NCBI GenBank assembly: GCA_934725575.1
Contig: CAKVCK010000001.1
Location: 218,808-282,807 of the forward strand
Reading direction: 5' to 3'
Source: an uncultured Bacteroidales bacterium
Lineage (GTDB): Bacteria > Bacteroidota > Bacteroidia > Bacteroidales > UBA932
Length of the DNA: 64,000 nt
The notes under the pieces: generated by a model
The model's database searches: none
What the model was told of the DNA's origin: nothing
Seen by the model: only the letters and a program-made list of their open reading frames with translations
In this document: one piece after another, positions 1 to 64,000 of the stretch
Numbering within the stretch: the first letter of the stretch is position 1
Layout of the letters: every line of letters starts with the position of its first letter
Position numbers and translations under genes: made by a program

Positions 1-569
1 AGGATGCTGGACTTGAGCACACGAGCGTTCCTCCAATCCTTGCTGGAAGGCTCCTTGTCCTCCTCCACGGCCGGAGTCGGGTAGTTGTAACCGTTGGCGA
101 ACTGGCTGAGGAACGTGAACTTGGCGGAATAGTTCAAGGTCTTGGTGGCCTTGTAACCCCAAGTGCTTTCGAACAGGATCCTGTCCTTGTTCTTCTGGAT
201 GATCGGCTTGTCGGCGGAATAAAGGAATCCATAGTCCAGCTGGAGACGGTTGTTCCAGTACATCTCGCCTTTCTTCCACTTCGCGTTGCCGTCGATGTAG
301 GCGCTGAGCGCATAGTTGTTGTAACCTCCCTTCGCCCAGTTCGTGAAACTACTCTGGACAAAGTTCAGGTTTGTCATCAACGAGTTGGTCCAATAATTTG
401 GCTTCGGAGCGACGACCTTCGTCTCCTCGGTCTGAGTCAGAAGTCTGGCCGCGGCCGCCGCGGCGGACTGGGTGTTTCTCCTTGTCGTGTCTGTCTGTGC
501 GGACGCCCCTAACGCGACGAGCGCAAGAGCCACAGACAACGCAGTGCGCTTGATTGCTTTCACGTTCAT
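1..569 (-). CDS. Partial CDS; the N-terminus is in the window (ATG at 567-569) and the C-terminus runs off the left edge. Secreted or outer-membrane protein, possibly DUF3078-like beta-barrel.
   Basis: The minus frame reads MNVKAIKRTALSVALALVALGASAQ (signal peptide), then a conserved W/Y/N-rich segment (NYWTNSLMTNLNFVQSSFTNWAKGGYNNYA...WNNRLQLDYGF). It is absent from the ORF track because it is open to the window edge. The DUF3078 assignment is from memory of the motif only. Confidence 0.6.
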   Translation of the reverse strand, partial: MNVKAIKRTALSVALALVALGASAQTDTTRRNTQSAAAAAARLLTQTEETKVVAPKPNYWTNSLMTNLNFVQSSFTNWAKGGYNNYALSAYIDGNAKWKKGEMYWNNRLQLDYGFLYSADKPIIQKNKDRILFESTWGYKATKTLNYSAKFTFLSQFANGYNYPTPAVEEDKEPSSKDWRNARVLKSSI

Positions 570-591
570 AGTCAGATTATTGAATATTCAA

Positions 592-2070
592 TTAATATGA
601 GATGGCAAACACCACTCTCTGCTTCGAAGGCTTGCCGGAGTAGATGTCCTTGCCTTCCTCCTCGCAGACGAAGCTGTCCACAGGGATGCAACGGATCGTG
701 GCCTTTGTCTCGTCCTTGATTTTCTGTTCGGTCTCGGCCGTGCCGTCCCAATGGCAGAGCAGGAACTTGCCTGTGCCGATCTTGGCCTTGAACTCCTCCC
801 AGTCGTCGCACTTCTCAACGTGTGACGCGCGGAAGTCGAACGCCTTCTGGTAAATCGTCTTCTGGATGTCGTCCAGAAGGGCGGCGATCGACTTGTCAAG
901 TCCCTCAAGGGCGACGGTCTGCTTCTCCAGAGTGTCTCTTCTGTGAACCTCGACAGTTCCATTCTCAAGATCGCGAGGCCCCATTGCCAGACGTACAGGG
1001 ACACCCTTGAGTTCCCACTCGGCGAACTTGAATCCCGGACGCAAGGTGTCACGGTCATCAATCTTGACCGTGTGTCCCTCAGCCTCAAGGGCCTTCTTAA
1101 GCTGATCCATCTTGTCCAAGATTCTTGTGTGTTCCTCATCGGTCTTGTAGATCGGAACCATAACGACCTGTATAGGAGCGAGGGCCGGCGGCAGGACAAG
1201 TCCGTTGTCATCGCCGTGAGCCATCACGAGGGCACCCATAAGTCTTGTGGAAACGCCCCAGGATGTGGCCCACACGTACTGCTGCTGGCCTTCCTTATCC
1301 GTATATTTCACATCGAACGACTTGGCGAAGTTCTGGCCGAGGAAATGTGACGTGCCTGCCTGAAGAGCCTTTCCGTCCTGCATCATCGCCTCGATTGTGA
1401 GGGTGTCGAGCGCTCCGGCAAACCTCTCGTTAGGGCTCTTGTGTCCCACGATCACAGGCAGAGCCATAAACTCACGTGCGAACTTCGCGTACACCTGAAC
1501 CATTCTCTGAGCCTCCTCCTGAGCCTCCTGCGAGGTCGCGTGGGCCGTGTGGCCCTCCTGCCAGAGGAACTCGGCGGTGCGGAGGAAAAGCCTTGTGCGC
1601 ATCTCCCAGCGGACAACGTTCGCCCATTGGTTGCACATAATCGGGAGATCCCTCCAGGATGTGATCCAGTTCTTGTATGTGCTCCAGATGATGGTCTCGG
1701 AGGTAGGCCTTACGATAAGCTCTTCCTCAAGCTTGGCGGACGGATCCACGACAACGCCCTTTCCATCAGGATCGTTCATAAGCCTGTGATGTGTGACGAC
1801 GGCACACTCCTTGGCGAATCCGGCCACGTGCTCGGCCTCCTTGCTGAAGAAAGACTTAGGAATGAAAAGCGGGAAATAGGCGTTCACCGCCCCCGTCTCC
1901 TTGAACATCTTGTCCAAGGCCTGCTGCATCTTCTCCCAGATCGCATAGCCATAAGGCTTTATCACCATACATCCCCTGACAGCGGACTGCTCCGCCAAGT
2001 CTGCCTTCACAACCAGATCATTATACCACTGAGAGTAATTCTCAGATCTTTTTGTCACTTCCTTTGCCAT
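592..2070 (-). CDS. proS: Proline--tRNA ligase (archaeal/eukaryote-like type typical of Bacteroidetes)
   Basis: 492 aa. Class II aaRS motifs and typical ProS N- and C-terminal sequence ([20 protein letters not shown]...; C-terminal zinc-binding-like domain). Full-length ORF. Confidence 0.95.
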
Positions 2071-2218
2071 ATAATATTGTTGTTTTTGTCAAATATTCTT
2101 ATTATTGTGCAATATTCCGAAAGGTATGGATTTTGTTTACAGCAAACAATCGTAGGCCGGCACCTTGGAATACGGCCACGAAGTTACGAATTTATTGTTA
2201 AATATAGGAGATTCAGAA

Positions 2219-3655
2219 ATGAAAACACGCACAATCCTCTTTATCTCGGCGCTTCTGGCACTGACTTCGTGCGGTTCAGCGGCGCGGTTTGCCAGTGATG
2301 CTTCCAGGCAGAAGTATCAGGATGGAATCTACTATACATCCAATGCCAAGGTCCATCAAGCCGAGGAGGCAGCCACCTCCGCAAATGACGAGGAGACCGA
2401 CCTTCTGGTAGCAAAGACAAAGAACTCCCCGATCTTCATGAAGAGCGGAGAGAAGGTTGACACTCTGTTCATCCCTGAGAACAAAGCGGCAAGAATAGAT
2501 TTCAACAACACTGACAACACCACATCCGTTTACCTCTACGACAACGGTTTCGACACCTGGGCCGCCTACCAGCCTTGGTACGCGACGTCATGGTATTCCT
2601 GGAACCGTCCTTTCTACACGTCAATCTATTGGGGCGCGAATCCTTGGTACTATGGTGGTTGGTACTCACCGTGGCACTACGACCCTTGGTATTATGGATA
2701 TTCCTGGAGATGGGGCAGTCCGTGGTATTACAGCGGATGGTACGACCCTTGGTATTGGGATCCTTGGTACTATAGCGGATGGTACGGTGGCTGGTATGGC
2801 GGATGGTACGGCGGATGGCATGATCCGTGGTACTACGGAGGATGGGGCTATGGTCATCATCACCACCACCACGGCCACGACTTCTTCGGTCCTGGCAGCG
2901 GACGGGTTTACACTCCACGTCTTAGCACAACCGGCTCAAGCAGAAGAAGCGGAATCGGGTCCTCTTCAAGGAGCGCCGGAGTGAGAAGTTCCTCAATGAC
3001 CAGATCAAGAAGCGGCGCTGGATCAACAAGATCCTCAATGTCAGCGACTACCACAAGGTCTTCAAGCCTTGGCGGACGCACAAGCGGCACAAGGTCATCA
3101 ATATCCTCGGTCAACAGGCCGGCATCCTCATCCGTAAGATCCTCATCAGCAAGATCATCCTCGGTAAGGTCTTCGTCTGACAGGTCCTCATCCGTCAGGT
3201 CATCGGTCGGCGGCACTGTCAGATCCAGCGGATCATCCTCATTCGGGACCTCTACCGGCTCATCTTCAGTCAGGTCATCCTACGGCAGCAGCCGTTCGTC
3301 ATCCTCTTCATCCTCGACGATGTACTCAAGACCGGCAAGCGGTAGCAGAAGCTCAAGCGGAACGACCTCAGGCGGATTCTCTACAGGATCCAGCAGAAGC
3401 TCTTCAACAGGCAGCTACAGATCTTCGGGATCTTCCTACAGGTCTTCGTCAAGCAATGATTATTCTTCCGGCTCGACGAGAAGCTCAAGCAGCTACTCCA
3501 CAAGCAGGAGTTCAAGTTCATATTCTTCCGGCAGCTCAAGCCGCAGCAGTAGCAGCTATTCCGGCGGCGGGTTCTCCGGTGGCGGATCATCCAGAAGTTC
3601 AGGTGGTTCGTACGGCGGAGGAGGCGGCTCCAGAAGCGGTGGCGGAAGAAGGTAA
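2219..3655 (+). CDS. Surface lipoprotein with an aromatic (Trp/Tyr/Gly) repeat region, a natural His6 run and a long Ser/Arg-rich low-complexity C-terminal tail. Function unknown.
   Basis: Start chosen at the internal Met giving MKTRTILFISALLALTSCGSA (lipobox LTSC). DPWYY/GGWY repeats occur about 10 times, then HHHHHH, then roughly 250 aa of S/R/G-rich sequence. The long continuous frame gives shadow ORFs on the opposite strand. Confidence 0.8.
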   Translation: MKTRTILFISALLALTSCGSAARFASDASRQKYQDGIYYTSNAKVHQAEEAATSANDEETDLLVAKTKNSPIFMKSGEKVDTLFIPENKAARIDFNNTDNTTSVYLYDNGFDTWAAYQPWYATSWYSWNRPFYTSIYWGANPWYYGGWYSPWHYDPWYYGYSWRWGSPWYYSGWYDPWYWDPWYYSGWYGGWYGGWYGGWHDPWYYGGWGYGHHHHHHGHDFFGPGSGRVYTPRLSTTGSSRRSGIGSSSRSAGVRSSSMTRSRSGAGSTRSSMSATTTRSSSLGGRTSGTRSSISSVNRPASSSVRSSSARSSSVRSSSDRSSSVRSSVGGTVRSSGSSSFGTSTGSSSVRSSYGSSRSSSSSSSTMYSRPASGSRSSSGTTSGGFSTGSSRSSSTGSYRSSGSSYRSSSSNDYSSGSTRSSSSYSTSRSSSSYSSGSSSRSSSSYSGGGFSGGGSSRSSGGSYGGGGGSRSGGGRR

Positions 3656-3676
3656 CCATTAAAAACAATTGAAATA

Positions 3677-5407
3677 ATGAGAAAGGCAATATTCACTGCG
3701 CTTTTGTCATTGACCGCGGTAGCGGCCGGGGCGCAGACAATGTATGACGGGCTGACGTTCAGCCAGAACAACTACTACGGAACGGCAAGGTCGATCGGTA
3801 TGGGCAACGCGATGACGGCTGTCGGCGGCGACCTTGGCTCAATCGGAATCAATCCGGCGGGATCGGCCGTGGCGGGGTACTCCCAGTTCACGATCACGCC
3901 GAATCTCACGCTCAGTTCGATGAACTCCTCCTACAGTGCCTACCCTGTCGGAGGAGTTGACAACTTCTCCAATGAGAGACGCGAGAGTCTCACCAGATTC
4001 TCGATGCCGAACATCGGTGCGACATTCAACTGGAAAACCGGCAGCAGGAGCGGCCTGACCGCCATCACTTATGGATTTGTTGTCAACGGGACGAACAATT
4101 TCACCGGCAAGATGATGGCCGGTGGCAGGAACGACAAGACAAGTTACATCAGTTCCATGGCTGTGGCGGCAGAAGGTTATGACATGGATTTCCTTAACGG
4201 ATATTCCATCAACAGCAACAACGAGAGAGTGGACAGAGGTTGGGACTACCCCTACAACTACCCGGATGATTACGCCCATGACCCTAACAAAGGCTCATAC
4301 GCGCCATGGAATGTGATCGCGAACGTCCAGGCAGGAGCGCTTTCCAATTTCGGAGACTCTAACGATCCCGCCTACTACTGGCGCTACATAGGCGCGACTG
4401 AAATCTATGAGCAAACAGGTGAGAAAGATGCCGATGGCAACTACATCTACAACATTTCTCTTCCCGGTGCGTTGGACCAGGCGTACGGCAGGAATGTCAC
4501 CGGAAGCAAATATGACGTGTTGCTCAATGTCGGGTTCAATTTTGGAGAGACGTTCTTCCTCGGAGCGAATCTCGGAATAACCTCCCTCAACTACAACTAT
4601 GATGAATATTTCAAGGAAGCCGCGGAGAACCCGTCGGCATTCGAGATGGACTTCGGAGAGAAAGGCAAGACCTACTTCAGCGACTATCGCACCCGTTACT
4701 CCTACACGGCGGACGGAAGCGGAGTCTACGGCAAGTTCGGATTTCTTTGGAGACCTGTGGACGGGATACGCGTAGGTGGAGCCGTTCAGACACCGACAAT
4801 CATGGAAATCAACGAACGTTGGAGACAAGATGTCAATGTCAACTACACCGACGCCTCATTCAACGGGTCGGCCAAGACGCCTGAGGGGGATTATTCCTAC
4901 AGACTACGCTCGCCTTACAGACTCAACGCCGGAGCCGCGTTCACTTTCGCGGGAATGGCTCTTATAAGCGCGGACTACGAGATGACCGACTACAGCACGA
5001 TGAAGTTCATGAGCAGGGATGGCGGATGGAATGACGACACCTACGGGAAACTGAATGACGAGATCCGCGACCGTATGGGAGTGTCCCACATGGTAAGGGT
5101 CGGGGCGGAGTTCAAACCGATGCCGGAGATAGCCGTCCGCGCGGGCTATAATTTCACCACGACTCCTGAATATGTCTACGAAGGCAACAGCAAGACAACG
5201 CTGAACGACAGAATCAACGCTTTCTCCGTAGGCCTTGGATATTCATCAAACGGATCGTTCTTCGCGGACATCGCGGCAAGGCTGATGACATTGTCTGATG
5301 AATATATCTCACCTTACGCAGACTATCTTGACGATGTGGCATCTCCGATGATCCTCAACAAGAGGGACATCTACAGCGTCACCGCGACGATTGGCTGGCG
5401 ATTCTAA
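3677..5407 (+). CDS. Outer-membrane beta-barrel protein, FadL/OmpP1/TodX-like (PorV-like fold)
   Basis: Signal peptide MRKAIFTALLSLTAVAAGAQ. N-terminal hatch-like motif GTARSIGMGNAMTAVGGDLGSIGINPAGSA matches the FadL-family consensus (G.A...GMGGA..A...D.SA...NPAGLA). C-terminal aromatic ...ATIGWRF. Starts 22 nt after the lipoprotein gene, so probably the same operon. Confidence 0.75.
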   Translation: MRKAIFTALLSLTAVAAGAQTMYDGLTFSQNNYYGTARSIGMGNAMTAVGGDLGSIGINPAGSAVAGYSQFTITPNLTLSSMNSSYSAYPVGGVDNFSNERRESLTRFSMPNIGATFNWKTGSRSGLTAITYGFVVNGTNNFTGKMMAGGRNDKTSYISSMAVAAEGYDMDFLNGYSINSNNERVDRGWDYPYNYPDDYAHDPNKGSYAPWNVIANVQAGALSNFGDSNDPAYYWRYIGATEIYEQTGEKDADGNYIYNISLPGALDQAYGRNVTGSKYDVLLNVGFNFGETFFLGANLGITSLNYNYDEYFKEAAENPSAFEMDFGEKGKTYFSDYRTRYSYTADGSGVYGKFGFLWRPVDGIRVGGAVQTPTIMEINERWRQDVNVNYTDASFNGSAKTPEGDYSYRLRSPYRLNAGAAFTFAGMALISADYEMTDYSTMKFMSRDGGWNDDTYGKLNDEIRDRMGVSHMVRVGAEFKPMPEIAVRAGYNFTTTPEYVYEGNSKTTLNDRINAFSVGLGYSSNGSFFADIAARLMTLSDEYISPYADYLDDVASPMILNKRDIYSVTATIGWRF

Positions 5408-5451
5408 ACTGGGCTCTTCGACCCTTCGACAAGCTCAGGGGCCGAAAAGAT

Positions 5452-6081
5452 CTAAAGATTTTTAAGATAGGAGATTGAATCGGGACCTTCGTTGAAAAGG
5501 AGATCCATGATGGAAAGATTCGGAACGAAACCGTACTTTCGGGCAAAGACCTGGAAGTACGGTTTTTCCAGTTTGAGGTCTCTGAGAATGTTGTCTGGAC
5601 GTTTCGGATGGATCAGTTCCCTATAGTCAATTCCGTACCTACCGGTGTCCATCGGGATCTCACGGGAACGGACGGGAACATATTCATCGGTCATTCTCAA
5701 ATCGGCCGTGATGCCGGTCTTTCGGAGGAAAAACTTGATTATCTGGAGATTCAGGTCGAAGAGGGTCGCTGGACGAGAGTCAAGGATTCCGAACAGTTCG
5801 TCCTTGTAATATTCAAAATAAGCGGAAGATTCGTAAGCTGAGGCGATCGCCCGCTCGGTACGGATCAGCCACGGGGTTGAGTAATCCACCTTGATCTCGG
5901 TGATCGGCAATTCGTGCGTACTGCTTTCGTGAACAATCGGGAAATTAAGACTCTGAGGGCCGTCGGCGGCATAGTAACGGAAGCGGTTCCTCCAGGATTG
6001 CTTCTGATAGTGCTCGCAGGCCTCAAGGTAAACGACAGAAGGCTTCACCCTGTCCGGAGACAAGATGAAGTCTTTAGCCAT
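5452..6081 (-). CDS. WbqC-like family protein (tentative)
   Basis: Start placed at the internal Met (MAKDFILSPDR...) to avoid overlapping lpxA. Sequence is of the WbqC-like type (LNFPIVHESSTHELPITEIKVDYSTPW...). Family assignment from memory and uncertain. Confidence 0.5.
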   Translation of the reverse strand: MAKDFILSPDRVKPSVVYLEACEHYQKQSWRNRFRYYAADGPQSLNFPIVHESSTHELPITEIKVDYSTPWLIRTERAIASAYESSAYFEYYKDELFGILDSRPATLFDLNLQIIKFFLRKTGITADLRMTDEYVPVRSREIPMDTGRYGIDYRELIHPKRPDNILRDLKLEKPYFQVFARKYGFVPNLSIMDLLFNEGPDSISYLKNL

Positions 6082-6148
6082 CAATGCGAAATAGCTGACC
6101 GGCGGGAACCAGGCCACACTCAGCAGCACTGCCGCCTCCTCTTCAGAC

Positions 6149-6961
6149 CTATTCGAATTCTCCCTTCTCGTGGGAGTCGTTTGCCCTGATGATTCCACGC
6201 TTCGAGCTTCTGATGAAATTCAGGATCGTGTCACGCTCCTCGCTCTGAGGGAATCCGGCCTCCACCTTGGCGCAGCCGTCGGTGATGTTGTAGCCGGAGA
6301 AATAGATCGTGTCGTAGATGTCCTTGATGTTGCGGATCACGTCGGAAGAGAATCCGCGGCGGCGGAGTCCGACGATGTTCACGCCTGAATAGCAGATCGG
6401 ATCGCGGCCGCAGAGGACGTAAGGAGGGATATCCTTGTTGATCTTGGACATTCCGCCGACCATCGCGTGACATCCGATCTTGGAGAATTGGTGGGCCTTC
6501 GCCCCGCCACCGACAATTGCCCAGTCATCCACAACGGTCTCTCCGGCGATGCCGACAAAGCTTACAAGGATGCAATGATTGCCGACCACGCAGTCGTGAG
6601 CCACGTGAACGTAGGACATCAGCAGAGTGTTGCTGCCGATCTTCGTCACGCACTTACCGCTGGCCTTGGTGCCACGGTTGATCGTCACACACTCGCGGAT
6701 GGTGACATTGTCGCCAATCTCCACGTATGTGACCTCACCCTCATATTTAAGATCCTGAGGGATGGCGCCTACCACAGCACCTGGGAATACCTGGCAATTC
6801 TTCCCCATCTTGACGTATGAATATATCATCGCATGCGGATGGATCTTGCATCCGTCTCCGATCTCCACGTCATCATCGATGAAGGCGAAAGGACCGATCT
6901 CAATGTTGTCGCCAAGCTTCGCCTTAGGGCTGACTGACGCTAATGGTGAAATTGTGTTCAT
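6149..6961 (-). CDS. lpxA: Acyl-ACP--UDP-N-acetylglucosamine O-acyltransferase
   Basis: 270 aa. Left-handed beta-helix hexapeptide repeats and an LpxA-type C-terminal helical domain. Sits directly downstream of lpxC. Confidence 0.9.
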   Translation of the reverse strand: MNTISPLASVSPKAKLGDNIEIGPFAFIDDDVEIGDGCKIHPHAMIYSYVKMGKNCQVFPGAVVGAIPQDLKYEGEVTYVEIGDNVTIRECVTINRGTKASGKCVTKIGSNTLLMSYVHVAHDCVVGNHCILVSFVGIAGETVVDDWAIVGGGAKAHQFSKIGCHAMVGGMSKINKDIPPYVLCGRDPICYSGVNIVGLRRRGFSSDVIRNIKDIYDTIYFSGYNITDGCAKVEAGFPQSEERDTILNFIRSSKRGIIRANDSHEKGEFE

Positions 6962-6976
6962 ATTCTAAGTGTTTTA

Positions 6977-7891
6977 TCAGCAAGATTTCTCACGGATGGC
7001 CTTGGCTGTCCGTGTGTTGATTGTGTGCCCTGGCTTGAAAGCGGTGACCTTGGCCTTGAGATAACCTCCGGCGAGCCTCAGATCTCCGATCAGATCAAGA
7101 AGCTTATGCCTTCCGCACTCGTTCGGGAAATGGAGCTTGAGGTTGTTGAGGTAACCGTTGTCGTTTATGGCAAGCTCAGGCACGTTGAAAAGCGCGGAGA
7201 GCCTCTCGACCTGCTCCGGCTGGACAGGATGCTCGACGATCACGATGGCGTTGTCCACATCCCCACCCTTGACCAGATTGTTCTGGAACAAGTACTCTAT
7301 CTCGTGGAAGAACACGAAAGTACGGCACGGGCCGATCTCCTTGGCGTAGTCTGTGGTTTCGTCCCAATGCGCGGTCTGGACTCCGAGAACCCTTGATCCG
7401 AAGTCCACCGTGATGTCCATCGACGGGGCGTCGGCCGGAGTGATTCTCACGAACGAGCCTGTCTTCTCGTCACGAATCTCAATCTCCTCAGGGACAGTTA
7501 CATATTTTCTGTCAGCGTTCTGCTCCTTCAGTCCGTCACGCGCGATAGCCTCGACATAGTAGCGGGCGCTGCCGTCCAGGATCGGAACCTCGACATTGTC
7601 TATTTCAACAAGGGCATTATCCACACCCATACCCGTCAGCGCCGACATCAGATGCTCGATCGTGGAGACAGAGGCCTCACCTTTCGAGATCGTTGTGCTA
7701 CGAGCCGTTGACGACACGTTCTCCGCCAAGGCCTCGACAAACGCGCTTTCACCGAGATCCACTCTGTGGAACACTATCCCAGTGTCCTCCGGAGCCGGCT
7801 TGAGAATCATTTTCGAGATTTTGCCTGTATGGAGTCCTTTGCCTTGGAACTCATATTCACCGGCAAGTGTATTTTGCTTATAAGAAGTCAT
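6977..7891 (-). CDS. lpxC: UDP-3-O-acyl-N-acetylglucosamine deacetylase (stand-alone, not fused to FabZ)
   Basis: 304 aa. LpxC signature segments (HTGK..., EHLMSALTGMGVDNA, HELEY-like, GHTINT...). The ORF ends at 6977, 16 nt before lpxA starts, with no FabZ domain attached. Confidence 0.9.
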   Translation of the reverse strand: MTSYKQNTLAGEYEFQGKGLHTGKISKMILKPAPEDTGIVFHRVDLGESAFVEALAENVSSTARSTTISKGEASVSTIEHLMSALTGMGVDNALVEIDNVEVPILDGSARYYVEAIARDGLKEQNADRKYVTVPEEIEIRDEKTGSFVRITPADAPSMDITVDFGSRVLGVQTAHWDETTDYAKEIGPCRTFVFFHEIEYLFQNNLVKGGDVDNAIVIVEHPVQPEQVERLSALFNVPELAINDNGYLNNLKLHFPNECGRHKLLDLIGDLRLAGGYLKAKVTAFKPGHTINTRTAKAIREKSC

Positions 7892-7993
7892 AATCTATCT
7901 TTTGCAGGCTGCGTAAAATACAGCAGTCTGCAAAGATAGCAATGAAATTTTGAATATTCAAGGATTACGCCGCCACTTAGTGGCTATTGGCTA

Positions 7994-8983
7994 CTATTCC
8001 TCGCCTTGACGCTTGAAAACGGCGTAGCTGCGGAGGTAGTTCTTGAGCGGGAGGGCCGGCGAGCCGAGGAACACCTGACCTGACTTACGAATATTTCCGA
8101 TCACGCCACACTGGGCTCCGATGGTCGTGTTGTCGGCGATGTTCAGATGCCCGGCGATGCCGACCTGGCCTGCGAGGATGCAGTTCTTGCCGATCTTCGT
8201 CGAACCGGCGATTCCGCACTGGGCGGCCATCACGGTGTTGTCGCCGATCTGGACATTGTGGGCTATCTGGCAGAGATTGTCGATCTTGACTCCGTTGCCG
8301 ATGATCGTGGACTCCATCTCGGACTTGTCGATGGTCGTCCCGGCCCCGATCTCGACATTGTTGCCGATGACCACATTGCCGATGTGCTCGATCTTCTCCC
8401 AAGTCCCGTCAGGAAGCGGGGCGTTGCCGAATCCGTCCGATCCGATGACAGCGTTGGCGTGGATGATCACATTGTCGCCGATGACCATTCCAGGATAGAT
8501 GACGACTCCCGGATAGATGATGCAGTGCGAACCGATCACGGTGTTGTCGCCGACATAGACATTCTCGTAAATCTTCGTGTAGTCCCCCACCTTGGCGTGA
8601 TGCCCGACGTAGGAATGGCTTCCGAGATAGACCTTCTTGCCGAACTTTGTGGTCAGGAACCAGGACGAGCGGAACCCTCTGTGTCTCTTGTCGGTACGTT
8701 TCTGTGTAGAGACATATTTCAGAAGATCGGCCAACGACTTGTAAGCGTCATCGACACGGACCATCGTGGAGGTAACGGCCTCTTTCGGAGTGAAGTCCTT
8801 GTTGACCAGCAGGACACTTGCCCTGCACGTGTAAACGTATCTCTCGTACTTCGGGTTGGCGAAAAAACACAGCTGCCCGGGTTTTCCGTGCTCGATCTTT
8901 GCGAATGACGTGACTGTCGCCTGAGGGTCACCCTCAACGGTTCCCTTGAGCACCTGAGCCAATTGCTTTGCGGTAAATTCCAT
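7994..8983 (-). CDS. lpxD: UDP-3-O-(3-hydroxyacyl)glucosamine N-acyltransferase
   Basis: Start at [14 protein letters not shown] (typical LpxD N-terminus; the ORF could extend to 9016). Long hexapeptide-repeat beta-helix. Confidence 0.9.
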
Positions 8984-9066
8984 CTTCTTTATGGCGATTA
9001 AATCTACAATTTCCAATTACGGAATGCAAAGAAAGCAATTTATTTTCATATTCACTAAAATATTCT

Positions 9067-9074
9067 TATCTTTG
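9067..9074 (+). promoter_or_regulatory. Candidate Bacteroidetes sigma-A -7 box (TAtcTTTG) for rimP-nusA-infB
   Basis: Exact TAnnTTTG match about 65 nt upstream of the rimP ATG. No clean TTTG -33 element at canonical spacing. Confidence 0.4.
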
Positions 9075-9085
9075 CATCGTTGTGA

Positions 9086-9124
9086 GAGATAGGAGGACGA
9101 AAGCGTCTCCTATCTTTTGTTTTG
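9086..9124 (+). promoter_or_regulatory. Leader stem-loop followed by a T-run; putative transcription attenuator in the rimP-nusA-infB leader
   Basis: gagataggag(g)acg-aaag-cgtctcctatc forms an ~11-bp stem with a 4-nt loop, followed by TTTTGTTTTG. It lies between the candidate promoter and the rimP start. No plus-strand gene ends here. Confidence 0.5.
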
Positions 9125-9138
9125 TAAAACCAGACTTT

Positions 9139-9609
9139 ATGCGGAAAGAACAGATAATCCCCGGCATCGAAGAGGCTGTAAAAGCCCGCGGGTGCTTCAT
9201 TGTGGATGTGACAGTCAGCAATGATGACGACATAGTGCTCACCATAGAGAAAGAGGTCGGAGACATCGACCTGGAAGACTGCGTCAGCGTCAATGACGCT
9301 TTCCTCTCGGCCTTTGACAAGGATGTGGAGGATTATTCCCTGACAGTGACCTCAGCCGGTCTCGACCAGCCTTTCAAGGTTCTCAGGCAATACACCAAGG
9401 CCATAGGATCGGCGGTTGAGGTGAAGTTCAAAGGCGGCAGAAAGATCGTCGGAGTCCTGACGGCGGCGGACGAGAATGGAATATGCCTGAGATATTCACA
9501 GAAAGAGGCTGTCGAGGGGAAGAAAAAGAAGGAGATCGTGGAGCACGAGGACAGATTCGGCTTTGACGAGATCAATTCTGTGACACCGCACATTGTTTTC
9601 AAGAAATAA
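9139..9609 (+). CDS. rimP: Ribosome maturation factor RimP
   Basis: Start at MRKEQIIPGIEEAV. RimP-like sequence. Conserved position immediately upstream of nusA. Confidence 0.85.
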   Translation: MRKEQIIPGIEEAVKARGCFIVDVTVSNDDDIVLTIEKEVGDIDLEDCVSVNDAFLSAFDKDVEDYSLTVTSAGLDQPFKVLRQYTKAIGSAVEVKFKGGRKIVGVLTAADENGICLRYSQKEAVEGKKKKEIVEHEDRFGFDEINSVTPHIVFKK

Positions 9610-9630
9610 AAGAATATAAGAATATCAAAA

Positions 9631-10896
9631 ATGGAAAAGAAAGAAGAAATCACTCTCATTGATGCCTTCAAGGACTTCAAGGAAGAGAAGAACATCGACA
9701 GGCCTGTGATGATGGGCGTTCTCAAGGACGTGTTCCTCACACAGATCGCCAAGACTTTCGGATCGGCCGACAATTTCGATGTCATCATCAACGTTGACAA
9801 GGGAGACTGCGAGATCTACCAGAACTTCGATGTGGTCGAGGAGGTGGAGAATCCTAACACACAGATCACTCTTGATCAGATCAAGGCCGAGACCGGTGAT
9901 GACGACTACGAGATCGGAGACGTGTACACGAAGAAACTCTCCCTCGCGTCTTTCGGTAGAAGAGGAATCCTGAACATCAGGCAGAACCTTCAGGGCCGCA
10001 TCATGGACATCGACAAGGCGAATGTATTCAAGGCATATTCCGACAAGATCGGCGAGATATTCACGGGTGAGATCTACCAGACTTGGTCGAAGGAGGTCAT
10101 CATCCTTGACGACGACAACAATGAGCTTCATCTGCCTAAGGCCGAGCAGATTCCAGGAGAGAGATTCAAGAAGGGAGACACCCTCCGCGCCATCATCAAG
10201 AGCGTGGAGATGAAGAACAACACCACCCCTTACATCACTCTTTCCAGAACATCCAACGAGTTCCTTGAGAAACTCTTCGAGCATGAGGTTCCGGAGATAT
10301 TCGATGGCCTCATCACCATCAAGAAGGTTGTCCGTGTACCTGGCGAGCGCGCCAAGGTGGCTGTCGAGTCCTACGACGAGAGGATCGACCCGATCGGAGC
10401 GTGCATCGGCGTGAAGGGATCAAGAATCATCGGAATCGTGCGCGAGCTCCGCAACGAGAATATCGACGTGCTCCAGTGGACTAACAACACGCAGCTTCTC
10501 ATCCAAAGAGCCCTCAATCCTGCAAGAGTGTCATCAATCGACCTCGGCAACTCGGAAGAGGACAAGATCAAGGTTTACATGCAGCCTGACGAGGTCAAGA
10601 AAGGTATCGGTCGCGGAGGATGCAACATCAAGCTGGCAGGCATGCTTGTCGGAAGAGAGATCGAGGTCTGGAGAGAGCTTCCTAAGGACGAGGCTCAGGA
10701 AGAGGAGGACGTTCTCCTCAGCGAATTCAGCAACGAGATAGACCAGTGGGTGATCGACAGACTGGAGGCCATCGGATGCGACACGGCCAAGAGCGTGCTC
10801 GCGTTCACACCTGAGGACATCGCCAAGAGGGCCGACCTTGAGGATGAGACCGTGGCCGAAGTGTTCAGGATCCTGAGGGCCGAATTTGAAGAATAG
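9631..10896 (+). CDS. nusA: Transcription termination/antitermination factor NusA
   Basis: 421 aa. N-terminal domain plus S1 and two KH domains ([11 protein letters not shown]..., [12 protein letters not shown]). Followed by infB. Confidence 0.95.
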
Positions 10897-10939
10897 TCCA
10901 GGCCGAATAGCGGACAATATTAATTTAAAGGGGTTGAAT

Positions 10940-13921
10940 ATGGCAGAAATCAGACTAAATAAAATCATCAAGACTTACAACATCGGGCTTCAGAAACTTG
11001 TGGACTTTTTGGCCAGCAAGGGAGTTGAGGTCGAAGCCAATCCTAACGTGAAGATCTCGGAGGATCTTCTTCCGGCGATTGACAAGCAATTCGAGAAGGA
11101 CAAGGCCAACAAGCAGGCTGCGGAAAAGATTGACATCAAACTCAACGAGATTCTGGAAAAGACATCCAGAAAGCAGCAGGAAAGCGCCAAAGAGGAAGAG
11201 GATGAACCGGTAAGGGAAACTGTCATCAAGACAACCATCTTCACTCCTGTCGAGCCTAAACCGGAACCTCAAGCCGCTGTTCATGAAGAGACGGAACCTG
11301 AGCGCGAAGAGGAAGTGGAGCCGATGGCTGAGCCAGAGCCACAGCCGGAACCACAACCTGAGCCACAGCCTGAGACCCAGGCGCCGGTCGAGGAGCAGGT
11401 AAAGGAACCGGAAACGAAACCCGAGGCAGAGCATGTCAAGGAGAGTCCGGTGATCGAGGAGCCTAAGCAGGAAGTCGTGGCCGAATCCAAGCCGGAGAAA
11501 AAGGTGGATAAACCCGTCAAGAACGTTACCCCTGAGCCGACAACCCCTGCTCCAGGGAAGGATGTCCGTGGCGGCGAGAGACCGCTGAGCAAGCACGAGA
11601 GGAAACTTGCGGCCAGACAGAGGGAGGAACAGGCGAAAGCCAGACACCAGCAGCAGGCACAACCTCAGGCTCAGGCACAACCTCAGGCTCAGGCACAACC
11701 TCAACAGCCTCAGGCCAAGGAGGAAAAGCCAGCGGAGCAAAGTTCCACCCCTGGGCTCAAAGTCTTGGGGAAGATTGACTTGTCCCAGTTCGAGCCTAAG
11801 AAGGGTAACAAGAAGAGAGAGAGAATAGCCAAGGGAAGCCAGAAGGTTGACGTGGCGAAGGAAGGCAAGCAGGCTGACAACAGTTCCCGCAAGGATAAGA
11901 ACAAGAATGCCAAGCAGGCTCAGGAGCAGGGCAAGGGCGGCAAGAAGCGCAACCGTGGGACGGACCGCTTCAAGCCGGCCATGACCGAGGAGGAGCAGGA
12001 GGCGATGCAGAAGGAGATCCAGAAGCAGGTCAAGGAGACCTACGCCAGGATGAACGACAACAAGAAGAACAACTTCGGAGCCAAGTACAGAAAGGAGAAG
12101 AGGGAGCAGGCCGCGGCCAAGTCCCAGGAGGAGATGGCACAGGAGATAGCCGAGAAGAAGGTCCTCAAGGTCACCGAGTTCGTGACCGTGAACGACCTCG
12201 CCACCCTTATGAACAACACTCCAGTCAACGAGGTCATCAAGGCTTGCATGGATCTGGGTCTTATGGTTTCCATCAACCAAAGGCTTGACGCAGAGGCGCT
12301 TGTGCTTGTCGCCGAGCAGTTCGGCTACAAGGTAGAGTTTGTGACCGCCGACCTCACCGAAGAGATCGAGGGAAGCAGCGAACAGGCTGACCGCGAGGAA
12401 GACCTTGTTCCGAGACCACCGATCATCACTGTGATGGGACACGTTGACCATGGTAAGACATCGTTGCTCGACTATATTCGTAAGTCAAACGTCATCGCAG
12501 GAGAGGCGGGAGGTATCACCCAGCACATCGGTGCCTACAACGTGAAGCTTCCAGACGGCAGGAGGATCACCTTCCTTGACACCCCTGGACACGAGGCGTT
12601 CACCGCTATGCGTGCCCGTGGAGCCCAGCTCACCGACCTTGCGATCATCATCATCGCGGCCGATGACGCTGTGATGCCTCAGACAGTCGAGGCCATCAAC
12701 CACGCCCAGGCGGCCGGTGTACCGATGGTGTTCGCCATCAACAAGATAGACAAGCCAGGCGCCCAGCCGGAAAGGATCTACCAGCAACTGGCACAAATGA
12801 ATATCCTAACTGAGGCATGGGGTGGGAAATACCAGTGTCAGGAAATCTCCGCGAAGAAGGGACTCAACGTCGACAAGCTTCTTGAGAAGGTTCTCCTTGA
12901 GACCGACCTTCTTGACCTCAAGGCCAACCCGAACAAGAACGGTGTCGGAGCGGTCATCGAGTCATCCCTTGACAAGGGACGTGGATATCTCGCCACGGTA
13001 CTCGTGCAGGACGGAACACTCAAGACCGGAGACATGGTGCTGAGCGGCAGTTACTACGGCCGTGTGAAGGCCATGTTCAACGAACGTGGACAGAAAGTGA
13101 AAGAGGCCGGTCCTTCGACCCCTGTTTCAATCCTCGGTCTGAACGGAGCGCCGAGCGCCGGTGACAAGTTCAATGTGATGAGCGACGAGAAGGAGGCCAA
13201 GGCAATCGCCAACAAGCGTGAGCAGCTCCTGCGAATCCAGGGCATCAAGACTCAGAAGCACATGACCCTTGAGGAGATCGGACGACGGATCGCCATCGGC
13301 AACTTCAAGGAACTCAACGTCATCGTGAAGGGTGACGTGGACGGATCGGTGGAGGCTCTCTCAGATTCCCTCATCAAGCTCTCAACCGAGCAGGTTCGTG
13401 TCAATGTGATCCACAAGGCTGTGGGAGCGATCTCCGAGTCCGATGTGATCCTGGCCGAGGCTTCGGATGCGGTCATCATCGGATTCCAGGTACGTCCTTC
13501 CACGGACGCAAGGAAACTGGCCGACGAGCAGGGAATCGAAATCCGTCTCTACTCCGTCATCTACGACGCCATCAACGATGTGAAGGACGGTATCGAAGGT
13601 ATGCTTGAGCCTATCAAGAAGGAGGAGATCACCGGAACGGCGGAGGTCAAGCAGACCTTCAAGATCTCGAAGGTCGGAACGATCGCCGGCTGTCTTGTCA
13701 GGGACGGTAAGATCGCTAAGACGGCGCAGTGCAGGCTTATCCGTGACGGTATCGTGGTTTACACCGGCGAGCTCGCCTCGCTCAAGAGGGGCAAGGACGA
13801 CGTGAAGGAGGTTTCCGCCGGAATGGAGTGTGGTATCGGCATCGACAAGTTCAACGACCTGAAGGTCGGGGACAATATCGAGGCGTTCGTGATCACAGAA
13901 ATCAAGCAGACGCTTGATTAA
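10940..13921 (+). CDS. infB: Translation initiation factor IF-2
   Basis: Start at [11 protein letters not shown]. Low-complexity N-terminal linker (PEPQ and QAQP repeats, K/E-rich), then GTPase G-domain motifs ([17 protein letters not shown]) and C-terminal domains. Confidence 0.95.
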
Positions 13922-13954
13922 AAAAAGGAGGCTAAAAAAGCCTCCTTTTTTTCA
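13921..13954. terminator. Bidirectional rho-independent terminator shared by convergent infB and folP transcripts
   Basis: A7 run, then stem aaggaggct / agcctcctt (9 bp, A5 loop), then T7. Located just after the infB stop codon. Confidence 0.8.
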
Positions 13955-13963
13955 ATCAAGCGC

Positions 13964-14133
13964 CCGTAAAATCAACCCCCAGCCCCTTCGGGACAGCCCC
14001 GGTGGGGCACTGGGGAGCGGTCTCCCCAGACCCCTTGCGTCGCTACGCGCTGCGCGCGCTTTTCATCCAACCCCCAGTCCCTTCGGGACAGCCCCGGTGG
14101 GGCACTGGGGAGCGGTCTCCCCAGACCCCTTGC
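13964..14133. repeat. Two direct copies of a 75-bp GC-rich structured element, about 95 bp apart
   Basis: Copy 1 at 13964-14038 and copy 2 at 14059-14133, differing at one position (agCccc vs agTccc). Each contains internal hairpins (ggggag-cggt-ctcccc; ccccag...ctgggg; ccc-ttcg-ggg) and is much more GC-rich than its flanks. Confidence 0.7.
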
Positions 14134-14165
14134 GTCGCTACGCTCCGATTAACACGCTAGTTACC

Positions 14166-14990
14166 TTAAATACCATTTAAAAGGCGGTAGAGATTGACTG
14201 TGCGGACAGCCTCGGCGACATCGTGGACGCGGAGGATGTCCGCGCCGTTTTGCAGGGCGATGAAGTCGGCGACCTGCGTTGCCGGAAGCGCCTCAGCTGG
14301 AGTGATGCCCAGAGGCCTGAACAAGAAACTCTTGCGGGACAGTCCCACAAGAATATCTTTACCAAACTCCTGAAGGACAGCCATTTCACGGAGCAGTTGC
14401 CAGTTCTGTTCCACCGTCTTAGCGAAACCGAAACCTGGATCCAGAATCCAGTCCTTCACCCCGTGCCGGTCCGCCTCGGCGGCGATCCCGACAAAGAACT
14501 CACGGACAGCCTCGGTGACATTGTCATAGTCAGTTAGCGTCTGCATATTCTTTGGAGTGCCACGTGTGTGCATGGCGATGTACGGCAGCTGAAGCTGTCC
14601 AAGCAGCCTCCACATGTCCTCACACCCACCGCTGACATCGTTCACTACGAAAGGGCCGACGATGTCGAACGCGCGGCTCACGACGGAAGGCCTGAAAGTG
14701 TCAATCGAAATCCTGACCTCAGGATGCTCAGATGCAAGAATATGCAAGGCCGGCTCAAGCCGTTTCCACTCCTCTTCCTCACTGATGGAGTCGGAGCCGG
14801 GGCGTGTCGAGCACGCTCCCAAGTCAAGGATGTCCGCTCCCGACTCAAGCATATTCACAATCCTGCCGCGGAAAAGTTCCTCATCGAAGGACCCGTCCGC
14901 CCGGAGGTTGCGGCTGCCTGCGAAAAAAGAGTCGTCGGTGAGGTTCACTATGCCCATCACCTGAATATTTCTGTCTGCCTTGTTTCCCAT
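14166..14990 (-). CDS. folP: Dihydropteroate synthase
   Basis: Start at MGNKADRNIQVMGIVNLTDDSFF (Pterin_bind motifs VMGIVN.TPDSFSDGG-like). The upstream in-frame extension is probably not translated. Confidence 0.9.
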   Translation of the reverse strand: MGNKADRNIQVMGIVNLTDDSFFAGSRNLRADGSFDEELFRGRIVNMLESGADILDLGACSTRPGSDSISEEEEWKRLEPALHILASEHPEVRISIDTFRPSVVSRAFDIVGPFVVNDVSGGCEDMWRLLGQLQLPYIAMHTRGTPKNMQTLTDYDNVTEAVREFFVGIAAEADRHGVKDWILDPGFGFAKTVEQNWQLLREMAVLQEFGKDILVGLSRKSFLFRPLGITPAEALPATQVADFIALQNGADILRVHDVAEAVRTVNLYRLLNGI

Positions 14991-15094
14991 AATGACATTA
15001 ATTTTGAACAAAAATAGACAAAAATTGAATATCTTTGCGATTCGGAAGAAGTTTTGAACATTGCTCAAGACCTCCATCGGAAAAATCAATCGTT

Positions 15095-15781
15095 ATGCTG
15101 GTCGTTCTGGAAGGTTTGGACGGAGCTGGGAAATCCACGCAAGTCAAGAAGTTGAAGGCGTATCTCGAAAAGATATGCCCGGAATTGGAATACATTCACT
15201 TTCCAAGATACGACGCGCCGGTCTATGGCGATCTGATCAGCCGGTTTCTGCGCGGAGACTTCGGGAACAACGAGACGGTTCACCCTCAACTGGTAGCCCT
15301 GCTGTTCGCCGAGGACAGGCACGGAGCGGCCCCGGAGATGAAGAAGACACTGGCGGAAGGCGGCACGGTACTGCTTGACAGATACGTTTATTCCAACATC
15401 GCCTACCAATGCGCCAAGCTGCACACCTCCGAGGAAAGAGAGAACTTGCGCGAATGGATCCTCAACACTGAATATGGCGACTTCGGCCTCCCGAAGCCAG
15501 ACTTGAATATATTCCTGGACGTTCCCATCACATTCGTGGAAAGCAGGTTGGAGTCAGCGCGGACGGGGAAGGACAGGGAATATCTCCACGGCTCACAGGA
15601 TATTCACGAATCAGACATAGAGTTCCAGAAGCAGGTCCGCTCGATCTACAGGCAGCAGGTCGCGCTTGATCCGGATTTCATCAGGATAGACTGCTCGGAC
15701 GAGTTCGGGGAGATGCTGCCGCCGGACGGGATATTCGCAAAGGTAAAGAAAGTTATTGACGAACATATCGAAGCAAAATGA
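15095..15781 (+). CDS. tmk: Thymidylate kinase (dTMP kinase family)
   Basis: Start at MLVVLEGLDGAGKSTQ (P-loop), LID-region-like sequence. The stop overlaps the next gene's start as ATGA. Confidence 0.85.
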   Translation: MLVVLEGLDGAGKSTQVKKLKAYLEKICPELEYIHFPRYDAPVYGDLISRFLRGDFGNNETVHPQLVALLFAEDRHGAAPEMKKTLAEGGTVLLDRYVYSNIAYQCAKLHTSEERENLREWILNTEYGDFGLPKPDLNIFLDVPITFVESRLESARTGKDREYLHGSQDIHESDIEFQKQVRSIYRQQVALDPDFIRIDCSDEFGEMLPPDGIFAKVKKVIDEHIEAK

Positions 15782-17016
15782 ACAACGTTTTCCTCTTCAG
15801 GCTGAGAAGGCTGTGCGCTTTTTTGATTGGTGTGGTGTTCCTGCTCGCGGGAATATTCAAACTGCTTGATCCGGTAGGCGCGGGCCTTGTGATGGAAGGG
15901 TACTTGAGATTCCTCCATCTTGCATTCCTGCTGCCAGCGGCGAAGGCATTCGCCGTGGTTTTCGCACTTGCGGAGGCCATCCTCGGAGCGGCGATGATCA
16001 GTGGGGTCTGGAGAAAGCAGGTGGCGATCATCACCACTGCGATGATTGTCTTTTTCACCGTGCTGACGCTGTTTCTGGCCATATTCAATCCGGTAAGCTT
16101 GACTGACTGCGGCTGCTTCGGAGAGGTGATCCACCTGACCAACTTCCAGACGTTCCTTAAGAATCTGGTTCTGCTGGCATTGGCGATGACAGCGTTCCTG
16201 CCGTTCAAGAATTTCGGGAAGAACCGGAAGCGGAAATATGTCTCTTTCGGCATCGTGTCGGCCTCGATCCTTCTTTTTGCTGTCTATTCATTGACATCTA
16301 TCCCGATGGTGGACTACACCGCCTTCACTCCTGGCAGCGAATTGCTGGCGTCTGTTAGCAATGATGACGAGGAGGATGAAGCCTCCGGCAACTACAAATC
16401 CACGATCATCTACGAGAAGAACGGCCAGGAAGGAGCCTTCGACCTCGATCATCTTCCGGATTCAACTTGGACATACGTCCGCACGGAGACAATCCTGATC
16501 CACGGAGCGGACATCGAGGACAACAAGCCGGCGCTCTCGTTCACAGACTCATCAGGCAATTACCAAGACGAAAGGGCCACCTACGGCAATGTGCTTGCGG
16601 TTTCGGTCTATGACCCGGCCAAGACCAACGGATCTTTCTGGACAAGGATAGCCGATGCCCTTGACGGGGCGAAAGCCGCCGGGTTCACTCCCCTGCTGCT
16701 GATTTCCTCTACGAGGGAGCAGTTTGACAATATGTCCGTGATTGTACCGGATGTGCATTCCCGGCTGGCCGGATCGACATATTTCGCCGACAAGAAAGAG
16801 CTCGTCACCCTCAACCGCTCGAACGGTGGCGCGACTTGGTTCAACGATGGCCAGCTGATCCGGAAATATTCACACGGCCGCATCCCGTCGGACGACACTC
16901 TGCTGGAGATGACCGGTGATGATCCGACCGAGGAGATGCTGCGCTCCAGCACAAAGAGCCGCCTCCGCTTCCAAGGGTTCGCACTATACGTATTCGCGCT
17001 CCTGCTGATACTGTAA
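15778..17016 (+). CDS. MauE/DoxX-like integral membrane protein with a ~240-aa C-terminal extracytoplasmic domain
   Basis: Four TM helices with a CGCFG motif (LTDCGCFGEV) typical of MauE/DoxX-type proteins, then a soluble domain and a final hydrophobic segment. Family assignment approximate. Confidence 0.55.
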   Translation: MNNVFLFRLRRLCAFLIGVVFLLAGIFKLLDPVGAGLVMEGYLRFLHLAFLLPAAKAFAVVFALAEAILGAAMISGVWRKQVAIITTAMIVFFTVLTLFLAIFNPVSLTDCGCFGEVIHLTNFQTFLKNLVLLALAMTAFLPFKNFGKNRKRKYVSFGIVSASILLFAVYSLTSIPMVDYTAFTPGSELLASVSNDDEEDEASGNYKSTIIYEKNGQEGAFDLDHLPDSTWTYVRTETILIHGADIEDNKPALSFTDSSGNYQDERATYGNVLAVSVYDPAKTNGSFWTRIADALDGAKAAGFTPLLLISSTREQFDNMSVIVPDVHSRLAGSTYFADKKELVTLNRSNGGATWFNDGQLIRKYSHGRIPSDDTLLEMTGDDPTEEMLRSSTKSRLRFQGFALYVFALLLIL

Positions 17017-17250
17017 CACCTTGAGTCAAAGAATCATACTTTCAAATTCCACATTGTCATAGGAAATCAACATTTGCCCTAAGCGAGACCGAGGATTGGT
17101 TGACCATATTTGTTGGCAGCCAAGTGTGCTCCGGCACGCAGGATGTCGGCGGAATGCCAAAGGTTATCTTTCAGATTCTTAAGTTCTGTGTCAGTCATTT
17201 GTCCGAATGTTGGTTCAGACTATAAATATACACAAATTTCTTCTTATTGA

Positions 17251-17290
17251 TGAAAAATCCCCGAGACCGTTTGAATTGGCCTCGGGGATT
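17251..17290 (-). terminator. Rho-independent terminator downstream of the small RGG-tail ORF
   Basis: On the minus strand, gaatccccgag(g)cc ... gg(t)ctcggggatt hairpin followed by UUUUUC. Confidence 0.55.
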
Positions 17291-17332
17291 CATATTCAAT
17301 TGCCACCTCGTTTGATCGAGGTCGGATATTCA

Positions 17333-17728
17333 TTAAAAGAACTCCTCTGTGTTCTTGTCGAGGTTGTCGGAGTGGTCTTCGGTGTTGGCGTTGAAGTCGT
17401 TCTTCGGGCCGAAGTTCCTGTGGCCTCCGTTCCTGCGGTCGTCGCCACCTCTGCGGTCGAATCCGCCCCTGCGGTCATCGCCGCCGCGACGGTCGAAACC
17501 ACCTCTTCTGTCATCGCCACCTCTACGGTCAAAGCCACGACGATCGTCACCGCCCCTGCGGTCGAAGCCTCCTCTGCGGTCACGGTCTCCGCCACGGTCG
17601 TTGCCTCCGCGCCGTCCGAGGGGCCGGTCAATCACGGATCTCAGTCCGCTGCGGTTAAAAATGTAGAGGATGGAGAAAAGTCCCCCGAAAGGGTTGATGT
17701 TGTCAGATTTTAGTTGTATCTTCGCCAT
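17333..17728 (-). CDS. Small protein (~131 aa): short unique N-terminal region fused to an Arg/Gly/Asp-rich (RGG/DRR-repeat) disordered tail homologous to the PNPase C-terminal tail
   Basis: Start taken at MAKIQLKSDNINPF (an alternative start at 17794 gives 153 aa). The C-terminal ~85 aa match the pnp tail (...[31 protein letters not shown] identical). The last ~117 nt of CDS plus ~40 nt of 3' UTR are near-identical to 37060-37210. Confidence 0.5.
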   Translation of the reverse strand: MAKIQLKSDNINPFGGLFSILYIFNRSGLRSVIDRPLGRRGGNDRGGDRDRRGGFDRRGGDDRRGFDRRGGDDRRGGFDRRGGDDRRGGFDRRGGDDRRNGGHRNFGPKNDFNANTEDHSDNLDKNTEEFF

Positions 17729-17908
17729 GTCAGTGCCCGCTTGTATGGTTGATTTAGCAAGTACTGATTTAGGTGAAATCTCTGACATTACCAAGCCTTG
17801 GTAAGGGTTTCTTTATCAAGGCTTTTCACTTTTTGGCAGACTATAGGTCTGCGGAATATAGGATATTTGTCCGAATGAAAATGACGATAATCATTAGTTC
17901 ATAACAAT

Positions 17909-19678
17909 ATGACAAAATTTCTTGCTATCCTTAATTCGGTAGCTCTTCTGCTATGCTCTGCAATTTTCCTGAATGCACAGGAGCGCGATTCTCGTACCAG
18001 GACATACATTTCACCTTCACGTGTCGTATGGCAGAGTGATGCCGGTGTTCGCCTCTCTGATGTTCTGCTCAAACCTGGTAACGGCCAGGCCTACTGCAAC
18101 AATGACACCCCGGAATCGTACTGCATCATGAAATCAGGTGACGGAGTGCATCCTGCAATCCTTCTCGACTTCGGAAAGGAATTGCATGGAGGACTTCAGC
18201 TCGTCACCGGTCCAATCGTGGATCCTGTTCAAGTACGTGTACGCTATGGAGAATCAGCAAGCGAGGCGATGTCCGAAGTCGGCGGCAAGGGCGGTGCGAC
18301 GAATGATCACTCCATACGGGACCAGATAGTTTTACTTCCGATGATGGGCACGGTGGAAATCGGTAATTCCGGATTCCGTTTCGTGCGCATTGACCTCATT
18401 GACAATGACAGGGAACTGAAACTCAAGGAAGCAAGAGCCATTTCAATAATGCGTGACATTGAATATGTCGGTTCTTTCAGCAGCAGCGATGATCGCCTGA
18501 ACCGGATTTGGGAGACGGGAGCCTACACGGTGCATCTGTGTATGCAGAATTTCCTTATCGAGGGCATAAAGCGCGACAGGCTTGTATGGATGGGCGATTC
18601 CTATCCGATGGTCATGACGATTGCGACTGTCTTCGGAAACAATGAGGTGGTCCCCAGAACACTTGACTGGATGCGTGACATAACTCCTCTTCCAAAATGG
18701 ATGAACGGGTTCTCTGCGACTTACTCGATATGGTGGATGCTTTGTTGTCATGACTGGTATCGCCACACCGGAAATCTGGACAATCTTCTTGAGTCCAGAG
18801 GATACATCACGGAGCTGTTGCGCTTGTTGATTTCCAAAATATCTTCTGATGGACGTGAAAACCTTAACGGGCCACGTTTCCTTGACTGGCCGACTGAAGG
18901 CAACAAACAGGCAAAGGATGTAGGAATTCAGGCCCTGATGGTTCTTGCAATGCAGTGTGGGCAGGATTTTGGAACTATATTCAATGACCAGCAACTCAAG
19001 AATGACTGTGCTGCAGCCGAGAAACTCCTCACTAAACCAGCAAACAAACTCTACGACGAGTTCCTCAAGTCCGATGTCGCTCCTGATGCGCCGGGGTCAA
19101 AGCAGGCTGCGGCGCTGATGACTCTCGCAGGTCTTACGAGTGCCAAGAACGCAGACAAGGATATCCTTTCCTACAATGGAGGCCATGGATTCTCGACTTT
19201 CTACGGATATATTATGCTTGAGGCAATGGCACGTGCAGGTGACTGGCAGGGTGCGCTCGACATCATCCGCAACTATTGGGGAGCGATGATTGACCTCGGA
19301 GCGACGACATTCTGGGAAGATTTCAACCTTGACTGGCTTCCGAACGCGGCCGGCATTGACGAACTTGTCCCGGAAGGGAAAAAGGACATTCACGGCGATT
19401 TTGGCGCATATTGCTACCTGGGTTTCCGTCACAGTCTGTGTCATGGCTGGGCATCCGGTCCGACAGCATGGATTAGCCATCATGTCCTCGGTATCGAAAT
19501 CCTCGAACCGGGTTGTGCCCAAGTCCGTATCACCCCGCATCTTGGTGACCTCGACTGGGCTGAAGGCTCGTTCCCGACGCCATACGGCCCAATCAGAGTA
19601 CGCCACGAAAGACAGTCTGACGGAAGTATCCACACGGAAGTCTCCGTCCCGGACGGTGTCGAAATTGTCGGCAAATAA
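17909..19678 (+). CDS. Alpha-L-rhamnosidase-like glycoside hydrolase (GH78 six-hairpin catalytic domain)
   Basis: 589 aa with a signal peptide. (alpha/alpha)6 domain motifs (WMGDSYPM, GHGFSTFYGYIMLEAMARAG, TFWEDFNLDW, CHGWASGP). Shorter than multi-domain GH78 enzymes. Confidence 0.8.
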   Translation: MTKFLAILNSVALLLCSAIFLNAQERDSRTRTYISPSRVVWQSDAGVRLSDVLLKPGNGQAYCNNDTPESYCIMKSGDGVHPAILLDFGKELHGGLQLVTGPIVDPVQVRVRYGESASEAMSEVGGKGGATNDHSIRDQIVLLPMMGTVEIGNSGFRFVRIDLIDNDRELKLKEARAISIMRDIEYVGSFSSSDDRLNRIWETGAYTVHLCMQNFLIEGIKRDRLVWMGDSYPMVMTIATVFGNNEVVPRTLDWMRDITPLPKWMNGFSATYSIWWMLCCHDWYRHTGNLDNLLESRGYITELLRLLISKISSDGRENLNGPRFLDWPTEGNKQAKDVGIQALMVLAMQCGQDFGTIFNDQQLKNDCAAAEKLLTKPANKLYDEFLKSDVAPDAPGSKQAAALMTLAGLTSAKNADKDILSYNGGHGFSTFYGYIMLEAMARAGDWQGALDIIRNYWGAMIDLGATTFWEDFNLDWLPNAAGIDELVPEGKKDIHGDFGAYCYLGFRHSLCHGWASGPTAWISHHVLGIEILEPGCAQVRITPHLGDLDWAEGSFPTPYGPIRVRHERQSDGSIHTEVSVPDGVEIVGK

Positions 19679-19691
19679 AATTGTTGATTGC

Positions 19692-21515
19692 CTATCTTGC
19701 GGCCACCGAAGACAATGCTCTCCAGTCGCCGCAAGGGACTTTCACTGTTTTTGTCTTGTTGCCGCAGCGGACGACAATGCTGTCGGAACCGGAGGCGTTC
19801 AAGATATAGACGCTTTTTCCGCGACGGGGCACATCAATGACGGCATTGTCCTGATATACGGCGATTATGAGTTCCGTATCGCTCTCTGCCTCGATGACAG
19901 GGTAGCCAAGTTCTGGATGGTGTGGACGGAATTCGCTTTTGAGCAGGGTCTCGCGATGTTCGGAGGCGAATTTCATCCATTTTCTCATGACGTCAAGTTG
20001 TTCTTCAGGGATATTCCTCAGCATTGTCGAGTATTGTACGACTCCGAAAATGGAATTGATTATCGCTCTTCCCACATTTTCCGGAGTTTCGGAAATATTC
20101 CATTCCAACATGTCTGAATGCACGGCAGTCGAACCGCTCGTCAGTCTGAGGGAGGCGATTCTCATTCTGTTGTCTTTGGCGTTGCCAGGACAGTCTGCTG
20201 CTCGGAACATGTTTCCGTACTGTCTGATGGCCGGACCTATGTACTGCTGTCTGAACTCAATGAGAATATCCGGTTTGATGGCTCTCAGAGCGGATGAAAC
20301 CTCTTTCATCAGCAGGTTCACTGCCTCGCTGAGATTCATGATGTCCCTTCCGGCATAATTCTCTTTTACGGCAGGATCCTCTCCCTGAAATCTGAAACTG
20401 TCGATGAAATCGAGTTTGAATCCATCCAGATTCCAGTCTTTCAATGCCTTTGTGTACAGTTCCACAAGATGTTTCCTGACCTCCGGGAAACGTGGGTCAA
20501 GCACAGCGCAACGGCTGCTCCTGTCATTGTAGAGGAACTTTCCTTCAAACTTCTTGTAGGAATCGCTGTTCCATCCGATGTATGGAACGCTGTACCAGAC
20601 AAGATATTTCATTCCTAGATCATGGACTGCTGAGACGTGTACCGCCATGTCCGGGAATTTTTTCGGGGCCGGTCTCCAGTCTCCACAGAAGGCATAACCT
20701 CTGTTTCCGTCAGTTGTCTGCCAACCGTCATCGAGAATTACGGTCTTCATTCCGAGATCTGCAGCAATACGGCACTCCTGTTCAATCGCTTCTGAGCTCA
20801 CATCCTGATGGAACTGGTACCAGCTTGAGTACAGCGGTTCAAATGCGGAATCGTTCACCGGAAAAGCATCGTAACCGTTCTCACGGCTCATCCACTCGGA
20901 TGCGTCACGGATGCTTTCTGCCCAGAATACAGGTCGTTTGTCAAGCAGAATTTTAGTCTCATAATGCTTTGCGGGAGCTTCTTTCTCTTTGAAGAATCTC
21001 AGTTCTGTGCAGATTGCGCAACCTTCTTCCATGACGCCGAGTACGGCATCTACCTTGCGGAGTACTTCTGAACAGGCGATTGTCAGGCAATTCGTATTGT
21101 TGTCATTGAAATACTCATATAGGGGCATCCTGTAGGCGAGTGAACTGCTGGCATTGGAGTGGCCCCAGAAAGGGTCCAGGTGCGTGCCGCAATTCACGTC
21201 CGGACTCCAGAAGTTGAAAACTCCTTTCTGCGGGAACGTGAAATATACATTGAATCTTGCCGGGGTAGCCTCGGACGCCGCATCCATAGAGATGCTGATT
21301 ATTTCTTTCCCTCCATCATTTTCTACCGATGCTGTAAATTTCCAGTCCCCGGGATTCTCGGAGACAATCACAATCTCATCTACAAGCGAACTGCTCAGTG
21401 CCGGGGCGACAATTGTTCCTTTGGACGCAAATGGATTGTCCGTCCAAGTGCTTTGGGCGTATGAAACGCATAAAGACAGAAAGGCTAATGCGATTGTGAG
21501 TATGTGTTTGTACAT
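19692..21515 (-). CDS. Glycoside hydrolase with an alpha-galactosidase-type (GH36-like, clan GH-D) TIM barrel
   Basis: 607 aa with a signal peptide. KTVILDDGWQ...GDW...KKFPDM...GMKYLVW pattern typical of the GH36/GH27 catalytic core. Confidence 0.6.
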   Translation of the reverse strand: MYKHILTIALAFLSLCVSYAQSTWTDNPFASKGTIVAPALSSSLVDEIVIVSENPGDWKFTASVENDGGKEIISISMDAASEATPARFNVYFTFPQKGVFNFWSPDVNCGTHLDPFWGHSNASSSLAYRMPLYEYFNDNNTNCLTIACSEVLRKVDAVLGVMEEGCAICTELRFFKEKEAPAKHYETKILLDKRPVFWAESIRDASEWMSRENGYDAFPVNDSAFEPLYSSWYQFHQDVSSEAIEQECRIAADLGMKTVILDDGWQTTDGNRGYAFCGDWRPAPKKFPDMAVHVSAVHDLGMKYLVWYSVPYIGWNSDSYKKFEGKFLYNDRSSRCAVLDPRFPEVRKHLVELYTKALKDWNLDGFKLDFIDSFRFQGEDPAVKENYAGRDIMNLSEAVNLLMKEVSSALRAIKPDILIEFRQQYIGPAIRQYGNMFRAADCPGNAKDNRMRIASLRLTSGSTAVHSDMLEWNISETPENVGRAIINSIFGVVQYSTMLRNIPEEQLDVMRKWMKFASEHRETLLKSEFRPHHPELGYPVIEAESDTELIIAVYQDNAVIDVPRRGKSVYILNASGSDSIVVRCGNKTKTVKVPCGDWRALSSVAAR

Positions 21516-21592
21516 ATGAACTGTTTAAAAAAATGTGATTGCTTCAAATGTGAGAATGCAAGATGTGTGAAATTCTGGCGAATAATATGACA

Positions 21593-23521
21593 CTACTCCG
21601 AAGGAGCATCATTGTATGCCCTGTATTCGCCCTTCATTACGTTCAGGGTTTTTGGAAGCCAGACTTTGTAGCGGGTGGATTTGTCCCAAGTATTGCCTGC
21701 TGAGGCGAAGTCGCAGAGGTGGATCTGGCGAGGCTTGCCGTTGCCTTCAAGGTCTGCTCCGGCAATCATCGGGGCTGTAAACGCCATCCACGCGAAATCG
21801 TTGTTGTCTGCCGGGGTCAGGGCGACGCTGCCGTCCTCCGAAGATTGGATTACCACACTTTCATCCACGAAACCGTCGTCGAAGCGCGAATCCCTTGCAA
21901 GGACTATAGGGCCGCGCACAATAGCCTGATGCCCATTCAGTTCGAACAGATGTGGCGTAAGGTCCAGCGAGAGTTCAATGCGGTCACCTTTCTTCCACCT
22001 GCGTTCTACTTTCGCATATTCGCCTGCAGAAAGATTCTCAAGATTTATTTTCAATGTATCTGTGCCGCTGATTACACTTGCCGTCGTTGTTTTGCTCCAC
22101 TGTGGTATCCTCAACGCCAAAGTGAATTCTGCGGGCTTTGCCGGCGAGAGTTCTATGGAGATGTTTCCGGAAACCGGATAATTGCCATGGAGACTGATTC
22201 CCATAGAGTTGCGTTTGTCCAGCGAAATCTCAGCCTCAGAATCACCATAATGGTTTATCTTCAGGCAATCTCCTTCTGTGATAAAAGCGAGAGCCGGAAT
22301 CATCGCGAAGGCGCGGGGACCATTGGCATTGCAGCAGTTTATATTCATATGGCATTGTTTTTCACCTTCCACTCTCCAGCCCTCAAGCGGGGTATATTTG
22401 GCAATCTGGCTTCCGTCGCACTTCATCGAACCGAGAATGGCGTTGTAGAATGTCTTCTCGATTTGGTCCGCGTAGCGGGAGTCTCCGCAGAATTTCAGGA
22501 GTCTGCTGCAGAGCTGCATCCAGGTGAAGCCGACGCAGGTCTCCATAGTGTGGTAGGTCGGAATTGTCTGGAGTGATTTTCCTCCGTACCAGCACTCGAC
22601 CGAGCTGCCTGAACCGGCGATGTTGATTTCCTCTTCGATTATGTGTGATACGCTCTTTCGTACGGCCTCGTAATCTGCTTCGTTTCCGGTCACTTTATAG
22701 TATTCGAGCAGTCCTTCGTAGCAGGACATCATTTCGTATGCCTTGGCTCCGTTTTCGTAGGAAAACCACTTTGTCTGAGGATGCGGAAAGCGCAGAGCCA
22801 CAGGTGTATCGGAGCGGCTGACCAGTCTTGGGCCGTCCTGGGTCTCCCACTGTGTGACGATGTCTGTCGCGAAATCGAGATAGCGTTTGTTTCCGGTTAT
22901 GTCGTACAGTTTCATAATCGGTTCGAGCACGGAAGAACTTGCCATGCCCCGGTACAGTCCGCATTTTACAATCTTGGCATTCTTGGATTTGAGCTGTGAA
23001 ATGAGGTGGTCTGCAACACCCGATGCCGCAGCAAGGGCCTGGCTGTCACCTGAAAGTTCGTACCATCCGAGCAGCCCCAGCATTGTGTACTTCCGTCCCC
23101 AAATGTCCCATTCGCGCAACTGATAATCAGGCGCATAGTTCCCGATGTAGCCGTCAGGTCCCTGGGTTTCCATGATATGTCTGACTGAAGCGGCAATCTT
23201 TTCATAAAGTGCTGCATCACCGGTGTAGCGGTACGTCTCGATTGCTCCCAAGGTCCATTTCCCCCAAAACTCGCTTTGCCATCGCCAGGATTCGTTCCTG
23301 TGACGGAAAGGCTCCACAAGTTCATCTACATCCTGTCCCATGACACGATGCAGGATGCAGTCGTCGATTCTTCTTCCTACATGTCCATTGATTTTCACCG
23401 ACTTCACCTTCATTTCCGCAGTCTTTGCGTGGCCGATGTTTCCTCCTGCGCAGATTGGGCAGGCGAAAATCGTTAGCAGAGCGCTCATGACAAATGTCTG
23501 AACACTAAGATTTTTTTTCAT
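21593..23521 (-). CDS. Glycoside hydrolase family 127 (beta-L-arabinofuranosidase / DUF1680 type)
   Basis: 642 aa with a signal peptide. Size and a Cys-rich HMNINCCNANGPRAF segment match the Zn-Cys3 site of HypBA1-type GH127. (alpha/alpha)6 N-terminal domain. Confidence 0.85.
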   Translation of the reverse strand: MKKNLSVQTFVMSALLTIFACPICAGGNIGHAKTAEMKVKSVKINGHVGRRIDDCILHRVMGQDVDELVEPFRHRNESWRWQSEFWGKWTLGAIETYRYTGDAALYEKIAASVRHIMETQGPDGYIGNYAPDYQLREWDIWGRKYTMLGLLGWYELSGDSQALAAASGVADHLISQLKSKNAKIVKCGLYRGMASSSVLEPIMKLYDITGNKRYLDFATDIVTQWETQDGPRLVSRSDTPVALRFPHPQTKWFSYENGAKAYEMMSCYEGLLEYYKVTGNEADYEAVRKSVSHIIEEEINIAGSGSSVECWYGGKSLQTIPTYHTMETCVGFTWMQLCSRLLKFCGDSRYADQIEKTFYNAILGSMKCDGSQIAKYTPLEGWRVEGEKQCHMNINCCNANGPRAFAMIPALAFITEGDCLKINHYGDSEAEISLDKRNSMGISLHGNYPVSGNISIELSPAKPAEFTLALRIPQWSKTTTASVISGTDTLKINLENLSAGEYAKVERRWKKGDRIELSLDLTPHLFELNGHQAIVRGPIVLARDSRFDDGFVDESVVIQSSEDGSVALTPADNNDFAWMAFTAPMIAGADLEGNGKPRQIHLCDFASAGNTWDKSTRYKVWLPKTLNVMKGEYRAYNDAPSE

Positions 23522-23576
23522 ATTTATGTGCCTTTTAAATTTTGTACAACTAAGTTACGAAAAAATGTCCTTCTCT

Positions 23577-24530
23577 CTAGGACATCTTTACCGGAATGAT
23601 GAAGCCGTTTTCATCAAATTCGAGACGGTCAATGCAGACCACGCGGTTGTCTCCGTCGGTGGTATCGAGCGGATGGCGATGGTAGATAATGTAGTAATTG
23701 TCGCCACGTCGCACTACGCTGTGATGTCCGGCGCCTGTTCCGTGCTCAGTGTCGCCTTTAAGAATAGTACCTACTCTTTCGAACGGACCGTAAGGAGTGT
23801 CGGAAATGGAGTAGGCGACACGGTAGTTATCCTTGCGCCAGCTTCCTTCGCTCCACATGAAGTAGAACTTTCCGTTACGCTGAATCATAAACGGTCCCTC
23901 TACATAACCTTCAGGTGTGACCTCACGGAAAAGAGTTCCGTCCTCGAAAGGAACAATGGATGTGAAGTCATCGGAGAGCCGGACGAGATTGCAGTGGCCC
24001 CAGCCGCCGTAGAACATCAGCCAATCTCCGGATGCCGGATCCTGATAGACGAACTGGTCGATTGGCTGTGCCCCATTGACGATGTCGTTAAGAAGTGGCT
24101 TGCCGAGGAGGTCGCGGAAAGGGCCTTCGGGCTTGTCGGACACGGCTACACCTATGCCTCCTGTTTCTCCCTCATGAACATCGTTGCAGGCGAAGAAAAG
24201 GAAGAACTTTCCGTCCTTGTTCACGATGGCAGGAGCCCAGAGAGCCTTGTGAAGCCAGCTTATCTCTTTGTCTGTGATGATGTTGCTGTGCTTGGTCCAT
24301 GTCTTGAGGTCTTTGGAGGAGAATGCATCCATATGGAGCTGTTCCTCAAAAGGATGCGATGCTGTGGGATATATCCACAGTTCATCATCGATTATTATTC
24401 CCTCCGGGTCTGCATACTGTCCTTCGAAAAGCGGGTTTGTCCATCCCGTCCACTCCGATGTCTTCGGTGCACATGCGGATGTTATGAAAAAAGAAATTGA
24501 CGCAATTAATAGAATTGTTCTGAATTTCAT
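23577..24530 (-). CDS. Glycoside hydrolase family 43 (arabinofuranosidase/xylosidase type)
   Basis: Start at MKFRTILLIASI... (lipobox-like SAC). Five-bladed propeller motifs (YADPEGII, LWAPAIVNKDGKFFLFF, GGWGHCNLVRLSDD, EGPFMIQRNGKFYFMWSE). Confidence 0.85.
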   Translation of the reverse strand: MKFRTILLIASISFFITSACAPKTSEWTGWTNPLFEGQYADPEGIIIDDELWIYPTASHPFEEQLHMDAFSSKDLKTWTKHSNIITDKEISWLHKALWAPAIVNKDGKFFLFFACNDVHEGETGGIGVAVSDKPEGPFRDLLGKPLLNDIVNGAQPIDQFVYQDPASGDWLMFYGGWGHCNLVRLSDDFTSIVPFEDGTLFREVTPEGYVEGPFMIQRNGKFYFMWSEGSWRKDNYRVAYSISDTPYGPFERVGTILKGDTEHGTGAGHHSVVRRGDNYYIIYHRHPLDTTDGDNRVVCIDRLEFDENGFIIPVKMS

Positions 24531-24624
24531 ATGTTTTGTCATTATAAAAGTGGCTGAGACCGCTGTGTGGAATCAGCCACTTTCAGTTAGTAATCAATGT
24601 GTCAGTGCATAGTCAAGCCCGGAA

Positions 24625-26817
24625 TCAGTTGCCCTGATATGAACCTGGCCATACGGCTGAACTGTTTCCGTAGATGTCGAAAGCATTGATGCTGTCGAGC
24701 CAGCCGAGGAAGTCCTCACCCGCCTTGCTTCCGTCATATATCTCAGCAGAACCGGCATAAAGCTTTCCTGTGTTGGTGTTGCTGTATGACTTTATTGCAG
24801 TGCGGAGCTGTTCAAGCGTGAGCTTCGTGAGGCTTGTGCTGCCGTTCCAGAGGTAGTGCTTTGAACCTGAGTTCCAAGAGAGGGCGAGTGCCGCAGCCGC
24901 AGCCCTGTTGGCAAATGTGTCGTCATTTGCCGAAGCCTCGTACTGGCCATTGGCATTGATGCTTCCGACTATCACGTTGCCGCCGAGAGATTTCAGTTTT
25001 CTGCCGGAAGACGACATGTCTATGGCTGTTCTGTCCTGCTCCTGGATGATGAGGCTGTTGATGAGTCGTGAACCGCTCTTCGGGTCTGATTCGCAGCGGA
25101 TGGCCGGATTGGCATTGGATGCGACGATTGTGCTTGACGCGATGAGCATTCCTCCTGAACCGTTTACGGCTCCGGTTGCGCCGCAGCCGCTGTCATTTCC
25201 GGCGAAGGTTACATTGTGAAGACAAATGTTGCCTCCGACATCATTGAGATGCACGAGCAGGCCGAAACCGCCTCCGCCAAAAGTGTTGTTGACAAAGGTA
25301 CATGCATTGAGATAGACCCTGCTCTCTTTCTGGGCGAGACGTATGAGACCACGTACACCGCCTTCCGCACGACAAGCGTCGAAGATTACGTTGTCAAGCT
25401 TTGCAAGTCCCTTCCTGACCATAATTATCGGATTCTGTCCGCCGGATGCCGTACATTTCTTGAATGTGCAGTTCGTGAAGTTCACGCGGGAGTCACCGGA
25501 CCCACCGGCTGCCAACATGATGCAACCGTCGCCGCCGCTCTTCAAGTTCGTGAATGTGATGCCGTCGAACGTAGGTTCCGTCTGGTTGCCGAGGGTGATG
25601 AAGCGGTTGCTTCCGCCACCGTCGAATACGGTTTCAGAACCCTTGCGGCTGACATCTGTTCCTGTGCTGGCAGGGTCGTAGCCGCCGTGCACACGGAATT
25701 TTACTCTGGATCCGTATCCGGAGTATTCCACTTTTACCTGGGATACTGAATAGGTTCCGCCGGTAAAGTAGAAGTCTCTGTCATCCACGTTGTCGGCATT
25801 CTCATCAGACTCTGCCTGACTTCCGTTCTTCTGCTTGATCATATTGAGGAACTCTGTCATTCCCATTGCATTCTCCCATGAGTGACCGTCTCTTGTTCCA
25901 CATGCCTGCGGCTTCACGAAGTAAGGAAGCAGAGGAACTTTCTCAGCATCGCCTCCAGGAATGACAATGGTGCTTTCGTCCCAAGGATCCACGGAAGGAG
26001 TGTCAATGGAGATGATGGTTTCCGAGATGTTTATTTTCATGTCATATCGGAAGCCTTTCTTGAGCTCAGGCACACCGGTTAATGTGATGTCCTTTCCTTT
26101 GTAGTTGAAGGTGACGAATACCTTTGAATCGTCAGCCTCAGAAGGGACTACAATCGCAGTGTAGGTCGTTCCGTTCTGTCCTGAGATTTTTCCTTCCGCA
26201 GCAACAATATGTGGGCTGATGTACATCCTGTCTGAGTTCGGATGTCCTTCGGTGAATCCGGTCGAAGTCCACACGCGGAATCCCTGGACACGGGCGCTGC
26301 CTTCAATTCCTGACAAAGTGAAACTTACCTTGGCCATCTGGCGTTCCATTTCCAGACGGAGGCTTCCGTCGCTTGTCTTGACGGCATCAGCAACTGTGCA
26401 GGTCATATAATCAGCCGCAGCAAGACGGTCTGCCGTGCGCTGCGAAGACTGGAGTTCAAAGTTGCCGAAAGTTGTCGATGTCTCCGTGGCAGGGTAGAAT
26501 GCCGAGTAGCTGACAGGAGCGGAACCCCAGCGCAGATAATAATTGTCTGTTGTCTTCCATCCTTTGTCTGTCAGTCTGTAGGTCACATGACCGTCGTTGC
26601 AGAGCAGTGCAATCATGTCTCCTTTGTTGAACTCGGTTTCTTTTCCGTCCGTAACCGGATTCGACTTCGTGTATGGAGAAGCTATTTCCGGGATTATGCG
26701 TATGGCACGTTCGTCACTGTCAAACGAAGGCTGCACTTTTTCCTTCTCGCAAGAAGAAAATGCAAGCATCGCTGCAAGGACGACCGTTATTTTTGATATT
26801 CCTGATTTCATAGTCAT
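24625..26817 (-). CDS. Surface lipoprotein: N-terminal fimbrillin/Mfa-like (SGBP-like) domain plus C-terminal right-handed parallel beta-helix (pectin-lyase fold; DUF4957/DUF5123-like)
   Basis: Lipobox AFSSCEK. N-terminal domain carries an AADYMT motif. The C-terminal half has the NxTxxxCxA/GG repeat pattern of beta-helix proteins (VNFTNCTFKKCTASGG..., NACTFVNNTFGGGG..., LHNVTFAGNDSG). It is a paralog of the next gene. Confidence 0.65.
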   Translation of the reverse strand: MTMKSGISKITVVLAAMLAFSSCEKEKVQPSFDSDERAIRIIPEIASPYTKSNPVTDGKETEFNKGDMIALLCNDGHVTYRLTDKGWKTTDNYYLRWGSAPVSYSAFYPATETSTTFGNFELQSSQRTADRLAAADYMTCTVADAVKTSDGSLRLEMERQMAKVSFTLSGIEGSARVQGFRVWTSTGFTEGHPNSDRMYISPHIVAAEGKISGQNGTTYTAIVVPSEADDSKVFVTFNYKGKDITLTGVPELKKGFRYDMKINISETIISIDTPSVDPWDESTIVIPGGDAEKVPLLPYFVKPQACGTRDGHSWENAMGMTEFLNMIKQKNGSQAESDENADNVDDRDFYFTGGTYSVSQVKVEYSGYGSRVKFRVHGGYDPASTGTDVSRKGSETVFDGGGSNRFITLGNQTEPTFDGITFTNLKSGGDGCIMLAAGGSGDSRVNFTNCTFKKCTASGGQNPIIMVRKGLAKLDNVIFDACRAEGGVRGLIRLAQKESRVYLNACTFVNNTFGGGGFGLLVHLNDVGGNICLHNVTFAGNDSGCGATGAVNGSGGMLIASSTIVASNANPAIRCESDPKSGSRLINSLIIQEQDRTAIDMSSSGRKLKSLGGNVIVGSINANGQYEASANDDTFANRAAAAALALSWNSGSKHYLWNGSTSLTKLTLEQLRTAIKSYSNTNTGKLYAGSAEIYDGSKAGEDFLGWLDSINAFDIYGNSSAVWPGSYQGN

Positions 26818-26824
26818 TTCCCTA

Positions 26825-29020
26825 TTATTTTATAGTTATTGACATTTGGCCGGAGGAGGCCGATTTTGTTGTAGAAATGTTAATTGTGAGCTCGGCTGTC
26901 TTTCCCGGAGCGAGTGTCACATCAGACGATGATTCCCAGACATACTGGCGTTTGTTGAAAGTCGCCTTGACCGACAGGGAGCCGATTGTGGCAGTCTGCG
27001 GCACAGTGATGAGTTCATAAGAATCCTCTCTGACATTAGGGAACATATTGACAAGGGCACCGTCAGCGACAACTTCAGGAGAAGCCGCATTGAGGTCACA
27101 TTTTCCTTCTGCCTTCAGTCCGCCTACGGAGAGAGATGCGATTTTCGACGTCTCTATCGGCGTACCGTCCAGGGTGAGTTTTATAATCAGCCTTGTGTTG
27201 AGATGACCTAGTTTAAGCTGAAGCTTTCCGTCAGCAAGATCAGTTGATGGATTCACACTGCCTTTCCAGAGCACGAAATCTGCTGCTGTGAGTTCCGCTG
27301 CGGTCGCCTGATTGCTTGGACATGACACAGGAACAAAGCCGTCAACCGCATCTGCATAAGGGGCATACGCGGTGACTGTTACCGTCGTACCCTTGCCGTC
27401 CCAAAGCATGGTTTCTCCGTCATCTGCAACATATTCGTCTCCGAGCAGAACCATCTTCTTGTTGTAGGAATAAACACCTTTCGGGTTTGTGAGGATAAAG
27501 CCGAACGAATCCGGACGGCTGGCGGTGTTTCCGGAAAAAGTATCGGATGATACGCTGAAGCGCAGAGCCTTGGAAGCTTCACCTTCAAGGCACGGGTCGT
27601 ATGCACCAGGAAGGAGTTTTGCCGGATTTCTCGACTTGCCGCGGCCGTCCACAGCAAAACCGTCACACCATTCTGCGAAGACCTTACCGATTTCCGGAAC
27701 AGAACATGATGCAGGGTTGAATTCCCGTGCATAACCATCGAGTTCTGATGCTGTGGCGTATGTCTCGGGGGAAAGTTTGGAGTTGTCCCAAACATATGCC
27801 CCATCCTCAAGAGAACCGAAATTCTTCAAGTCCGTGTCGTATGTGACATCCGAAGGGGCGGACTGGAGTTCACCGGCTACCTTGTTGAATATGTTGTGTC
27901 CGCCTGAAACTGCGACCCTTCCGCTGCCGTTAAGCAGGAATCCAGGCGCGCCGTTTGTGTTCAGGCTTATGTTGTTGGCAAAGAAGGACCCATTTCTTGC
28001 GTCTGACTCGCAGCGTATTCCGGCAGTCGTGTCATCAGAAATGATTGTAGAGTTGATGACCAGCATCGCTCCTCCGCCATTGACGGTTCCGCCCGCTCCT
28101 TTGTTGCCCACGGCGTTTGAGCAGAAAGTCGAGTTGTTGACGCAGATTGTTCCTGATGAGAGCTGCAGACCGGAGCCCCAGTCGCTTTTCACGCTGTTGT
28201 CGTGAATGCTGCACCTGTCGAGGAACAGTATGGCTTTGTCGTTGTTGCATCTGAGTGCACCGCCTCTCGAAACTCCTGAGCATCCGCTCAATTCGCAGGC
28301 TTTAAGTCTTGCCTGGCCTGAGCGGACATAGACTGCGGCGCCACCGGCATAGCCGTTAGTGGTGGTGGCGCTCACGCAATTCTCGAAGCGGCAATTCACA
28401 AATTCAATCCAAGTTTCGGCATCCCCATCGACAAAGACACCGGCCCCGCTCTTCTGCGCGGAAGCAGTCTTTTCGTTGATATAGCCATTGCGGAATGTGA
28501 TCCCGTCAAATGACGAGTTGCCTCCATAGACGCAAAGAAGTCCGCAGTCCCCCTCGTCGGCCCTGTTGTTCTTGTTTACATCGCCGCTGAAAACTGTCGC
28601 GTGGTTCACAACGTCTCTGACGCTTACATCCGTACCTTTGCTCAGAATGCTGTATCCACCCATCACAGAGCCGATATTCTTCCTTATCTCCGGACCGAAA
28701 ACGGAACCGCTCGACATATAATAGTTGCCTTCAGAGACATGGATTTTAGTCTTTGACAAATCCGTCTGGTCTGTAAGCAGACCCAGGAATGTGTCTGCAT
28801 CAAAGGCATTCTCCCACGATGAACCGTCCATTTCTCCCTCACCATATGGAGTGACGAATATGGCAGTTTCCTTCTTTCCTCCGAAATCTTCGTCTTCGAG
28901 GCTGTCATCGTCCGAGGACGCTGACGGAGGAGGAAGCATCTGATATGTCTTCTGACAAGAGCCGGTTCCTAAAAGGGAAAGGGCGGCCAATGTCATAAAA
29001 AATGATCTTCTGATATTCAT
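26825..29020 (-). CDS. Surface lipoprotein, paralog of the previous gene with reversed domain order: N-terminal beta-helix, C-terminal fimbrillin/Mfa-like domain
   Basis: Lipobox LGTGSCQ. The beta-helix repeats (FVNCRFENCVSA..., LKACELSGCSG..., LFLDRCSIHDNS..., VNNSTFCSNAVG) lie in the N-terminal half. The conserved segment GGGAMLVINSTIISDDTTAGIRCESDARNGS matches GSGGMLIASSTIVASNANPAIRCESDPKSGS in the paralog. An AADFVLW motif is C-terminal. Confidence 0.65.
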   Translation of the reverse strand: MNIRRSFFMTLAALSLLGTGSCQKTYQMLPPPSASSDDDSLEDEDFGGKKETAIFVTPYGEGEMDGSSWENAFDADTFLGLLTDQTDLSKTKIHVSEGNYYMSSGSVFGPEIRKNIGSVMGGYSILSKGTDVSVRDVVNHATVFSGDVNKNNRADEGDCGLLCVYGGNSSFDGITFRNGYINEKTASAQKSGAGVFVDGDAETWIEFVNCRFENCVSATTTNGYAGGAAVYVRSGQARLKACELSGCSGVSRGGALRCNNDKAILFLDRCSIHDNSVKSDWGSGLQLSSGTICVNNSTFCSNAVGNKGAGGTVNGGGAMLVINSTIISDDTTAGIRCESDARNGSFFANNISLNTNGAPGFLLNGSGRVAVSGGHNIFNKVAGELQSAPSDVTYDTDLKNFGSLEDGAYVWDNSKLSPETYATASELDGYAREFNPASCSVPEIGKVFAEWCDGFAVDGRGKSRNPAKLLPGAYDPCLEGEASKALRFSVSSDTFSGNTASRPDSFGFILTNPKGVYSYNKKMVLLGDEYVADDGETMLWDGKGTTVTVTAYAPYADAVDGFVPVSCPSNQATAAELTAADFVLWKGSVNPSTDLADGKLQLKLGHLNTRLIIKLTLDGTPIETSKIASLSVGGLKAEGKCDLNAASPEVVADGALVNMFPNVREDSYELITVPQTATIGSLSVKATFNKRQYVWESSSDVTLAPGKTAELTINISTTKSASSGQMSITIK

Positions 29021-29032
29021 AGTTATCCTTCC

Positions 29033-30805
29033 TTATCTGTTAATGTCTTCATATCCCGGGTTCTGTTTGAGATGTTTGTTCTGTTCCAGAGCCTGACGGG
29101 AAATAGGGAAAATTTCATAATGTGTGTCGGAATCCTTCGGTTTGTCCCACCAAGCCTCCTGGAATCTTCCGAAACGGATCAAATCTGTCCTGCGGCGTCC
29201 TTCCTGGATGAATTCTCGTCCCCATTCGTCGAGCATCTCATCCAGATCGAGTTTTACGCTGCCCTCCGGCTGGTAGGCAATTGACGAATTGAAATCGGCA
29301 TAGTTTCTCTTCCTGACCTGGTTGAGAAGTTTTCCTGCCTCGTCTGCATTGCCGGTACGGAGAAGAGCCTCTGCCTCAGAGTAATAAATTTCAGCGTAGC
29401 GGATGAGGGTGAGGTCAGACTCGATATAGTAGCCTCCGGTGAATGAGTAGAATGGATATTTCACGCAGAAAAGACAAGAGTTGAAGTCTCCGTTACCGAG
29501 TTTTGACTCCTTTCCTGGACCTACAATGATGCCTTCTTCTCCCTTGTTCAAAAACTGACCGACCTGGTCGCGGAGATAGATTACATACTGGTTGTCAGGA
29601 TTCATCGCATAGCCGGAAGCTGTCTTCGAGTTTGGAATTTTTCCCTCAAGGAAGAACATTCCTTCGCGTGTGTTCACGCTTGTGTTCTTGTATTGTGCCC
29701 AGCGTTTGTCACCGGCATATTTCTGGAACTTCTGTGACGGCATTCCAAGGTTGTAGTCGAAGAGCTGACGAGGATTCTGATTGTCGTAGCTAGGCGACAG
29801 AGCGTATTTCGGGTTTCTCTCGCCATTGCCTTCGACACCCAGATAGTTGGCGCAGCCGTAAGGAAGGGAACGTCCGTAGAATGTTCGGCGGTCGTTCTGC
29901 ATGTGCCAGCTTTTGGTAGTGTAGGAGCCAGGGAATCCGAAGATGACTTCGTTGCAGGTTTCATTGTTCCAGTCAAACGGTTCCCACCAGTTCTCGGCAA
30001 GAGTGTATTCCCCGAATTCACCTCCACGGATTCTGCGACACCAGCTGATCACATCATCGTAGTGGGGTACACCAATCCATTTTTCAGCATTGAGGTAGAG
30101 TCTCACCAGAAGTGCTGCGGCAGCGCCTTTGGTGAAGGACCCCTGAGATGAGCCCGGGCCGGATGTCCCGACCTTTGCAGGAAGGTCGTTTACACCAGTT
30201 TTGAGCTCTGATTCAATGAATTCGAACATCCTTTCCGGTGACACCTGCACCCTGTTTTCAGGAAGATTGTTTACGGATGCATCGGATGTCGTGGTGAGAA
30301 TGCAGTTCCTGTAGCAGTTGAGAAGCCTCAGGTAGAGATAGGCCCTCATCGTGCGGAGCTGTCCTTTGAACGCATCGAATTCAGCTTCCGTAAGAGAAAA
30401 CTTTGACGGATTGAGCCTTGAGAGGTCGTCAAGTACGAGATTGCACTGTCCGATGCCGGTGTAGCAGGCGTTCCACTCCCCGGTCCAGCTCCAACTGTCT
30501 TCAATGCTGCTCCAGTTGTGGCGGTGGAGTATCTCCCATTTTCCTCCGTCATACCACCATGTGCCTCTTGTCGGGGTAATGAAATGGTCCCCGGTCAGTT
30601 CCTCGTGCTCGTAGAAGTCATACTCGCTGCAATAGACGTGCTCAAATGGGCGGAATACAGCTTGTATGATGTCGGCCTTCGTGTTATAGTAGTTGTTGGT
30701 CATCACCTGATCATAGACCGTCTCGTTGAGGTCCGTGCAGGCTGCTGCTCCGATAATTACGGCTGCAATAGCCGAAAATCTTATGATATTTTCCATTTTT
30801 CTCAT
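29033..30805 (-). CDS. susD: SusD/RagB-family nutrient-binding outer-membrane lipoprotein
   Basis: 590 aa. N-terminal lipoprotein signal (…IGAAAC), TPR-like SusD architecture, size, and position immediately downstream of SusC. The start could be the internal Met at 30796. Confidence 0.9.
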   Translation of the reverse strand: MRKMENIIRFSAIAAVIIGAAACTDLNETVYDQVMTNNYYNTKADIIQAVFRPFEHVYCSEYDFYEHEELTGDHFITPTRGTWWYDGGKWEILHRHNWSSIEDSWSWTGEWNACYTGIGQCNLVLDDLSRLNPSKFSLTEAEFDAFKGQLRTMRAYLYLRLLNCYRNCILTTTSDASVNNLPENRVQVSPERMFEFIESELKTGVNDLPAKVGTSGPGSSQGSFTKGAAAALLVRLYLNAEKWIGVPHYDDVISWCRRIRGGEFGEYTLAENWWEPFDWNNETCNEVIFGFPGSYTTKSWHMQNDRRTFYGRSLPYGCANYLGVEGNGERNPKYALSPSYDNQNPRQLFDYNLGMPSQKFQKYAGDKRWAQYKNTSVNTREGMFFLEGKIPNSKTASGYAMNPDNQYVIYLRDQVGQFLNKGEEGIIVGPGKESKLGNGDFNSCLFCVKYPFYSFTGGYYIESDLTLIRYAEIYYSEAEALLRTGNADEAGKLLNQVRKRNYADFNSSIAYQPEGSVKLDLDEMLDEWGREFIQEGRRRTDLIRFGRFQEAWWDKPKDSDTHYEIFPISRQALEQNKHLKQNPGYEDINR

Positions 30806-30809
30806 AATT

Positions 30810-33779
30810 TTAGAAGCCTATCTGGACTCCGAATATAAACTGGAATGCCGAAGGATAGTAGTTGTACGAACCTCCGAAAGTTCCCGGGGTGAGACCGTTA
30901 ACCTCGTAAGTTGAAGGATCCACGCCCTCGAAGCGGGTTAAGGTATAGAGATTTCTTGCAGTACCGAAAACTCTGAAACGGTCAATGAATTTGCGGTTCA
31001 GGTTGAGAGAGTATCCCAATGTGACATAGTCGAGCTTGAGATAGTCGCCTTTCTCGATGAAATAGTCGGTGATGACATTCAGACCGGTCTTGATGTGGGC
31101 ATTCTTCGAATAAGCCTTTGTGAGGACATTTCCGGTCATTCCCTGAAGTCCGAAATAGAAGTCATGGACATTGAAAATGTCGAATCCTGCCGCTCCGGTG
31201 AATGCGACTGCAAGGTCAAAGTTGCGCCATGTGAAATTGTGGGTCATACTGCCTGTGAACTTCGGCAGACCGTTTCCTGTCACGCACTTGTCTTCCTCAG
31301 AACCTTCCGCAATAGGAATTATATTGTCGTTGTGGTCGTATATGAGCCAGTTTCCTGACTTGTCCACTCCGGCATATCTCCAAGTGTAGTAGTTTCCGAT
31401 GCGCTGTCCCTCCTCGATTCTCTGGAGGTATCCAGGGTTGTTCGGATTGGACATCGTGCAGACATTATAGTATTTCTGTCCCTGATATATGTCATTGGAG
31501 AAACTTACGAAGCGGTTGTCGTTGGTGGCTCCGACGAGAGAGATGCTCCAGTTGAATTTTTCCTTTCTTATAGCATCAATGTTGATGTCGAACTCGAATC
31601 CGCTGTTGCGGAGTGTTCCGACATTGGTGAATATCGTCGTGAAAAGGTGTGGTGGAACTGAAACATTGTAATCGCCCAACAGGTCTGACTGCCTGCGGAT
31701 GAAGTAGTTCAATGAACCGCTGAGCCTGTGCTTGAAGAGGGAGAAATCCACACCGATATTCTGGTTGTGTCCCTTTTCCCAGCGAAGTTCCGTGTTCACG
31801 TTCTTGGACGGTCCCCATACGTGGAAGCTTGATCCGTTGTATTGGTAATATCCGAATGCGCGGTATGTAGCGAGTGAATTGTAGCTGCCGAAGTCCTGGT
31901 TTCCTGTGACACCATAGTCATACCTGAACTTCAGGTCGTTGAGCCAAGATGAAGCCCAGGACATAAACGGCTCGTCAGAAATTCTCCATCCCACTGAAAC
32001 GGCAGGGAAATTGCCCCATTTGTGATTCTGTCCGAACTTTGAAGAACCCTCGTGACGAAGTGAGACGGACAGGAGATAACGCTCTTTCCAGTCATAATTC
32101 AATCGTCCGTAGAATGATATGAGTTTGCTGTCGTTCTTGTATGAGCCGAGGCAAATCTGTCCTTCCTTGGATGCCCATTCGCCTGCTCCTAGGTTGTTGT
32201 AGCCAAGTCCGTCGGAAGTGAAATCCTGGTTGCTTGCGGACATTCCGGAATTGACGACATAGAAATAACTGTATCCGACCATTGCTCTGAGACGATGGCC
32301 TCCGAACTGTGCGCTGAAATTTGTCACCCAATCGAAATTGGTCTGGGAACTTTTGTCAAACGACCTTGATGCATCACCCTTGATCTTGTCATTCTGATGC
32401 CATGAAATTGTAGAAGGAGCGAAATATCCGTTGAATTTGTCCACCTCATATCCGGAAACAGTGGCCTTTGACGTGAGGCTGAAATCCGGATGTGTCGGAG
32501 TAAAGAGCGGAAGGAGGTTCATCTGTACGCCGGCATTCCACTCAAGAAGTTTTATTTCCGTGTCGTTCTTGACCTGCGTCATGGATTCGACCACGTTGGA
32601 ATAGTTTGAGCCTGCCGGGAAATGGTAGTATCCGTTGGAGGTCGTTTCGTCATATATAGGGGCCGTCGGGTTTATGACCAGGACATTAGAATATGAACCT
32701 GTCATCTTGTTGCGTTTGATGATTCTCGGAGTCAGATTGGCCGTAAAAGTGAAGAGACCGCTTTTCGTTGTGTGGTTCACACCGGCTCTTGCTCCGTACT
32801 CGCGTCTGTCAGAACTCAGGTCAATGCCTCGTGCATACCGGTAGTCGGCTGTCACACGGTAGTTGGTCTTCGCGTTGCCTCCAGAGACCGTAAGAGTGTG
32901 CAAGTGATTGAATCCCAATCTTGTAGTGGCTTTGAACCAGTCAGAACTTGCGCCGAGGTCGTCGAGAGGATTATTTACAGTCCTGTACGCTCTGTACTGC
33001 TCGGCAGTCATCATGTCCAGTTCATTCTTCGGGGCGTTCAGAGTCACGGTTCCGCTATAGGTCGTGTGGATGTTTCCGTCCTTGCTTCCCTTTTTGAGAT
33101 TGACGAGGATGACGCCATTACTTCCGCGCGTTCCGTAGATTGCGGATGCCGCACCGTCCTTGAGGACATCGATAGATTCGATATCCGCAGGGTTGATGTT
33201 GGTCAGGTCTCCTCCCGGAACACCGTCAACGACTACGAAAGGACCATTGCCCGCGCTTCGTGACGACACACCGCGAATCTGGATGCTTCCTATGTTGTTA
33301 GGATCTGCAACCGCCGTGTTGGAGACGCTCACTCCGGAAACTTTTCCCTGGATGAGCATTGATGCGTCAAGGCTGCTGACCGAACTGAAGTCCTTTGCGC
33401 CGATGTGGGAGATGGCGGAGGTCATTTCCTTCCTTTTCATGGAGCCGTAACCGACGACCACAACCTCATCAAGTGCGGTTGCTTCCGTTTCGAGAACAAT
33501 CCTCAAATCACCGCCGCTGACATAAACTTTCTTCGATTTGAATCCTATTGAGGAAATGTTCAGAGTAGCTCCCTTGGGAGCATTGATTTCAAATGTTCCG
33601 TCAATGTCAGTGACAACTCCTGTCTGAGTTCCGTCAATGACGACACCGGCCTGAATTACCGGTTCTCCATTGGAGTCCACAACCACTCCTTTCACTGAAG
33701 CGACCTGAGCAAAGGCTGAAATCGCAGAGAAAAATGTGGTAAGGACAATGATAACCGGCAAAAGTTTTTTCTTATCCAT
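30810..33779 (-). CDS. susC: SusC/RagA-family TonB-dependent outer-membrane transporter
   Basis: 989 aa. Signal peptide, carboxypeptidase-regulatory-like N-terminal domain (VKGVVVDSNGEPV...), TonB box / plug (DEVVVVGYGS), C-terminal aromatic QIGF. Confidence 0.95.
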   Translation of the reverse strand: MDKKKLLPVIIVLTTFFSAISAFAQVASVKGVVVDSNGEPVIQAGVVIDGTQTGVVTDIDGTFEINAPKGATLNISSIGFKSKKVYVSGGDLRIVLETEATALDEVVVVGYGSMKRKEMTSAISHIGAKDFSSVSSLDASMLIQGKVSGVSVSNTAVADPNNIGSIQIRGVSSRSAGNGPFVVVDGVPGGDLTNINPADIESIDVLKDGAASAIYGTRGSNGVILVNLKKGSKDGNIHTTYSGTVTLNAPKNELDMMTAEQYRAYRTVNNPLDDLGASSDWFKATTRLGFNHLHTLTVSGGNAKTNYRVTADYRYARGIDLSSDRREYGARAGVNHTTKSGLFTFTANLTPRIIKRNKMTGSYSNVLVINPTAPIYDETTSNGYYHFPAGSNYSNVVESMTQVKNDTEIKLLEWNAGVQMNLLPLFTPTHPDFSLTSKATVSGYEVDKFNGYFAPSTISWHQNDKIKGDASRSFDKSSQTNFDWVTNFSAQFGGHRLRAMVGYSYFYVVNSGMSASNQDFTSDGLGYNNLGAGEWASKEGQICLGSYKNDSKLISFYGRLNYDWKERYLLSVSLRHEGSSKFGQNHKWGNFPAVSVGWRISDEPFMSWASSWLNDLKFRYDYGVTGNQDFGSYNSLATYRAFGYYQYNGSSFHVWGPSKNVNTELRWEKGHNQNIGVDFSLFKHRLSGSLNYFIRRQSDLLGDYNVSVPPHLFTTIFTNVGTLRNSGFEFDINIDAIRKEKFNWSISLVGATNDNRFVSFSNDIYQGQKYYNVCTMSNPNNPGYLQRIEEGQRIGNYYTWRYAGVDKSGNWLIYDHNDNIIPIAEGSEEDKCVTGNGLPKFTGSMTHNFTWRNFDLAVAFTGAAGFDIFNVHDFYFGLQGMTGNVLTKAYSKNAHIKTGLNVITDYFIEKGDYLKLDYVTLGYSLNLNRKFIDRFRVFGTARNLYTLTRFEGVDPSTYEVNGLTPGTFGGSYNYYPSAFQFIFGVQIGF

Positions 33780-33814
33780 TTTATCGATATTATTAGTTTT
33801 TAGTTAAGGTTTGC

Positions 33815-34942
33815 TTACCTTCTACCACGTTCGGACAGGGCATTGATGAGCTTTTCCGGAGCGTCGGTCATTATCATCTTCACGTCAGGGAATACAGAAA
33901 TGAGCTCGTCAAGCTGGGCTCCGTCCACATCATACTCAGGAATCTTGTTGTTGAGGACGCTGAGCATACATACGGAGCAGAGCATGCCGTCGCGAACGGC
34001 AGTGCCGATGGAGGTGCTGCCTGAAGAAGGCGAGTAGCTGTACTGAACGAAATAAGGTCCTTCAAGTCCCTTGAGTGGCTCGTAGGCCGTTGCCCATGTG
34101 TAGGCGTGTGCACGGGGAGAGATTGCGAGAACCTCCTTGCATTTTTCCGCTGAATTGCAGTAGAACCAAACCTGTTCCATCATACCGAGTTTTTCCACGA
34201 CAGCCATCACCTCTGCAGTTGACGCCGTTCTTGGGGAATAGTCGAGATCCACATAAATTTTTCCGCGGCAGGCCTTGAGGAACTCTTCGAGGGTAGGCAT
34301 GGTCTCGTTTGTGACATTACCGTTACGGTCAAGCAGCTTGTAGGATTTGATTTCCGCAAGCGTCAGGGACGGTATGTCTCCGGTTCCATTGGTTGTCCTG
34401 TTGATTGAAAGGTCGTGGCAAATCACAATCTGACCATCCTTTGTACGTTGGGTGTCGCATTCGAGAGCTTCTGCCCCAGATGCTATGGCAGCCTTTACCG
34501 CAGGAATTGAATTCTCAGGAATTGACTTGTCAGTGGTATGTGCCCTGTGGGTCAATACCCAGATTTTCTTGCAGGAAGGGTCCCTGAAATTCCGTTGTGC
34601 GGAAGACAAGGCTTCCAGAGGATAACAACGTATTGTTTTGCTGAAGTCTTCGTCCAAAGCCTCAGACGATACGTTTATCTTCCAGTCTGCACTTTCTGAA
34701 TAGGCGTGAACTGCTGCGGAAGGAGTTACAGCCTCCACTGTGGTGCCGTCACCGAAATCGACGGTGAAACTCGTGCCTGAGCCGACACCTTTAAGGTACA
34801 CATTTACGTTTTCCTTAAGCATTACACGTGTCGGAGCCGACACGGAAGGATTGACAGGGATTTCATTACTTGGTGAACATCCCGCGATGAGAAAGGCGAC
34901 GAGCGCCGCGACTGCTGTTTGCATTACTTTCGTGAATGACAT
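33815..34942 (-). CDS. Lipoprotein with an N-terminal Ig/PKD-like domain and a glycerophosphodiester phosphodiesterase (GDPD/GP-PDE) family domain
   Basis: Lipobox LIAGCS. GP-PDE catalytic motifs (IWVLTHRAHT, ENSIPAVKAAIASGAEALECDTQRTKDGQIVICHD). Lies 35 bp upstream of susC on the same strand. Confidence 0.8.
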   Translation of the reverse strand: MSFTKVMQTAVAALVAFLIAGCSPSNEIPVNPSVSAPTRVMLKENVNVYLKGVGSGTSFTVDFGDGTTVEAVTPSAAVHAYSESADWKINVSSEALDEDFSKTIRCYPLEALSSAQRNFRDPSCKKIWVLTHRAHTTDKSIPENSIPAVKAAIASGAEALECDTQRTKDGQIVICHDLSINRTTNGTGDIPSLTLAEIKSYKLLDRNGNVTNETMPTLEEFLKACRGKIYVDLDYSPRTASTAEVMAVVEKLGMMEQVWFYCNSAEKCKEVLAISPRAHAYTWATAYEPLKGLEGPYFVQYSYSPSSGSTSIGTAVRDGMLCSVCMLSVLNNKIPEYDVDGAQLDELISVFPDVKMIMTDAPEKLINALSERGRR

Positions 34943-35176
34943 GGTTTATTAGCTTTTTTCTTGTTGGAAACTCCGGATTATCCGGCTTGTCCCATAATTG
35001 TGCACGCCGCAAAGGTATAAACTAAATCGATATATTATAGCACATTTTCCGCCGCAATTCCTGCAAAGGAAATACAGGTAGGTATAGAGAAATGTTATTT
35101 TATTGAATATCAAAACATTCCCCGATTCGAACAAGTCGAACCAGGGAAATGTATTTTTGTCATTTTTTAGCGATAT

Positions 35177-36736
35177 TTACAGCTCTCTGAGCATTTTTTC
35201 GAACTTTTCTTTCGGAATGGCGAGCTTCGGGTTTATACCGGATCGTTTGTTATAAACAGTCTTTATGGAGTAGTGCAGAAGTTCAGAAATCCTTGCGCTT
35301 TCTGTTACCCCGAGCTTTATCATTGCGAATATCCTCAACTCCGTATTCAGTTTCTCGCGATCCTTGAGAACAATGTGGCACTCCGGTTTCAAAAGGGAGT
35401 TGAAATCTTCCACAAAAGTCGGAAATACATCGAGAAATGCTGAATCGAAACTGTCGTACATATGCCTGAGTTCTTCGTTTGTTATGTCGCGGGACGGATT
35501 AGTAAGCTCGATTACATAGTCGGTGTCGCCACGTCTGAGGCTGGTGTTTATGCGACCGCGGAAAGCGAGGAGCCGGTTGATGTAGGAGGAATAGAGCTGG
35601 AAGAAACTGGCTATGTAACCGTTGGAAATGCGATTGGAACGCTCCAGCCGGAGAGTAAGAATTCTGCCCTTCCGTATGAGTGCAACCGTATAGCATAAGA
35701 CTGCGGCAAGAAGCATTGCAAGGGCAGAAAGGAGCAGCAGACTCAGCGTAAGTTGCCTTTTTTGCTTCAAAATCTGCTGGCGCAGCAGCCTGTCCGTCTC
35801 CACAATTACGTCCATTCCCAAAATTCTTCGTGTCCTGGAGCGGAACTTGAGCATCGAAGAGTAGGAATAGTCGGAAAACTTGTCAAGAATCCTGGCATCC
35901 ACGGAGTTTCGCAGCATATATGCGATTCTGGTGAATGCGGCGACATCCTGATTGGAGTTTTCCAGGTCAATGATGGCCGCCCTCAAAAGACAATACAGGC
36001 GTTCCTCATCATGCCCGCCCATTTTCTCATATATCAGATTCCTTTCGTAGAAGACGAACGACTCGGCTATTGAGCCTTTCGTTGCGAGTTCCATTCTTTT
36101 GAGGTTGCACTGCATTGCATTGTCATAGTCATTGAGCATCAGATCCTTCTTTTCCCGGGAGCGCAGTCCGTATTCAGAATTCTCCGGTGCGTAAAAAATG
36201 ACCGAATCCATATATGATCGGTACTTCCCCTCGTACATGTCCTGAAATTCGAGTCGTGAACCGTCAACGTGGAAAAGCTCATAACAAAGAAACTCCTGAG
36301 CTTCGAAATATTCGAAAAGGAGTGTCTTGGGGATGGATTTCCTGTCTATGGATTCGATTATGTCGCTGCTTTCCTTATAGTATCCGAGAGTTGTCAAAAT
36401 TCGTGAGATACGGACAGCCGTCTTGACCGCCATATAATTGTCGGATGCGTCAGATGCCAATTGTTTAACATGCTCAAGGGTTGCGATAGTGGAGTCGGAA
36501 TCGAAGTAGCTGTAATCGTATGCCACATCCAGCCACGCTTCCATCTGTTCGCGTCCCTCAAGCTTTTCGCACGCATCCTTCTTCATCCTGATTTCCGCTA
36601 ATTTACGGTTCTCATAGACCTCCAGACTGTCGAACTTATTGACAATCTCATTCAGCAAGGTCTGGTTATCCGGTGAAAGAGGCTTGACCGCCGAACTGAC
36701 GGTCAACAAAGAAATCAAAAGGGTGATGATTGTCAT
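35177..36736 (-). CDS. Membrane-anchored putative transcriptional regulator (DUF6377-like): periplasmic TPR-like sensor, one TM helix, cytoplasmic C-terminal HTH
   Basis: 519 aa. N-terminal signal/anchor, ~330-aa extracytoplasmic helical domain, TM LTLSLLLLSALAMLLAAVLCYTVALI. The C-terminal RIFAMIKLGVTESARISELLHYSIKTVYNKRSG resembles a LuxR-type HTH. It is next to the locus and on the same strand. Confidence 0.55.
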   Translation of the reverse strand: MTIITLLISLLTVSSAVKPLSPDNQTLLNEIVNKFDSLEVYENRKLAEIRMKKDACEKLEGREQMEAWLDVAYDYSYFDSDSTIATLEHVKQLASDASDNYMAVKTAVRISRILTTLGYYKESSDIIESIDRKSIPKTLLFEYFEAQEFLCYELFHVDGSRLEFQDMYEGKYRSYMDSVIFYAPENSEYGLRSREKKDLMLNDYDNAMQCNLKRMELATKGSIAESFVFYERNLIYEKMGGHDEERLYCLLRAAIIDLENSNQDVAAFTRIAYMLRNSVDARILDKFSDYSYSSMLKFRSRTRRILGMDVIVETDRLLRQQILKQKRQLTLSLLLLSALAMLLAAVLCYTVALIRKGRILTLRLERSNRISNGYIASFFQLYSSYINRLLAFRGRINTSLRRGDTDYVIELTNPSRDITNEELRHMYDSFDSAFLDVFPTFVEDFNSLLKPECHIVLKDREKLNTELRIFAMIKLGVTESARISELLHYSIKTVYNKRSGINPKLAIPKEKFEKMLREL

Positions 36737-37016
36737 TCTGCTTCACGTCCTCCTCCGACTGCCTGTTTTCCTATGTCCAATGCCATATCTGCTTATCTGT
36801 TTATAGTCCGATATGCAAAAATAAATAAAACATTCAAAAGAGGAGGGATTTTGTATATAGGAAACTATGAACGCACTTGAAAAAGTCATCGTTGGGTGTC
36901 CTGAATGAAACTGGAAGTCTCATCATGAGACATCAATGGTCAAGCCGATGTGTGAATGAGGTCTTAGTCCATTTGGTACACACTAAGGCCTTCTGCTGTA
37001 CGTTTTCTGTCACATA

Positions 37017-37049
37017 AAAAGAGGATGACCGGAAAGGTCACCCTCTTTT
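37017..37049 (-). terminator. Putative rho-independent terminator downstream of pnp
   Basis: Imperfect 10-bp stem gagg(a)tgacc / ggtca(c)cctc with a ggaaa loop, flanked by A4 and T4 runs. Weak U-tract. Confidence 0.45.
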
Positions 37050-37091
37050 CATATTCAGTTGTCACCTCATTTGGTAGAGGCGGCATATTCA

Positions 37092-39515
37092 TTAAAAGAA
37101 TTCCTCTGTGTTCTTGTCGAGGTTGTCGGAGTGGTCTTCGGTGTTGGCGTTGAAGTCGTTCTTCGGGCCGAAGTTCCTGTGGCCGCCGTTTCTGCGGTCA
37201 TCGCCGTTCCTGCGGTCTCCACCACGGTCGTAGCCGCGGCGGTCATCGCCGTTTCTGCGGTCGAAGCCTCCGTTCCTGCGGTCACCGTTGCGACGGTCGT
37301 CTCCGCCATTCCTGCGGTCAAAGCCGTTCCTGCGGTCACCGCCACGGTCGTTGCCTCCGCGTGGGCGACGCTCTGGCTCAACATAGCCTTCCGGCTTAGG
37401 AGTGAGGGCGCGCATAGAGAGTCTCATCTTGCCTGTCTTGGCATCGATCTCAAGGAGCTTCACGTCAACCTCCTGGCCGACAGTAAGTACGTCCTCGACA
37501 TTATCGGTCTTGTTCCAAGCGATCTCGGACACGTGGAGAAGGCCTTCCTTGCCAGGGAGGATCTCGACGAAAGCACCGAACTCAAGGATTGAGACAACCT
37601 TTCCGTGGTAGGTCTGGCCGACCTCCGGAACAGCGCAGATGCTCTGGATCCAGTCGTAAGCCTTCTGCATAGCGGCGGCATCGTTTGTGGCGATGTCAAC
37701 GACTCCCTTGCCGTCGATCTCGTCGATGGAGATGACAGCTCCGGTCTCGGCCTGGATCTTCTGGATGGTCTCACCACCCTTGCCGATGACAGCGCCGATG
37801 AATTCCTTGTCGATCTCGAAGGACTTGATTCTCGGAACGAACGGCTTGTAGTCCTCACGAGGCTTGTCGAGGCACTTCATCATCTCGCCCATAATGTGCA
37901 TTCTGCCTTCGTGGGCCTGCTGGAGAGCCTTTGCGAGAACCTCGTAGGAAAGACCGTCAACCTTGATGTCCATCTGGGTGGCGGTGATACCATCCTTGGT
38001 ACCGGCAACCTTGAAGTCCATATCACCGAGGTGATCCTCGTCGCCGAGGATGTCGGTGAGGATGGCGTAGCGGCCATTAGGGTTCTTCTCGTCAGTGATA
38101 AGTCCCATAGCCACTCCGGCAACAGGCTTGCTGATCTGAACGCCGGCGTCCATAAGTGCGAGGCAGCCGCCGCAGATCGAAGCCTGTGATGACGAGCCGT
38201 TTGACTCAAGAATATCAGAGACAACGCGTACAGCGTAAGGGAACTCCGGAGCCTTTGGCATAACGGCTTTAAGAGCCCTGAATGCCAGGTTTCCGTGACC
38301 TACCTCACGACGGCCAACACCTCTCTGGGCCTTGGCCTCTCCGGTGGCGAACGGAGGGAAGTTATAGTGGAGGACAAACTGCTGGGTCTCCTGTACGAGA
38401 ACCTCGTCCATCTCCTTCATATCCATCTTTGTTCCGAGGGTGACGGAGGCAAGGGCCTGTGTCTCACCACGGGTGAATATAGCCGAGCCGTGAGCGCAAG
38501 GCAGACAGTCAACCTCGCACCAGATAGGACGTACCTGGGTGGTCTGACGGCCGTCAACGCGAAGACCCTCATCGAGGACAAGATTCCTCAAGGCCTCTCT
38601 CTGCTCGTGGCCGAAGTATCTGTTGATCATCATCTTCTTGGCATCCTGCTCCTCTTCAGTCAGACCAAGAGACTCGACGCACTCCTTCTTGATGGCCTCG
38701 AAACCGTCCTCTCTCTCGTGCTTCGGCCTCGCGGACTTGGCGAGAGCGTAGCACTTGTCGTAGGCGAAATCGTGGATCTTCTTCTTGAGATCCTCGTCCT
38801 CCTCATCGTGAGGATAGTCTCTCTTGACATCCTTGCCGAGTTCCTTGTTGAGCTCTTTCTGGATGCGGCAGTGCTTCTTGATCTCCTCGTGGGCGAACTT
38901 GATGGACTCAAGCATAACCTCCTCGGAAACCTCCTTCATCTCACCCTCGACCATCATAATGTTCTCCTCGGTGGCTGCGACCATAAGCTCAAGGTCGGCC
39001 TTCTCCATCTCGCTGAAGTTAGGGTTGATCTTGAACTCTCCGTCGATTCTTGCCACACGTACCTCAGAGATCGGTCCGAGGAATGGAATATCGCTGGCTG
39101 CCAGAGCCGCTGAAGCCGCGAGCCCTGCGAGAGCGTCCGGCTGGATGTCCTTCTCGGCTGAGATCAGCCAGATGTTGACGAACACAGCGAGGTGGAAATC
39201 CTCTGGGAACAAAGGTCTTAAAGCCCTGTCGACAAGGCGAGAGATAAGGATTTCGTAGTCAGAGGCCTTGCCCTCTCTCTTCATAAATCCGCCCGGGAAA
39301 CGTCCCGCTGAATAGAATTTTTCCTTGTAGTCCACCTGGAGTGGAAGGAAGTCTGTGTCTTCTGCCGCTTCTTTAGCGCAGGTCACTGTGGCCAGGAGCA
39401 TCGTGCCTCCCATCTTGACCACTGCCGAACCGTCTGCCTGCTTGGCAACTTTGCCGGTTTCGATCTCGATCACCCGACCGTCGGATAATTCGATCTTCTT
39501 TGTGATGATGTTCAT
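37092..39515 (-). CDS. pnp: Polyribonucleotide nucleotidyltransferase (PNPase) with a ~90-aa Arg/Gly/Asp-rich C-terminal extension
   Basis: Start at [15 protein letters not shown]. Two RNase PH domains, KH ([10 protein letters not shown]) and S1, then the tail ...[92 protein letters not shown]. Confidence 0.95.
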
Positions 39516-39625
39516 TTTACTGTTTTTACCGCGTGTCCTCAACAAAATATATCTGAAAACTTCAGCGTCTTTCTAAATCGTGAAACCGTCCGCGGCCTTA
39601 AGCGGTCAGCGGAGATTTCATTTTT

Positions 39626-39670
39626 AATAAAAAAGGGACGGCTGCGTCATAGAGCGCGGCCAATCCCTTT
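39626..39670 (-). terminator. Hairpin plus U-run between rpsO and pnp (partial terminator/attenuator, analogous to the E. coli rpsO-pnp arrangement)
   Basis: On the minus-strand RNA: aaaggga-uuggccgcg...cgcagccg-ucccuuuuuu. GC-rich stem with a small interior loop, then U6. Confidence 0.5.
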
Positions 39671-39688
39671 TCTGTTCCTATCGCGAAT

Positions 39689-39964
39689 TTATCGACGGAG
39701 ACCGAGCTCCTTGACGATCTTTCTGTATCTCTCGATGTCGATCTTCTGGAGGTAGTCCAAAAGCTGACGCCTCTTACCTACGAGTCGAAGAAGGGAACGA
39801 CGGGTGACAACATCCTTCTTGTTCTTCTTCACGTGCTCCGTGAGGTGATTGATACGGTAGGAAAATAAAGCAACTTGACTCTCTGGTGAGCCGGTGTCTG
39901 TATTAGACTTTCCGTACTTAGCGAAAATCTCTTGCTTTTTGTCGGCTTGTAAATACTCTGCCAT
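39689..39964 (-). CDS. rpsO: 30S ribosomal protein S15
   Basis: 91 aa. [20 protein letters not shown]... is a canonical S15 sequence. Upstream of pnp as in most bacteria. Confidence 0.95.
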
Positions 39965-40028
39965 TTTCGCAAAAAATTTTGTTGATGATTAATAACGTCT
40001 TCTTCCCCGCACCCTGCGGAAAAGCGTG

Positions 40029-40036
40029 CAAAGATA
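40029..40036 (-). promoter_or_regulatory. Candidate -7 box (TAtcTTTG on the minus strand) for rpsO
   Basis: Exact TAnnTTTG about 65 nt upstream of the rpsO ATG. No TTTG -33 element at canonical spacing. Confidence 0.35.
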
Positions 40037-40101
40037 GGCATAATTTTCAGATAATCAAAATATTTTCTGAATATTCATTAATATTCAAAATGAATCTGAG
40101 C

Positions 40102-40659
40102 TCAGTACAGCCGGTAGCCGCGCAGGGCCCGTTGTTTGGCGAGATGGTCGGGGCAGAGGGATTCGAGGAGGGCGTGGAACTGGGGTCCGTGGTTGGGATG
40201 GCGAAGGTGGCAGAGCTCGTGTAGGATGACATAGTCCCGCAGCTCGTCCGGTAGGCGCACGAGGTTGAGGTTAAGGTTGATGTTGCCTTTGCGCGAGCAG
40301 CTTCCCCAGTTCGAGGAGTTGTGCTTGATGCGGACGGAATTATATTCAAATGAATATTTTGCCGCGAGTTCCCGCAGACGCTTTGGAAGCACTTCTTTCG
40401 CGACTTTCCGCAGCGTCTCAATCTCTTCGGGAGTTGGAATATGCTCGGCTCCGATCCGCTCACGCTGCTGCTTCTGGACTTTCAGGACCCAATCTTTTTT
40501 CGCCAGGAAGAACTCCAGTCCGGCCTTGTACGGAACGAAATAAGGAATGGTAACGGTAACGCCCCTGCGGGGATTCACGCGAAGTGTCACCCTGCGGGAG
40601 CGTACATTTTTCTGGATTGTAACGGTACCGGTGTCCGGATCGTCAAAGATTTTCTCCAT
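40102..40659 (-). CDS. DUF45/YgjP-like (M48/SprT-like) zinc metallohydrolase
   Basis: HEXXH motif in ILHELCHLRHPNH with the typical YgjP layout. The start is ambiguous (40659, 40671 or 40677); every choice overlaps the 3' end of the upstream CPBP gene. Confidence 0.65.
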   Translation of the reverse strand: MEKIFDDPDTGTVTIQKNVRSRRVTLRVNPRRGVTVTIPYFVPYKAGLEFFLAKKDWVLKVQKQQRERIGAEHIPTPEEIETLRKVAKEVLPKRLRELAAKYSFEYNSVRIKHNSSNWGSCSRKGNINLNLNLVRLPDELRDYVILHELCHLRHPNHGPQFHALLESLCPDHLAKQRALRGYRLY

Positions 40660-41611
40660 TGTCGATGTCATCGGCACCCGGAATCACGTCACAGTTGCCC
40701 TGCGCTGAGGTCAGACTGATTCTTGACAAATATCTGACAGCCAGAAACAATACGGCGGCGCTTACTATGAATATGATCACATAGACCTCGGTTGGAATGA
40801 TGTCCATAAGACTGGCGTCGGCTCCTAAATCCTTGAACGCCGGAAGTTTGGAGGACAGTACTGAGACCGTGTTGTTGACGCAGTGCATCAGCATCGTGAG
40901 CTTCAGCGAGCCGGTCTTGTAATAGACATAGCCGAAGAAGCTTCCGAGGATGAACGCCGAGATTCCCTGCCAGAGGTTGCCGTGGATCGTGGCGAAGAAG
41001 ATCGCCGAGATGGCTATCGCAAGAGCGGGATTCATACCCCTCCTGCTGCCGTCCTCGCCCGGTTCGCCCTTTCTGGAATAGTTAAGAAGGCCTCTCAGTA
41101 CGATGCCTCTGCACATCCATTCCTCAAGCACGGGAGCGAACACGCACATACTCAGAAGACTCACCCATAGAGGTCCGTCGAGCAACTGCTCCATTGTCTT
41201 GAGAAGGGTCTCGTCCATATCCGGCATCAAGGCCATCAACGGCTCAAGCATCAGCGCCAGTGCGATCGTCCCGAAAGCCATCAATATGGCCGTAAGCGCT
41301 CCGCCTCGGGAACCGAAATGATTGCTGTCAAGCGCATAGCCCCTGTCGAATGTGGAGTTGCGCATACTCTTGAGCCTCACGAACATCAGGACAGGGATGA
41401 ACTGCACAGGATAGACGATCAGCATACTGTAGTACAGCGGTAATCCCGGCAGGAATATCATCAATCCGATGTTGATCAGGCTGCCGAGTATCATTCCGGC
41501 CAGGAACCAGCCCAGAACAGCGAAAACACCGGCCACGCCAGGAGTGTACCAGGCGCAGCCGGAGAAAAGGTCGTAGTTCTTCTCGACCTTGCGTGGTCTG
41601 AGAAAAGACAT
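40643..41611 (-). CDS. CPBP-family (CAAX protease / Abi) intramembrane metalloprotease
   Basis: Multiple TM helices. Motif 1 EEWMCRG (EExxxR), FxxxH (FFATIHG) and a C-terminal His motif (LMHCVNN). Its start overlaps the upstream gene's stop by 1 nt (TAATG). Confidence 0.8.
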   Translation of the reverse strand: MSFLRPRKVEKNYDLFSGCAWYTPGVAGVFAVLGWFLAGMILGSLINIGLMIFLPGLPLYYSMLIVYPVQFIPVLMFVRLKSMRNSTFDRGYALDSNHFGSRGGALTAILMAFGTIALALMLEPLMALMPDMDETLLKTMEQLLDGPLWVSLLSMCVFAPVLEEWMCRGIVLRGLLNYSRKGEPGEDGSRRGMNPALAIAISAIFFATIHGNLWQGISAFILGSFFGYVYYKTGSLKLTMLMHCVNNTVSVLSSKLPAFKDLGADASLMDIIPTEVYVIIFIVSAAVLFLAVRYLSRISLTSAQGNCDVIPGADDIDNGENL

Positions 41612-42549
41612 TACTTTTTCCAGAGAGGTGTAGGATAAACGCCCTTGTCAACGAGTTCCTGGAACTTGGCCACAACGCCCGGACGGTCCTCCTTGTAGGT
41701 CACACCGAACCAGTGTGAGTCGGTGGAGAGGACCTCGCACTTGTAGCCGTGATCCTTCATCATTATGTCAACGGCGTAAGGAATGTAGAATTCCTTCTTG
41801 AGTTCACCTATGTTCTGCTCCAGGAATGACGTGAACACCTCTTCGCTGAGCTGGAAGTAGTCAGGAGTGAAGCCCCACATATTCATAGAGCAAAGCGCCT
41901 TGCCGTCGAGTTCGACGTGGGTCTCGCCGTTGACGGAGTTGTCGCCATAGACCTTGCCGTCTGCCTCTTTGCCGATATTCAGGTGCTCGGCGATGCCGGT
42001 GAGGTGAAGGTTCTTGTCGTAGTAGCAGATTCCTCGGGAGACCTTGCCATATTCGGAAAGTGTGTTGTCAAGCTCGAAGCCGACGATGCTGCACGTTCCG
42101 GTGGTGCCTTCGTGCGCCCTCAGCCAGTCGCCGAGAATCTTGAAGGACTCCTTGCCGTAGTAGTCGTCACCGTTGATGACGGCGAACGGCTCATTGATGA
42201 CATCCTTGGCCATCAGTACTGCGTGGGCTGTTCCCCAAGGCTTCTGCCTCTCTGGGTTGAGAGTGAACTGAGACGGGATCTTGTCCAGCTCCTGGATCAC
42301 GAAATCGAACTCAAGAGGAGTGCCGTCAGGGCAGGTAATGCCGCTGTACTTCTCCTTCACGGTCTGCTCGAACTGCTCACGGAAATATTCACGCACGATG
42401 TAAACGACCTTGCCGAAACCGGCGTTGACCGCATCGTAGATTGAATAGTCGATGATGGTCTCGCCGTTAGGGCCGAGTCCGTCCATCTGTTTGAGTCCGC
42501 CGTAACGGCTGCCCATTCCGGCTGCAAGTACAAGAAGTGTAGGTTTCAT
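41611..42549 (-). CDS. Nucleotidyltransferase-family protein (sugar-1-phosphate nucleotidyltransferase-like N-terminal domain)
   Basis: N-terminal LLVLAAGMGSRYGGLKQ (NTP_transferase G-x-G-T/S-R motif), ~310 aa. Specific substrate not inferable from sequence. Confidence 0.7.
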   Translation of the reverse strand: MKPTLLVLAAGMGSRYGGLKQMDGLGPNGETIIDYSIYDAVNAGFGKVVYIVREYFREQFEQTVKEKYSGITCPDGTPLEFDFVIQELDKIPSQFTLNPERQKPWGTAHAVLMAKDVINEPFAVINGDDYYGKESFKILGDWLRAHEGTTGTCSIVGFELDNTLSEYGKVSRGICYYDKNLHLTGIAEHLNIGKEADGKVYGDNSVNGETHVELDGKALCSMNMWGFTPDYFQLSEEVFTSFLEQNIGELKKEFYIPYAVDIMMKDHGYKCEVLSTDSHWFGVTYKEDRPGVVAKFQELVDKGVYPTPLWKK

Positions 42550-42672
42550 TTTTTTTGAATATTAATGATTTCAAACCGATTTCGGAAAGTTCAAAGGAAA
42601 CTTGGACGAGGCGTTAAAATTTGTGGCAAGTTATCCATTTCATTTTCCTTAATTCTACAAAATTAACTATTT

Positions 42673-43023
42673 TTGTACAAATATTGTTCTAAAGCCGTGG
42701 GAAAGTTCAGGGACATCTGGAATTGGAAATTGGATGGCAAGAACGCCGAAAAGCGTTCCTTTGTCCGTTATGCCATCCTCGCGACAGCCTTTTTCGTCAT
42801 AATGGTAGGATTTGTCAACCAGAACAACATCGTCCGCTGGATCAAGGCCGGCTTCGAGATCCGCAATCAGGAGAGGCTGATAGAGCGGTACAGCGCCGAG
42901 ATCAAGGATATGGACAGCAAGATCCACGGCCTGACCCACAGCAAGGATTCCCTGGAGCAGTTCGCCCGCGAGAACTTTGGATTCGCCGAGCCGGGCGATG
43001 ACGTTTACATCATAGAAAGATAA
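42673..43023 (+). CDS. FtsB/DivIC-like septum formation initiator family protein
   Basis: Short basic N-terminus, one TM (FVRYAILATAFFVIMVGFV), coiled coil (ERLIERYSAEIKDMDSKIHGL). The annotated ATG overlaps a TAttTTTG -7 box at 42668-42675, so the true start may be a downstream non-ATG codon. Confidence 0.6.
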   Translation: MYKYCSKAVGKFRDIWNWKLDGKNAEKRSFVRYAILATAFFVIMVGFVNQNNIVRWIKAGFEIRNQERLIERYSAEIKDMDSKIHGLTHSKDSLEQFARENFGFAEPGDDVYIIER

Positions 43024-43034
43024 TTTTACTGAAT

Positions 43035-44396
43035 ATGGACTTTCATTCTCTTCTGGCAGTGTCTCCGATCGACGGTCGCTATGCTGCCAAAACAGCATCG
43101 TTGAGACAGTATTTCAGCGAGTTCGCCTTGATCCGCAACCGCGTCAGAGTCGAGGTGGAATATTTCATCACTCTTTGCGAGATTCCTCTGCCGCAGCTCG
43201 CCGACTTCGGCGAAGGCACCGGAATGAGCCGTGACGAACTGTTCACCCGCCTGCGCCAGCTTTACCAAGCGATGACTCCGGAGGATGCGCAGAAGGTGAA
43301 GGACATCGAGAAGATCACCAACCACGATGTCAAGGCCGTTGAATATTTCATCAAGGAGAATTTCAAGGCTCTTGGAATATCCCGTTGGCAGGAGTTCGTC
43401 CACTTTGGCCTGACCTCTCAGGACATCAACAACACATCCCAGCCGTTGATGCTCAAGGAAGCTCTTGAGAATGAATATATTCCCGCGCTGAAAGAGGTGA
43501 TCTCCATCCTGTCCGCCGATGTCGAGGCGTGGAAGGATGTTCCGATGCTCGCCAGGACACACGGCCAGCCGGCCACTCCGACACGTCTCGGGAAAGAGTT
43601 CCAGGTGTTTGTCTCAAGGCTTGAGGAACAGCTCCGCCAGTTCGGCCAGTTGACCTGGCCTGCCAAATTCGGTGGTGCGACCGGTAATATGAACGCCCAC
43701 AAGGTCGCATTCCCGGACATCGACTGGCCGGCGTTCGCCGACAGGTTCGTGGCCTCGCTTGGTCTCAAGAGGTCATTCCCGACCACTCAGATCGACCACT
43801 ATGACAACCTGGCCGCGATCTTCGACTGTCTGCGCAGAATCAACACCATCCTCATCGATCTGTGCAGGGACATCTGGACCTACATCTCGATGGAATATTT
43901 CCACCAGCAGGTCGCAAAGAATGAGGTCGGCTCTTCGGCAATGCCCCACAAGGTCAACCCGATAGACTTCGAGAACGCTGAAGGTAACCTTGGAATGGCA
44001 AACGCCGTGCTGACATTCCTTTCGATGAAGCTTCCGATCTCCAGGCTGCAGAGGGATCTGACCGACTCCACTGTGCAGCGTAACATCGGAGTTCCGGTGG
44101 CCCACGGAATGATCGCCCTCGCATCACTGAAGAAAGGGCTCGGCAAGCTGATTCTGAACCGTCCGGCCATCGACGCCGAGCTGCATCACAACTGGGCGGT
44201 GGTCGCCGAGGCCATCCAGACCATCCTCCGCCGCGAGAATTACCCGAATCCGTACGAGACCCTCAAGAATCTCACCCGCACCGGAGCCGCCATCGACGAG
44301 AAGACCATCGAGGACTTCATCAACACCCTCGATGTCGCCGACTCCGTCAAGGAAGAGCTCCGCGCCATCACCCCGTGGAACTACACCGGCTTCTGA
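43035..44396 (+). CDS. purB: Adenylosuccinate lyase
   Basis: 453 aa. Canonical PurB start (SPIDGRY) and fumarate-lyase signature (GSSAMPHKVNP). Confidence 0.95.
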   Translation: MDFHSLLAVSPIDGRYAAKTASLRQYFSEFALIRNRVRVEVEYFITLCEIPLPQLADFGEGTGMSRDELFTRLRQLYQAMTPEDAQKVKDIEKITNHDVKAVEYFIKENFKALGISRWQEFVHFGLTSQDINNTSQPLMLKEALENEYIPALKEVISILSADVEAWKDVPMLARTHGQPATPTRLGKEFQVFVSRLEEQLRQFGQLTWPAKFGGATGNMNAHKVAFPDIDWPAFADRFVASLGLKRSFPTTQIDHYDNLAAIFDCLRRINTILIDLCRDIWTYISMEYFHQQVAKNEVGSSAMPHKVNPIDFENAEGNLGMANAVLTFLSMKLPISRLQRDLTDSTVQRNIGVPVAHGMIALASLKKGLGKLILNRPAIDAELHHNWAVVAEAIQTILRRENYPNPYETLKNLTRTGAAIDEKTIEDFINTLDVADSVKEELRAITPWNYTGF

Positions 44397-44439
44397 TCGG
44401 TCACTTCGACAGGTTCAGTGACCAACGTAAGGCAATACC

Positions 44440-44724
44440 CTAATCGTACAGTTCATCCTTTCGCAGAATCCTGTTCAAAAGGTAGTTGCCGTACCCGTCA
44501 GGCATACTGTCTTCAAATATTCCGAAATTGCCGTAGAAATAATCGGTCTTCGGAAGCAAGAGACCGCTTTTCAGTGGCAATTCCAATGGGGAAATGGAAA
44601 AACCCTCCGCTAGCCAGGTTTGGCTGTACTCGAACGCACATTTATGATTGCCTGGAGTCATTGACAATGTCCCGACAAGCTTATTATGATAAAAAACATC
44701 AAGTGATTCAGGTAGTTTGATCAT
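44440..44724 (-). CDS. HipA N-terminal-domain-only protein (HipS-like), or a truncated hipA remnant
   Basis: 94 aa. MIKLPESLDVFYHNKLVGTLSM...FEYSQTWL...FSISPLELPL matches the HipA N-terminal subdomain pattern. It stops 44 nt before the end of purB, leaving no room for a kinase domain. It overlaps the upstream HTH gene by 4 nt. Confidence 0.6.
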   Translation of the reverse strand: MIKLPESLDVFYHNKLVGTLSMTPGNHKCAFEYSQTWLAEGFSISPLELPLKSGLLLPKTDYFYGNFGIFEDSMPDGYGNYLLNRILRKDELYD

Positions 44725-45038
44725 AATTTCCGTAATCCTCTTTTTCTGTTCATATTCTTTTTTATGGTTTCCATCTCCTCCATCGTGCTGTATTTTGATT
44801 CCATAAAAAGTTTGTCCAGTTCATCGGTATAGCCCAATGCCATAGCGATTTTGACAAAGGAAGCAAGAGAAATCCTGGAAGAAGTCTCAAAATGCGCGAT
44901 GGTTGATTTAGGAACACCAGTCAAAGCTTGCAAGGCCTCCCTCGTAATTCCTTTCTCAAGCCTTCTTTTCTTCAGCCTGTCAGCCAACGATCTTGTAACT
45001 TCATCCGGAGTCGTGAATATGAAATCAGGTTCAAACAT
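44721..45038 (-). CDS. XRE-family HTH DNA-binding protein (HipB-like antitoxin)
   Basis: 105 aa. HTH segment LRKKRLEKGITREALQALTGVPKSTIAHFE. Immediately upstream of, and translationally coupled to, the HipA-N gene. AT-rich locus. Confidence 0.65.
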   Translation of the reverse strand: MFEPDFIFTTPDEVTRSLADRLKKRRLEKGITREALQALTGVPKSTIAHFETSSRISLASFVKIAMALGYTDELDKLFMESKYSTMEEMETIKKNMNRKRGLRKL

Positions 45039-45226
45039 AAATACTAATATTATATCTATTATCTACCATATACAAAGATAATAAATATTATTTTAGCATT
45101 ATCCCATACAGATAAAAGATGATTCCAAAGTTTCCTATGTGGCTGCCGTGAAATGGTATGGGATTGAATATAAAAAAAGAGCTGACCTTGTGGGCCAGCA
45201 TCTTCTCTATAGTTTGATGTAGAACG

Positions 45227-46561
45227 CTATTTCATCGTCACGGATACGACATAATCCTCCGCCGGAAGGTCGGCAGGAAGAGTGATGAAGAGTTTCTCGC
45301 CGACTTTCTTAACCGGCAGGGTGGTTCCGTCAGAAAAGGCGGTCACGGTCTTCACCTTGGACTTCTTGGCAACTGGGATCTCAAGAACAGCTCCAGGATT
45401 CTGCAAGACGTGAATATAGAAGGTCTTGCCACCTGCCAGAGGAGCTGTTGTGACACCCCATTCCTGCTCGGCTACCGGGCCGGGGCCACAACCCTTGATG
45501 GACTCACCGTTGACCTTCATCCACTGACCGATCTCCTTCAGCAGAGCCAGAGCGGCATCCGGAAGGCGACCGTCAGCGCGAGGGCCGATGTTCAGCAAAA
45601 GGTTGGTGTTCATCGAGACGGCCTTGGCAAGGGTACCCACAAGTTGCGCCGCTGTCTTGTAGTCACGGTCGGAAACACTGTAGCCCCAGGTGTGGTTCAT
45701 CGTCTGGCACATCTCAAGCGGCAGTTTGTCGCTTACCATCTGTCCCTCGGAATAACCGGCTGTGTTCTGGCCTGGAAGATCTCTTTCGAACATCTGGAAA
45801 TCTTCACCCTCAATCGGTTGAATGTGGTGATTGTTACCGATGAGGCAGGCCGGATCCACTGAATGAATATATTCATAGAACTCAGGCATCTTCCAGTTGA
45901 AAGGGATTGAGTCACGCTTGTGGTCCCAATAGCCGTCAAACCAGAGGGCGCGGACAGGGGCGTACTGGGTCATCAACTCTTTCACCTGCTGCTTCATAAA
46001 GCCAAGATAGTGGTCATAGTCAGGATGATCGCCCTTGCGGCCGGTGTTGTGGCCGGACTCGCCGAGCGGGTAATCCTCTCTGATCCAGTCCAGAATCGAA
46101 TAATAGAACTGGAGGCTCAGACCTTCCTTATGGCAGGCATCTGCGAGATCCCGCATCACATCCTTTCCCCAAGGGGTAGCCTTGACGATGTTGTAGTCCG
46201 AAGCCTTGGTGTCGAACATAGAGAAACCATCGTGATGACGGGAAGTGATTGTCACATAGCCGGCACCTGCATCCTTGAAAGCCTTAACCCATTCCTCGGC
46301 GTTGTAGCCGGCGGGATAGAAAGCGGTCGCCGCGTGGGCATATTCATCCTTGTTCAGGCCTCCAAGCTGGAGGTACCACTCCCCTTGCGCGTATGACGCA
46401 TATATTCCCCAATGCAGGAATATTCCGAAGCGGTCGTTGACGAGTTGGCGGCGCGCCTCCAGATTCTCCGGAGTCGGCTGATAGTGGTTCTGTGAATATC
46501 CCGCCGAAGCGGTCACGAGTGAAAGGCAGATTGCCAGAAAGGTGGTTCTCAATGTCTTCAT
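45227..46561 (-). CDS. Alpha-L-fucosidase (GH29)
   Basis: 444 aa with a signal peptide. GH29 motifs (FGIFLHWGIYA, GAGYVTITSRHHDGFSMFDT, WFDGYW). Confidence 0.9.
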   Translation of the reverse strand: MKTLRTTFLAICLSLVTASAGYSQNHYQPTPENLEARRQLVNDRFGIFLHWGIYASYAQGEWYLQLGGLNKDEYAHAATAFYPAGYNAEEWVKAFKDAGAGYVTITSRHHDGFSMFDTKASDYNIVKATPWGKDVMRDLADACHKEGLSLQFYYSILDWIREDYPLGESGHNTGRKGDHPDYDHYLGFMKQQVKELMTQYAPVRALWFDGYWDHKRDSIPFNWKMPEFYEYIHSVDPACLIGNNHHIQPIEGEDFQMFERDLPGQNTAGYSEGQMVSDKLPLEMCQTMNHTWGYSVSDRDYKTAAQLVGTLAKAVSMNTNLLLNIGPRADGRLPDAALALLKEIGQWMKVNGESIKGCGPGPVAEQEWGVTTAPLAGGKTFYIHVLQNPGAVLEIPVAKKSKVKTVTAFSDGTTLPVKKVGEKLFITLPADLPAEDYVVSVTMK

Positions 46562-46590
46562 AATGAATATATTTGTAAATACAATCAGTT

Positions 46591-47781
46591 TTACTCCTCA
46601 GGATAAAGCGAGCCGGCGATGCCCATCTGGAGGCCGCGAAGCTCAGCGATGCCCCTCATCCGGCCGTAGCAGGAATATCCCGGGTTGGATTTCTTCTGAA
46701 GGTCATCGCACATCCTGTGGCCGTGGTCAGGACGGCAGAACACACGGAACTTGCGCTCCTGCATCACCTCAAGGAGGGTCTTCATCATTCCGTACATATC
46801 CACGTCACCGGCCAGGTGCGTGTCCTCGAAATAGTTGCCCTCGGCGTCACGCTTCGTGCTTCTGAAATGCACGAAATCAGTCCTGTCCCCAAACTCGCGC
46901 ATCATTCCGACAAGATCGTTGTCAGCCCTGATGCCGAACGAACCAGTGCAGAGGCAAAGGCCGTTGGACCAGTCAGGGACCGCGGCGATCAGTTTACGGA
47001 AATCATCCGCCGTTGAAAGGATCCTTGGAAGACCAAGAATCGGGAACGGTGGGTCATCCGGATGGATGACCATCCTCACTCCAACTTCGTCAGCCACTGG
47101 GCAGATCTGGCTCAGGAAGAAGATAAGATTGCTTCTAAGTTTCTCGGAATCAATTCCATCGTACCTTTCGAGCTCTTTTCTGAACTGGTCAAGGGTGAAA
47201 CTCTCCTCGCTGCCAGGAAGGCCGGCGATCATCGTTCGGGTGAGTTTGTGGATCTCCTCAGCGTCCATCTTCTCGAAACGTGCCTTTGCCTTGGCGATGT
47301 CCTCGGCTGAATATTCCTTCTCCGCTCCCGGTCTTTTCAGGATGAAAAGGTCGAACGCCAGCAGGGCCGCGCGCTCGAAGCGCAGACAGGTCGAGCCGTC
47401 AGGAAGCCTGTAGTCCAGATCGGTACGGGTCCAGTCAAGCACCGGCATGAAGTTGTAGGTCACGCACTTGATGCCGCACTCAGCGAGGTTGCGCAGAGTC
47501 TGCTTGTAGTTCTCGATATACTGGAGATAGTCCCCGGTCTGGGTCTTGATGTGCTCGTGCACAGGCACGCTTTCGACCACGCTCCAGATGAGTCCCCAGT
47601 CGGCGATCATCTTCTGGCGGGCCTTGATCTCCTTGACCGGCCAGACTTGACCGTTAGGAATATGATGGAGGGCGTGAACGATGTCAGTCACGCCTGTCTG
47701 ACGTATGTAGTCCAGAGAGATAGGATCGTTGGGGCCGTACCATCTCCAGCTTTCGCGCATTAAAAATAAATCTTTATTCAT
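46591..47781 (-). CDS. uxuA: Mannonate dehydratase
   Basis: 396 aa. UxuA signature N-terminus ([16 protein letters not shown]...) and xylose-isomerase-like TIM barrel. Confidence 0.9.
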
Positions 47782-47786
47782 ATTCC

Positions 47787-48614
47787 TTAGATCGAGAAAG
47801 CGTCAAAACCTCCGTCCACAACATTGATAGTTCCCGTCACGGCCTTGGAGGCGTCGGAAGCCAGCCAGTGGAGGGTTCCGAGAAGTTCCTCCGGCTCAAG
47901 GAAACGTCCGAACGGAGTGTGCGCCAGAATCTTGTGCGAGCGGTCGGTCAGACTGCCGTCAGGATTCGTAAGCAGGGAGCGGTTCTGGTTCGTGAGCAAG
48001 AATCCTGGTGCGATGGCGTTGACTCTGAAGCCCTCACCGAACTTTATGGCAAGTTCCCCGGCCAGATACTTTGTCCAGTTGGCCACAGCGGCCTTCGCGA
48101 CACCGTAACCGGCCACACGTGTGAGAGGCCTGAGTGAGGTCTCGCTGCAGAAATTGATGATCGAACCCTTCTTCTTCTCTACCATAGCCTTCGCGAAGAC
48201 CATAGTCGGAAGCACTGTACCGAACAAGTTAAGATCCACAACCTTGCGGACAGCCTCGACATCGAGGTCGAAGATTGTCTTCTCAGGAGGAACCGTGGCG
48301 GCGGCCATATTTCCACCAGCGGCGTTCAGAAGGATGTCAATCCCACCGAACCTCTCCACGATCTCCTTGCAGTTGGCCTCAAGGGTCTCCTTGTCAAGCA
48401 CATTTGTAGGAAGGAAGCAAGCCTCTCCGCCATCAGCCTTGATCTCGGCCACGATGGCCTCACCCTTCTCGGCGGCACGGTCAAGATCCAGAAGAGCGAC
48501 CTTCGCGCCCTGCGCCGCGAAATACTTAACGATGGTGGCGCCCAGAACCCCGCAGGCTCCGGTCATCACGACCACCTTACCTTTGATATCAAAAAGATTT
48601 TCCATAATATTCAA
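47787..48614 (-). CDS. uxuB: SDR-family oxidoreductase, probably D-mannonate oxidoreductase (Bacteroidetes-type UxuB)
   Basis: Rossmann TGACGVLG motif and YxxxK (YGVAKAA). Adjacent to uxuA. The uxuB call rests on context and family, not a specific signature. Confidence 0.7.
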
Positions 48615-48630
48615 TTATTTAAACATTTAA

Positions 48631-50496
48631 CTATTTAATAGGCATTGACTTGATTACCTTTGTATTTATTTCGTTCAGTTTCTTTTCATCCAGCTTGATG
48701 ACCTTGCGGTCGTAAGTCATAAGACCGTTGACCTCGCCCTCGACATCCGTCGTCTGGGTATAGACAGCGCCGCAGACTCCCTGCTTGACCAGAAGGATAA
48801 GGTGCTCGGCGAACTTTTCATACTCAGCAAGGACCTCATCTCCATTCTTGTACTGGACATATCCCCAGTTGCGGTCAGGCTGCCACAGATGTCCTTCCAG
48901 CGGAAGTCCGATGCCACCATATTCACCTACGACATTAGCCATCTTCGTCTCCCAAAGATACATTGCAGGATAAGGATAATGGTGGTTGTCCATAATGTCA
49001 CCGCAGTCAGGCTCCCAGTTTCCGCCAGAGGACATATTAATCAGTCTTGTAGGATCCAGGGCTCTTGTGAACTCGACAGCGGCCTTTGTGTCAAACTGGC
49101 TCCAGGCCTCGTTGAACGGCACCCACATCACGATGCAAGGGAATTTCTTCACCTGCGCGATGATCTCGGACCATTCCTTATAATAGTTGGCCTTGGCCTG
49201 AGGGGTGGCAGGGAAGTCTGTACCCTCATTGTAGTTATGAATCCCCCACTTGTTGAGGTTGTTGGAGCCGAAGCAAGGCATATCCTGCCAAACGAGCATT
49301 CCGAGCTGGTCGCAGTAGTAGAACCAGCGTGACGGCTCGACCTTGATGTGCTTGCGGATCATATTGAACCCGAAATCCTTGGTCTTCTGAATATCATATT
49401 TCAGAGCCTCATCGGTCGGTGCGGTGTAGAGTCCGTCAGGCCACCAGCCCTGATCAAGCGGGCCAAACTGGAACAACGGCTGGCCATTGAGTCCCATAAG
49501 TTTGGTGTTCTTGTTCTTCACATAGAGGGAAACCTCACGCATAGCGGTATAGCCATCGACAGAGTCAATGGTCTTGCCGCCACGGACAACTGAGACCTTA
49601 AGGCCGTACAGGTACGGAGAGTCCGGAGACCAAAGCTTGGCATCTTTCACAGGCAACGTCACAGTGCCGCCAGGAACGGTCATTCCCTGGGCGATAACCT
49701 TTGACGATGCGTTCTCCGTCGAATAGCCGATGCCTCCGTCAAGAAGCGCCACCTTCACGATGTCCCCTTCCTGAACGCCTTCAGTTGAGACAGTAACATC
49801 AAGCGTTCCTGCCTTAATGTCTGAGACAGCGTAATAGTCAGCGATATGAGCTTTTGCGACCGGCTCGATCCAGACGCTCTGCCATATTCCCGAAACAGCC
49901 GTGTACCATATTCCCTTAGGGTTCTTTACCTGCTTTCCTCGAGGTTGGAAATCATTGTCGGTAGCGTCAAGCACCCTGACAGCGAGTTTGTTCTCACCAT
50001 TCTTAATGTAAGGTGTAACATCAAACGAGAAGTGGGTGTAACCGCCAGTGTGTCTGCCGACCTGCACATCATTGACATACACATCAGCCTGCCAGTCAAC
50101 CGCCTCAAAGTTGAGCATCAGCCTCTTGCCTTTCCAGGCTGACGGAACCTTGAATGTTGTCTTATACCAAAGGGCATCCTCAGGGGTCAAGGTACGTCCC
50201 ACTCCGGAAAGCGAGGACTCCACGGCGAACGGCACAAGAATATTCCCGTCAAATGTTTCAGGCTGAGCGCTGTCTTTTGAGGTTATTGAATATTCCCACA
50301 ACCCATTGAGAGACTTCCACTCAGGGCGTACCATCTGAGGACGGGGATATTCCGGATGAGCGTTGGTCGGAGAAACCTCCTCAGCCCAAGGTGTGCGGAT
50401 GTGATCCCCGGCGGGGGCCCAAGACTGGGCGGCCATCGGAGCGGCGAATGCCATCACAGCCGCAAGAACAGAGTAAAATTGTGTTTTCATTGTCAT
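48631..50496 (-). CDS. Glycoside hydrolase family 2 (candidate beta-glucuronidase given the uxuAB context; beta-galactosidase or mannosidase not excluded)
   Basis: 621 aa with a signal peptide. GH2 sugar-binding, Ig and TIM domains. Candidate acid/base in WVPFNEAW and nucleophile in VVGEYGGIG. Confidence 0.8.
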   Translation of the reverse strand: MTMKTQFYSVLAAVMAFAAPMAAQSWAPAGDHIRTPWAEEVSPTNAHPEYPRPQMVRPEWKSLNGLWEYSITSKDSAQPETFDGNILVPFAVESSLSGVGRTLTPEDALWYKTTFKVPSAWKGKRLMLNFEAVDWQADVYVNDVQVGRHTGGYTHFSFDVTPYIKNGENKLAVRVLDATDNDFQPRGKQVKNPKGIWYTAVSGIWQSVWIEPVAKAHIADYYAVSDIKAGTLDVTVSTEGVQEGDIVKVALLDGGIGYSTENASSKVIAQGMTVPGGTVTLPVKDAKLWSPDSPYLYGLKVSVVRGGKTIDSVDGYTAMREVSLYVKNKNTKLMGLNGQPLFQFGPLDQGWWPDGLYTAPTDEALKYDIQKTKDFGFNMIRKHIKVEPSRWFYYCDQLGMLVWQDMPCFGSNNLNKWGIHNYNEGTDFPATPQAKANYYKEWSEIIAQVKKFPCIVMWVPFNEAWSQFDTKAAVEFTRALDPTRLINMSSGGNWEPDCGDIMDNHHYPYPAMYLWETKMANVVGEYGGIGLPLEGHLWQPDRNWGYVQYKNGDEVLAEYEKFAEHLILLVKQGVCGAVYTQTTDVEGEVNGLMTYDRKVIKLDEKKLNEINTKVIKSMPIK

Positions 50497-50509
50497 TATT
50501 TGTTTTGTG

Positions 50510-52069
50510 TCATTTAATCAGGTTACCTAAAATAGAGCGCGTAAGCTCTCTCGTGACCGTGCGGGTGACGGCGGACGTAGTGTTCTTAACAACCTTTGAC
50601 GTGCCGCTCCCCTTCTTGGTCTTCTTGCCCGTCACCTTGTTGGAGACAGCCGTCCCGACCGAAGCGGCCACAGACGCTGTCACCGCCGTGACAACAGCCT
50701 TGGCGAGCTTTCCGAACAGCCCGTTGCCGCCCTTACTTTGCCTGCTTTCGGCCTCCTTGGCCTCGGCGGCAGCCTTTTCCTCCTCCTGTTTCTGCGCAAG
50801 AAGCACCTCGAACGCGCTTTCACGGTCAACCGGAGTGTCATATTTCCCGAATATTCTGGAAGACTTTATAAGACGGTCCCTTTCGGATTCGTCGATCGCA
50901 CCGATCTGGCTCAAAGGGAAGAGAATCTTCGCCTTCTGAACCACACCAGGAGACCCGCCTGCCTCAAGGAAGGAGACGAGAGCCTCTCCTGTTCCAAGGT
51001 TCATAATGGTCTCCGAAGTGTCGAACGCAGGATTTGCCCTGAAAGTCTCGGCGGCCACCCGGACGGCCTTCTGATCCTTCGGCGTGAACGCCCTGAGAGC
51101 GTGCTGCACACGGTTTCCAAGCTGTCCGAGAATGCTTTCAGGAATGTCGGTCGGACTCTGAGTCACGAAATACACTCCGACTCCCTTGCTTCGTATGAGC
51201 CTTACCACCTGCTCGATCTTGTCAGTCAAAGCCTTTGGCGTGTCGTCAAAAAGCATATGCGCCTCATCGAAGAAGAACACCAGCTTCGGAAGATCCAGAT
51301 CGCCTACTTCAGGAAGCGTGGTGTAGAGCTCGGAAAGCAGCCAGAGCAGGAATGTTGAATACAGCTTCGGCTTAAGCATCAACTTGTCGGCAGCCAGCAC
51401 ATTCATCACACCCTTCCCACCCTCGCAGGCCAGAAGGTCTTGAATATCAAAGGCCGGCTCTCCGAAGAACAGATCCGCCCCCTCGCTCTCAAGGGCCAGG
51501 ATCGACCTCTGGATAGCTCCTACGGAAGCCGCAGCGATGTTGCCGTAGGTTGACGAATATTCAGAAGCGTGTTCAAGGGCGAAATTCAGCATTGAGCGCA
51601 AGTCCTTGATGTCGAGGATGAGCAGTCCTCTCTCATCGGCTATCCTGAACACGATGTTCAACACGCCCTCCTGCGTGTCGTTAAGCCCAAGGATACGGCT
51701 CAAAAGCTGTGGTCCCATCTGGGAGACGGTGCACCTGAGCGGATGTCCCTGCTGACCGAACACATCGTAGAAGCGTACCGGGCAGCTTTGGAACTGAGGA
51801 TTCTCGATTCCGAACTCGGCCATTCTCTTCTCGATGAAGCCGCTGAGTTTTCCTGGTTGGGATATTCCGGAAAGATCACCTTTCATATCCGCCATAAAGC
51901 AAGGCACACCGGCCTGGCAGAATGTCTCGGCCATAACCTGAAGTGTGACGGTCTTTCCCGTGCCGGTGGCACCGGCGATAAGCCCGTGCCTGTTCGCCAT
52001 CTTTCCCACTATGGATAGTGGCCCGTCAGCGCTATGGGCTATCCACAGCCCGTTTTTCGAGTCGTACAT
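50510..52069 (-). CDS. HerA-like / DUF853 (YjgR-like) P-loop ATPase with a Lys/Thr-rich C-terminal tail
   Basis: 519 aa. Walker A (GATGTGKT) and Walker B-like (LVFFFDEAH). Overall similarity to the E. coli YjgR family. Basic low-complexity C-terminal tail. Confidence 0.75.
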
Positions 52070-52080
52070 CGTTGTCAGTT

Positions 52081-52629
52081 TTATTGTTGTTCCACTTCTT
52101 TGCTGAAAAATGAGAAATGAACACGACCGTATCTCTTCTCTTTCATAAAATACGGGTGTCCAGTGAATGAGTGCTCGTCACCGTGCTCCAGGATGAAATA
52201 GCATCCCGGATGAAGGATGTCCGCGGAAAAAACCTTGTCTGGAATGGTCTCAAGGCCCTCCAGCGCATACGGAGGATCTGCGAAGACAATGTCGAACTTT
52301 TCGTGGCAGATCGTCAGGAAATCAAAGACATTGTCCCTGACCATCGTGACATTGTCCAGTCCCAGCCGCTTGGCCTCGGTCTTGATGAACGAGGCGTTCT
52401 CCCTTGCCATCTCGACCGTCCAGACCCTTGACGCCCCTCTGGAGGCGAACTCAAAGGCGACCGCACCAGTGCCACCGAAAAGATCCAGAACCTTAAGGTC
52501 CTCGAACTCATATTCATTGCCAAGCACATTGAAAAGGCCTTCGCGAGCAAAGTCCGTCGTAGGCCTGGCCTTGTAGCCGGCCGGTGGATTGATTGTCTTT
52601 CCGCGAAGCCGCCCTCCTATGATCCTCAT
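52081..52629 (-). CDS. rsmD: 16S rRNA (guanine966-N2)-methyltransferase RsmD
   Basis: 182 aa. MRIIGG.LRG start, SAM motif [17 protein letters not shown] motif. Confidence 0.85.
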
Positions 52630-53318
52630 AACCTTTCCACTGATTTGAAATAACGGTAAAGGGACATCATCTCCTCTTCCTTGAGCGGCGTGCGGAAATA
52701 CACGGACGAGACTTCCGGATTGAGCTGGAGCTTCCGAACGGCCATAAAGAGGAAATATTCCGCGGTGGTGAAATCAGCGGCGCGGAACACGTTGGCCAGA
52801 AGCAGGTTCCGGCCCTGGGATATTCCAAGATGAAGGTAACCGGCGGCATACGAGGCCACAATCCTGTTATATTCATCGACCTTTTGCAGATCCTTTAGGA
52901 TGAAGTACATCTCCGGAAGGATCCGCGCGGCCTTTCCCTCCTCGTCAAGCACAGCCTGCGAGATCGTGCGGGACAGCATCTCACCTATCGAAAGGGAATA
53001 CACCAGCTCCGCCGCATATTCCGGAAGACCGATATGGCCGACCTCGTCATCATTGCCAAGAGCAACCGTTTCGGACAAAGTCTCCCGCGCCTTGGCTTCA
53101 TCAAAGAAAGCGGTCGGCACCAACGCCACCTTCGGAGTCAACAGCGACACCTCCACCTTCGGGTATCTCCTCTGAAGCTCCGGAGCGGTGAATACGGTGT
53201 CAGCGGCACGCCAGCCGGACTCCATAGAAGAGCTACCATCCACCACCTTAAAAGAATATCCATTCAAGCAAACTTGAATGGATATTCCGGTTGTCATTTT
53301 CTGTGGATTCCAGTCCAT
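52626..53318 (-). CDS. Bacteroidetes conserved hypothetical protein (DUF3822-like), translationally coupled to rsmD
   Basis: 230 aa. 4-nt overlap with the rsmD start. Family assignment from memory and uncertain. Confidence 0.5.
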   Translation of the reverse strand: MDWNPQKMTTGISIQVCLNGYSFKVVDGSSSMESGWRAADTVFTAPELQRRYPKVEVSLLTPKVALVPTAFFDEAKARETLSETVALGNDDEVGHIGLPEYAAELVYSLSIGEMLSRTISQAVLDEEGKAARILPEMYFILKDLQKVDEYNRIVASYAAGYLHLGISQGRNLLLANVFRAADFTTAEYFLFMAVRKLQLNPEVSSVYFRTPLKEEEMMSLYRYFKSVERL

Positions 53319-53332
53319 CCGCGAGGCAGGCG

Positions 53333-54046
53333 TTACTCCCAGTTACCAACGTTATTGTTAGGAGCGGAGACGCTTCCGACCATAAGGCCTTCGTAGCGGC
53401 CCTGATCCTCGCACTCAGCGACCAGATTCACAACCAGCTGATGGTTGAGGCCGTTCAGGACGGACTTCCAAGGCATCTTGGCCTCGAACAGAGGAACGTT
53501 CACACCGGAAACCTTCTTCACGATGGCGTCCATCCCGATCTTCGTGACGGCGGCGACTGCCTCACCCTCGGTGGCGAAAGGAATCTCGTCGATCTTGTTG
53601 ATGTCGAAATCAGGTCTGCCGAGGAACAGGGTGTCCTTCACGGCGATCTTGTTCTGGATCGAGAACACAAGGTTCTTGTCCCCTTCCTGATAGAGCTTGT
53701 AAAGGCCTTCGTCGGTTATGCCTCTGTGAGACTTCTTCACCTCATTGGTGTGTGCCACGGCAAGCGAGTCATCCTTTGAGCCGACCTGCATAAGGACGAC
53801 CATCTGACCGTTGTTGTAGAACTGCTTGAGGGTGTCGAACGACGCGGTGAACCTCTCGTTCACGCCCTTGAAGGCGACCTGAAGGTCACGGATGTCCTTC
53901 AGTCTCTGGACAGCGACTTTCTTCCTGGCCTCGACTTCCTTGTTGAATCTCACCGGCTCCATAATGCCGTCATAGATCTTGTAGACCAAAAGGATTGCGC
54001 AAAGCGCCAGCACGATGCAAAGGATCGTTTTCAGTGTCTTGTTCAT
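53333..54046 (-). CDS. Hypothetical membrane-anchored protein
   Basis: 237 aa. N-terminal TM anchor (ILCIVLALCAILLVY), no recognizable motifs. Same strand as and close to the downstream genes. Confidence 0.5.
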   Translation of the reverse strand: MNKTLKTILCIVLALCAILLVYKIYDGIMEPVRFNKEVEARKKVAVQRLKDIRDLQVAFKGVNERFTASFDTLKQFYNNGQMVVLMQVGSKDDSLAVAHTNEVKKSHRGITDEGLYKLYQEGDKNLVFSIQNKIAVKDTLFLGRPDFDINKIDEIPFATEGEAVAAVTKIGMDAIVKKVSGVNVPLFEAKMPWKSVLNGLNHQLVVNLVAECEDQGRYEGLMVGSVSAPNNNVGNWE

Positions 54047-54142
54047 TATTCTTAGTTTTTATGTTTTTCAATGGCGAAAAGACTATACGTCAATTCTTGA
54101 CAAAGTTAGAAAATTGATTTATGAAATGCAATATAATATTTG

Positions 54143-54150
54143 TAATTTTG
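54143..54150 (+). promoter_or_regulatory. Candidate -7 box (TAatTTTG) for the DHH phosphoesterase gene
   Basis: Exact TAnnTTTG ending about 10 nt before the proposed ATG at 54160. Supports the downstream start over the ORF-track start at 54121. Confidence 0.35.
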
Positions 54151-54159
54151 CAGACAGCA

Positions 54160-55194
54160 ATGAAAGACATCGCAGTTTTAGACAAAATGACGGGAAGTTC
54201 TTCCCGGATCACGATAGCCGTCCACACCCATCCTGACGGGGATGCCGTAGGGAGCGGCACAGCCTTGCTGAGCTATCTGACAGAGGTCAGAGGCAAGGAT
54301 GCGGCACTGATTGTGCCGGACAGCATTCCCGACACCCTTTCCTTCATCTCAGAGGGAATCGAGCCGGGAAGGATTATGGTGTTTGACAATGAGCGGGACA
54401 AGGCCGAGAAATGGATCTCATCAAGCGACACTATCTTCTGCCTGGACTGCAACTCTTTCTCCAGGACCGCTGAAATGGAGTCCTTCCTAAGGGATGCCAA
54501 GGCCGCCAAAATTCTGATCGACCATCACTTGAATCCCGAAAGAGACTCGTTCGATCCGGTGTTCTCAGAGACGGAGACATCCTCAACCTGTGAGCTTCTG
54601 TACACGATTCTGATGGAGATGCCGGACGTGCGGCGGGACGCTTCGGCCCTGCCACGGAAATGCGCCGCCTCCCTGCTTACAGGGATGACGACGGACACGA
54701 ACAATTTCGCGAACTCCGTGTTCCCCGGAACCTTTGAGATGGCAGCCGCCCTCATCGGAGCCGGTGTCGACAGGGACGGAATCCTCTCCAGCCTGTACAA
54801 CAACTACCGGGAGAACAGACTGAGGCTGATGGGGTTCCTGATGAGCGAGCGCCTAAGGATCACTCCGGACGGAGTCGCCTACATCATTCTGGACGAGGAT
54901 ATTCAGAAAAGATTCGACTTCAGGCGCGGCGAGAGCGAAGGGTTCGTGAATATGCCGTTGTCGATAGCGACCGTGCGGATGAGCATATTCCTGACTCAGG
55001 AAGACGGCGTATTCAGAGTTTCCGTCAGATCGAAGAAAGGGACTTCGGCGAATCTTTGCGCCGCCACTTATTTCAACGGCGGAGGCCACGAGCAGGCCGC
55101 CGGCGGCAAACTGGTTGTCGGGAAGGATCTTGCTTCCGCGTCGGACGCCGAGGCATACATCTTGAAAGCAACCGGGAAGTTTTTTGCGAAATGA
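54160..55194 (+). CDS. DHH-family phosphoesterase (NrnA-like oligoribonuclease / pAp phosphatase)
   Basis: DHH motifs (IAVHTHPDGDAVGS, DHH at IDHHLN) and a DHHA1-type C-terminus (GGGH at FNGGGHEQAAGG). Confidence 0.8.
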   Translation: MKDIAVLDKMTGSSSRITIAVHTHPDGDAVGSGTALLSYLTEVRGKDAALIVPDSIPDTLSFISEGIEPGRIMVFDNERDKAEKWISSSDTIFCLDCNSFSRTAEMESFLRDAKAAKILIDHHLNPERDSFDPVFSETETSSTCELLYTILMEMPDVRRDASALPRKCAASLLTGMTTDTNNFANSVFPGTFEMAAALIGAGVDRDGILSSLYNNYRENRLRLMGFLMSERLRITPDGVAYIILDEDIQKRFDFRRGESEGFVNMPLSIATVRMSIFLTQEDGVFRVSVRSKKGTSANLCAATYFNGGGHEQAAGGKLVVGKDLASASDAEAYILKATGKFFAK

Positions 55195-55736
55195 CAAAGA
55201 TGCACATCATAATTCCGGCTCTGGCTCTCCTTTTCCTTGCCACATCCTGCGGCAAGGACGAGAATGACGTTTACAGCCAGCAGGAAAAGAACATAGAATC
55301 CATCGTCAATTCATTGACAGAGAGCAACACCGAGGCCACGGTGGATTATCTGGACGGTCCGGTCAGGGTCACGGTCTCAAGCGGCGAGGGCGAGGCGCTC
55401 AAAAACGGTGGCACCGTCACCTTCAAATACGCCGGTTACCGGATCAGCGGATCCAGCTTGAGTTCTGGCAATCTTTTCATCACCAATGATAAGGATTTCG
55501 CCGAATCATCCAACTGGACGGTAACCGACAGCACAGTCTTCAAGACAGACACGTTCGTATTCAATGACGACAATTTCGTGAAGGGGTTGAAAACCGGAAT
55601 GGAAGGAGTCAAGGCAGGAGACGAATGCTACGTCCTGTTCAGCGGAAAGTACGGATTCGGCAAACACACGACCGGCATAGTGCCCGGAAACTCGGCTTTG
55701 GCCTATCATTTGTGGATAAGCAGCGTCTCGAATTAA
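55191..55736 (+). CDS. FKBP-type peptidyl-prolyl cis-trans isomerase lipoprotein
   Basis: Start MTKMHIIIPALALLFLATSCGKDE (lipobox). C-terminal FKBP signature (GVKAGDECYVLFSGKYGFGK...GIVPGNSALAYHLWI). Its start overlaps the upstream stop as ATGA. Confidence 0.8.
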   Translation: MTKMHIIIPALALLFLATSCGKDENDVYSQQEKNIESIVNSLTESNTEATVDYLDGPVRVTVSSGEGEALKNGGTVTFKYAGYRISGSSLSSGNLFITNDKDFAESSNWTVTDSTVFKTDTFVFNDDNFVKGLKTGMEGVKAGDECYVLFSGKYGFGKHTTGIVPGNSALAYHLWISSVSN

Positions 55737-55762
55737 TCAATGAGAAAAAAAATAAAAAAGTT

Positions 55763-56812
55763 ATGAATATATTAAGGAAAGGAACTTCATCTTTGCGCTG
55801 TGCGGCCGCGTTGGCCACGCTTGTGTTGGCGGCGTCCTGCGCGAAGGAAACCACCACCTACGAGAACGATGACGTAAAGCTCTATCTGGACGCTTGGATG
55901 AGCGTGCACCATCCGGATGTGCAGCCTACCGGGCTTGGAGTTTACATCATCGACGATCAGCCCGGCACAGGCGAGGCTGTCACGGATGACGACTACTACT
56001 ATTTCATCCGCTACACCTCGAGGGACCTGGACGGGAACATCAGCAGCACATCCGAGGAGAAAGTGGCTCAGCAGGTCGGCAGCTACACGAAAGGAAACTA
56101 CTATGGCCCTACTGTGATCCTTGATTCCTACTACGCCACCCAGCCGGGTATTCTGGATGCTGTCAAGGGTATGAAAGTCGGAGGCACAAGAACGGTAGTC
56201 GTGCCGGGTTGGCTGAACTCCACCCTTGACGAGAAGGAAAGCTACAGCACCGCCGAGGAGTTCTACAAGCACAAGAGCGGAAGCAACGCCATCTACAGGC
56301 TCACCTTGACCGACAAGGCCAAAGACATCTACAAATGGGAGGTCGATTCATTGGAAAGGTTCACCGCACACAAGATGAACGATGTGGACTCCACATTCTA
56401 CGGCTACTACTACCAGCAACTGAAGGAGCCGACGGACACGACCACGTTTCCGCGCGACACCACGTTCTACATCAACTACATCGGAAGGCTTCTGAACGGA
56501 CAGGTGTTCGACACCACCATCGAGGACACAGCTAAATTCTACGGAATTTATTCTTCCTCAAAGACATACGAGCCGCAAATGGTCAAGTTGAGCGAAACCT
56601 ACACAGACATCACACTCGGCGGCACAAGCAGTTCTGACGGAAGCACCACCATCAATGGCTTCTCATATTGCCTTTCCAAATTGAAAGCATACGAAAAGGG
56701 AATCTGCGCGTTCTACTCGGCTCTTGGCTATGGCTACAGCGGAAGCGGAAACGCAATCCCAAGATTCGCTCCGCTGACTTTCGAAATCGAGATTGTTGAC
56801 AAAGAAGAATAA
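55763..56812 (+). CDS. FKBP-type peptidyl-prolyl cis-trans isomerase lipoprotein (longer, two-domain)
   Basis: Start MNILRKG...LAASCAKE (lipobox). FKBP-like segments (GMKVGGTRTVVVPGWL; C-terminal ALGYGYSGSGNAIPRFAPLTFEIEIV). Confidence 0.75.
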   Translation: MNILRKGTSSLRCAAALATLVLAASCAKETTTYENDDVKLYLDAWMSVHHPDVQPTGLGVYIIDDQPGTGEAVTDDDYYYFIRYTSRDLDGNISSTSEEKVAQQVGSYTKGNYYGPTVILDSYYATQPGILDAVKGMKVGGTRTVVVPGWLNSTLDEKESYSTAEEFYKHKSGSNAIYRLTLTDKAKDIYKWEVDSLERFTAHKMNDVDSTFYGYYYQQLKEPTDTTTFPRDTTFYINYIGRLLNGQVFDTTIEDTAKFYGIYSSSKTYEPQMVKLSETYTDITLGGTSSSDGSTTINGFSYCLSKLKAYEKGICAFYSALGYGYSGSGNAIPRFAPLTFEIEIVDKEE

Positions 56813-56824
56813 GGATAGAATATA

Positions 56825-58222
56825 ATGTCACAGACACAGACGGCTCCTACCGAGCTTGGAAGTGAGAGCATCGGAAAGTTGCTCAAGAAGTACGCAGTCC
56901 CTGGCATAATCGCTATGACTGCGTCTTCTCTCTATAATATGGTGGACAGCATCTACATCGGGCATATTCCCGGATCGGGATCGCTGGCCATCTCGGGACT
57001 TGCTGTCACGTTCCCGCTGATGAACCTCAGCACGGCGCTCGGCACTCTTGTCGGCGTCGGGGCGGCGACCATGATCTCCGTGCTGCTCGGACAGCGGAAC
57101 TACAAGATCGCCAACAAGGTCCTGGCCAACGAGGTGACCCTGAACTGCATCGTCGGCCTCCTGTTCACCGTGTTCTGCCTGATGTTCCTGGATCCGATTC
57201 TCTATTTCTTCGGAGCCAGCGCCAACACGCTGAAGTACGCCAGGGACTATATGGAGATCATTCTCTACGGGAATGTCATCACTCATCTTTACTTTGGACT
57301 GAACAACATCATCCGGTCTTCGGGCAACCCGAAGATGGCGATGGGGCTGACCCTCTTCACGGTGATCCTCAACAGCATCCTTGACCCGATATTCATTTTC
57401 ACATTCGGGATGGGAGTGCGCGGAGCGGCAATCGCCACGGTCATCTGCCAGGCCGTATCGCTGGCGTATTCAATATACTACTTCGCCCGTAAGGACAACG
57501 TGCTGCGCCTGCCAAAGGGATTCTTCAGTCTTGAATGGAGAATCGCAAAGGATTCATTGTCAATCGGTATGGGGCCTTTTTTGATGAACTCGGCCTCCTG
57601 CATCGTGACGATGTTCATCAACCAGCAGCTGCTCAAGTACGGCGGAGACCTTGCCATCGGAGCGTTCGGCATCATCAACAGGATCAACTTCCTGTTCATT
57701 ATGGTCGTGATGGGATTCAATCAGGGTATGCAGCCTATAGCCGGGTACAACTTCGGGGCAAGGAAATATTCAAGGGTCCGCGAGGTCTTCCTGCGCACAT
57801 CGATGTGGGCAACGATCATAACCGGTTTCTGGTTCATCGCCTCTGAGTTCTTCCCTGGAGTGATGGTCAGCATATTCACTAATGATCCTGATCTGATGGA
57901 AATGGCGGACAAGGGGTTGAGGGTGATGAACCCGGTTGTGCTGATCGTAGGTTGGCAGATGGTATCGACCAACCTGTTCCAGAGCCTCGGAATGGTCCGG
58001 AAGTCAATATTCCTGTCCCTCAGCCGCCAACTGCTTTATCTTGTGCCTCTGCTGTACATATTGCCATTCTTCTTCGACATCCACGGAGTGTTCGCGGCGT
58101 TCCCGATCTCCGATGCGCTGGCCTGCATCACGACATTGGTCATGATCGGCAATCTCATGCGCAAATTCAGCAGACTCAAGGACGGGGACGAGCCTACGAT
58201 CCTTGGAAGCGCCATCTCATAA
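56825..58222 (+). CDS. MATE-family efflux transporter
   Basis: 465 aa, 12 predicted TM helices. MATE N-terminal pattern (...GIIAMTASSLYNMVDSIYIGHI). Confidence 0.9.
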   Translation: MSQTQTAPTELGSESIGKLLKKYAVPGIIAMTASSLYNMVDSIYIGHIPGSGSLAISGLAVTFPLMNLSTALGTLVGVGAATMISVLLGQRNYKIANKVLANEVTLNCIVGLLFTVFCLMFLDPILYFFGASANTLKYARDYMEIILYGNVITHLYFGLNNIIRSSGNPKMAMGLTLFTVILNSILDPIFIFTFGMGVRGAAIATVICQAVSLAYSIYYFARKDNVLRLPKGFFSLEWRIAKDSLSIGMGPFLMNSASCIVTMFINQQLLKYGGDLAIGAFGIINRINFLFIMVVMGFNQGMQPIAGYNFGARKYSRVREVFLRTSMWATIITGFWFIASEFFPGVMVSIFTNDPDLMEMADKGLRVMNPVVLIVGWQMVSTNLFQSLGMVRKSIFLSLSRQLLYLVPLLYILPFFFDIHGVFAAFPISDALACITTLVMIGNLMRKFSRLKDGDEPTILGSAIS

Positions 58223-58245
58223 CGGAAACATAAAGCCCATAATAT

Positions 58246-58857
58246 ATGAACGAACAACACAAAATAATCAACATCGGACGCCAGTTCGGAAGCGGCGGAA
58301 AGCTTGTCGCCCAAAGAATCAGCGAGAGCCTCGGCATTCCGGTATATGATAACGAACTGATTTCCAAGGCGGCGGACGAGAGCGGTTTCAGCAAGGAACT
58401 GTTCGAGCGCAGCGATGAGAAAAGAAGCATTTTCAACATTTCCTCTTTCTTCGGCAACGGAAGGTTCGGTGAGGCGCGGAACTACGTCGGAGACAACGAG
58501 CTTTTCAAAATCCAAAGCGAGGTGATCAGGAATATAGCCGCGAAAGGCCCGGCGATCTTCGTTGGGCGGTGCTCCAACTACATCCTTCGCGACCTCAGAT
58601 GTCTGGACGCGTTCATCACGGCTCCTCTGGAGGATCGTGTGAAAAGGGTGGCCGAAAGGCTGGAGATAAGTCCGGACGAGGCGCGCAACAGAATCGAAAG
58701 GCAGGACAGGACCAGAGAGACCTACTACAATTTCTTCACTTTCGGAAACTGGGGAGCGTCATCCGACTATGACCTGTGCATAGATTCCTCTCTGCTGGGA
58801 ATAAACGGAACAGCGGACTTTATCATCGAATTCGGGGAAAAGGCTGGATTGATCTAA
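58246..58857 (+). CDS. Cytidylate-kinase-like family protein (P-loop NTPase, Cytidylate_kin2 type)
   Basis: 203 aa. N-terminal INIGRQFGSGGKLVAQ P-loop variant typical of this Bacteroidetes family. Confidence 0.75.
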   Translation: MNEQHKIINIGRQFGSGGKLVAQRISESLGIPVYDNELISKAADESGFSKELFERSDEKRSIFNISSFFGNGRFGEARNYVGDNELFKIQSEVIRNIAAKGPAIFVGRCSNYILRDLRCLDAFITAPLEDRVKRVAERLEISPDEARNRIERQDRTRETYYNFFTFGNWGASSDYDLCIDSSLLGINGTADFIIEFGEKAGLI

Positions 58858-58861
58858 GAAT

Positions 58862-60199
58862 ATGACCGATTCCAGAACAAGGAAGATAATACTGATAACG
58901 GTCGCTGTCGCTGCCGTCATCATAGCGGCCGTGGCAGGCTTCTCCGCATCCGGAAAGCGAGGGAATGACATCGAGGAGACGCACCCTGTTCCGGTAAACC
59001 TCAACGGGACCCTGACAAACGAAATGTCCGACACGTCCTGTCTGGCCGGGTTCGACAAGATAGTCAAGGACTACCTGACTTACTGGGGAATACACGGAGC
59101 GTCACTGTCGGTTATGAGAAACGATTCCCTGCTCTTCGCCAAAGGCTACGGAGAGGCGGACACCGGCAAAAAAATGGGGCCGGGGAATATTCTGAGAATG
59201 GCGTCTGTCTCTAAATTGGTCACGGCCGTCGGAATAATGGTCCTTCAGGAAAGAGGGCTGCTGAGCATCAAGGACCACGTGTTCGGCCCGGACGGAATCC
59301 TGAACGACTCCACCTACAACGCTGCCATAAAGGACACCTTATATTATAGGATAACGGTGGAAGACCTACTGCGTCACAAGGGCGGGTTCTCCAAAAGAGG
59401 CGGAGACCCGATGTTCTCGACCCGTTGGATAATGATGCAGAACGGCTGGAAAGAGGTTCCGACGCAGGAGCAACTGATGGAACTCCAGCTCAAAAGGCGG
59501 GTGAAATTCGTTCCCGGCACGGCTCAGGAATATTCAAACTTCGGCTATCTGGCTCTGTCTATGGTGATTGAGAAAGTCAGCGGGACGGACTATGAGACCT
59601 TTATGCAGGAGAATGTGCTGCGACCAATTGGATGCGTTGATTTCCACATCGCCGGCAACTACTACAAGCATAAGCTCCCCAACGAGACCCGCTACTACGT
59701 CCAGCACGATGACGAGCCGGCGGAAGAGTTCAACAACAGTGGCAGGAAAGTCACACGCTGCTACGGCGGCAACAATGTGACTGGGCTTTCCGGAGCGGGA
59801 GCCTGGGCGGCCTCAACACCAGAATTGGCGTTGCTTGTCGCCTCAATCGACGGCAGACCTGAAGTGCCGGACATCATCAGCAAGGAAAGCGTGGATGTGA
59901 TGACTGAATATTTTGACGAAAGTACCTACGCTCTCGGCTGGAACGACACCAAGGACGGTTATTGGACACGTACCGGGACGTTTGCCGGGACAAGCGCCTT
60001 GATCAAGTACTTCCCTGACGGGGAATGCTGGATATTCATCTCCAACACAAGCACTTACAAAGGTCCAGGACTCGCGCGGCACACGGCCGAGCTTTTCGAC
60101 AAGCTCAGGGCTAAGTATTCCTCCAGATTCCCTGCAAGGAATATGTTCTATCCGGAACAAATTGAAGAGGTTGACCCGGAGAAAGAGTGGTTCGACTGA
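58862..60199 (+). CDS. Membrane-anchored serine hydrolase of the beta-lactamase / class C transpeptidase-fold family
   Basis: N-terminal TM anchor, SxxK motif (ASVSKLVTA), YxN-like and downstream KTG-like motifs. Confidence 0.8.
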   Translation: MTDSRTRKIILITVAVAAVIIAAVAGFSASGKRGNDIEETHPVPVNLNGTLTNEMSDTSCLAGFDKIVKDYLTYWGIHGASLSVMRNDSLLFAKGYGEADTGKKMGPGNILRMASVSKLVTAVGIMVLQERGLLSIKDHVFGPDGILNDSTYNAAIKDTLYYRITVEDLLRHKGGFSKRGGDPMFSTRWIMMQNGWKEVPTQEQLMELQLKRRVKFVPGTAQEYSNFGYLALSMVIEKVSGTDYETFMQENVLRPIGCVDFHIAGNYYKHKLPNETRYYVQHDDEPAEEFNNSGRKVTRCYGGNNVTGLSGAGAWAASTPELALLVASIDGRPEVPDIISKESVDVMTEYFDESTYALGWNDTKDGYWTRTGTFAGTSALIKYFPDGECWIFISNTSTYKGPGLARHTAELFDKLRAKYSSRFPARNMFYPEQIEEVDPEKEWFD

Positions 60200-60266
60200 A
60201 AACAATTCCGCCCGGCACTTGACAAACTCAGTGACCGGGCGGAATCGGTTATATTCAAATCTAAGA

Positions 60267-61178
60267 CTACTTGTTGACAAACATCACAGCCTCCGCGATG
60301 GAGTTCAGCTTGGTGTCAACGCTGTCGGCGCGGCTTGCAAGCACGCAAGGAACGGTCGTTCCGACAAGCATACCAGCCTGCTTAACCCCTACGGCCAACT
60401 TTGAGTTGGTCTTCCAGAAGACATTGGCGGACTCGATGTTAGGGAACTCAAGGCAGTCAGCGTCACCGGCAACCGGGCTGACAAGCTTCTTGATCTCGAC
60501 AGACTCCTTGTCGATGGCGACATCCAGTGCCAGAGGACCGTCAGCGATGCATCCCTTGATCTGTCCACGGTCAGCCATCTTGGCGAGAGCGGCGGCCTCC
60601 ATACAAGCCGGCATTGAGTCGAGAACCTGCTCAGAGGCGGCGATGAACGCGAGTTTAGGCTTAGCGATGCCGAATGACTTGGCCACTCCCACGAGATAGC
60701 CGGCGATCTTCATCTTCTGGCGGAAGTCAGGTAGCGGAATCACGGCCATATCGGACAGGAACAGAAGCTTGTGATAGTTAGGGCTTTCGATGACACCAAC
60801 GTGGCTCAGCACACCCTTTGGAGGAAGCAGTCCTGTCTCCTTGTTGAGGATGGCGCGGAGGAACTTGTCAGTGGAGCAGAGGCCCTTCATAAGCACATCA
60901 CCCTCACCGTCGTGAACAAGCTGCACAGCCTTTGAGACAGCCTTGAGCTCAACCGGCTCGTTGACAATCTCGAACACCTCGATGTCGATGTTGTTCTTCT
61001 GGCAGGTCTCCTTGATGAGTTCCTTGTCACCCACGAGGGTAACCTTCACGAAACCCATCTCCGAAGCCTTTGCGCAAGCCTCGATCGTGTGCTCGTCAAC
61101 AGCCCACGCTGCCACCATTCTTTTGCATACGCCTTTCTCTTTGAGTTCAGCGAATACGTCAGCGAATTTTGTGATCAT
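60267..61178 (-). CDS. ptb: Phosphate butyryltransferase (phosphate acyltransferase family)
   Basis: 303 aa. Pta/Ptb C-terminal domain motifs. Immediately downstream of the butyrate/acetate-kinase-family gene. Confidence 0.85.
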   Translation of the reverse strand: MITKFADVFAELKEKGVCKRMVAAWAVDEHTIEACAKASEMGFVKVTLVGDKELIKETCQKNNIDIEVFEIVNEPVELKAVSKAVQLVHDGEGDVLMKGLCSTDKFLRAILNKETGLLPPKGVLSHVGVIESPNYHKLLFLSDMAVIPLPDFRQKMKIAGYLVGVAKSFGIAKPKLAFIAASEQVLDSMPACMEAAALAKMADRGQIKGCIADGPLALDVAIDKESVEIKKLVSPVAGDADCLEFPNIESANVFWKTNSKLAVGVKQAGMLVGTTVPCVLASRADSVDTKLNSIAEAVMFVNK

Positions 61179-61200
61179 AATATTTCTGATTTTTAATCAA

Positions 61201-62415
61201 TTATTCATCCATACTCTGAACAAGGTGCATCGTGTCGCGTGCGATGACGAGTTCCTCGTCGGTTGTCACAAGAGCCACCTTGACCTTTGAATCCGGCAGG
61301 GAGATCACTGTGTCCACTCCCCAGGCGGTGTTGGCCTCGTAGTCGAATGCAAGTCCGAGATAGGTGAAGTTCTCGCAGACCCTGCGGCGCAGACGGCTGT
61401 TGTGCTCACCGATTCCACCGGTGAAGAAGATGGCGTCCACGCCGTTCATCTCGGCCGTGTAGGCTCCGATGTACTTGATCATCTGGAATGTCAGCATCTT
61501 GAGTACAAGCTTGGCCTGGCGGTCGCCGTTGTTGGCAAGTTCGTCCAGCTCACGGGCGTCGGATGTCTTCTGGGAGACTCCGAGGAAACCGCTCTTCTTG
61601 TTCACGATGTCGTACATCTGATCCGGAGTGAGATTCTCCTTCTTCATCATATAAAGAACGGCGTTGGCATCCACGTCACCGCAGCGGGTTCCCATAACCA
61701 GACCCTCGAGCGGTGTGAGACCCATAGAGGTGTCGATTGATTTTCCGTTCACGATGGCCGTGATGGAGCTTCCGTTGCCGATGTGGCAGGTGATGATCCT
61801 TGAGTTGTTCAGATCAAGGCCGACCATCTCCGCGCCCTTCTTGGCCACGAACTGATGGCTCGTTCCGTGAGCGCCGTAGCGGCGGATGTGGTACTTGTCA
61901 TAATATTCATAAGGAAGGCCGTACATATAGGCGTACGGCGGCATCGTCTGATGGAAGGCGGTGTCGAACGTCACGACCTGAGGCACTGAAGGCAGAACCT
62001 CCTGGCAAGCCCTGATGCCAAGCAGGTGGGCCGGGTTGTGGAGAGGGGCGAAGTCGCAGCAGAAGTCGATCTTCTTGATGACATCCTCGTCCACGATGGC
62101 GCTGCCAGAGAAGAAATCGGCACCCTGCACGATTCTGTGGCCGACAGCCTCGATGTCGTCGAATGACTTGAGCACACCGTGGTCCTTATCGATAAGAGCG
62201 TCAAGCACAATCTGCATTCCGACCGTGTGGTCAGGGACAGGAAGGTCCTTCACAACCTTCTCCTTTCCTGCCGGCGTGTGCTGGAGCCGTCCGCATTCAA
62301 GGCCGATTTTCTCAACTATACCTTTGGCCAAAAGAGAGTAAACGTCATCGTTCTTCATATCAAGCAGCTGGTACTTGATCGAAGAGCTTCCGCAATTGAT
62401 AACAAGAATAATCAT
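61201..62415 (-). CDS. buk: Butyrate kinase (ASKHA acetate/butyrate kinase family)
   Basis: Start MIILVINCGSSSIKYQL (ASKHA phosphate-1 motif). ~400 aa. Paired with ptb. Confidence 0.85.
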   Translation of the reverse strand: MIILVINCGSSSIKYQLLDMKNDDVYSLLAKGIVEKIGLECGRLQHTPAGKEKVVKDLPVPDHTVGMQIVLDALIDKDHGVLKSFDDIEAVGHRIVQGADFFSGSAIVDEDVIKKIDFCCDFAPLHNPAHLLGIRACQEVLPSVPQVVTFDTAFHQTMPPYAYMYGLPYEYYDKYHIRRYGAHGTSHQFVAKKGAEMVGLDLNNSRIITCHIGNGSSITAIVNGKSIDTSMGLTPLEGLVMGTRCGDVDANAVLYMMKKENLTPDQMYDIVNKKSGFLGVSQKTSDARELDELANNGDRQAKLVLKMLTFQMIKYIGAYTAEMNGVDAIFFTGGIGEHNSRLRRRVCENFTYLGLAFDYEANTAWGVDTVISLPDSKVKVALVTTDEELVIARDTMHLVQSMDE

Positions 62416-62495
62416 TCCGTTTGAAATTTATGTAATTATGCTGACAAAGATACGAAATTTATAACTATTTTTACCGCATATTAAGGAACTGTGTG

Positions 62496-63614
62496 ATGAA
62501 TGAGGCGAGAGATATCGTGGGGATAAGTGTTCCATTCGCGGCCGGTGTCGCGACGGGGGCCGCTATGTATCCTCTTCTTTCCGGCAGGCTGCCGTATATA
62601 ATAAGTTCCATTCTTCTTATTCTTATTTTTATAACGACCATATTGGCGCGCCTCGACAAGTTCAGCGGCCGATGGCTTGTCATTGCGGGAATATTCCTAA
62701 TCACGGGAATATTCAGTTCTTTAAGCCACTCCATCGCAAGCGGTATTCCTGAATATGAAAGCGGATTCATCAGCTCGGTGGCCGCGGATGCCGTAGGAAC
62801 TCTGCGGAGCGTCATCGACAATATTCCTTACCCGTCAGAAAGCACCGCCCCGCTGGTGAAAGCCCTGCTGACCGGAGACAAGAGCGACCTGACAAAAGAG
62901 ATCACGGGAATATTCAGGGACAGCGGAGCCTCGCATATCCTCGCCCTCTCAGGTCTGCATCTGGGAGTACTTTACATCCTCCTTGCAAGGCTGACCGCAC
63001 CTTTAGGCAACAGCCCGTGGATCAGAAGGTTGAGATATTCATTGATCATCGTGGCCGCACTTTTCTACTCCATTATGACCGGTGCCACGCCTTCGATCAT
63101 CCGGGCATTCCTGTTCATCACCATCAACGAGACAGCAAAGCTGCTTGGACGGAAAAGGGAGCCGGTAAGGGTCCTGCTCGCCGCGCTGACCATCCAGCTC
63201 GCCTTCAAGCCGGATGTCATCTCCTCAGTGGCGTTCCAGCTGTCCTATATGGCGATGGCGGGAATATTCCTGATCTTTCCTACCCTTGATAGGATCTATC
63301 CAATGCCGAGCTGTTCTAAATTTTCAAGATTCAATCCTTTCCGCAAGATTTGGAGCGCCGCGACGCTCTCGATCTCCTGCCAGATTTTCACGGGGCCGCT
63401 GGCGTGGTACTATTTCCACTCGTTTCCCAAGTACTTCATTCTGACCAACCTGATCGCACTTCCACTGACAAGCGCGATTATGGTACTTTCCGTAGCCACA
63501 ATCGCGCTGTCATTCTTTGGAATATGTCCGGAGCCGCTTGTGATTCTCAACGATCACGCGATGCAGGCCCTGGTTTTCTGCCTGAAAATCATTTCCGGGC
63601 TGGATAATCCTTAA
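62496..63614 (+). CDS. ComEC/Rec2-family membrane protein (competence-domain-only, short form)
   Basis: Multiple TM helices and the Competence-domain signature (DSGASHILALSGLHLGVL). About 370 aa with no C-terminal metallo-beta-lactamase domain. The ORF-track start at 62493 is a GTG; the ATG is at 62496. Confidence 0.75.
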   Translation: MNEARDIVGISVPFAAGVATGAAMYPLLSGRLPYIISSILLILIFITTILARLDKFSGRWLVIAGIFLITGIFSSLSHSIASGIPEYESGFISSVAADAVGTLRSVIDNIPYPSESTAPLVKALLTGDKSDLTKEITGIFRDSGASHILALSGLHLGVLYILLARLTAPLGNSPWIRRLRYSLIIVAALFYSIMTGATPSIIRAFLFITINETAKLLGRKREPVRVLLAALTIQLAFKPDVISSVAFQLSYMAMAGIFLIFPTLDRIYPMPSCSKFSRFNPFRKIWSAATLSISCQIFTGPLAWYYFHSFPKYFILTNLIALPLTSAIMVLSVATIALSFFGICPEPLVILNDHAMQALVFCLKIISGLDNP

Positions 63615-63615
63615 C

Positions 63616-64000
63616 CTATTCTTTAACGTCTGCCAGATGAATCTTAGTCGTCCTAATTCCATAGAAGCAGACGACAATGAAGCAGATGAACGGCAGGATG
63701 AACGAGGCGTTCACAGCCGGCAGGAAGCCGATCGTGCCCTTGTCGATGATCCAAGCCTGGAGCGGAGGAAGCACAGAGCCTCCCAGAATGGCCATAATGA
63801 GGCCGGCGGCACCGAACTTGGCGTCATCCCCGAGCCCTCCGAGGGCGATTCCATAGATTGTCGGGAACATCAACGACATAAACCCGCTGACGGCCACGAG
63901 GCAGTAAAGCCCAAGCCTATTCTGCAGGAATATCACGCCGGCCGTGGCGATCATTCCTCCTATAGCGAAGATTGTCAAGAGTTTGGACGGTTTCAGATAT
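63616..64000 (-). CDS. Partial CDS: C-terminal part of an MFS transporter (sugar/fucose:H+ symporter-like); the N-terminus lies beyond the right edge
   Basis: Hydrophobic TM-rich ORF open to the window end. The C-terminal region resembles FucP-type permeases (…ILGGSVLPPLQAWIID…). Confidence 0.6.
   Translation of the reverse strand, partial: YLKPSKLLTIFAIGGMIATAGVIFLQNRLGLYCLVAVSGFMSLMFPTIYGIALGGLGDDAKFGAAGLIMAILGGSVLPPLQAWIIDKGTIGFLPAVNASFILPFICFIVVCFYGIRTTKIHLADVKE

Follow-up and report, generated by a model that had tools for sequence, protein, structure and literature searches.

MITEs, such as Correia and ERIC, are small non-autonomous repeats of intergenic regions which can carry terminators or promoters. 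Small RNAs derived from 3′-UTRs are comprised of a structured unit and a hairpin resembling an intrinsic terminator, located downstream of a coding gene and co-oriented with it. REP and BIME sequences are sometimes organized in composite arrays and can persist for a long time (PMC2817692, PMC3337134). Group IIC introns are found 3-11 nt downstream of terminator-like stem-loops, including those at the ends of rRNA (rrn) and tRNA operons (PMC1702495), and they are co-oriented with the terminated unit. At the level of mutation, template switching at quasipalindromes is an established process in E. coli (PMC7202029). Bacteroidales, a dominant order of the human gut, have been poorly charted for small intergenic repeats.

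The infB–folP spacer

The 64-kb window (the whole stretch of DNA analysed) contains, between the convergent genes infB and folP, two copies of a GC-rich repeat which are one array of a previously undescribed structured repeat family. The locus is composed of the following parts:

10886-13921, + strand: infB, translation initiation factor IF-2 (Pfam IF-2, GTP_EFTU and IF2_N)
13911-13921: last codons and stop codon of infB, forming the left outer arm of the palindrome, CGCTTGATTAA
13911-13962, no strand assigned: 52-nt palindrome, CGCTTGATTAAAAAAAGGAGGCT-AAAAA-AGCCTCCTTTTTTT(C)AATCAAGCG, from an inverted-repeat search
13920-13952, no strand assigned: inner bidirectional terminator-like hairpin with a 14-bp perfect stem (100% complementary), from predicted folds
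13952-13962, + strand: outer right arm of the palindrome, an inverted copy of the infB 3′ end, TCAATCAAGCG
13963-13970, + strand: linker between the palindrome and unit 1, CCCGTAAA
13971-14048, + strand: element unit 1 (cmsearch, 102.6 bits)
14046-14065, + strand: inter-unit spacer, mini hairpin CGCGC-TGC-GCGCG with CTTTT, then CA, terminator-like on the + strand
14066-14143, + strand: element unit 2, with GTCCC/GGGAC as stem 1 (cmsearch, 106.2 bits)
14144-14148, + strand: terminal tail TCCGA, from family comparison
14166-14990, − strand: folP, dihydropteroate synthase (Pfam Pterin_bind), convergent with infB, its stop codon at 14166

A preliminary description of this DNA had reported two near-identical copies with a single C/T difference, lying beyond a terminator between convergent infB and folP. 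These observations hold. The copies are direct, 76 nt long (13973-14048 and 14068-14143) and identical at 75 positions, the C/T difference is at unit position 11, and the distance from start to start is 95 nt. GC content is 0.72 per unit versus 0.52 for the window, Pfam identifies the flanking products as IF-2 and dihydropteroate synthase, and the element is placed past the infB terminator. The span then given, 13964-14133, captures the locus but not its limits, as it starts about 7 nt early and cuts the second copy about 15 nt short; the true limits of the array are 13971-14148.

The 45-mer core occurs twice in the window and in none of 100 dinucleotide-preserving shuffles. A third copy, even a diverged one, was absent from the window in searches with short-word blastn and with the covariance model. 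ARAGORN finds no tRNA-like gene. Protein coding was rejected on the grounds of unit periods of 94-98 nt and variation concentrated in loops, and the 88-aa ORF at 13914-14180 is an artefact of the repeat. Elsewhere in the window (53254-53287), a perfect 15-bp palindrome, GAATATCCATTCAAG-CAAA-CTTGAATGGATATTC, is located between, or overlapping, two minus-strand ORFs and is unrelated to the element.

The repeat family and its units

A covariance model (R1), built from 37 unique units, detected about 125 units in 73 sequences, representing about 12 gene contexts. An exact-pattern scan, with each species represented by one genome, detected the core in six Bacteroidales MAGs, and a second scan, anchored on a different part of the unit, added 66 metagenome contig loci, the majority of them from human gut samples. 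As 22-27 nt of the unit were prescribed by the search patterns, the apparent invariance of that part is inflated, partly by construction. Close homologues of flank proteins bear the names Rikenellaceae, Bacteroidales and Candidatus Cryptobacteroides. As sampled, and as judged from these sequences, the family is confined to an uncultured clade of gut Bacteroidales which is Candidatus Cryptobacteroides-like. One contig from among the six MAGs, L003 (CAVERO010000129.1), is binned as a Candidatus Methanomethylophilaceae archaeon; it carries a bacterial-type upp gene together with the Bacteroidales element and is probably mis-binned. At the end of another contig, L016 (OLWU01004764.1), the Illumina adapter ACACTCTTTCCCTACACGACGCTCTTCCGATCT is fused to a truncated unit, that is, the deposited contig contains adapter contamination.

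This distribution decides the simplest reading of the window, a local tandem duplication of no wider significance. The 99% identity of the two copies would fit it, but both the unit and the spacer recur at many other loci and in other species, and the reading is refuted. Uniqueness to this locus, which the preliminary description had named among the observations that would together reduce the finding to such a duplication, is contradicted by the same units, and its suggestion of a dispersed family rather than a private duplication is borne out across about 12 gene contexts in several species.

All units belong to arrays, the smallest comprising a single unit and the largest at least four, which repeat every 94-98 nt. 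With the strict pattern there is one locus per MAG, a lower bound as MAGs are incomplete; contigs of equal coverage from the same sample indicate two or three loci per genome at the least. Copy numbers in general are a lower bound, MAGs and metagenome contigs being the only source of related sequences. The infB locus is polymorphic, its array containing one or two units. Two assemblies with the exact folP of the window break at the element; a zero-copy allele was not found in the window's own species, where both contigs with identical folP end at this point. The variable parts of units from a single genome are about 10% divergent, which does not speak for recent transposition; mobility of the element is inferred from its distribution. 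At orthologous insertions, unit identity is 0.88-0.99, compared with 0.70-0.95 for non-coding and 0.85-0.98 for coding flanks, and the fastest-changing segment is the hairpin with the linker. In practical terms, the unit is a clade-restricted sequence marker that breaks short-read assemblies and marks rearrangement points.

The unit is about 86 nt long, has 62-73% G+C, and is built of three GC hairpins in the outline (A)TTC-ACCCCCAG...GTCGCTWCGC-TCCGA. Its full layout is (A)TTC-ACCCCCAG-[GTCMC-NNN-GKGAC]-A-[GCCCC-GGY-GGGGC]-A-[CTGGGGAS-loop-YTCCCCAG]-ACCCC-TTGNGTCGCTWCGC. In unit 1 of the window the three hairpins are GCCCC/GGGAC (with a C.A mismatch), GCCCC/GGGGC and CTGGGGAG/CTCCCCAG. The TCCGA tail is present only after the last (or only) unit of every array. 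Internal units have in its place a GC hairpin of 5 bp, part of which is the unit's terminal CGC, followed by a T-run and a pyrimidine-rich linker; accordingly, the left arm of the mini hairpin in the window borrows the terminal CGC of unit 1. A consensus scan matched this spacer at 14046-14058, followed by CTTTT, as expected of a putative intrinsic terminator. Spacers are homologous between arrays at unrelated loci and display a compensatory change, CGCGC/GCGCG versus CGCAC/GTGCG. In the simplest history suggested by the sequences, the dimer would be the inserted form, and single units would have been produced by inter-unit recombination.

Sequence variation among units is concentrated in the loops. 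One pair of stem 1 occurs as A-U (30 unique units) or as C-G (19 unique units), never in an intermediate form, and stem 2 has a paired expansion to six base pairs. The earlier statement that the element is highly structured is sustained by these two features, one clean covarying pair and one paired stem expansion, while the proposed UUCG tetraloop proves to be a 3-nt loop on a 5-bp stem, the register being set by the covarying pair and the loop unconserved across the family (TTC, TGC, TAC, TGT, TTT). Both of the other inverted repeats described, GGGGAG-CGGT-CTCCCC and CCCCAG...CTGGGG, do exist, but they compete for the same CTGGGG segment. In the family, CTGGGG can pair with a 5′ or a 3′ CCCCAG, and GGGG with either CCCC. 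Three alternative foldings are each 95-99.6% compatible with the units, and with one covarying pair only the data cannot choose between them.

Elements are flanked by housekeeping genes across contexts and are co-oriented with the gene on the 5′ side in 11 of the 12 usable contexts. The contexts comprise about seven convergent gene pairs, four co-directional ones and a single divergent one, where the element is at the promoter of a MATE gene instead of a 3′ end. A 16S-tRNA-Ile-tRNA-Ala operon precedes one of the arrays. The fetched flanks have no recurrent gene for a transposase, a reverse transcriptase or an HUH protein, and neither GC skew nor the local majority gene strand indicates a replication-strand bias.

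Co-orientation brings in the possibility that the element acts as RNA. It would be a 3′-UTR module, or a 3′-UTR-derived small RNA comprised of the unit and its own mini terminator, which is read through from the upstream gene and stabilises, terminates or regulates the upstream transcript, the stop-codon stem being part of the control. We consider this quite unlikely. Internal units do end in a GC hairpin and a T-run on the appropriate strand, with the compensatory change; the unit is more conserved than non-coding flanks; the covarying pair and the paired stem expansion point in the same direction, and the two alternative partners of CTGGGG have a switch-like look. However, the element has no visible promoter and lies behind a very strong hairpin, and the final (or sole) unit of an array is devoid of a terminator. 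Departures of the G.U and C.A types are about equally frequent, favouring neither strand, and folding of a single unit is only about 2 sd below shuffles. The zero-loop palindromes and the loop flip-flop described below are, moreover, features of the DNA level. The missing promoter and the strand-neutral wobble patterns also weigh against an independent small-RNA gene, one of the candidates put forward previously. As for a known RNA family, Rfam at gathering score gave zero matches in the window and, at 11 related loci, likewise nothing for the element. A permissive scan of 13850-14250 (E up to 10) returned sub-threshold matches only, in which E < 0.01 corresponds to the terminator hairpin, and matches over the units have E > 0.6.

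Several further observations were made in the flanks of individual arrays. In contigs L031 (11647-12050) and L054 (1-383), a 16S rRNA 3′ end, tRNA-Ile, tRNA-Ala, a hairpin and the array are followed by a convergent tsaC gene instead of 23S rRNA, which looks like an unlinked rRNA operon. Upstream of tsaC in L031 (9799-10551), and also in L054, L061 and L020, there is a GC-rich tandem repeat of 51 nt, one frame of which reads GRPVSRRGGSAHEAGSQ; it has 14.8 copies in L031 and far fewer in the related contigs. An island of about 5.4 kb, extending from an intact tRNA-Leu to a duplicated tRNA 3′ fragment beside the element, was found in L055 (~5700-11150) and L026 (~9300-14700; both in raw coordinates). 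It carries c4-2 antisense RNA (RF02944), suggestive of an integrated phage-like element. In L061 (874-2286, element on the + strand), a tyrosine integrase gene (Phage_integrase and Arm-DNA-bind_5) lies just upstream of a tRNA remnant, which in turn precedes a first unit with a degenerate 5′ end.

Gene-end palindromes beside the element

A hairpin is located 0-13 nt before the 5′ end of the element in every context but one, separated from it by a linker that is usually pyrimidine-rich. One arm of the hairpin is neighbouring DNA, and the other is an inverted copy of it. Beside coding genes, the left arm consists of the last three to eight codons and the stop codon, as found for infB, gpmA, the DUF3127 gene, upp, queA, dprA and uvrB. 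In the groEL palindrome the arm begins at the stop codon itself, and at two tRNA genes the left arm takes in the final 5-7 nt of the tRNA. There are loop-less palindromes with the stop codon at their centre (50 nt in uvrB, ~46 nt in DUF3127) and others, such as those at infB and tRNA-Leu, in which the stem of a terminator-like core is prolonged outward into the gene. In the window, the terminator noted earlier as bidirectional is present at 13920-13952, where an A-run precedes and a T-run follows the hairpin; it is, however, the core of the 52-nt palindrome at 13911-13962, whose outer arms are the infB 3′ end and its inverted copy, so that the stem reaches into the coding sequence. That the adjoining hairpin is a palindrome made from the 3′ end of the neighbour gene had been overlooked.

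Such structures are uncommon. Among the 49 gene ends of the window, infB alone has a hairpin that includes the stop codon. In all fetched sequence, a palindrome embedding the stop codon was found at 13 of 360 distinct gene ends, and 12 of the 13 are directly 5′ of an element; the lone exception is a weak 10-bp AT-rich stem. Comparison with element-free relatives is equally consistent. In those of the 90%-identity tier, infB and folP overlap by 4 nt, with their stop codons superimposed, and the palindrome is absent, and in the 86% tier an ordinary terminator is present, again without the palindrome; the infB C-terminus (...EIKQTLD and stop) is kept in relatives devoid of the element. In five lineages (94-82% identity), uvrB ends in ...LQEYLKVWKD[KR] and stop with neither palindrome nor element. 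In the spacer between the convergent genes queA and dprA, the orientation of the element differs between species, and in each case the palindrome is present only at the gene end facing the 5′ side of the element. Since the palindrome is absent from empty sites, gene C-termini are conserved and the arrangement is linked to polarity, the arm within the gene is native, and its partner was copied from it at sites that carry the element. Palindrome and element are linked, the former following the polarity of the latter, and comparison with close relatives shows the block to be an insertion.

These comparisons bear directly on the opposite order of events, in which long gene-end palindromes arise alone and are then targeted by the element in the manner of IIC introns. 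The precedent of these introns, with similar spacing, and the terminator-like cores in the nqrF, infB and tRNA contexts speak for it. Nevertheless, we disfavour it as improbable: the weak AT-rich stem is the single example among about 340 element-free gene ends, no palindrome was found at 10 orthologous empty sites in 8 lineages, and a handful of copies per genome could not saturate targets of this kind.

Some sites deserve mention in their own right. In L073-L075 (3325-3328), TTAA provides the stop codons of both infB and folP, which converge without an intervening terminator, and in L092 uvrB and relA are 3 nt apart. In L079-L081, from the species whose folP is 79% identical, the infB-folP spacer (~3332-3570 in locus coordinates) is occupied by two copies of another repeat, which is AT-rich, about 85 nt long and has hairpins of its own. 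Contig L019 provides a palindrome-free context and was left out of use as rearranged or chimeric. The contig (3011-5316, element on the + strand) matches L064 with 99% identity, except that its tRNA-Leu region is in inverted orientation; the join is 316 nt downstream of the element start and truncates a gene, so that either the genome is truly rearranged or the assembly is chimeric at the repeat.

Palindromes also differ among related strains. Loops are exact reverse complements of each other in four contexts (gpmA, groEL, tRNA-Leu and MATE). Arms co-vary (L028 versus L049, and L085): at uvrB, CTG/CAG is changed into TTG/CAA, and at tRNA-Leu, CACAAAAGG/CCTTTTGTG into CACGAAAGG/CCTTTCGTG. Arm length differs at one orthologous site (L004 versus L027), and the difference between L025 and L071 fits a central deletion, or an inner insertion, in the palindrome. 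At infB, the right arm in L062 and L067 is still TTAATCAAGCG, while the gene end is now GAC TAA. At the closest empty uvrB site, the stop codon is already followed by TCTTTC, which together with the last codons makes a quasi-palindrome matching at 6 of 8 positions; judging by its sequence, it is plausible as the seed for the 25-bp arms of element-bearing sites. Template switching at quasipalindromes explains the arm co-variation, the loop inversion and the outward growth from a seed, and by this analysis the palindrome features are the expected products of such switching, whether intra-molecular or inter-strand. Such features would not be demanded by selection for an RNA stem.

It is also conceivable, though in our assessment unlikely, that the insertion step itself writes the palindrome. 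The inverted copy of the flank would then be produced in the same event, by a break with a hairpinned upstream end or by snap-back priming, with chemistry like that of P-nucleotides or of a reverse transcriptase. The asymmetry of the ends speaks for this, with a precise 3′ end (...CGCTCC-GA) and a heterogeneous 5′ junction containing 0-13 nt of filler; several palindromes are perfect and have zero loop, they follow element polarity, and empty sites are free of them. However, the palindromes change after insertion, as seen in the loop flips, the arm co-variation and the different lengths in L004 and L027, and post-insertion processes are therefore needed anyway. A single-step origin is further at odds with the nqrF context, which retains an ordinary, unextended terminator, and with the pre-existing seed at the empty uvrB site; a candidate enzyme was not found.

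Candidate mechanism and relation to known systems

Combining these results, our leading proposal, which we hold tentatively and with somewhat less than even confidence, is a non-autonomous insertion element that lands 3′ of stem-loops, with palindrome growth by template switching and an insulating block as the outcome. The element would insert a few nucleotides 3′ of a stem-loop, in the geometry of group IIC introns, probably as a dimer from which single units are generated by recombinational deletion. The very stable GC-rich block may then stall DNA synthesis, and the stalled nascent strand could snap back on the adjacent terminator or quasi-palindrome and copy itself. Copying of this kind would extend the palindrome into the gene end, keep the arms identical, flip the loop and permit central deletions. 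For the host, a strong bidirectional hairpin together with a structured block would insulate the 3′ ends of tightly packed, often convergent genes. Support for the three components appears to fall in the order given: the insertion element, then stalling and snap-back, then insulation.

A broader formulation, that the element drives templated inverted duplication of the adjacent gene 3′ end, be it by insertion chemistry or as a replication barrier, is possible but on the doubtful side. If true, the element writes long perfect palindromes centred on stop codons and on tRNA ends, an element-linked mutational or insertion signature, and it may represent a self-installing bidirectional terminator cassette for abutting convergent genes. 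Likewise, if the block insulates convergent genes with touching stop codons, it would be a repeat that supplies terminators to a compact genome. The palindromes constitute a natural growth series, from a 6-nt seed through an extended terminator stem to a 50-nt perfect palindrome, accompanied by loop flip-flop and arm homogenisation; with these stages visible, template switching becomes directly testable in a genomic setting.

Regarding known systems, the unit sequence string had no match in the literature searched, and phage and plasmid collections gave no match to the element, the sole hit in a viral contig being the host tRNA-Leu flank. Integron attC sites were considered and rejected. Read by eye, the palindromes contain no conserved R″/R′ core sites (RYYYAAC ... 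GTTRRRY), and their sequence is that of the local housekeeping gene. The same applies to CRISPR arrays, as the 17-21 nt spacers are homologous between loci and species and no cas genes are present in the flanks.

The earlier interpretation is, overall, partly supported. It had offered a REP/BIME-like family and a miniature mobile element as candidates. With REP, BIME and REPIN sequences the element has in common that it is a short GC-rich, hairpin-forming extragenic repeat at gene 3′ ends, and some units display GTAG before the stem on the minus strand. A REP/BIME-type element mobilised by a RAYT transposase is nevertheless disfavoured as very improbable. The element is longer (~86 versus 20-40 nt), has three hairpins and occupies few loci. 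The conserved GTAG/CGTC tag is lacking: the position equivalent to GTAG on the minus strand varies among A, T, C and G, and the C of CGTC among C, G and A. Units are always direct, where REP would form inverted pairs, and a handful of loci per genome are found instead of the tens to hundreds of copies. No RAYT gene was seen in the fetched flanks, and we know of none for the clade of the element.

A classical MITE is not supported either. Terminal inverted repeats are absent, as only 4 nt of the 5′ end, ATTCACCCCC, are shared with ATTCGGAGCG, which is the 3′ end in reverse complement. The check for target-site duplications suggested in the preliminary description disclosed no consistent direct repeat around the block; the recurrence of GATTAA (infB) and TTAA (uvrB) is limited to sites at which convergent stop codons adjoin each other.

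The layout, known here from sequence, is like that of 3′-UTR-derived small RNAs, except that the same unit follows unrelated genes and a strong hairpin intervenes between gene and unit. In the dynamics of its palindromes, the element resembles template-switch mutagenesis, in which imperfect inverted repeats are perfected by a nascent strand copying its own or the sister strand (PMC7202029). Known cases amount to point-like corrections within quasipalindromes that already exist, whereas the palindromes described here have repeatedly gained 10-25 nt of coding sequence, and specifically beside one repeat family.

The closest parallel in placement is with group IIC introns, as the 5′ end of the element follows a stem-loop by 0-13 nt in all contexts but one. 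In its sequence the element is unlike group II introns: it is about 86 nt long, starts with (A)TTCACCCCC, and is devoid of GUGYG, ribozyme domains I-VI, an RT ORF and any Rfam match. Furthermore, IIC introns use pre-existing hairpins, whereas the hairpin of this element is rebuilt from the neighbour's coding sequence. The family would provide a second example of stem-loop-directed insertion, which appears to be independent of group IIC introns.

Follow-up and report, generated by a model that had tools for sequence, protein, structure and literature searches.

A small chimeric open reading frame joining an IS1380 transposase start to a PNPase tail, probably the scar of a polysaccharide-utilisation locus inserted at the pnp 3' end of a Bacteroidales genome

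Disordered tails rich in arginine and glycine occur at the C-terminus of proteins of RNA metabolism such as DEAD-box helicases, RNase E and Rho. The 3' ends of tRNA and tmRNA genes are duplicated around genomic islands by site-specific integration, and islands are also exchanged through crossover in flanking core genes, as with the capsule and O-antigen loci that lie between conserved flanks. The IS1380 family of insertion sequences (IS) takes in ISEcp1 as well as IS942 and IS1186 of Bacteroides. Chimeric open reading frames (ORFs) at IS rearrangement junctions combine the truncated 5' end of a transposase gene with a fragment of a housekeeping gene through a microhomology join.

The ORF described here lies in a 64-kb stretch of Bacteroidales DNA (the window, which means the whole of that stretch) and couples the start of an IS1380 transposase to the Arg/Gly/Asp tail of polynucleotide phosphorylase (PNPase, gene pnp). 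It is most probably a chimeric relic of rearrangement, a scar, and not a gene that evolved for a function. It has the composition of other chimeric ORFs at IS junctions, it too lies near further gene fragments (hsdM, DUF1016), and it has decayed in various ways from strain to strain. The difference is that the fusion is in frame and takes in a complete, undamaged disordered tail with its UTR and terminator, which is why it resembles a proper small gene. The tail is like the RGG-like tails in composition and likely disorder, and the real PNPase carries RGGFDRRGGDDR repeats behind its S1 domain; in the small ORF, however, this putative RNA-binding tail is joined to neither a catalytic nor an RNA-binding domain. 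Like the islands at tRNA and tmRNA genes, the locus leaves its target gene intact and has the 3' end of that conserved gene repeated directly on either side. However, no integrase is encoded among its ORFs of 200 aa or more, a common core site is lacking, and an IS fragment makes up one of its junctions. As in the exchange of islands through core genes, one insert is found in different backgrounds with crossovers within the flanking homology, and here one side of the insert lies in the conserved gene pnp, while the other is joined at a 5-nt microhomology. Unlike those islands, it has a right arm that consists only of the duplicated tail of about 150–320 bp, and its mechanism is inferred from sequence comparison. 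Only papers of a general kind came up in a literature search on homology-facilitated illegitimate recombination. The features of the locus are collected in Table 1; comparison sequences are given by L numbers and proteins by P numbers.

Table 1. Features of the chimeric ORF, the inserted locus and the resident pnp gene (window positions).
Feature	Positions	Strand	Remarks
hsdM-fragment stretch	17079-17256	minus	promoter-like segment 17191-17254 and a 39-codon hsdM 5' piece with stop
Terminator B	17255-17291	minus	14-bp stem followed by a U run (UUUUU); loop 9 nt
Copied pnp 3' UTR	17289-17332	minus	small hairpin 17303-17324 just past the stop codon
Chimeric ORF	17333-17728	minus	ATG start, 131 aa; IS1380 transposase residues 1-40 in frame with a 91-aa PNPase-type tail
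Second copy of PNPase C-terminal tail, RGG-type allele	17336-17611	minus	blastn and tails of relatives
IS/pnp-tail junction	17607-17611	minus	5-nt microhomology CGCGG
Left-end fragment of IS1380-family insertion sequence	17607-17862	minus	NF033539 and alignment to IS copies
Polysaccharide-utilisation locus (PUL)	17909-36736		between the two tail copies
Terminator A	37012-37054	minus	19-bp stem; -40.6 kcal/mol, z -7.8
Resident pnp 3' UTR	37048-37091	minus	homologous to the relic UTR; small hairpin right behind the stop codon
Resident pnp	37092-39545	minus	RNase PH (two), PNPase, KH and S1 domains; RNG-type tail at 37095-37361

Annotation pipelines label the chimeric ORF as a hypothetical protein (P0001–P0004). 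Upstream-extended gene calls start it at an ATG at 17788 or a TTG at 17794 and so reach into the 5' UTR of the IS; an exact look-up of the 151-aa gene call of the window found nothing on record. A Pfam scan gave 0 families, and by that scan the RNase PH, KH and S1 domains are absent from the ORF, which shares with PNPase only the tail behind S1. An NCBIfam match to NEAT_IsdX2 was rejected as a low-complexity artefact (21 bits against a cut-off of 1400). The clustered RGG and RG repeats, for example in units RGGFDRRGGDDRR, are those of an RGG motif as judged by sequence, and the tail region is open in several frames. At the RNA level, an Rfam scan of 16900–18000 returned only a Hovlinc match at chance level (E 0.19).

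Positions 17289–17611 on the minus strand repeat the pnp 3' end at 37048–37361, with the start of the tail at 17611 and 37361, respectively. A blastn comparison, which the sequence-only reading had proposed for fixing the boundaries of the homology, placed the match beyond chance: 17289–17446 and 37048–37205 are identical at 148 of 159 positions (93%, E 1e-64), and weaker matches in the register of the repeats extend up to 17611 and 37361. A repeat search recovered the pair 17289–17458 and 37048–37217 at 91%. The two tail copies are direct repeats, both on the minus strand and 19.76 kb apart. That reading had described the coding end and the UTR as almost identical in the two copies. For the coding end this stands, with four instead of three mismatches in the last 117 nt (three in the last 105 nt, that is, 102/105), but the 44-nt portion of the 3' UTR is only about 82% identical. 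It was right in seeing the Arg/Gly/Asp repeat region as homologous but diverged, the units being RGG in one copy and RNG in the other, and in calling the ORF start unrelated to PNPase, which is borne out for the first 40 residues (the IS1380 fragment). The separate terminator that it gave the ORF was also found, as the strong hairpin of terminator B. A 96-nt region around this hairpin folds at -39 kcal/mol (z -6.4) and has the make-up of an intrinsic terminator; a simple terminator scanner missed it because of the 9-nt loop. Terminators A and B are unrelated in sequence. No third RGG/DRR tail was found in any frame of the window, and the only other R/G-rich stretch, at 40125–40214 (plus strand), turned out to be an out-of-frame reading of a gene on the opposite strand.

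The IS fragment contains the terminal repeat CCTATATTCCGCAGACC (17846–17862), the 5' UTR and the first 40 transposase codons. The IS-derived DNA reaches about 135 nt upstream of the ATG of the ORF, and the 5' UTR holds a conserved hairpin (17793–17824). The transposase part begins with MAKIQLKSDNINPFGG and ends with LGRRG. Taken by themselves, the first 43 residues of the ORF match positions 1–38 of NF033539 with an E value of 0.037 and 12.6 bits, where the cut-off for the full-length family is 180 bits. Dozens of database proteins with identical first 41 residues run on as '...LGRRGMTKAAFTHGDVFASMFGSYLCGGDCIEDVMDIKPFW', and partial homologues with those 41 residues match NF033539 with E values from 1.6e-36 to 1e-22; the best of them (P0042, E 1.6e-36) spans positions 1–221. 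The left end of the IS and its 5' UTR align to IS copies that lie in unrelated flanks of other genomes. On these alignments, the N-terminal part of the ORF is judged to be a piece of an IS1380 transposase, 40 codons long, that does not form a separate domain. The left terminal repeat in the window opens with CCTA.ATTC, as in other members of the family, and the transposase N-terminus is homologous to NF033539 1–38, though at a score far below the full-length cut-off; what differs is that only 256 bp are left, with neither catalytic domain nor right end, and the fragment therefore cannot transpose. The DDE catalytic domain is absent since the transposase frame stops at codon 40, where the pnp tail begins. 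A right IS end was not found in the window, nor were inverted repeats of at least 40 nt; the only other match to CCTATATTCCGCAGACC in the window, at 209–225, has three mismatches and is at chance level. One-ended transposition of the neighbouring locus in the style of ISEcp1 was considered and rejected, because the DNA carried along in such an event lies downstream of the right end, whereas the PUL is found upstream of the IS fragment, next to its left end.

Compared with its relatives, the window has 19.4 kb inserted within the pnp 3' end, with a copy of the tail and UTR on either side, so that the insert is flanked by a direct repeat of about 320 bp of pnp tail plus UTR. The pnp body is followed by tail A, its UTR and terminator A; then come the PUL and the IS 5' fragment, and after these tail B with its UTR and terminator B. 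Beyond them lie the neighbours that directly follow pnp in the relatives. The PUL encodes a GH78-like rhamnosidase (its sole plus-strand gene), a melibiase-like protein, GH127, GH43, two Mfa-like proteins, SusD, SusC, GDPD and DUF6377. The susC-type gene (30810–33779) adjoins that of SusD (29033–30805), and this pair together with the glycoside hydrolases marks the locus as a PUL. The ORFs of 200 aa or more between 17909 and 36736 are all of PUL type, with no integrase or recombinase among them. The comparison places the junction of IS and tail at the right-hand end of the 19.4 kb PUL inside the pnp 3' end. The same comparison shows the join itself as an illegitimate, microhomology-mediated one, from codon 40 of the IS1380 transposase to the first codon of the pnp tail. 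The shared CGCGG has the same frame in both parents: ...CGG CGC GG/C ATG in the IS and ...CCA CGC GG/A GGC AAC in pnp (the slash marks the end of the shared letters).

The DNA on the far side of the relic is also known from pnp in other genomes. Terminator B lies behind the real pnp in L006, L011, L012, L017, L032 and L039, and the promoter-like segment of Table 1 trails the real pnp in L011, L012 and L039. The MauE-family gene that adjoins the relic (15778–17016) is found directly beside pnp, in the same convergent orientation, in L006, L015 and L020. Between this gene and the relic, the window has a 5' fragment of the type I restriction-modification gene hsdM (17079–17198), of which longer remnants occur in L060 and L005. 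DUF1016 fragments are present in L060 and L002, and L015 has the full-length gene. The neighbourhood of the relic is a patch of decayed genes.

The distribution of the tail was surveyed in one genome per species, covering at least 49 loci. Among the matches listed, the C-terminal motif of the tail sits only on PNPases or on relics of pnp 3' ends, which speaks against the mobile tail cassette that the sequence-only reading had envisaged. The hosts belong to a clade of uncultured gut Bacteroidales, including 'Alistipes sp. CAG:435', 'CAG:514' and UBA/MAG Bacteroidales. Some tail-bearing contigs are evidently mis-binned under other names. The real PNPase of this clade has an Arg/Gly/Asp tail of about 100–105 aa that ends in a highly conserved acidic segment of 35 aa, and the tails fall into two classes: an RNG type, found in the resident pnp, L003, L004 and L005, and an RGG type, to which the relic belongs. 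This two-class tail is apparently undescribed; a literature search on C-terminal extensions of PNPase in Bacteroidetes gave nothing relevant.

Through the residues EEFF, the tail of the relic is identical in protein sequence to the real PNPase tail of L015 (94.8% at the DNA level over 305 nt). The resident tail is 96–99% identical to the tails of L003 and L004 and 68–85% identical to RGG-type tails. On this comparison, the relic tail is an intact, different allele and does not come from the resident pnp. Over its final 105 nt, the resident pnp agrees with the pnp of most other species at 95–103 of 105 positions, and the KH/S1 region agrees at 89–95%. The 102/105 between the two copies of the window is therefore at the level seen between species, and gene conversion is not needed to explain the near-identity. 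Sliding windows, which at 150 nt are noisy, give the resident pnp a mosaic appearance, with an L015-like part from 38000 to 37550 followed by an L003/L004-like tail; by the same noisy measure, its UTR and terminator A are closest to L015, and they look native relative to L015 and L020. This suggests mosaicism on both sides of the insert.

The same IS/tail junction was found in 13 independent contigs (the window and 12 others), each time beside the same rhamnosidase gene. Most of the comparison sequences are metagenome contigs or MAGs, but an assembly artefact is ruled out for the junction itself by the 13 contigs, whose samples and assemblers are independent of one another. A 21-nt junction pattern gave nine metagenome matches, four of which (L059, L061, L063 and L065) are due to chance and are otherwise unlike the window. 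The ORF varies greatly among the 13. Its full length of 131 aa is shared by the window and L060; L001 has a 125-aa allele, and L057 and L064 have one of 107 aa. All RGG repeats are deleted in a 71-aa allele (L052, L053, L058 and L062). In a 111-aa allele (L054, L055 and L056), the stretch from 17470 to 17086 is deleted and the reading continues out of frame into 17026–17100, and in L002 an IS5-family element is inserted at the position of window 17574. The RGG repeats are thus lost in 4/13 alleles, and the C-terminal end is lost in 4/13. The form lacking the repeats occurs on three different N-terminal haplotypes, and must have arisen more than once or have recombined. The N-terminal 40 codons contain three substitutions (Y/N, S/G and R/Q), all of them non-synonymous, and no synonymous one. 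The length changes that keep the frame carry no information on selection, since each repeat unit is a multiple of 3 nt long. With four repeat-less alleles in 13, three out-of-frame deletions, one IS5 insertion and a non-synonymous to synonymous ratio of 3:0, the ORF does not behave as a conserved coding gene. The C-terminal 35 codons are intact in 9/13 alleles, and the window copy is without amino-acid change there; this is compatible with a recent origin and exchange with pnp 3' ends, and also with some constraint. A further observation counts against the reading as a relic: the 5' part from the IS has only 3 differences in 260 nt between strains, while the flanks differ by about 4%.

The 3' part of the relic and the DNA downstream of it vary between strains in the way that real pnp 3' ends vary between species. 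In L001 and L053, this region is 99.5% identical to the pnp 3' end and downstream DNA of L004 over 426 nt, up to the end of the L004 contig. In L052, it is 99.2% identical to L005 over 2.4 kb, including a TlpA-like gene, and the crossover can be seen there some 60 nt into the final 105 nt of coding sequence. L004 and L005 look like the empty sites for L001/L053 and L052, respectively, as does L006 for the window. By these matches, homologous exchange with pnp 3' ends does occur at the relic. The right-hand contexts of L001 and L053 could conceivably have arisen through chimeric assembly at the conserved stretch of about 150 nt. The join in L052 is less likely to be such an artefact, since the overlap there is only 10 nt.

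Two routes to the present arrangement can be envisaged. The join could have been made through homology-facilitated illegitimate recombination, in which a crossover in pnp would be coupled to an illegitimate join at CGCGG; alternatively, a circle carrying one copy of the tail might have integrated by a single crossover. From then on, the tail of the relic would have served as the right homology arm and pnp as the left one, and the PUL could have been gained by relatives, or precisely lost from them, via ordinary homologous recombination. Gain or loss by way of these arms would explain why the same junction is seen beside three different native contexts downstream of pnp. A donor genome in which pnp is directly followed by the PUL and a full-length IS1380 element was not found. 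The ORF probably stays open only because the fusion happened by chance to be in frame and because the tail, read in its native frame, contains no stop codons. It would perhaps be transcribed from the IS promoter, with transcription ending at terminator B; given a plausible promoter region in the IS and a strong terminator, the ORF may be expressed. Nothing indicates selection on its product.

Three other explanations deserve to be weighed against an origin as a rearrangement scar. The pnp 3' end of the resident gene may have been duplicated locally and have diverged, with conversion keeping the last ~150 nt alike. The direct repeats on the same strand, 19.76 kb apart, with an identity that is high at the 3' end and lower in the repeats, are what such a history would leave. 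However, the tail of the relic is an intact alternative allele, identical as a protein to the PNPase tail of L015, and its terminator and promoter segment follow the pnp of other species and not the resident one. The identity in the last 105 nt equals the conservation between species, and conversion should have homogenised the UTR too, which is only about 82% identical. Gene conversion between the copies of the window, which the sequence-only reading had suggested as a means of keeping the tails identical, was rejected on the same grounds: the alleles differ, and 102/105 falls within the range of 95–103/105 between species. A local duplication is thus unlikely. An insert with the 3' end of a conserved gene repeated directly on both sides also recalls a site-specific integrative element that uses the pnp 3' end for attachment, with the relic as a partial copy, of the attR type, of the gene that was targeted. 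In L013 and L005, inserted DNA is likewise surrounded by 116–119-bp duplicates of the pnp 3' end, whose left boundaries agree within 5 nt. What makes this very unlikely is that no integrase or recombinase is encoded in the inserts of L013 and L005, or by any ORF of 200 aa or more within the 19.4 kb inserted in the window, which is an ordinary PUL. In addition, the boundary of the repeat in the window, at the start of the tail, differs from that in L013 and L005, and the junction on the right consists of a microhomology join to an IS fragment, not of a conserved core site.

The remaining possibility is that the IS promoter drives expression of a stand-alone RGG protein with a function, whose tail competes with the PNPase tail, or partners it, for RNA or for a protein that would bind the conserved acidic C-terminus. 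The in-frame fusion, the ATG behind the 5' UTR of the IS and the strong terminator would suit such a gene, and so would the presence of the junction in 13 or more contigs of independent origin. In 9/13 alleles the C-terminal 35 aa show no change, and the 71-aa alleles keep exactly that end. Against this, the N-terminus is a truncated piece of transposase without any Pfam family and its polymorphisms all change the protein. The repeats are missing from 4/13 alleles and the C-terminal end is missing from 4/13, and changes in repeat length that preserve the frame merely reflect units that are multiples of 3 nt. The conserved C-terminus is explained by recent descent from, and recombination with, real pnp 3' ends, and the fusion is absent from the species-representative genomes among the matches listed. 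A stand-alone RGG protein is very unlikely. The sequence-only reading had offered such a protein as one possibility; given the IS1380 origin of the N-terminus and the loss of repeats, the frameshift and the IS5 insertion among the 13 contigs, it is not supported. What that reading had named as the opposite case, a segmental duplicate of the pnp 3' end without function, comes near to what the evidence shows.

As a candidate new gene, the chimeric ORF matters little, as it is a fusion of two fragments. Its value as a rearrangement scar is that of a worked example: an ORF that is in frame, has a start codon and a terminator, and is homologous to an essential enzyme can be convincing and still be a scar. 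The relic also dates and maps the insertion of the PUL into the pnp 3' end, with occupied and empty sites in three backgrounds. Cargo is found at the pnp 3' end in at least three lineages, and each time a duplicated pnp 3' end flanks it: in the lineage of the window it is the 19 kb PUL, in L013 it consists of two lipoprotein-like genes, and in L005 it is other DNA. The left boundary that L013 has in common with L005 could hint at a specific initiating event there. It may be speculated, with a rather low expectation of being correct, that the conserved last ~110 nt of pnp and the 3' UTR form a recurrent landing pad in this clade, the duplicates acting as portable homology arms. If this were true, cargo would move between species, or be shed precisely, without a dedicated recombinase. 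The case of the PUL bears on how gut Bacteroidales may exchange loci for glycan degradation without the machinery of mobile elements.

In the real PNPases of this uncultured Bacteroidales clade, a tail of about 100 amino acids made of Arg/Gly/Asp repeats stands behind the S1 domain (window 37095-37361; pnp in the compared loci L003-L044). The number of repeats is variable, and two allele classes, RNG-type and RGG-type, can be distinguished. The tail terminates in an acidic segment that is highly conserved in the clade. Identity between species over the last 105 nt of pnp is mostly 93-98%, whereas it is 89-95% for the KH/S1 region. No account of the Arg/Gly/Asp repeat tail was found in the literature on C-terminal extensions of PNPase in Bacteroidetes.

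A small hairpin with the core CCTC...GAGG immediately follows the pnp stop codon and is kept in all species, as well as in the relics. Its loops vary between species, and the inner pairs of its stem vary on both sides (CCTCG/CGAGG, CCTCA/TGAGG and CCTCAA/TTGAGG). The hairpin could serve to stabilise the 3' end of the pnp mRNA or to regulate that mRNA.

Coordinates of the hairpins, repeats, gene fragment and pnp duplicates
Feature	Location	Strand	Remarks
Post-stop hairpin, relic	window 17303-17324		species alignment columns ~170-200
Post-stop hairpin, resident pnp	window 37062-37085		species alignment columns ~170-200
76-nt repeat pair	window 13973-14048 and 14068-14143		G+C-rich; 99% identical, 95 nt apart
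hsdM 5' fragment	window 17079-17256	(-)	type I restriction-modification methylase; Pfam HsdM_N
pnp 3'-end duplicate pair, L013	2973-3091 / 6000-6118		119 bp, 97.5% identity
pnp 3'-end duplicate pair, L005	6223-6338 / 8905-9020		116 bp, 94% identity

In two other species (loci L013 and L005), the pnp 3' end is likewise present twice: the second copy, which is shorter, sits 2.6-2.9 kb downstream of the gene and is separated from it by other genes. These duplicates begin 35-37 codons ahead of the stop, with start points no more than 5 nt apart. Two amino-acid changes in the L013 copy are absent from every real PNPase compared. In L005 the copy is joined to a 5' fragment of hsdM in a different reading frame.

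An hsdM fragment is likewise found beside the relic in the window, where 39 codons are followed by a stop. The 171-bp unit at 17086-17256 recurs in L005 with 96.5% identity; L039 has it in inverted orientation (92%). Another compared locus, L060, holds a longer hsdM remnant together with DUF1016 fragments, and its insertion point corresponds exactly to window 17085/17086. The region of hsdM and DUF1016 remnants looks like a decayed defence locus. Between this unit and the relic tail lies terminator B, which in L006 follows a real pnp. The outer stem is the same in both, but the inner part of the hairpin is inverted (window 17258-17288, GAGGCCAATTCAAACGGTCTC, versus L006 6355-6390, GAGACCGTTTGAATTGGCCTC). 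This inversion is a hairpin 'flip', which matches the expectation for template switching within an inverted repeat.

Further repeats of 76 nt (CAACCCCCAG.CCCTTCGGGACAGCCCCGGTGGGGCACTGGGGAGCGG...) are located just upstream of a pterin-binding (folP-like) gene on the minus strand, whose start is near 15089; they were found in L062 and L064 as well.

Several contigs with this Bacteroidales pnp or IS are deposited in public MAGs that bear unrelated names (L006, L007, L015, L020, L022, L023 and L046). The labels concerned are Eggerthellaceae, Methanomethylophilaceae archaeon, Lachnospiraceae, Bulleidia and Gastranaerophilales, and pnp, on the contigs that carry it, is 88-95% identical to the window. 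The names probably reflect binning contamination.

Many copies of the same IS in other genomes are truncated or rearranged too (database proteins P0008-P0014; L008 6001-6225; L021 314-964), and none of the sequences retrieved held a full-length copy. The transposase gene is broken at 41-50 codons and followed by unrelated sequence in P0009, P0010, P0013 and P0014; other copies, among them P0008 and L021 (after about 160 codons), show an internal deletion. In the IS1380 fragment of the window, the 5' UTR is nearly invariant among the aligned strains (over about 140 nt, no differences from the window in L001, one in L002), and divergence in the flanks is 1-4%. The fragment's left end lies 46 nt ahead of the start codon (17909) of the GH78-like rhamnosidase gene (region 17846-17908), and the fragment is oriented away from that gene. 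In Bacteroides, elements of the IS1380 family provide promoters for adjacent genes, and the fragment might therefore influence how the GH78-like rhamnosidase gene is expressed.

Follow-up and report, generated by a model that had tools for sequence, protein, structure and literature searches.

Organization of the locus

The stretch of DNA analysed here (the window, 64,000 nucleotides from an uncultured Bacteroidales bacterium) carries two minus-strand ORFs between purB and an alpha-L-fucosidase gene. The features of this region, with their coordinates in the window, are listed below.

43035..44396, plus strand: purB, with Lyase_1 and ASL_C domains
44397..44439, no strand assigned: former hipA-purB spacer, containing a hairpin with a 7-bp stem (44399-44405 / 44417-44423)
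44440..44724, minus strand: the 94-aa ORF (hipA stub)
44440..44462, minus strand: out-of-frame tail of the stub, comprising the last old hipA codons, the old stop and 3′ UTR
44459..44464, minus strand: deletion junction, at which blastn segments of the L098 contig (described below) abut and overlap
44463..44724, minus strand: undeleted 5′ portion of hipA (codons 1-87 and one further base), representing the start of N-subdomain 1
44721..45038, minus strand: HTH gene (hipB-like), an ORF of 105 aa
45039..45226, minus strand: AT-rich hipB promoter and candidate operator region
45227..46561, minus strand: alpha-L-fucosidase gene, upstream of hipB

The ORF calls and the base composition bear out the original prediction of an overlapping gene pair in a low-GC patch between purB and the fucosidase gene: the two ORFs share a 4-base ATGA overlap (44721-44724), and the GC content is 0.36-0.40 over positions 44500-45250, compared with ~0.52-0.60 in the flanks. 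The purB gene is convergent and ends 43 bp from the stop codon of the stub.

The product of the first gene (105 aa) matches HTH_3 with an E-value of 1.4e-10, in agreement with its earlier identification as an XRE-type HTH protein, while its matches to the NCBIfam HipB and Y4mF antitoxin models are weak and far below the cut-offs. PADLOC likewise returned only generic HTH matches for this gene, and left the stub unmatched. The intact hipB is presumed to encode the antitoxin and autorepressor of a former hipBA operon. Upstream of it, a 25-nt imperfect inverted repeat (45040-45064 / 45076-45100, 84% complementary) flanks the sequence TATCTTTG (45073-45080, minus strand), a putative promoter element that resembles the -7 box of Bacteroides, for which the promoter consensus is TAnnTTTG. 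The ~60 bases directly 5′ of the hipB start align with the corresponding DNA of L015 and L016, the closest relatives described below.

The spacer with its hairpin is the old hipA 3′ UTR, as the identical sequence lies downstream of the intact hipA in L098. The hairpin at 44399-44423 is probably a terminator shared by the convergent genes; Rfam at gathering thresholds gave no match in the window. A hairpin of the form GGTCACT-N11-AGTGACC is kept beside the purB stop in all relatives (L096, L099, L015/L100, L097). The whole 25-nt element of the window and L098 is the reverse complement of the version in L096/L099/L015 (GGTCACTTCGACAGG[C/T]TC[G/A]G[T/C]GACC), a difference in orientation that amounts to a hairpin-sized flip of the loop.

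The second gene had been described as encoding the ~95-aa N-terminal subdomain of HipA. The family assignment holds, with a match to Couple_hipA (PF13657) at E=6.4e-12, but the match spans only positions 1-72 of the 99 in the profile, compared with 1-98 in intact relatives, and a complete subdomain is absent from the window. Native HipA sequence ends at about residue 87-89, the subdomain reaching ~119 in intact relatives, so that the stub is missing ~30 residues at the end of N-subdomain 1 as well as the whole kinase core. Remnants of a kinase domain had been proposed for a search in the purB-proximal sequence. When ten full-length HipA proteins were compared with the 64-kb window by tblastn, a match was obtained at 44724..44458, all other matches had E>0.5, and no kinase-domain similarity was seen elsewhere in the 64 kb. 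The HipA_C kinase core, with its Gly-rich loop and catalytic motif, is thus missing both at the locus and across the window. The stub alone found no match among PDB sequences. An AlphaFold2 model of the intact allele, computed from a 30-sequence alignment, has pLDDT values below 50 at residues 38-82 and 103-127, and is therefore unusable for locating the truncation in the fold.

Intact conspecific allele and deletion junction

When metagenome contigs were scanned for exact matches to the conserved purB 3′ end, six loci were obtained, including L098 (ERZ1026860 NODE_12), a metagenome contig of 138 kb. L098 is collinear with window positions 52798..39522 (~14 kb) at 96-99% nucleotide identity, including the adjacency of the fucosidase gene and hipB, and it carries hipB, an intact 365-aa hipA and the convergent purB at the same site. 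The full-length hipA for which related strains were to be inspected is therefore found between the same hipB and the same purB. Identities to the window, with those of the deletion-bearing loci L001-L008, are given below.

purB: L098 99.4%; L001-L008 98.1-100%
Fucosidase gene: L098 96.8%; L001-L008 94.6-99.7%
hipB and promoter: L098 99.4%; L001-L008 98.2-100%

Because the values for L098 fall within the range of the deletion-bearing loci, we assign it to the same species as the window. The HTH gene of L001 appeared to be broken, being called as 40 + 37 aa; this is a gene-caller artefact, as the L001 DNA equals that of the window except for one base in the stub.

The HipB protein of L098 is 100% identical to that of the window, and residues 1-87 of the stub are identical to those of the intact 365/366-aa HipA of L098 and of two further intact alleles, P0255 and P0256. 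The L098 HipA translation reads ...NSGGCRPK... and ...DDHAKNFS..., and for another intact allele of the same species (P0121) the precomputed Pfam annotation gives Couple_hipA together with HipA_C.

Compared with L098, the window lacks positions 8505-9333 of that contig, which correspond to 829 bp of hipA (codons ~88-363) and include the entire kinase core. With the breakpoint marked by a slash, the junction on the minus strand reads CTGC/GAAAGGATGA, with a short microhomology, GC, then GAAA. In L098, the 5′ side of the missing segment reads ...ATT CTG C/AG AAA TAC... and the 3′ side ...CCG GC/G AAA GGA TGA ACTGTACGATTAG, while the window reads ATT CTG CGA AAG GAT GAA CTG TAC GAT TAG across the junction. 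Since 829 = 3 × 276 + 1, the deletion shifts the frame, and the former stop TGA, which sits inside GGATGA, is read through out of frame. The tail residues are R88 K89 D E L Y D, followed by the new stop TAG, so that the stub ends in ...RKDELYD, and its final 5 codons are junction sequence past the old stop. An in-frame deletion that kept the native C-terminus was considered and rejected, given that the C-termini of the relatives are not DELYD and that 829 bp shifts the frame.

Full-length relatives, recurrent loss of hipA and allele frequencies

One genome per species was scanned for relatives of the 94-aa ORF, which yielded 80 loci. In 75 of these, the frame extending from the match runs for 362-392 aa and encodes a single-chain HipA; four of the other five carry lesions (truncations, an insertion, a nonsense codon), and L064 runs off the contig end. 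A split hipS/hipT layout was seen in none of the 80 related loci in these species-representative genomes, and the two-gene pair beside a separate kinase gene, envisaged in the original prediction as the sign of a functional tripartite variant, is accordingly not what the relatives have. The 94-aa query had also returned a set of proteins of only 63-165 aa, suggestive of a stand-alone HipA_N family, but these are contig-end fragments or lesions of the ~365-aa family.

The closest of the 80 loci are L015 (Bacteroidales bacterium UBA1628), with 94% amino acid identity over residues 1-89, and L016, with 90%. Both consist of a 105-aa HTH gene, an ATGA overlap and a 365-aa gene, followed by convergent purB; as in L098, hipB lies directly upstream of a full-length hipA and overlaps it. 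Analysis with hmmscan places Couple_hipA at residues 8-116 (profile positions 1-98 of 99) and HipA_C at residues 160-361 of these 365-aa proteins, which are 89% identical to the HipA of L098. In a PDB search they match E. coli HipA at 4e-14, and the catalytic motif DDHAKNFS is present in them. At the DNA level, the window is collinear with L015 and L016 across the promoter, hipB and hipA codons 1 to ~88, where the alignment ends abruptly. Descent of the window locus from a hipBA operon at this site is thus seen both in the 829-bp deletion relative to L098 and in the intact operon beside purB in L015 and L016. A hipBA pair 88% identical to this one (L017, CAVERO010000050.1, 1971-3077) lies on a contig labelled 'Candidatus Methanomethylophilaceae archaeon', which is almost certainly a bacterial contig mis-binned into an archaeal MAG.

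The surroundings of the operon differ between these lineages. Directly upstream of hipB, L015 and L016 carry folP, tmk and a gene for a 409-aa membrane protein (2743-5630), and in the window these genes lie at 14169-17016 on the plus strand, in the opposite relative orientation and ~28 kb away. Their displacement points to an inversion or rearrangement, of which one breakpoint lies immediately 5′ of the hipB promoter (~45096-45226). The arrangement of the window, with the fucosidase gene adjoining hipB, is common to L098 and the L009 lineage. The window also contains two directly repeated 112-nt segments (17289-17400 and 37048-37159) that are 92% identical and ~20 kb apart, one copy lying ~270 bp downstream of the rearrangement breakpoint beside the 409-aa gene. 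Intergenic repeats of ~80-180 nt at unrelated positions, with 82-83% identity, are also seen between L009 (187-369) and the window (13972-14148), and such short repeats could be REP- or MITE-like sequences.

Independent lesions of hipA with hipB kept were found in the following seven loci.

L018: hipB and HipA residues 2-130 remain
L057: HipA residues 7-103 remain
L013: HipA residues 2-146 remain, followed by an integrase gene
L035: 2.5-kb insertion in hipA after residue 87 (6262-8788)
L037: in-frame stop at hipA codon 60
L009 lineage: fucosidase-hipB context as in the window, with an AAA_14/DUF4143 gene inserted after hipB and hipA interrupted and truncated at ~residues 121-135
L097: hipB alone, beside purB

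The insertion in L035, where residues 88-188 are gone, lies at about the same position as the deletion breakpoint of the window. In L009 (3579-4838, 5232-5492 and 5714-5788), decay at this site took another, more complex course: the AAA_14/DUF4143 ATPase gene stands between hipB and the remnant, a ~260-bp insert interrupts the remnant, and a 78-nt copy of the region upstream of hipB (window 45076-45151) occurs again downstream of the remnant. In L096 and L099, no hipBA lies between the neighbouring membrane-protein gene and purB, and the module is therefore accessory in this group.

A cluster look-up placed the exact junction ORF on ~95 contigs and a D76N variant on ~87, along with the rarer variants D76G+L83M, S73N, S45F+D76N, L56V+D76N, F11L, L16F, L92P and shorter forms. 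In the same look-up, intact 366-aa alleles occur on ~152, 128, 47, 14 and 13 contigs, so that the deletion allele is no more common than the intact toxin allele. All copies of the deletion share the DELYD tail, which shows that the deletion is real and of single origin, and the presence of both allele classes on many contigs indicates that they segregate in the species. [quoted passage not shown]

Residues 1-87 are unchanged in 13 of the 15 intact alleles among those listed, and the private substitutions of these 13 fall within residues 88-366. None of 30 full-length homologues varies at D76, S73 or S45, and the stub variants D76N/G, S73N and S45F alter precisely these residues. Such a pattern is in keeping with a relaxation of constraint on the stub once the deletion had occurred, and is supportive rather than decisive, as the comparison draws on the distinct protein sequences of a clustered database and not on an unbiased DNA sample. 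The dN/dS of the stub between species is 0.06 relative to L015, with 8 synonymous changes to 1 non-synonymous change in the window lineage. This low value was discarded as a sign of stub function: the same-species intact allele has identical first 87 residues, so that the constraint predates the deletion, which is younger than the divergence measured.

Interpretation of the locus and comparison with known systems

The deletion, its exact junction, the same-species intact allele and the lack of kinase sequence in the window are direct observations. From them we conclude, with high confidence, that the locus is a decayed hipBA module that lost its toxin gene through the 829-bp deletion and left an orphan antitoxin. 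The original prediction had offered a decayed hipBA or hipBST module without its toxin as one of two alternatives; the orphan antitoxin and the hipBA origin stand, given the intact L098 operon and the deletion relative to it, but hipBST ancestry does not. A single deletion destroyed the toxin gene of a hipBA type II operon by fusing hipA codon ~88 to the three codons at the end of hipA, and probably arose via illegitimate recombination at the short GC/GAAA microhomology. The promoter and candidate operator, the intact hipB-like gene and the translationally coupled 94-aa stub are what is left over. HipB is probably still produced and would repress its own promoter; the stub is probably translated through the coupling, and would be expected to be inert, unstable and drifting. 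Loss of the toxin may have been tolerated or even favoured, since, to our knowledge, toxin-first loss is the only viable route of TA decay.

It is conceivable, although unlikely, that the remnant has been selected as an anti-addiction or immunity module, in which the orphan HipB, with or without the stub, counters incoming mobile copies of hipBA. Such selection would account for the intactness of hipB across many independent decays (hipB is intact in 7/7 of the independently decayed loci examined), for the complete identity of HipB between the intact and the deleted allele, and for the conservation of the upstream inverted-repeat region. Retention of the antitoxin, however, is equally expected from the order of TA decay and from the recency of the deletion. 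As neither HipB nor stub residues 1-87 differ by any amino acid from their L098 counterparts, selection has had little time to become visible.

We consider it very improbable that the 94-aa product works as a HipS-like antitoxin or modulator, acting in trans on a HipA or HipT encoded elsewhere, the pair being a working module without a kinase of its own. HipS antitoxins are homologues of N-subdomain 1 of HipA whose genes immediately precede a separate hipT kinase gene (PMC8262856), and HipS neutralises the kinase through direct binding (PMC8262856, PMC10627512). The stub in most deletion alleles keeps its start codon, the ATGA coupling to hipB and an open frame, and the deletion allele is frequent, all of which would be in line with such a role. 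The C-terminus of the stub, however, was made by a frameshifting deletion, and its homology, confined to ~72% of the N-subdomain profile, extends no further than the counterpart of E. coli HipA residue ~78, whereas the subdomain aligns through ~106. In HipS of E. coli O127, the interface with HipT consists of three helices (residues 53-94), the fifth strand is made up of residues 95-102, and Trp65 is a required residue (PMC10627512); by position, the missing tail, equivalent to E. coli HipA ~79-106, is the last part of this 53-102 region. When used against the PDB, the N-domain profile finds E. coli HipA (residues 4-106) at E=7e-4 but, with E-values of up to 10 considered, none of the solved HipS chains, and the equivalent of Trp65 is not alignable. 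Split relatives and a kinase in the 64 kb are lacking, the second commonest stub allele carries D76N at an invariant residue, and S73N and S45F alter two others. The 94-aa ORF is therefore not of the HipS type: its end was made by deletion, it spans only part of the N-subdomain, its relatives are single-chain, no HipS chain is matched, and its variants change invariant residues. Neither the HipS-like framing of the gene nor the suggestion of a HipS acting in trans is supported. We give similarly little credence to the related idea that the N-terminal HipA fragment, translated together with HipB, has been kept because it inhibits paralogous or incoming HipA kinases in a dominant-negative or HipS-like manner. 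If true, one deletion would have turned a TA module into an immunity module, possibly offering a snapshot of the origin of HipS from hipA.

That the deletion is an assembly artefact of the window, a general possibility and nothing more, is already refuted by independent assemblies and contig counts, as 165 blocks of the assembly collection contain the exact 94-aa protein, the 8 places listed share the same context and come from several independent studies, and the DELYD-tail variants occur on many more contigs than the ~95 with the exact ORF.

Under the decayed-hipBA reading, the appropriate annotation for the 94-aa ORF is hipA pseudogene fragment rather than HipS-like gene, and that for the HTH gene is orphan antitoxin of the HipB type. 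The finding matters little past annotation. Of modest interest is that intact and toxin-deleted alleles are both frequent in one human-gut Bacteroidales species; their coexistence, together with the recurrent loss of hipA, makes a clean natural example of toxin-first TA decay, and the two natural genotypes are a ready pair for testing the role of hipBA in gut Bacteroidales.

The likeness to the HipBST systems of E. coli O127:H6 and Legionella pneumophila (PMC6581861, PMC10627512, PMC9325769) is superficial, and consists of an HTH gene followed by a homologue of N-subdomain 1 of ~100 aa. Unlike in HipBST, there is no hipT directly downstream of the stub, where the purB stop is 43 bp away and tblastn finds no kinase; the short ORF is a deletion fragment that ends at the junction with 5 out-of-frame codons, rather than a separate hipS gene with a complete ~100-aa N-subdomain-1 fold; and the relatives are unsplit.

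The locus can also be compared with HipBA of E. coli K-12 (PF13657 together with HipA_C, PF07804), whose family is named 'type II toxin-antitoxin system HipA family toxin' by NCBI. The order is the same, with an XRE HTH gene directly upstream of, co-oriented with and overlapping hipA, and the same-species intact allele encodes a single-chain HipA with the N-subdomain, the kinase core and the catalytic DxHxKN motif. The Bacteroidales proteins differ from E. coli HipA (440 aa) in being ~365 aa long, and the HTH protein of the window scores under the NCBIfam HipB/Y4mF cut-offs. In the window, moreover, the kinase core is deleted, so that no toxin can be made.

From degraded TA loci and orphan antitoxins, the locus differs in nothing of note: here too, an inactivated toxin gene accompanies an intact antitoxin gene and promoter, the allele segregates within the species, and independent toxin lesions are recurrent in relatives. 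The locus is a known kind of thing, a textbook case of TA decay in which the ancestral allele is still in the population.
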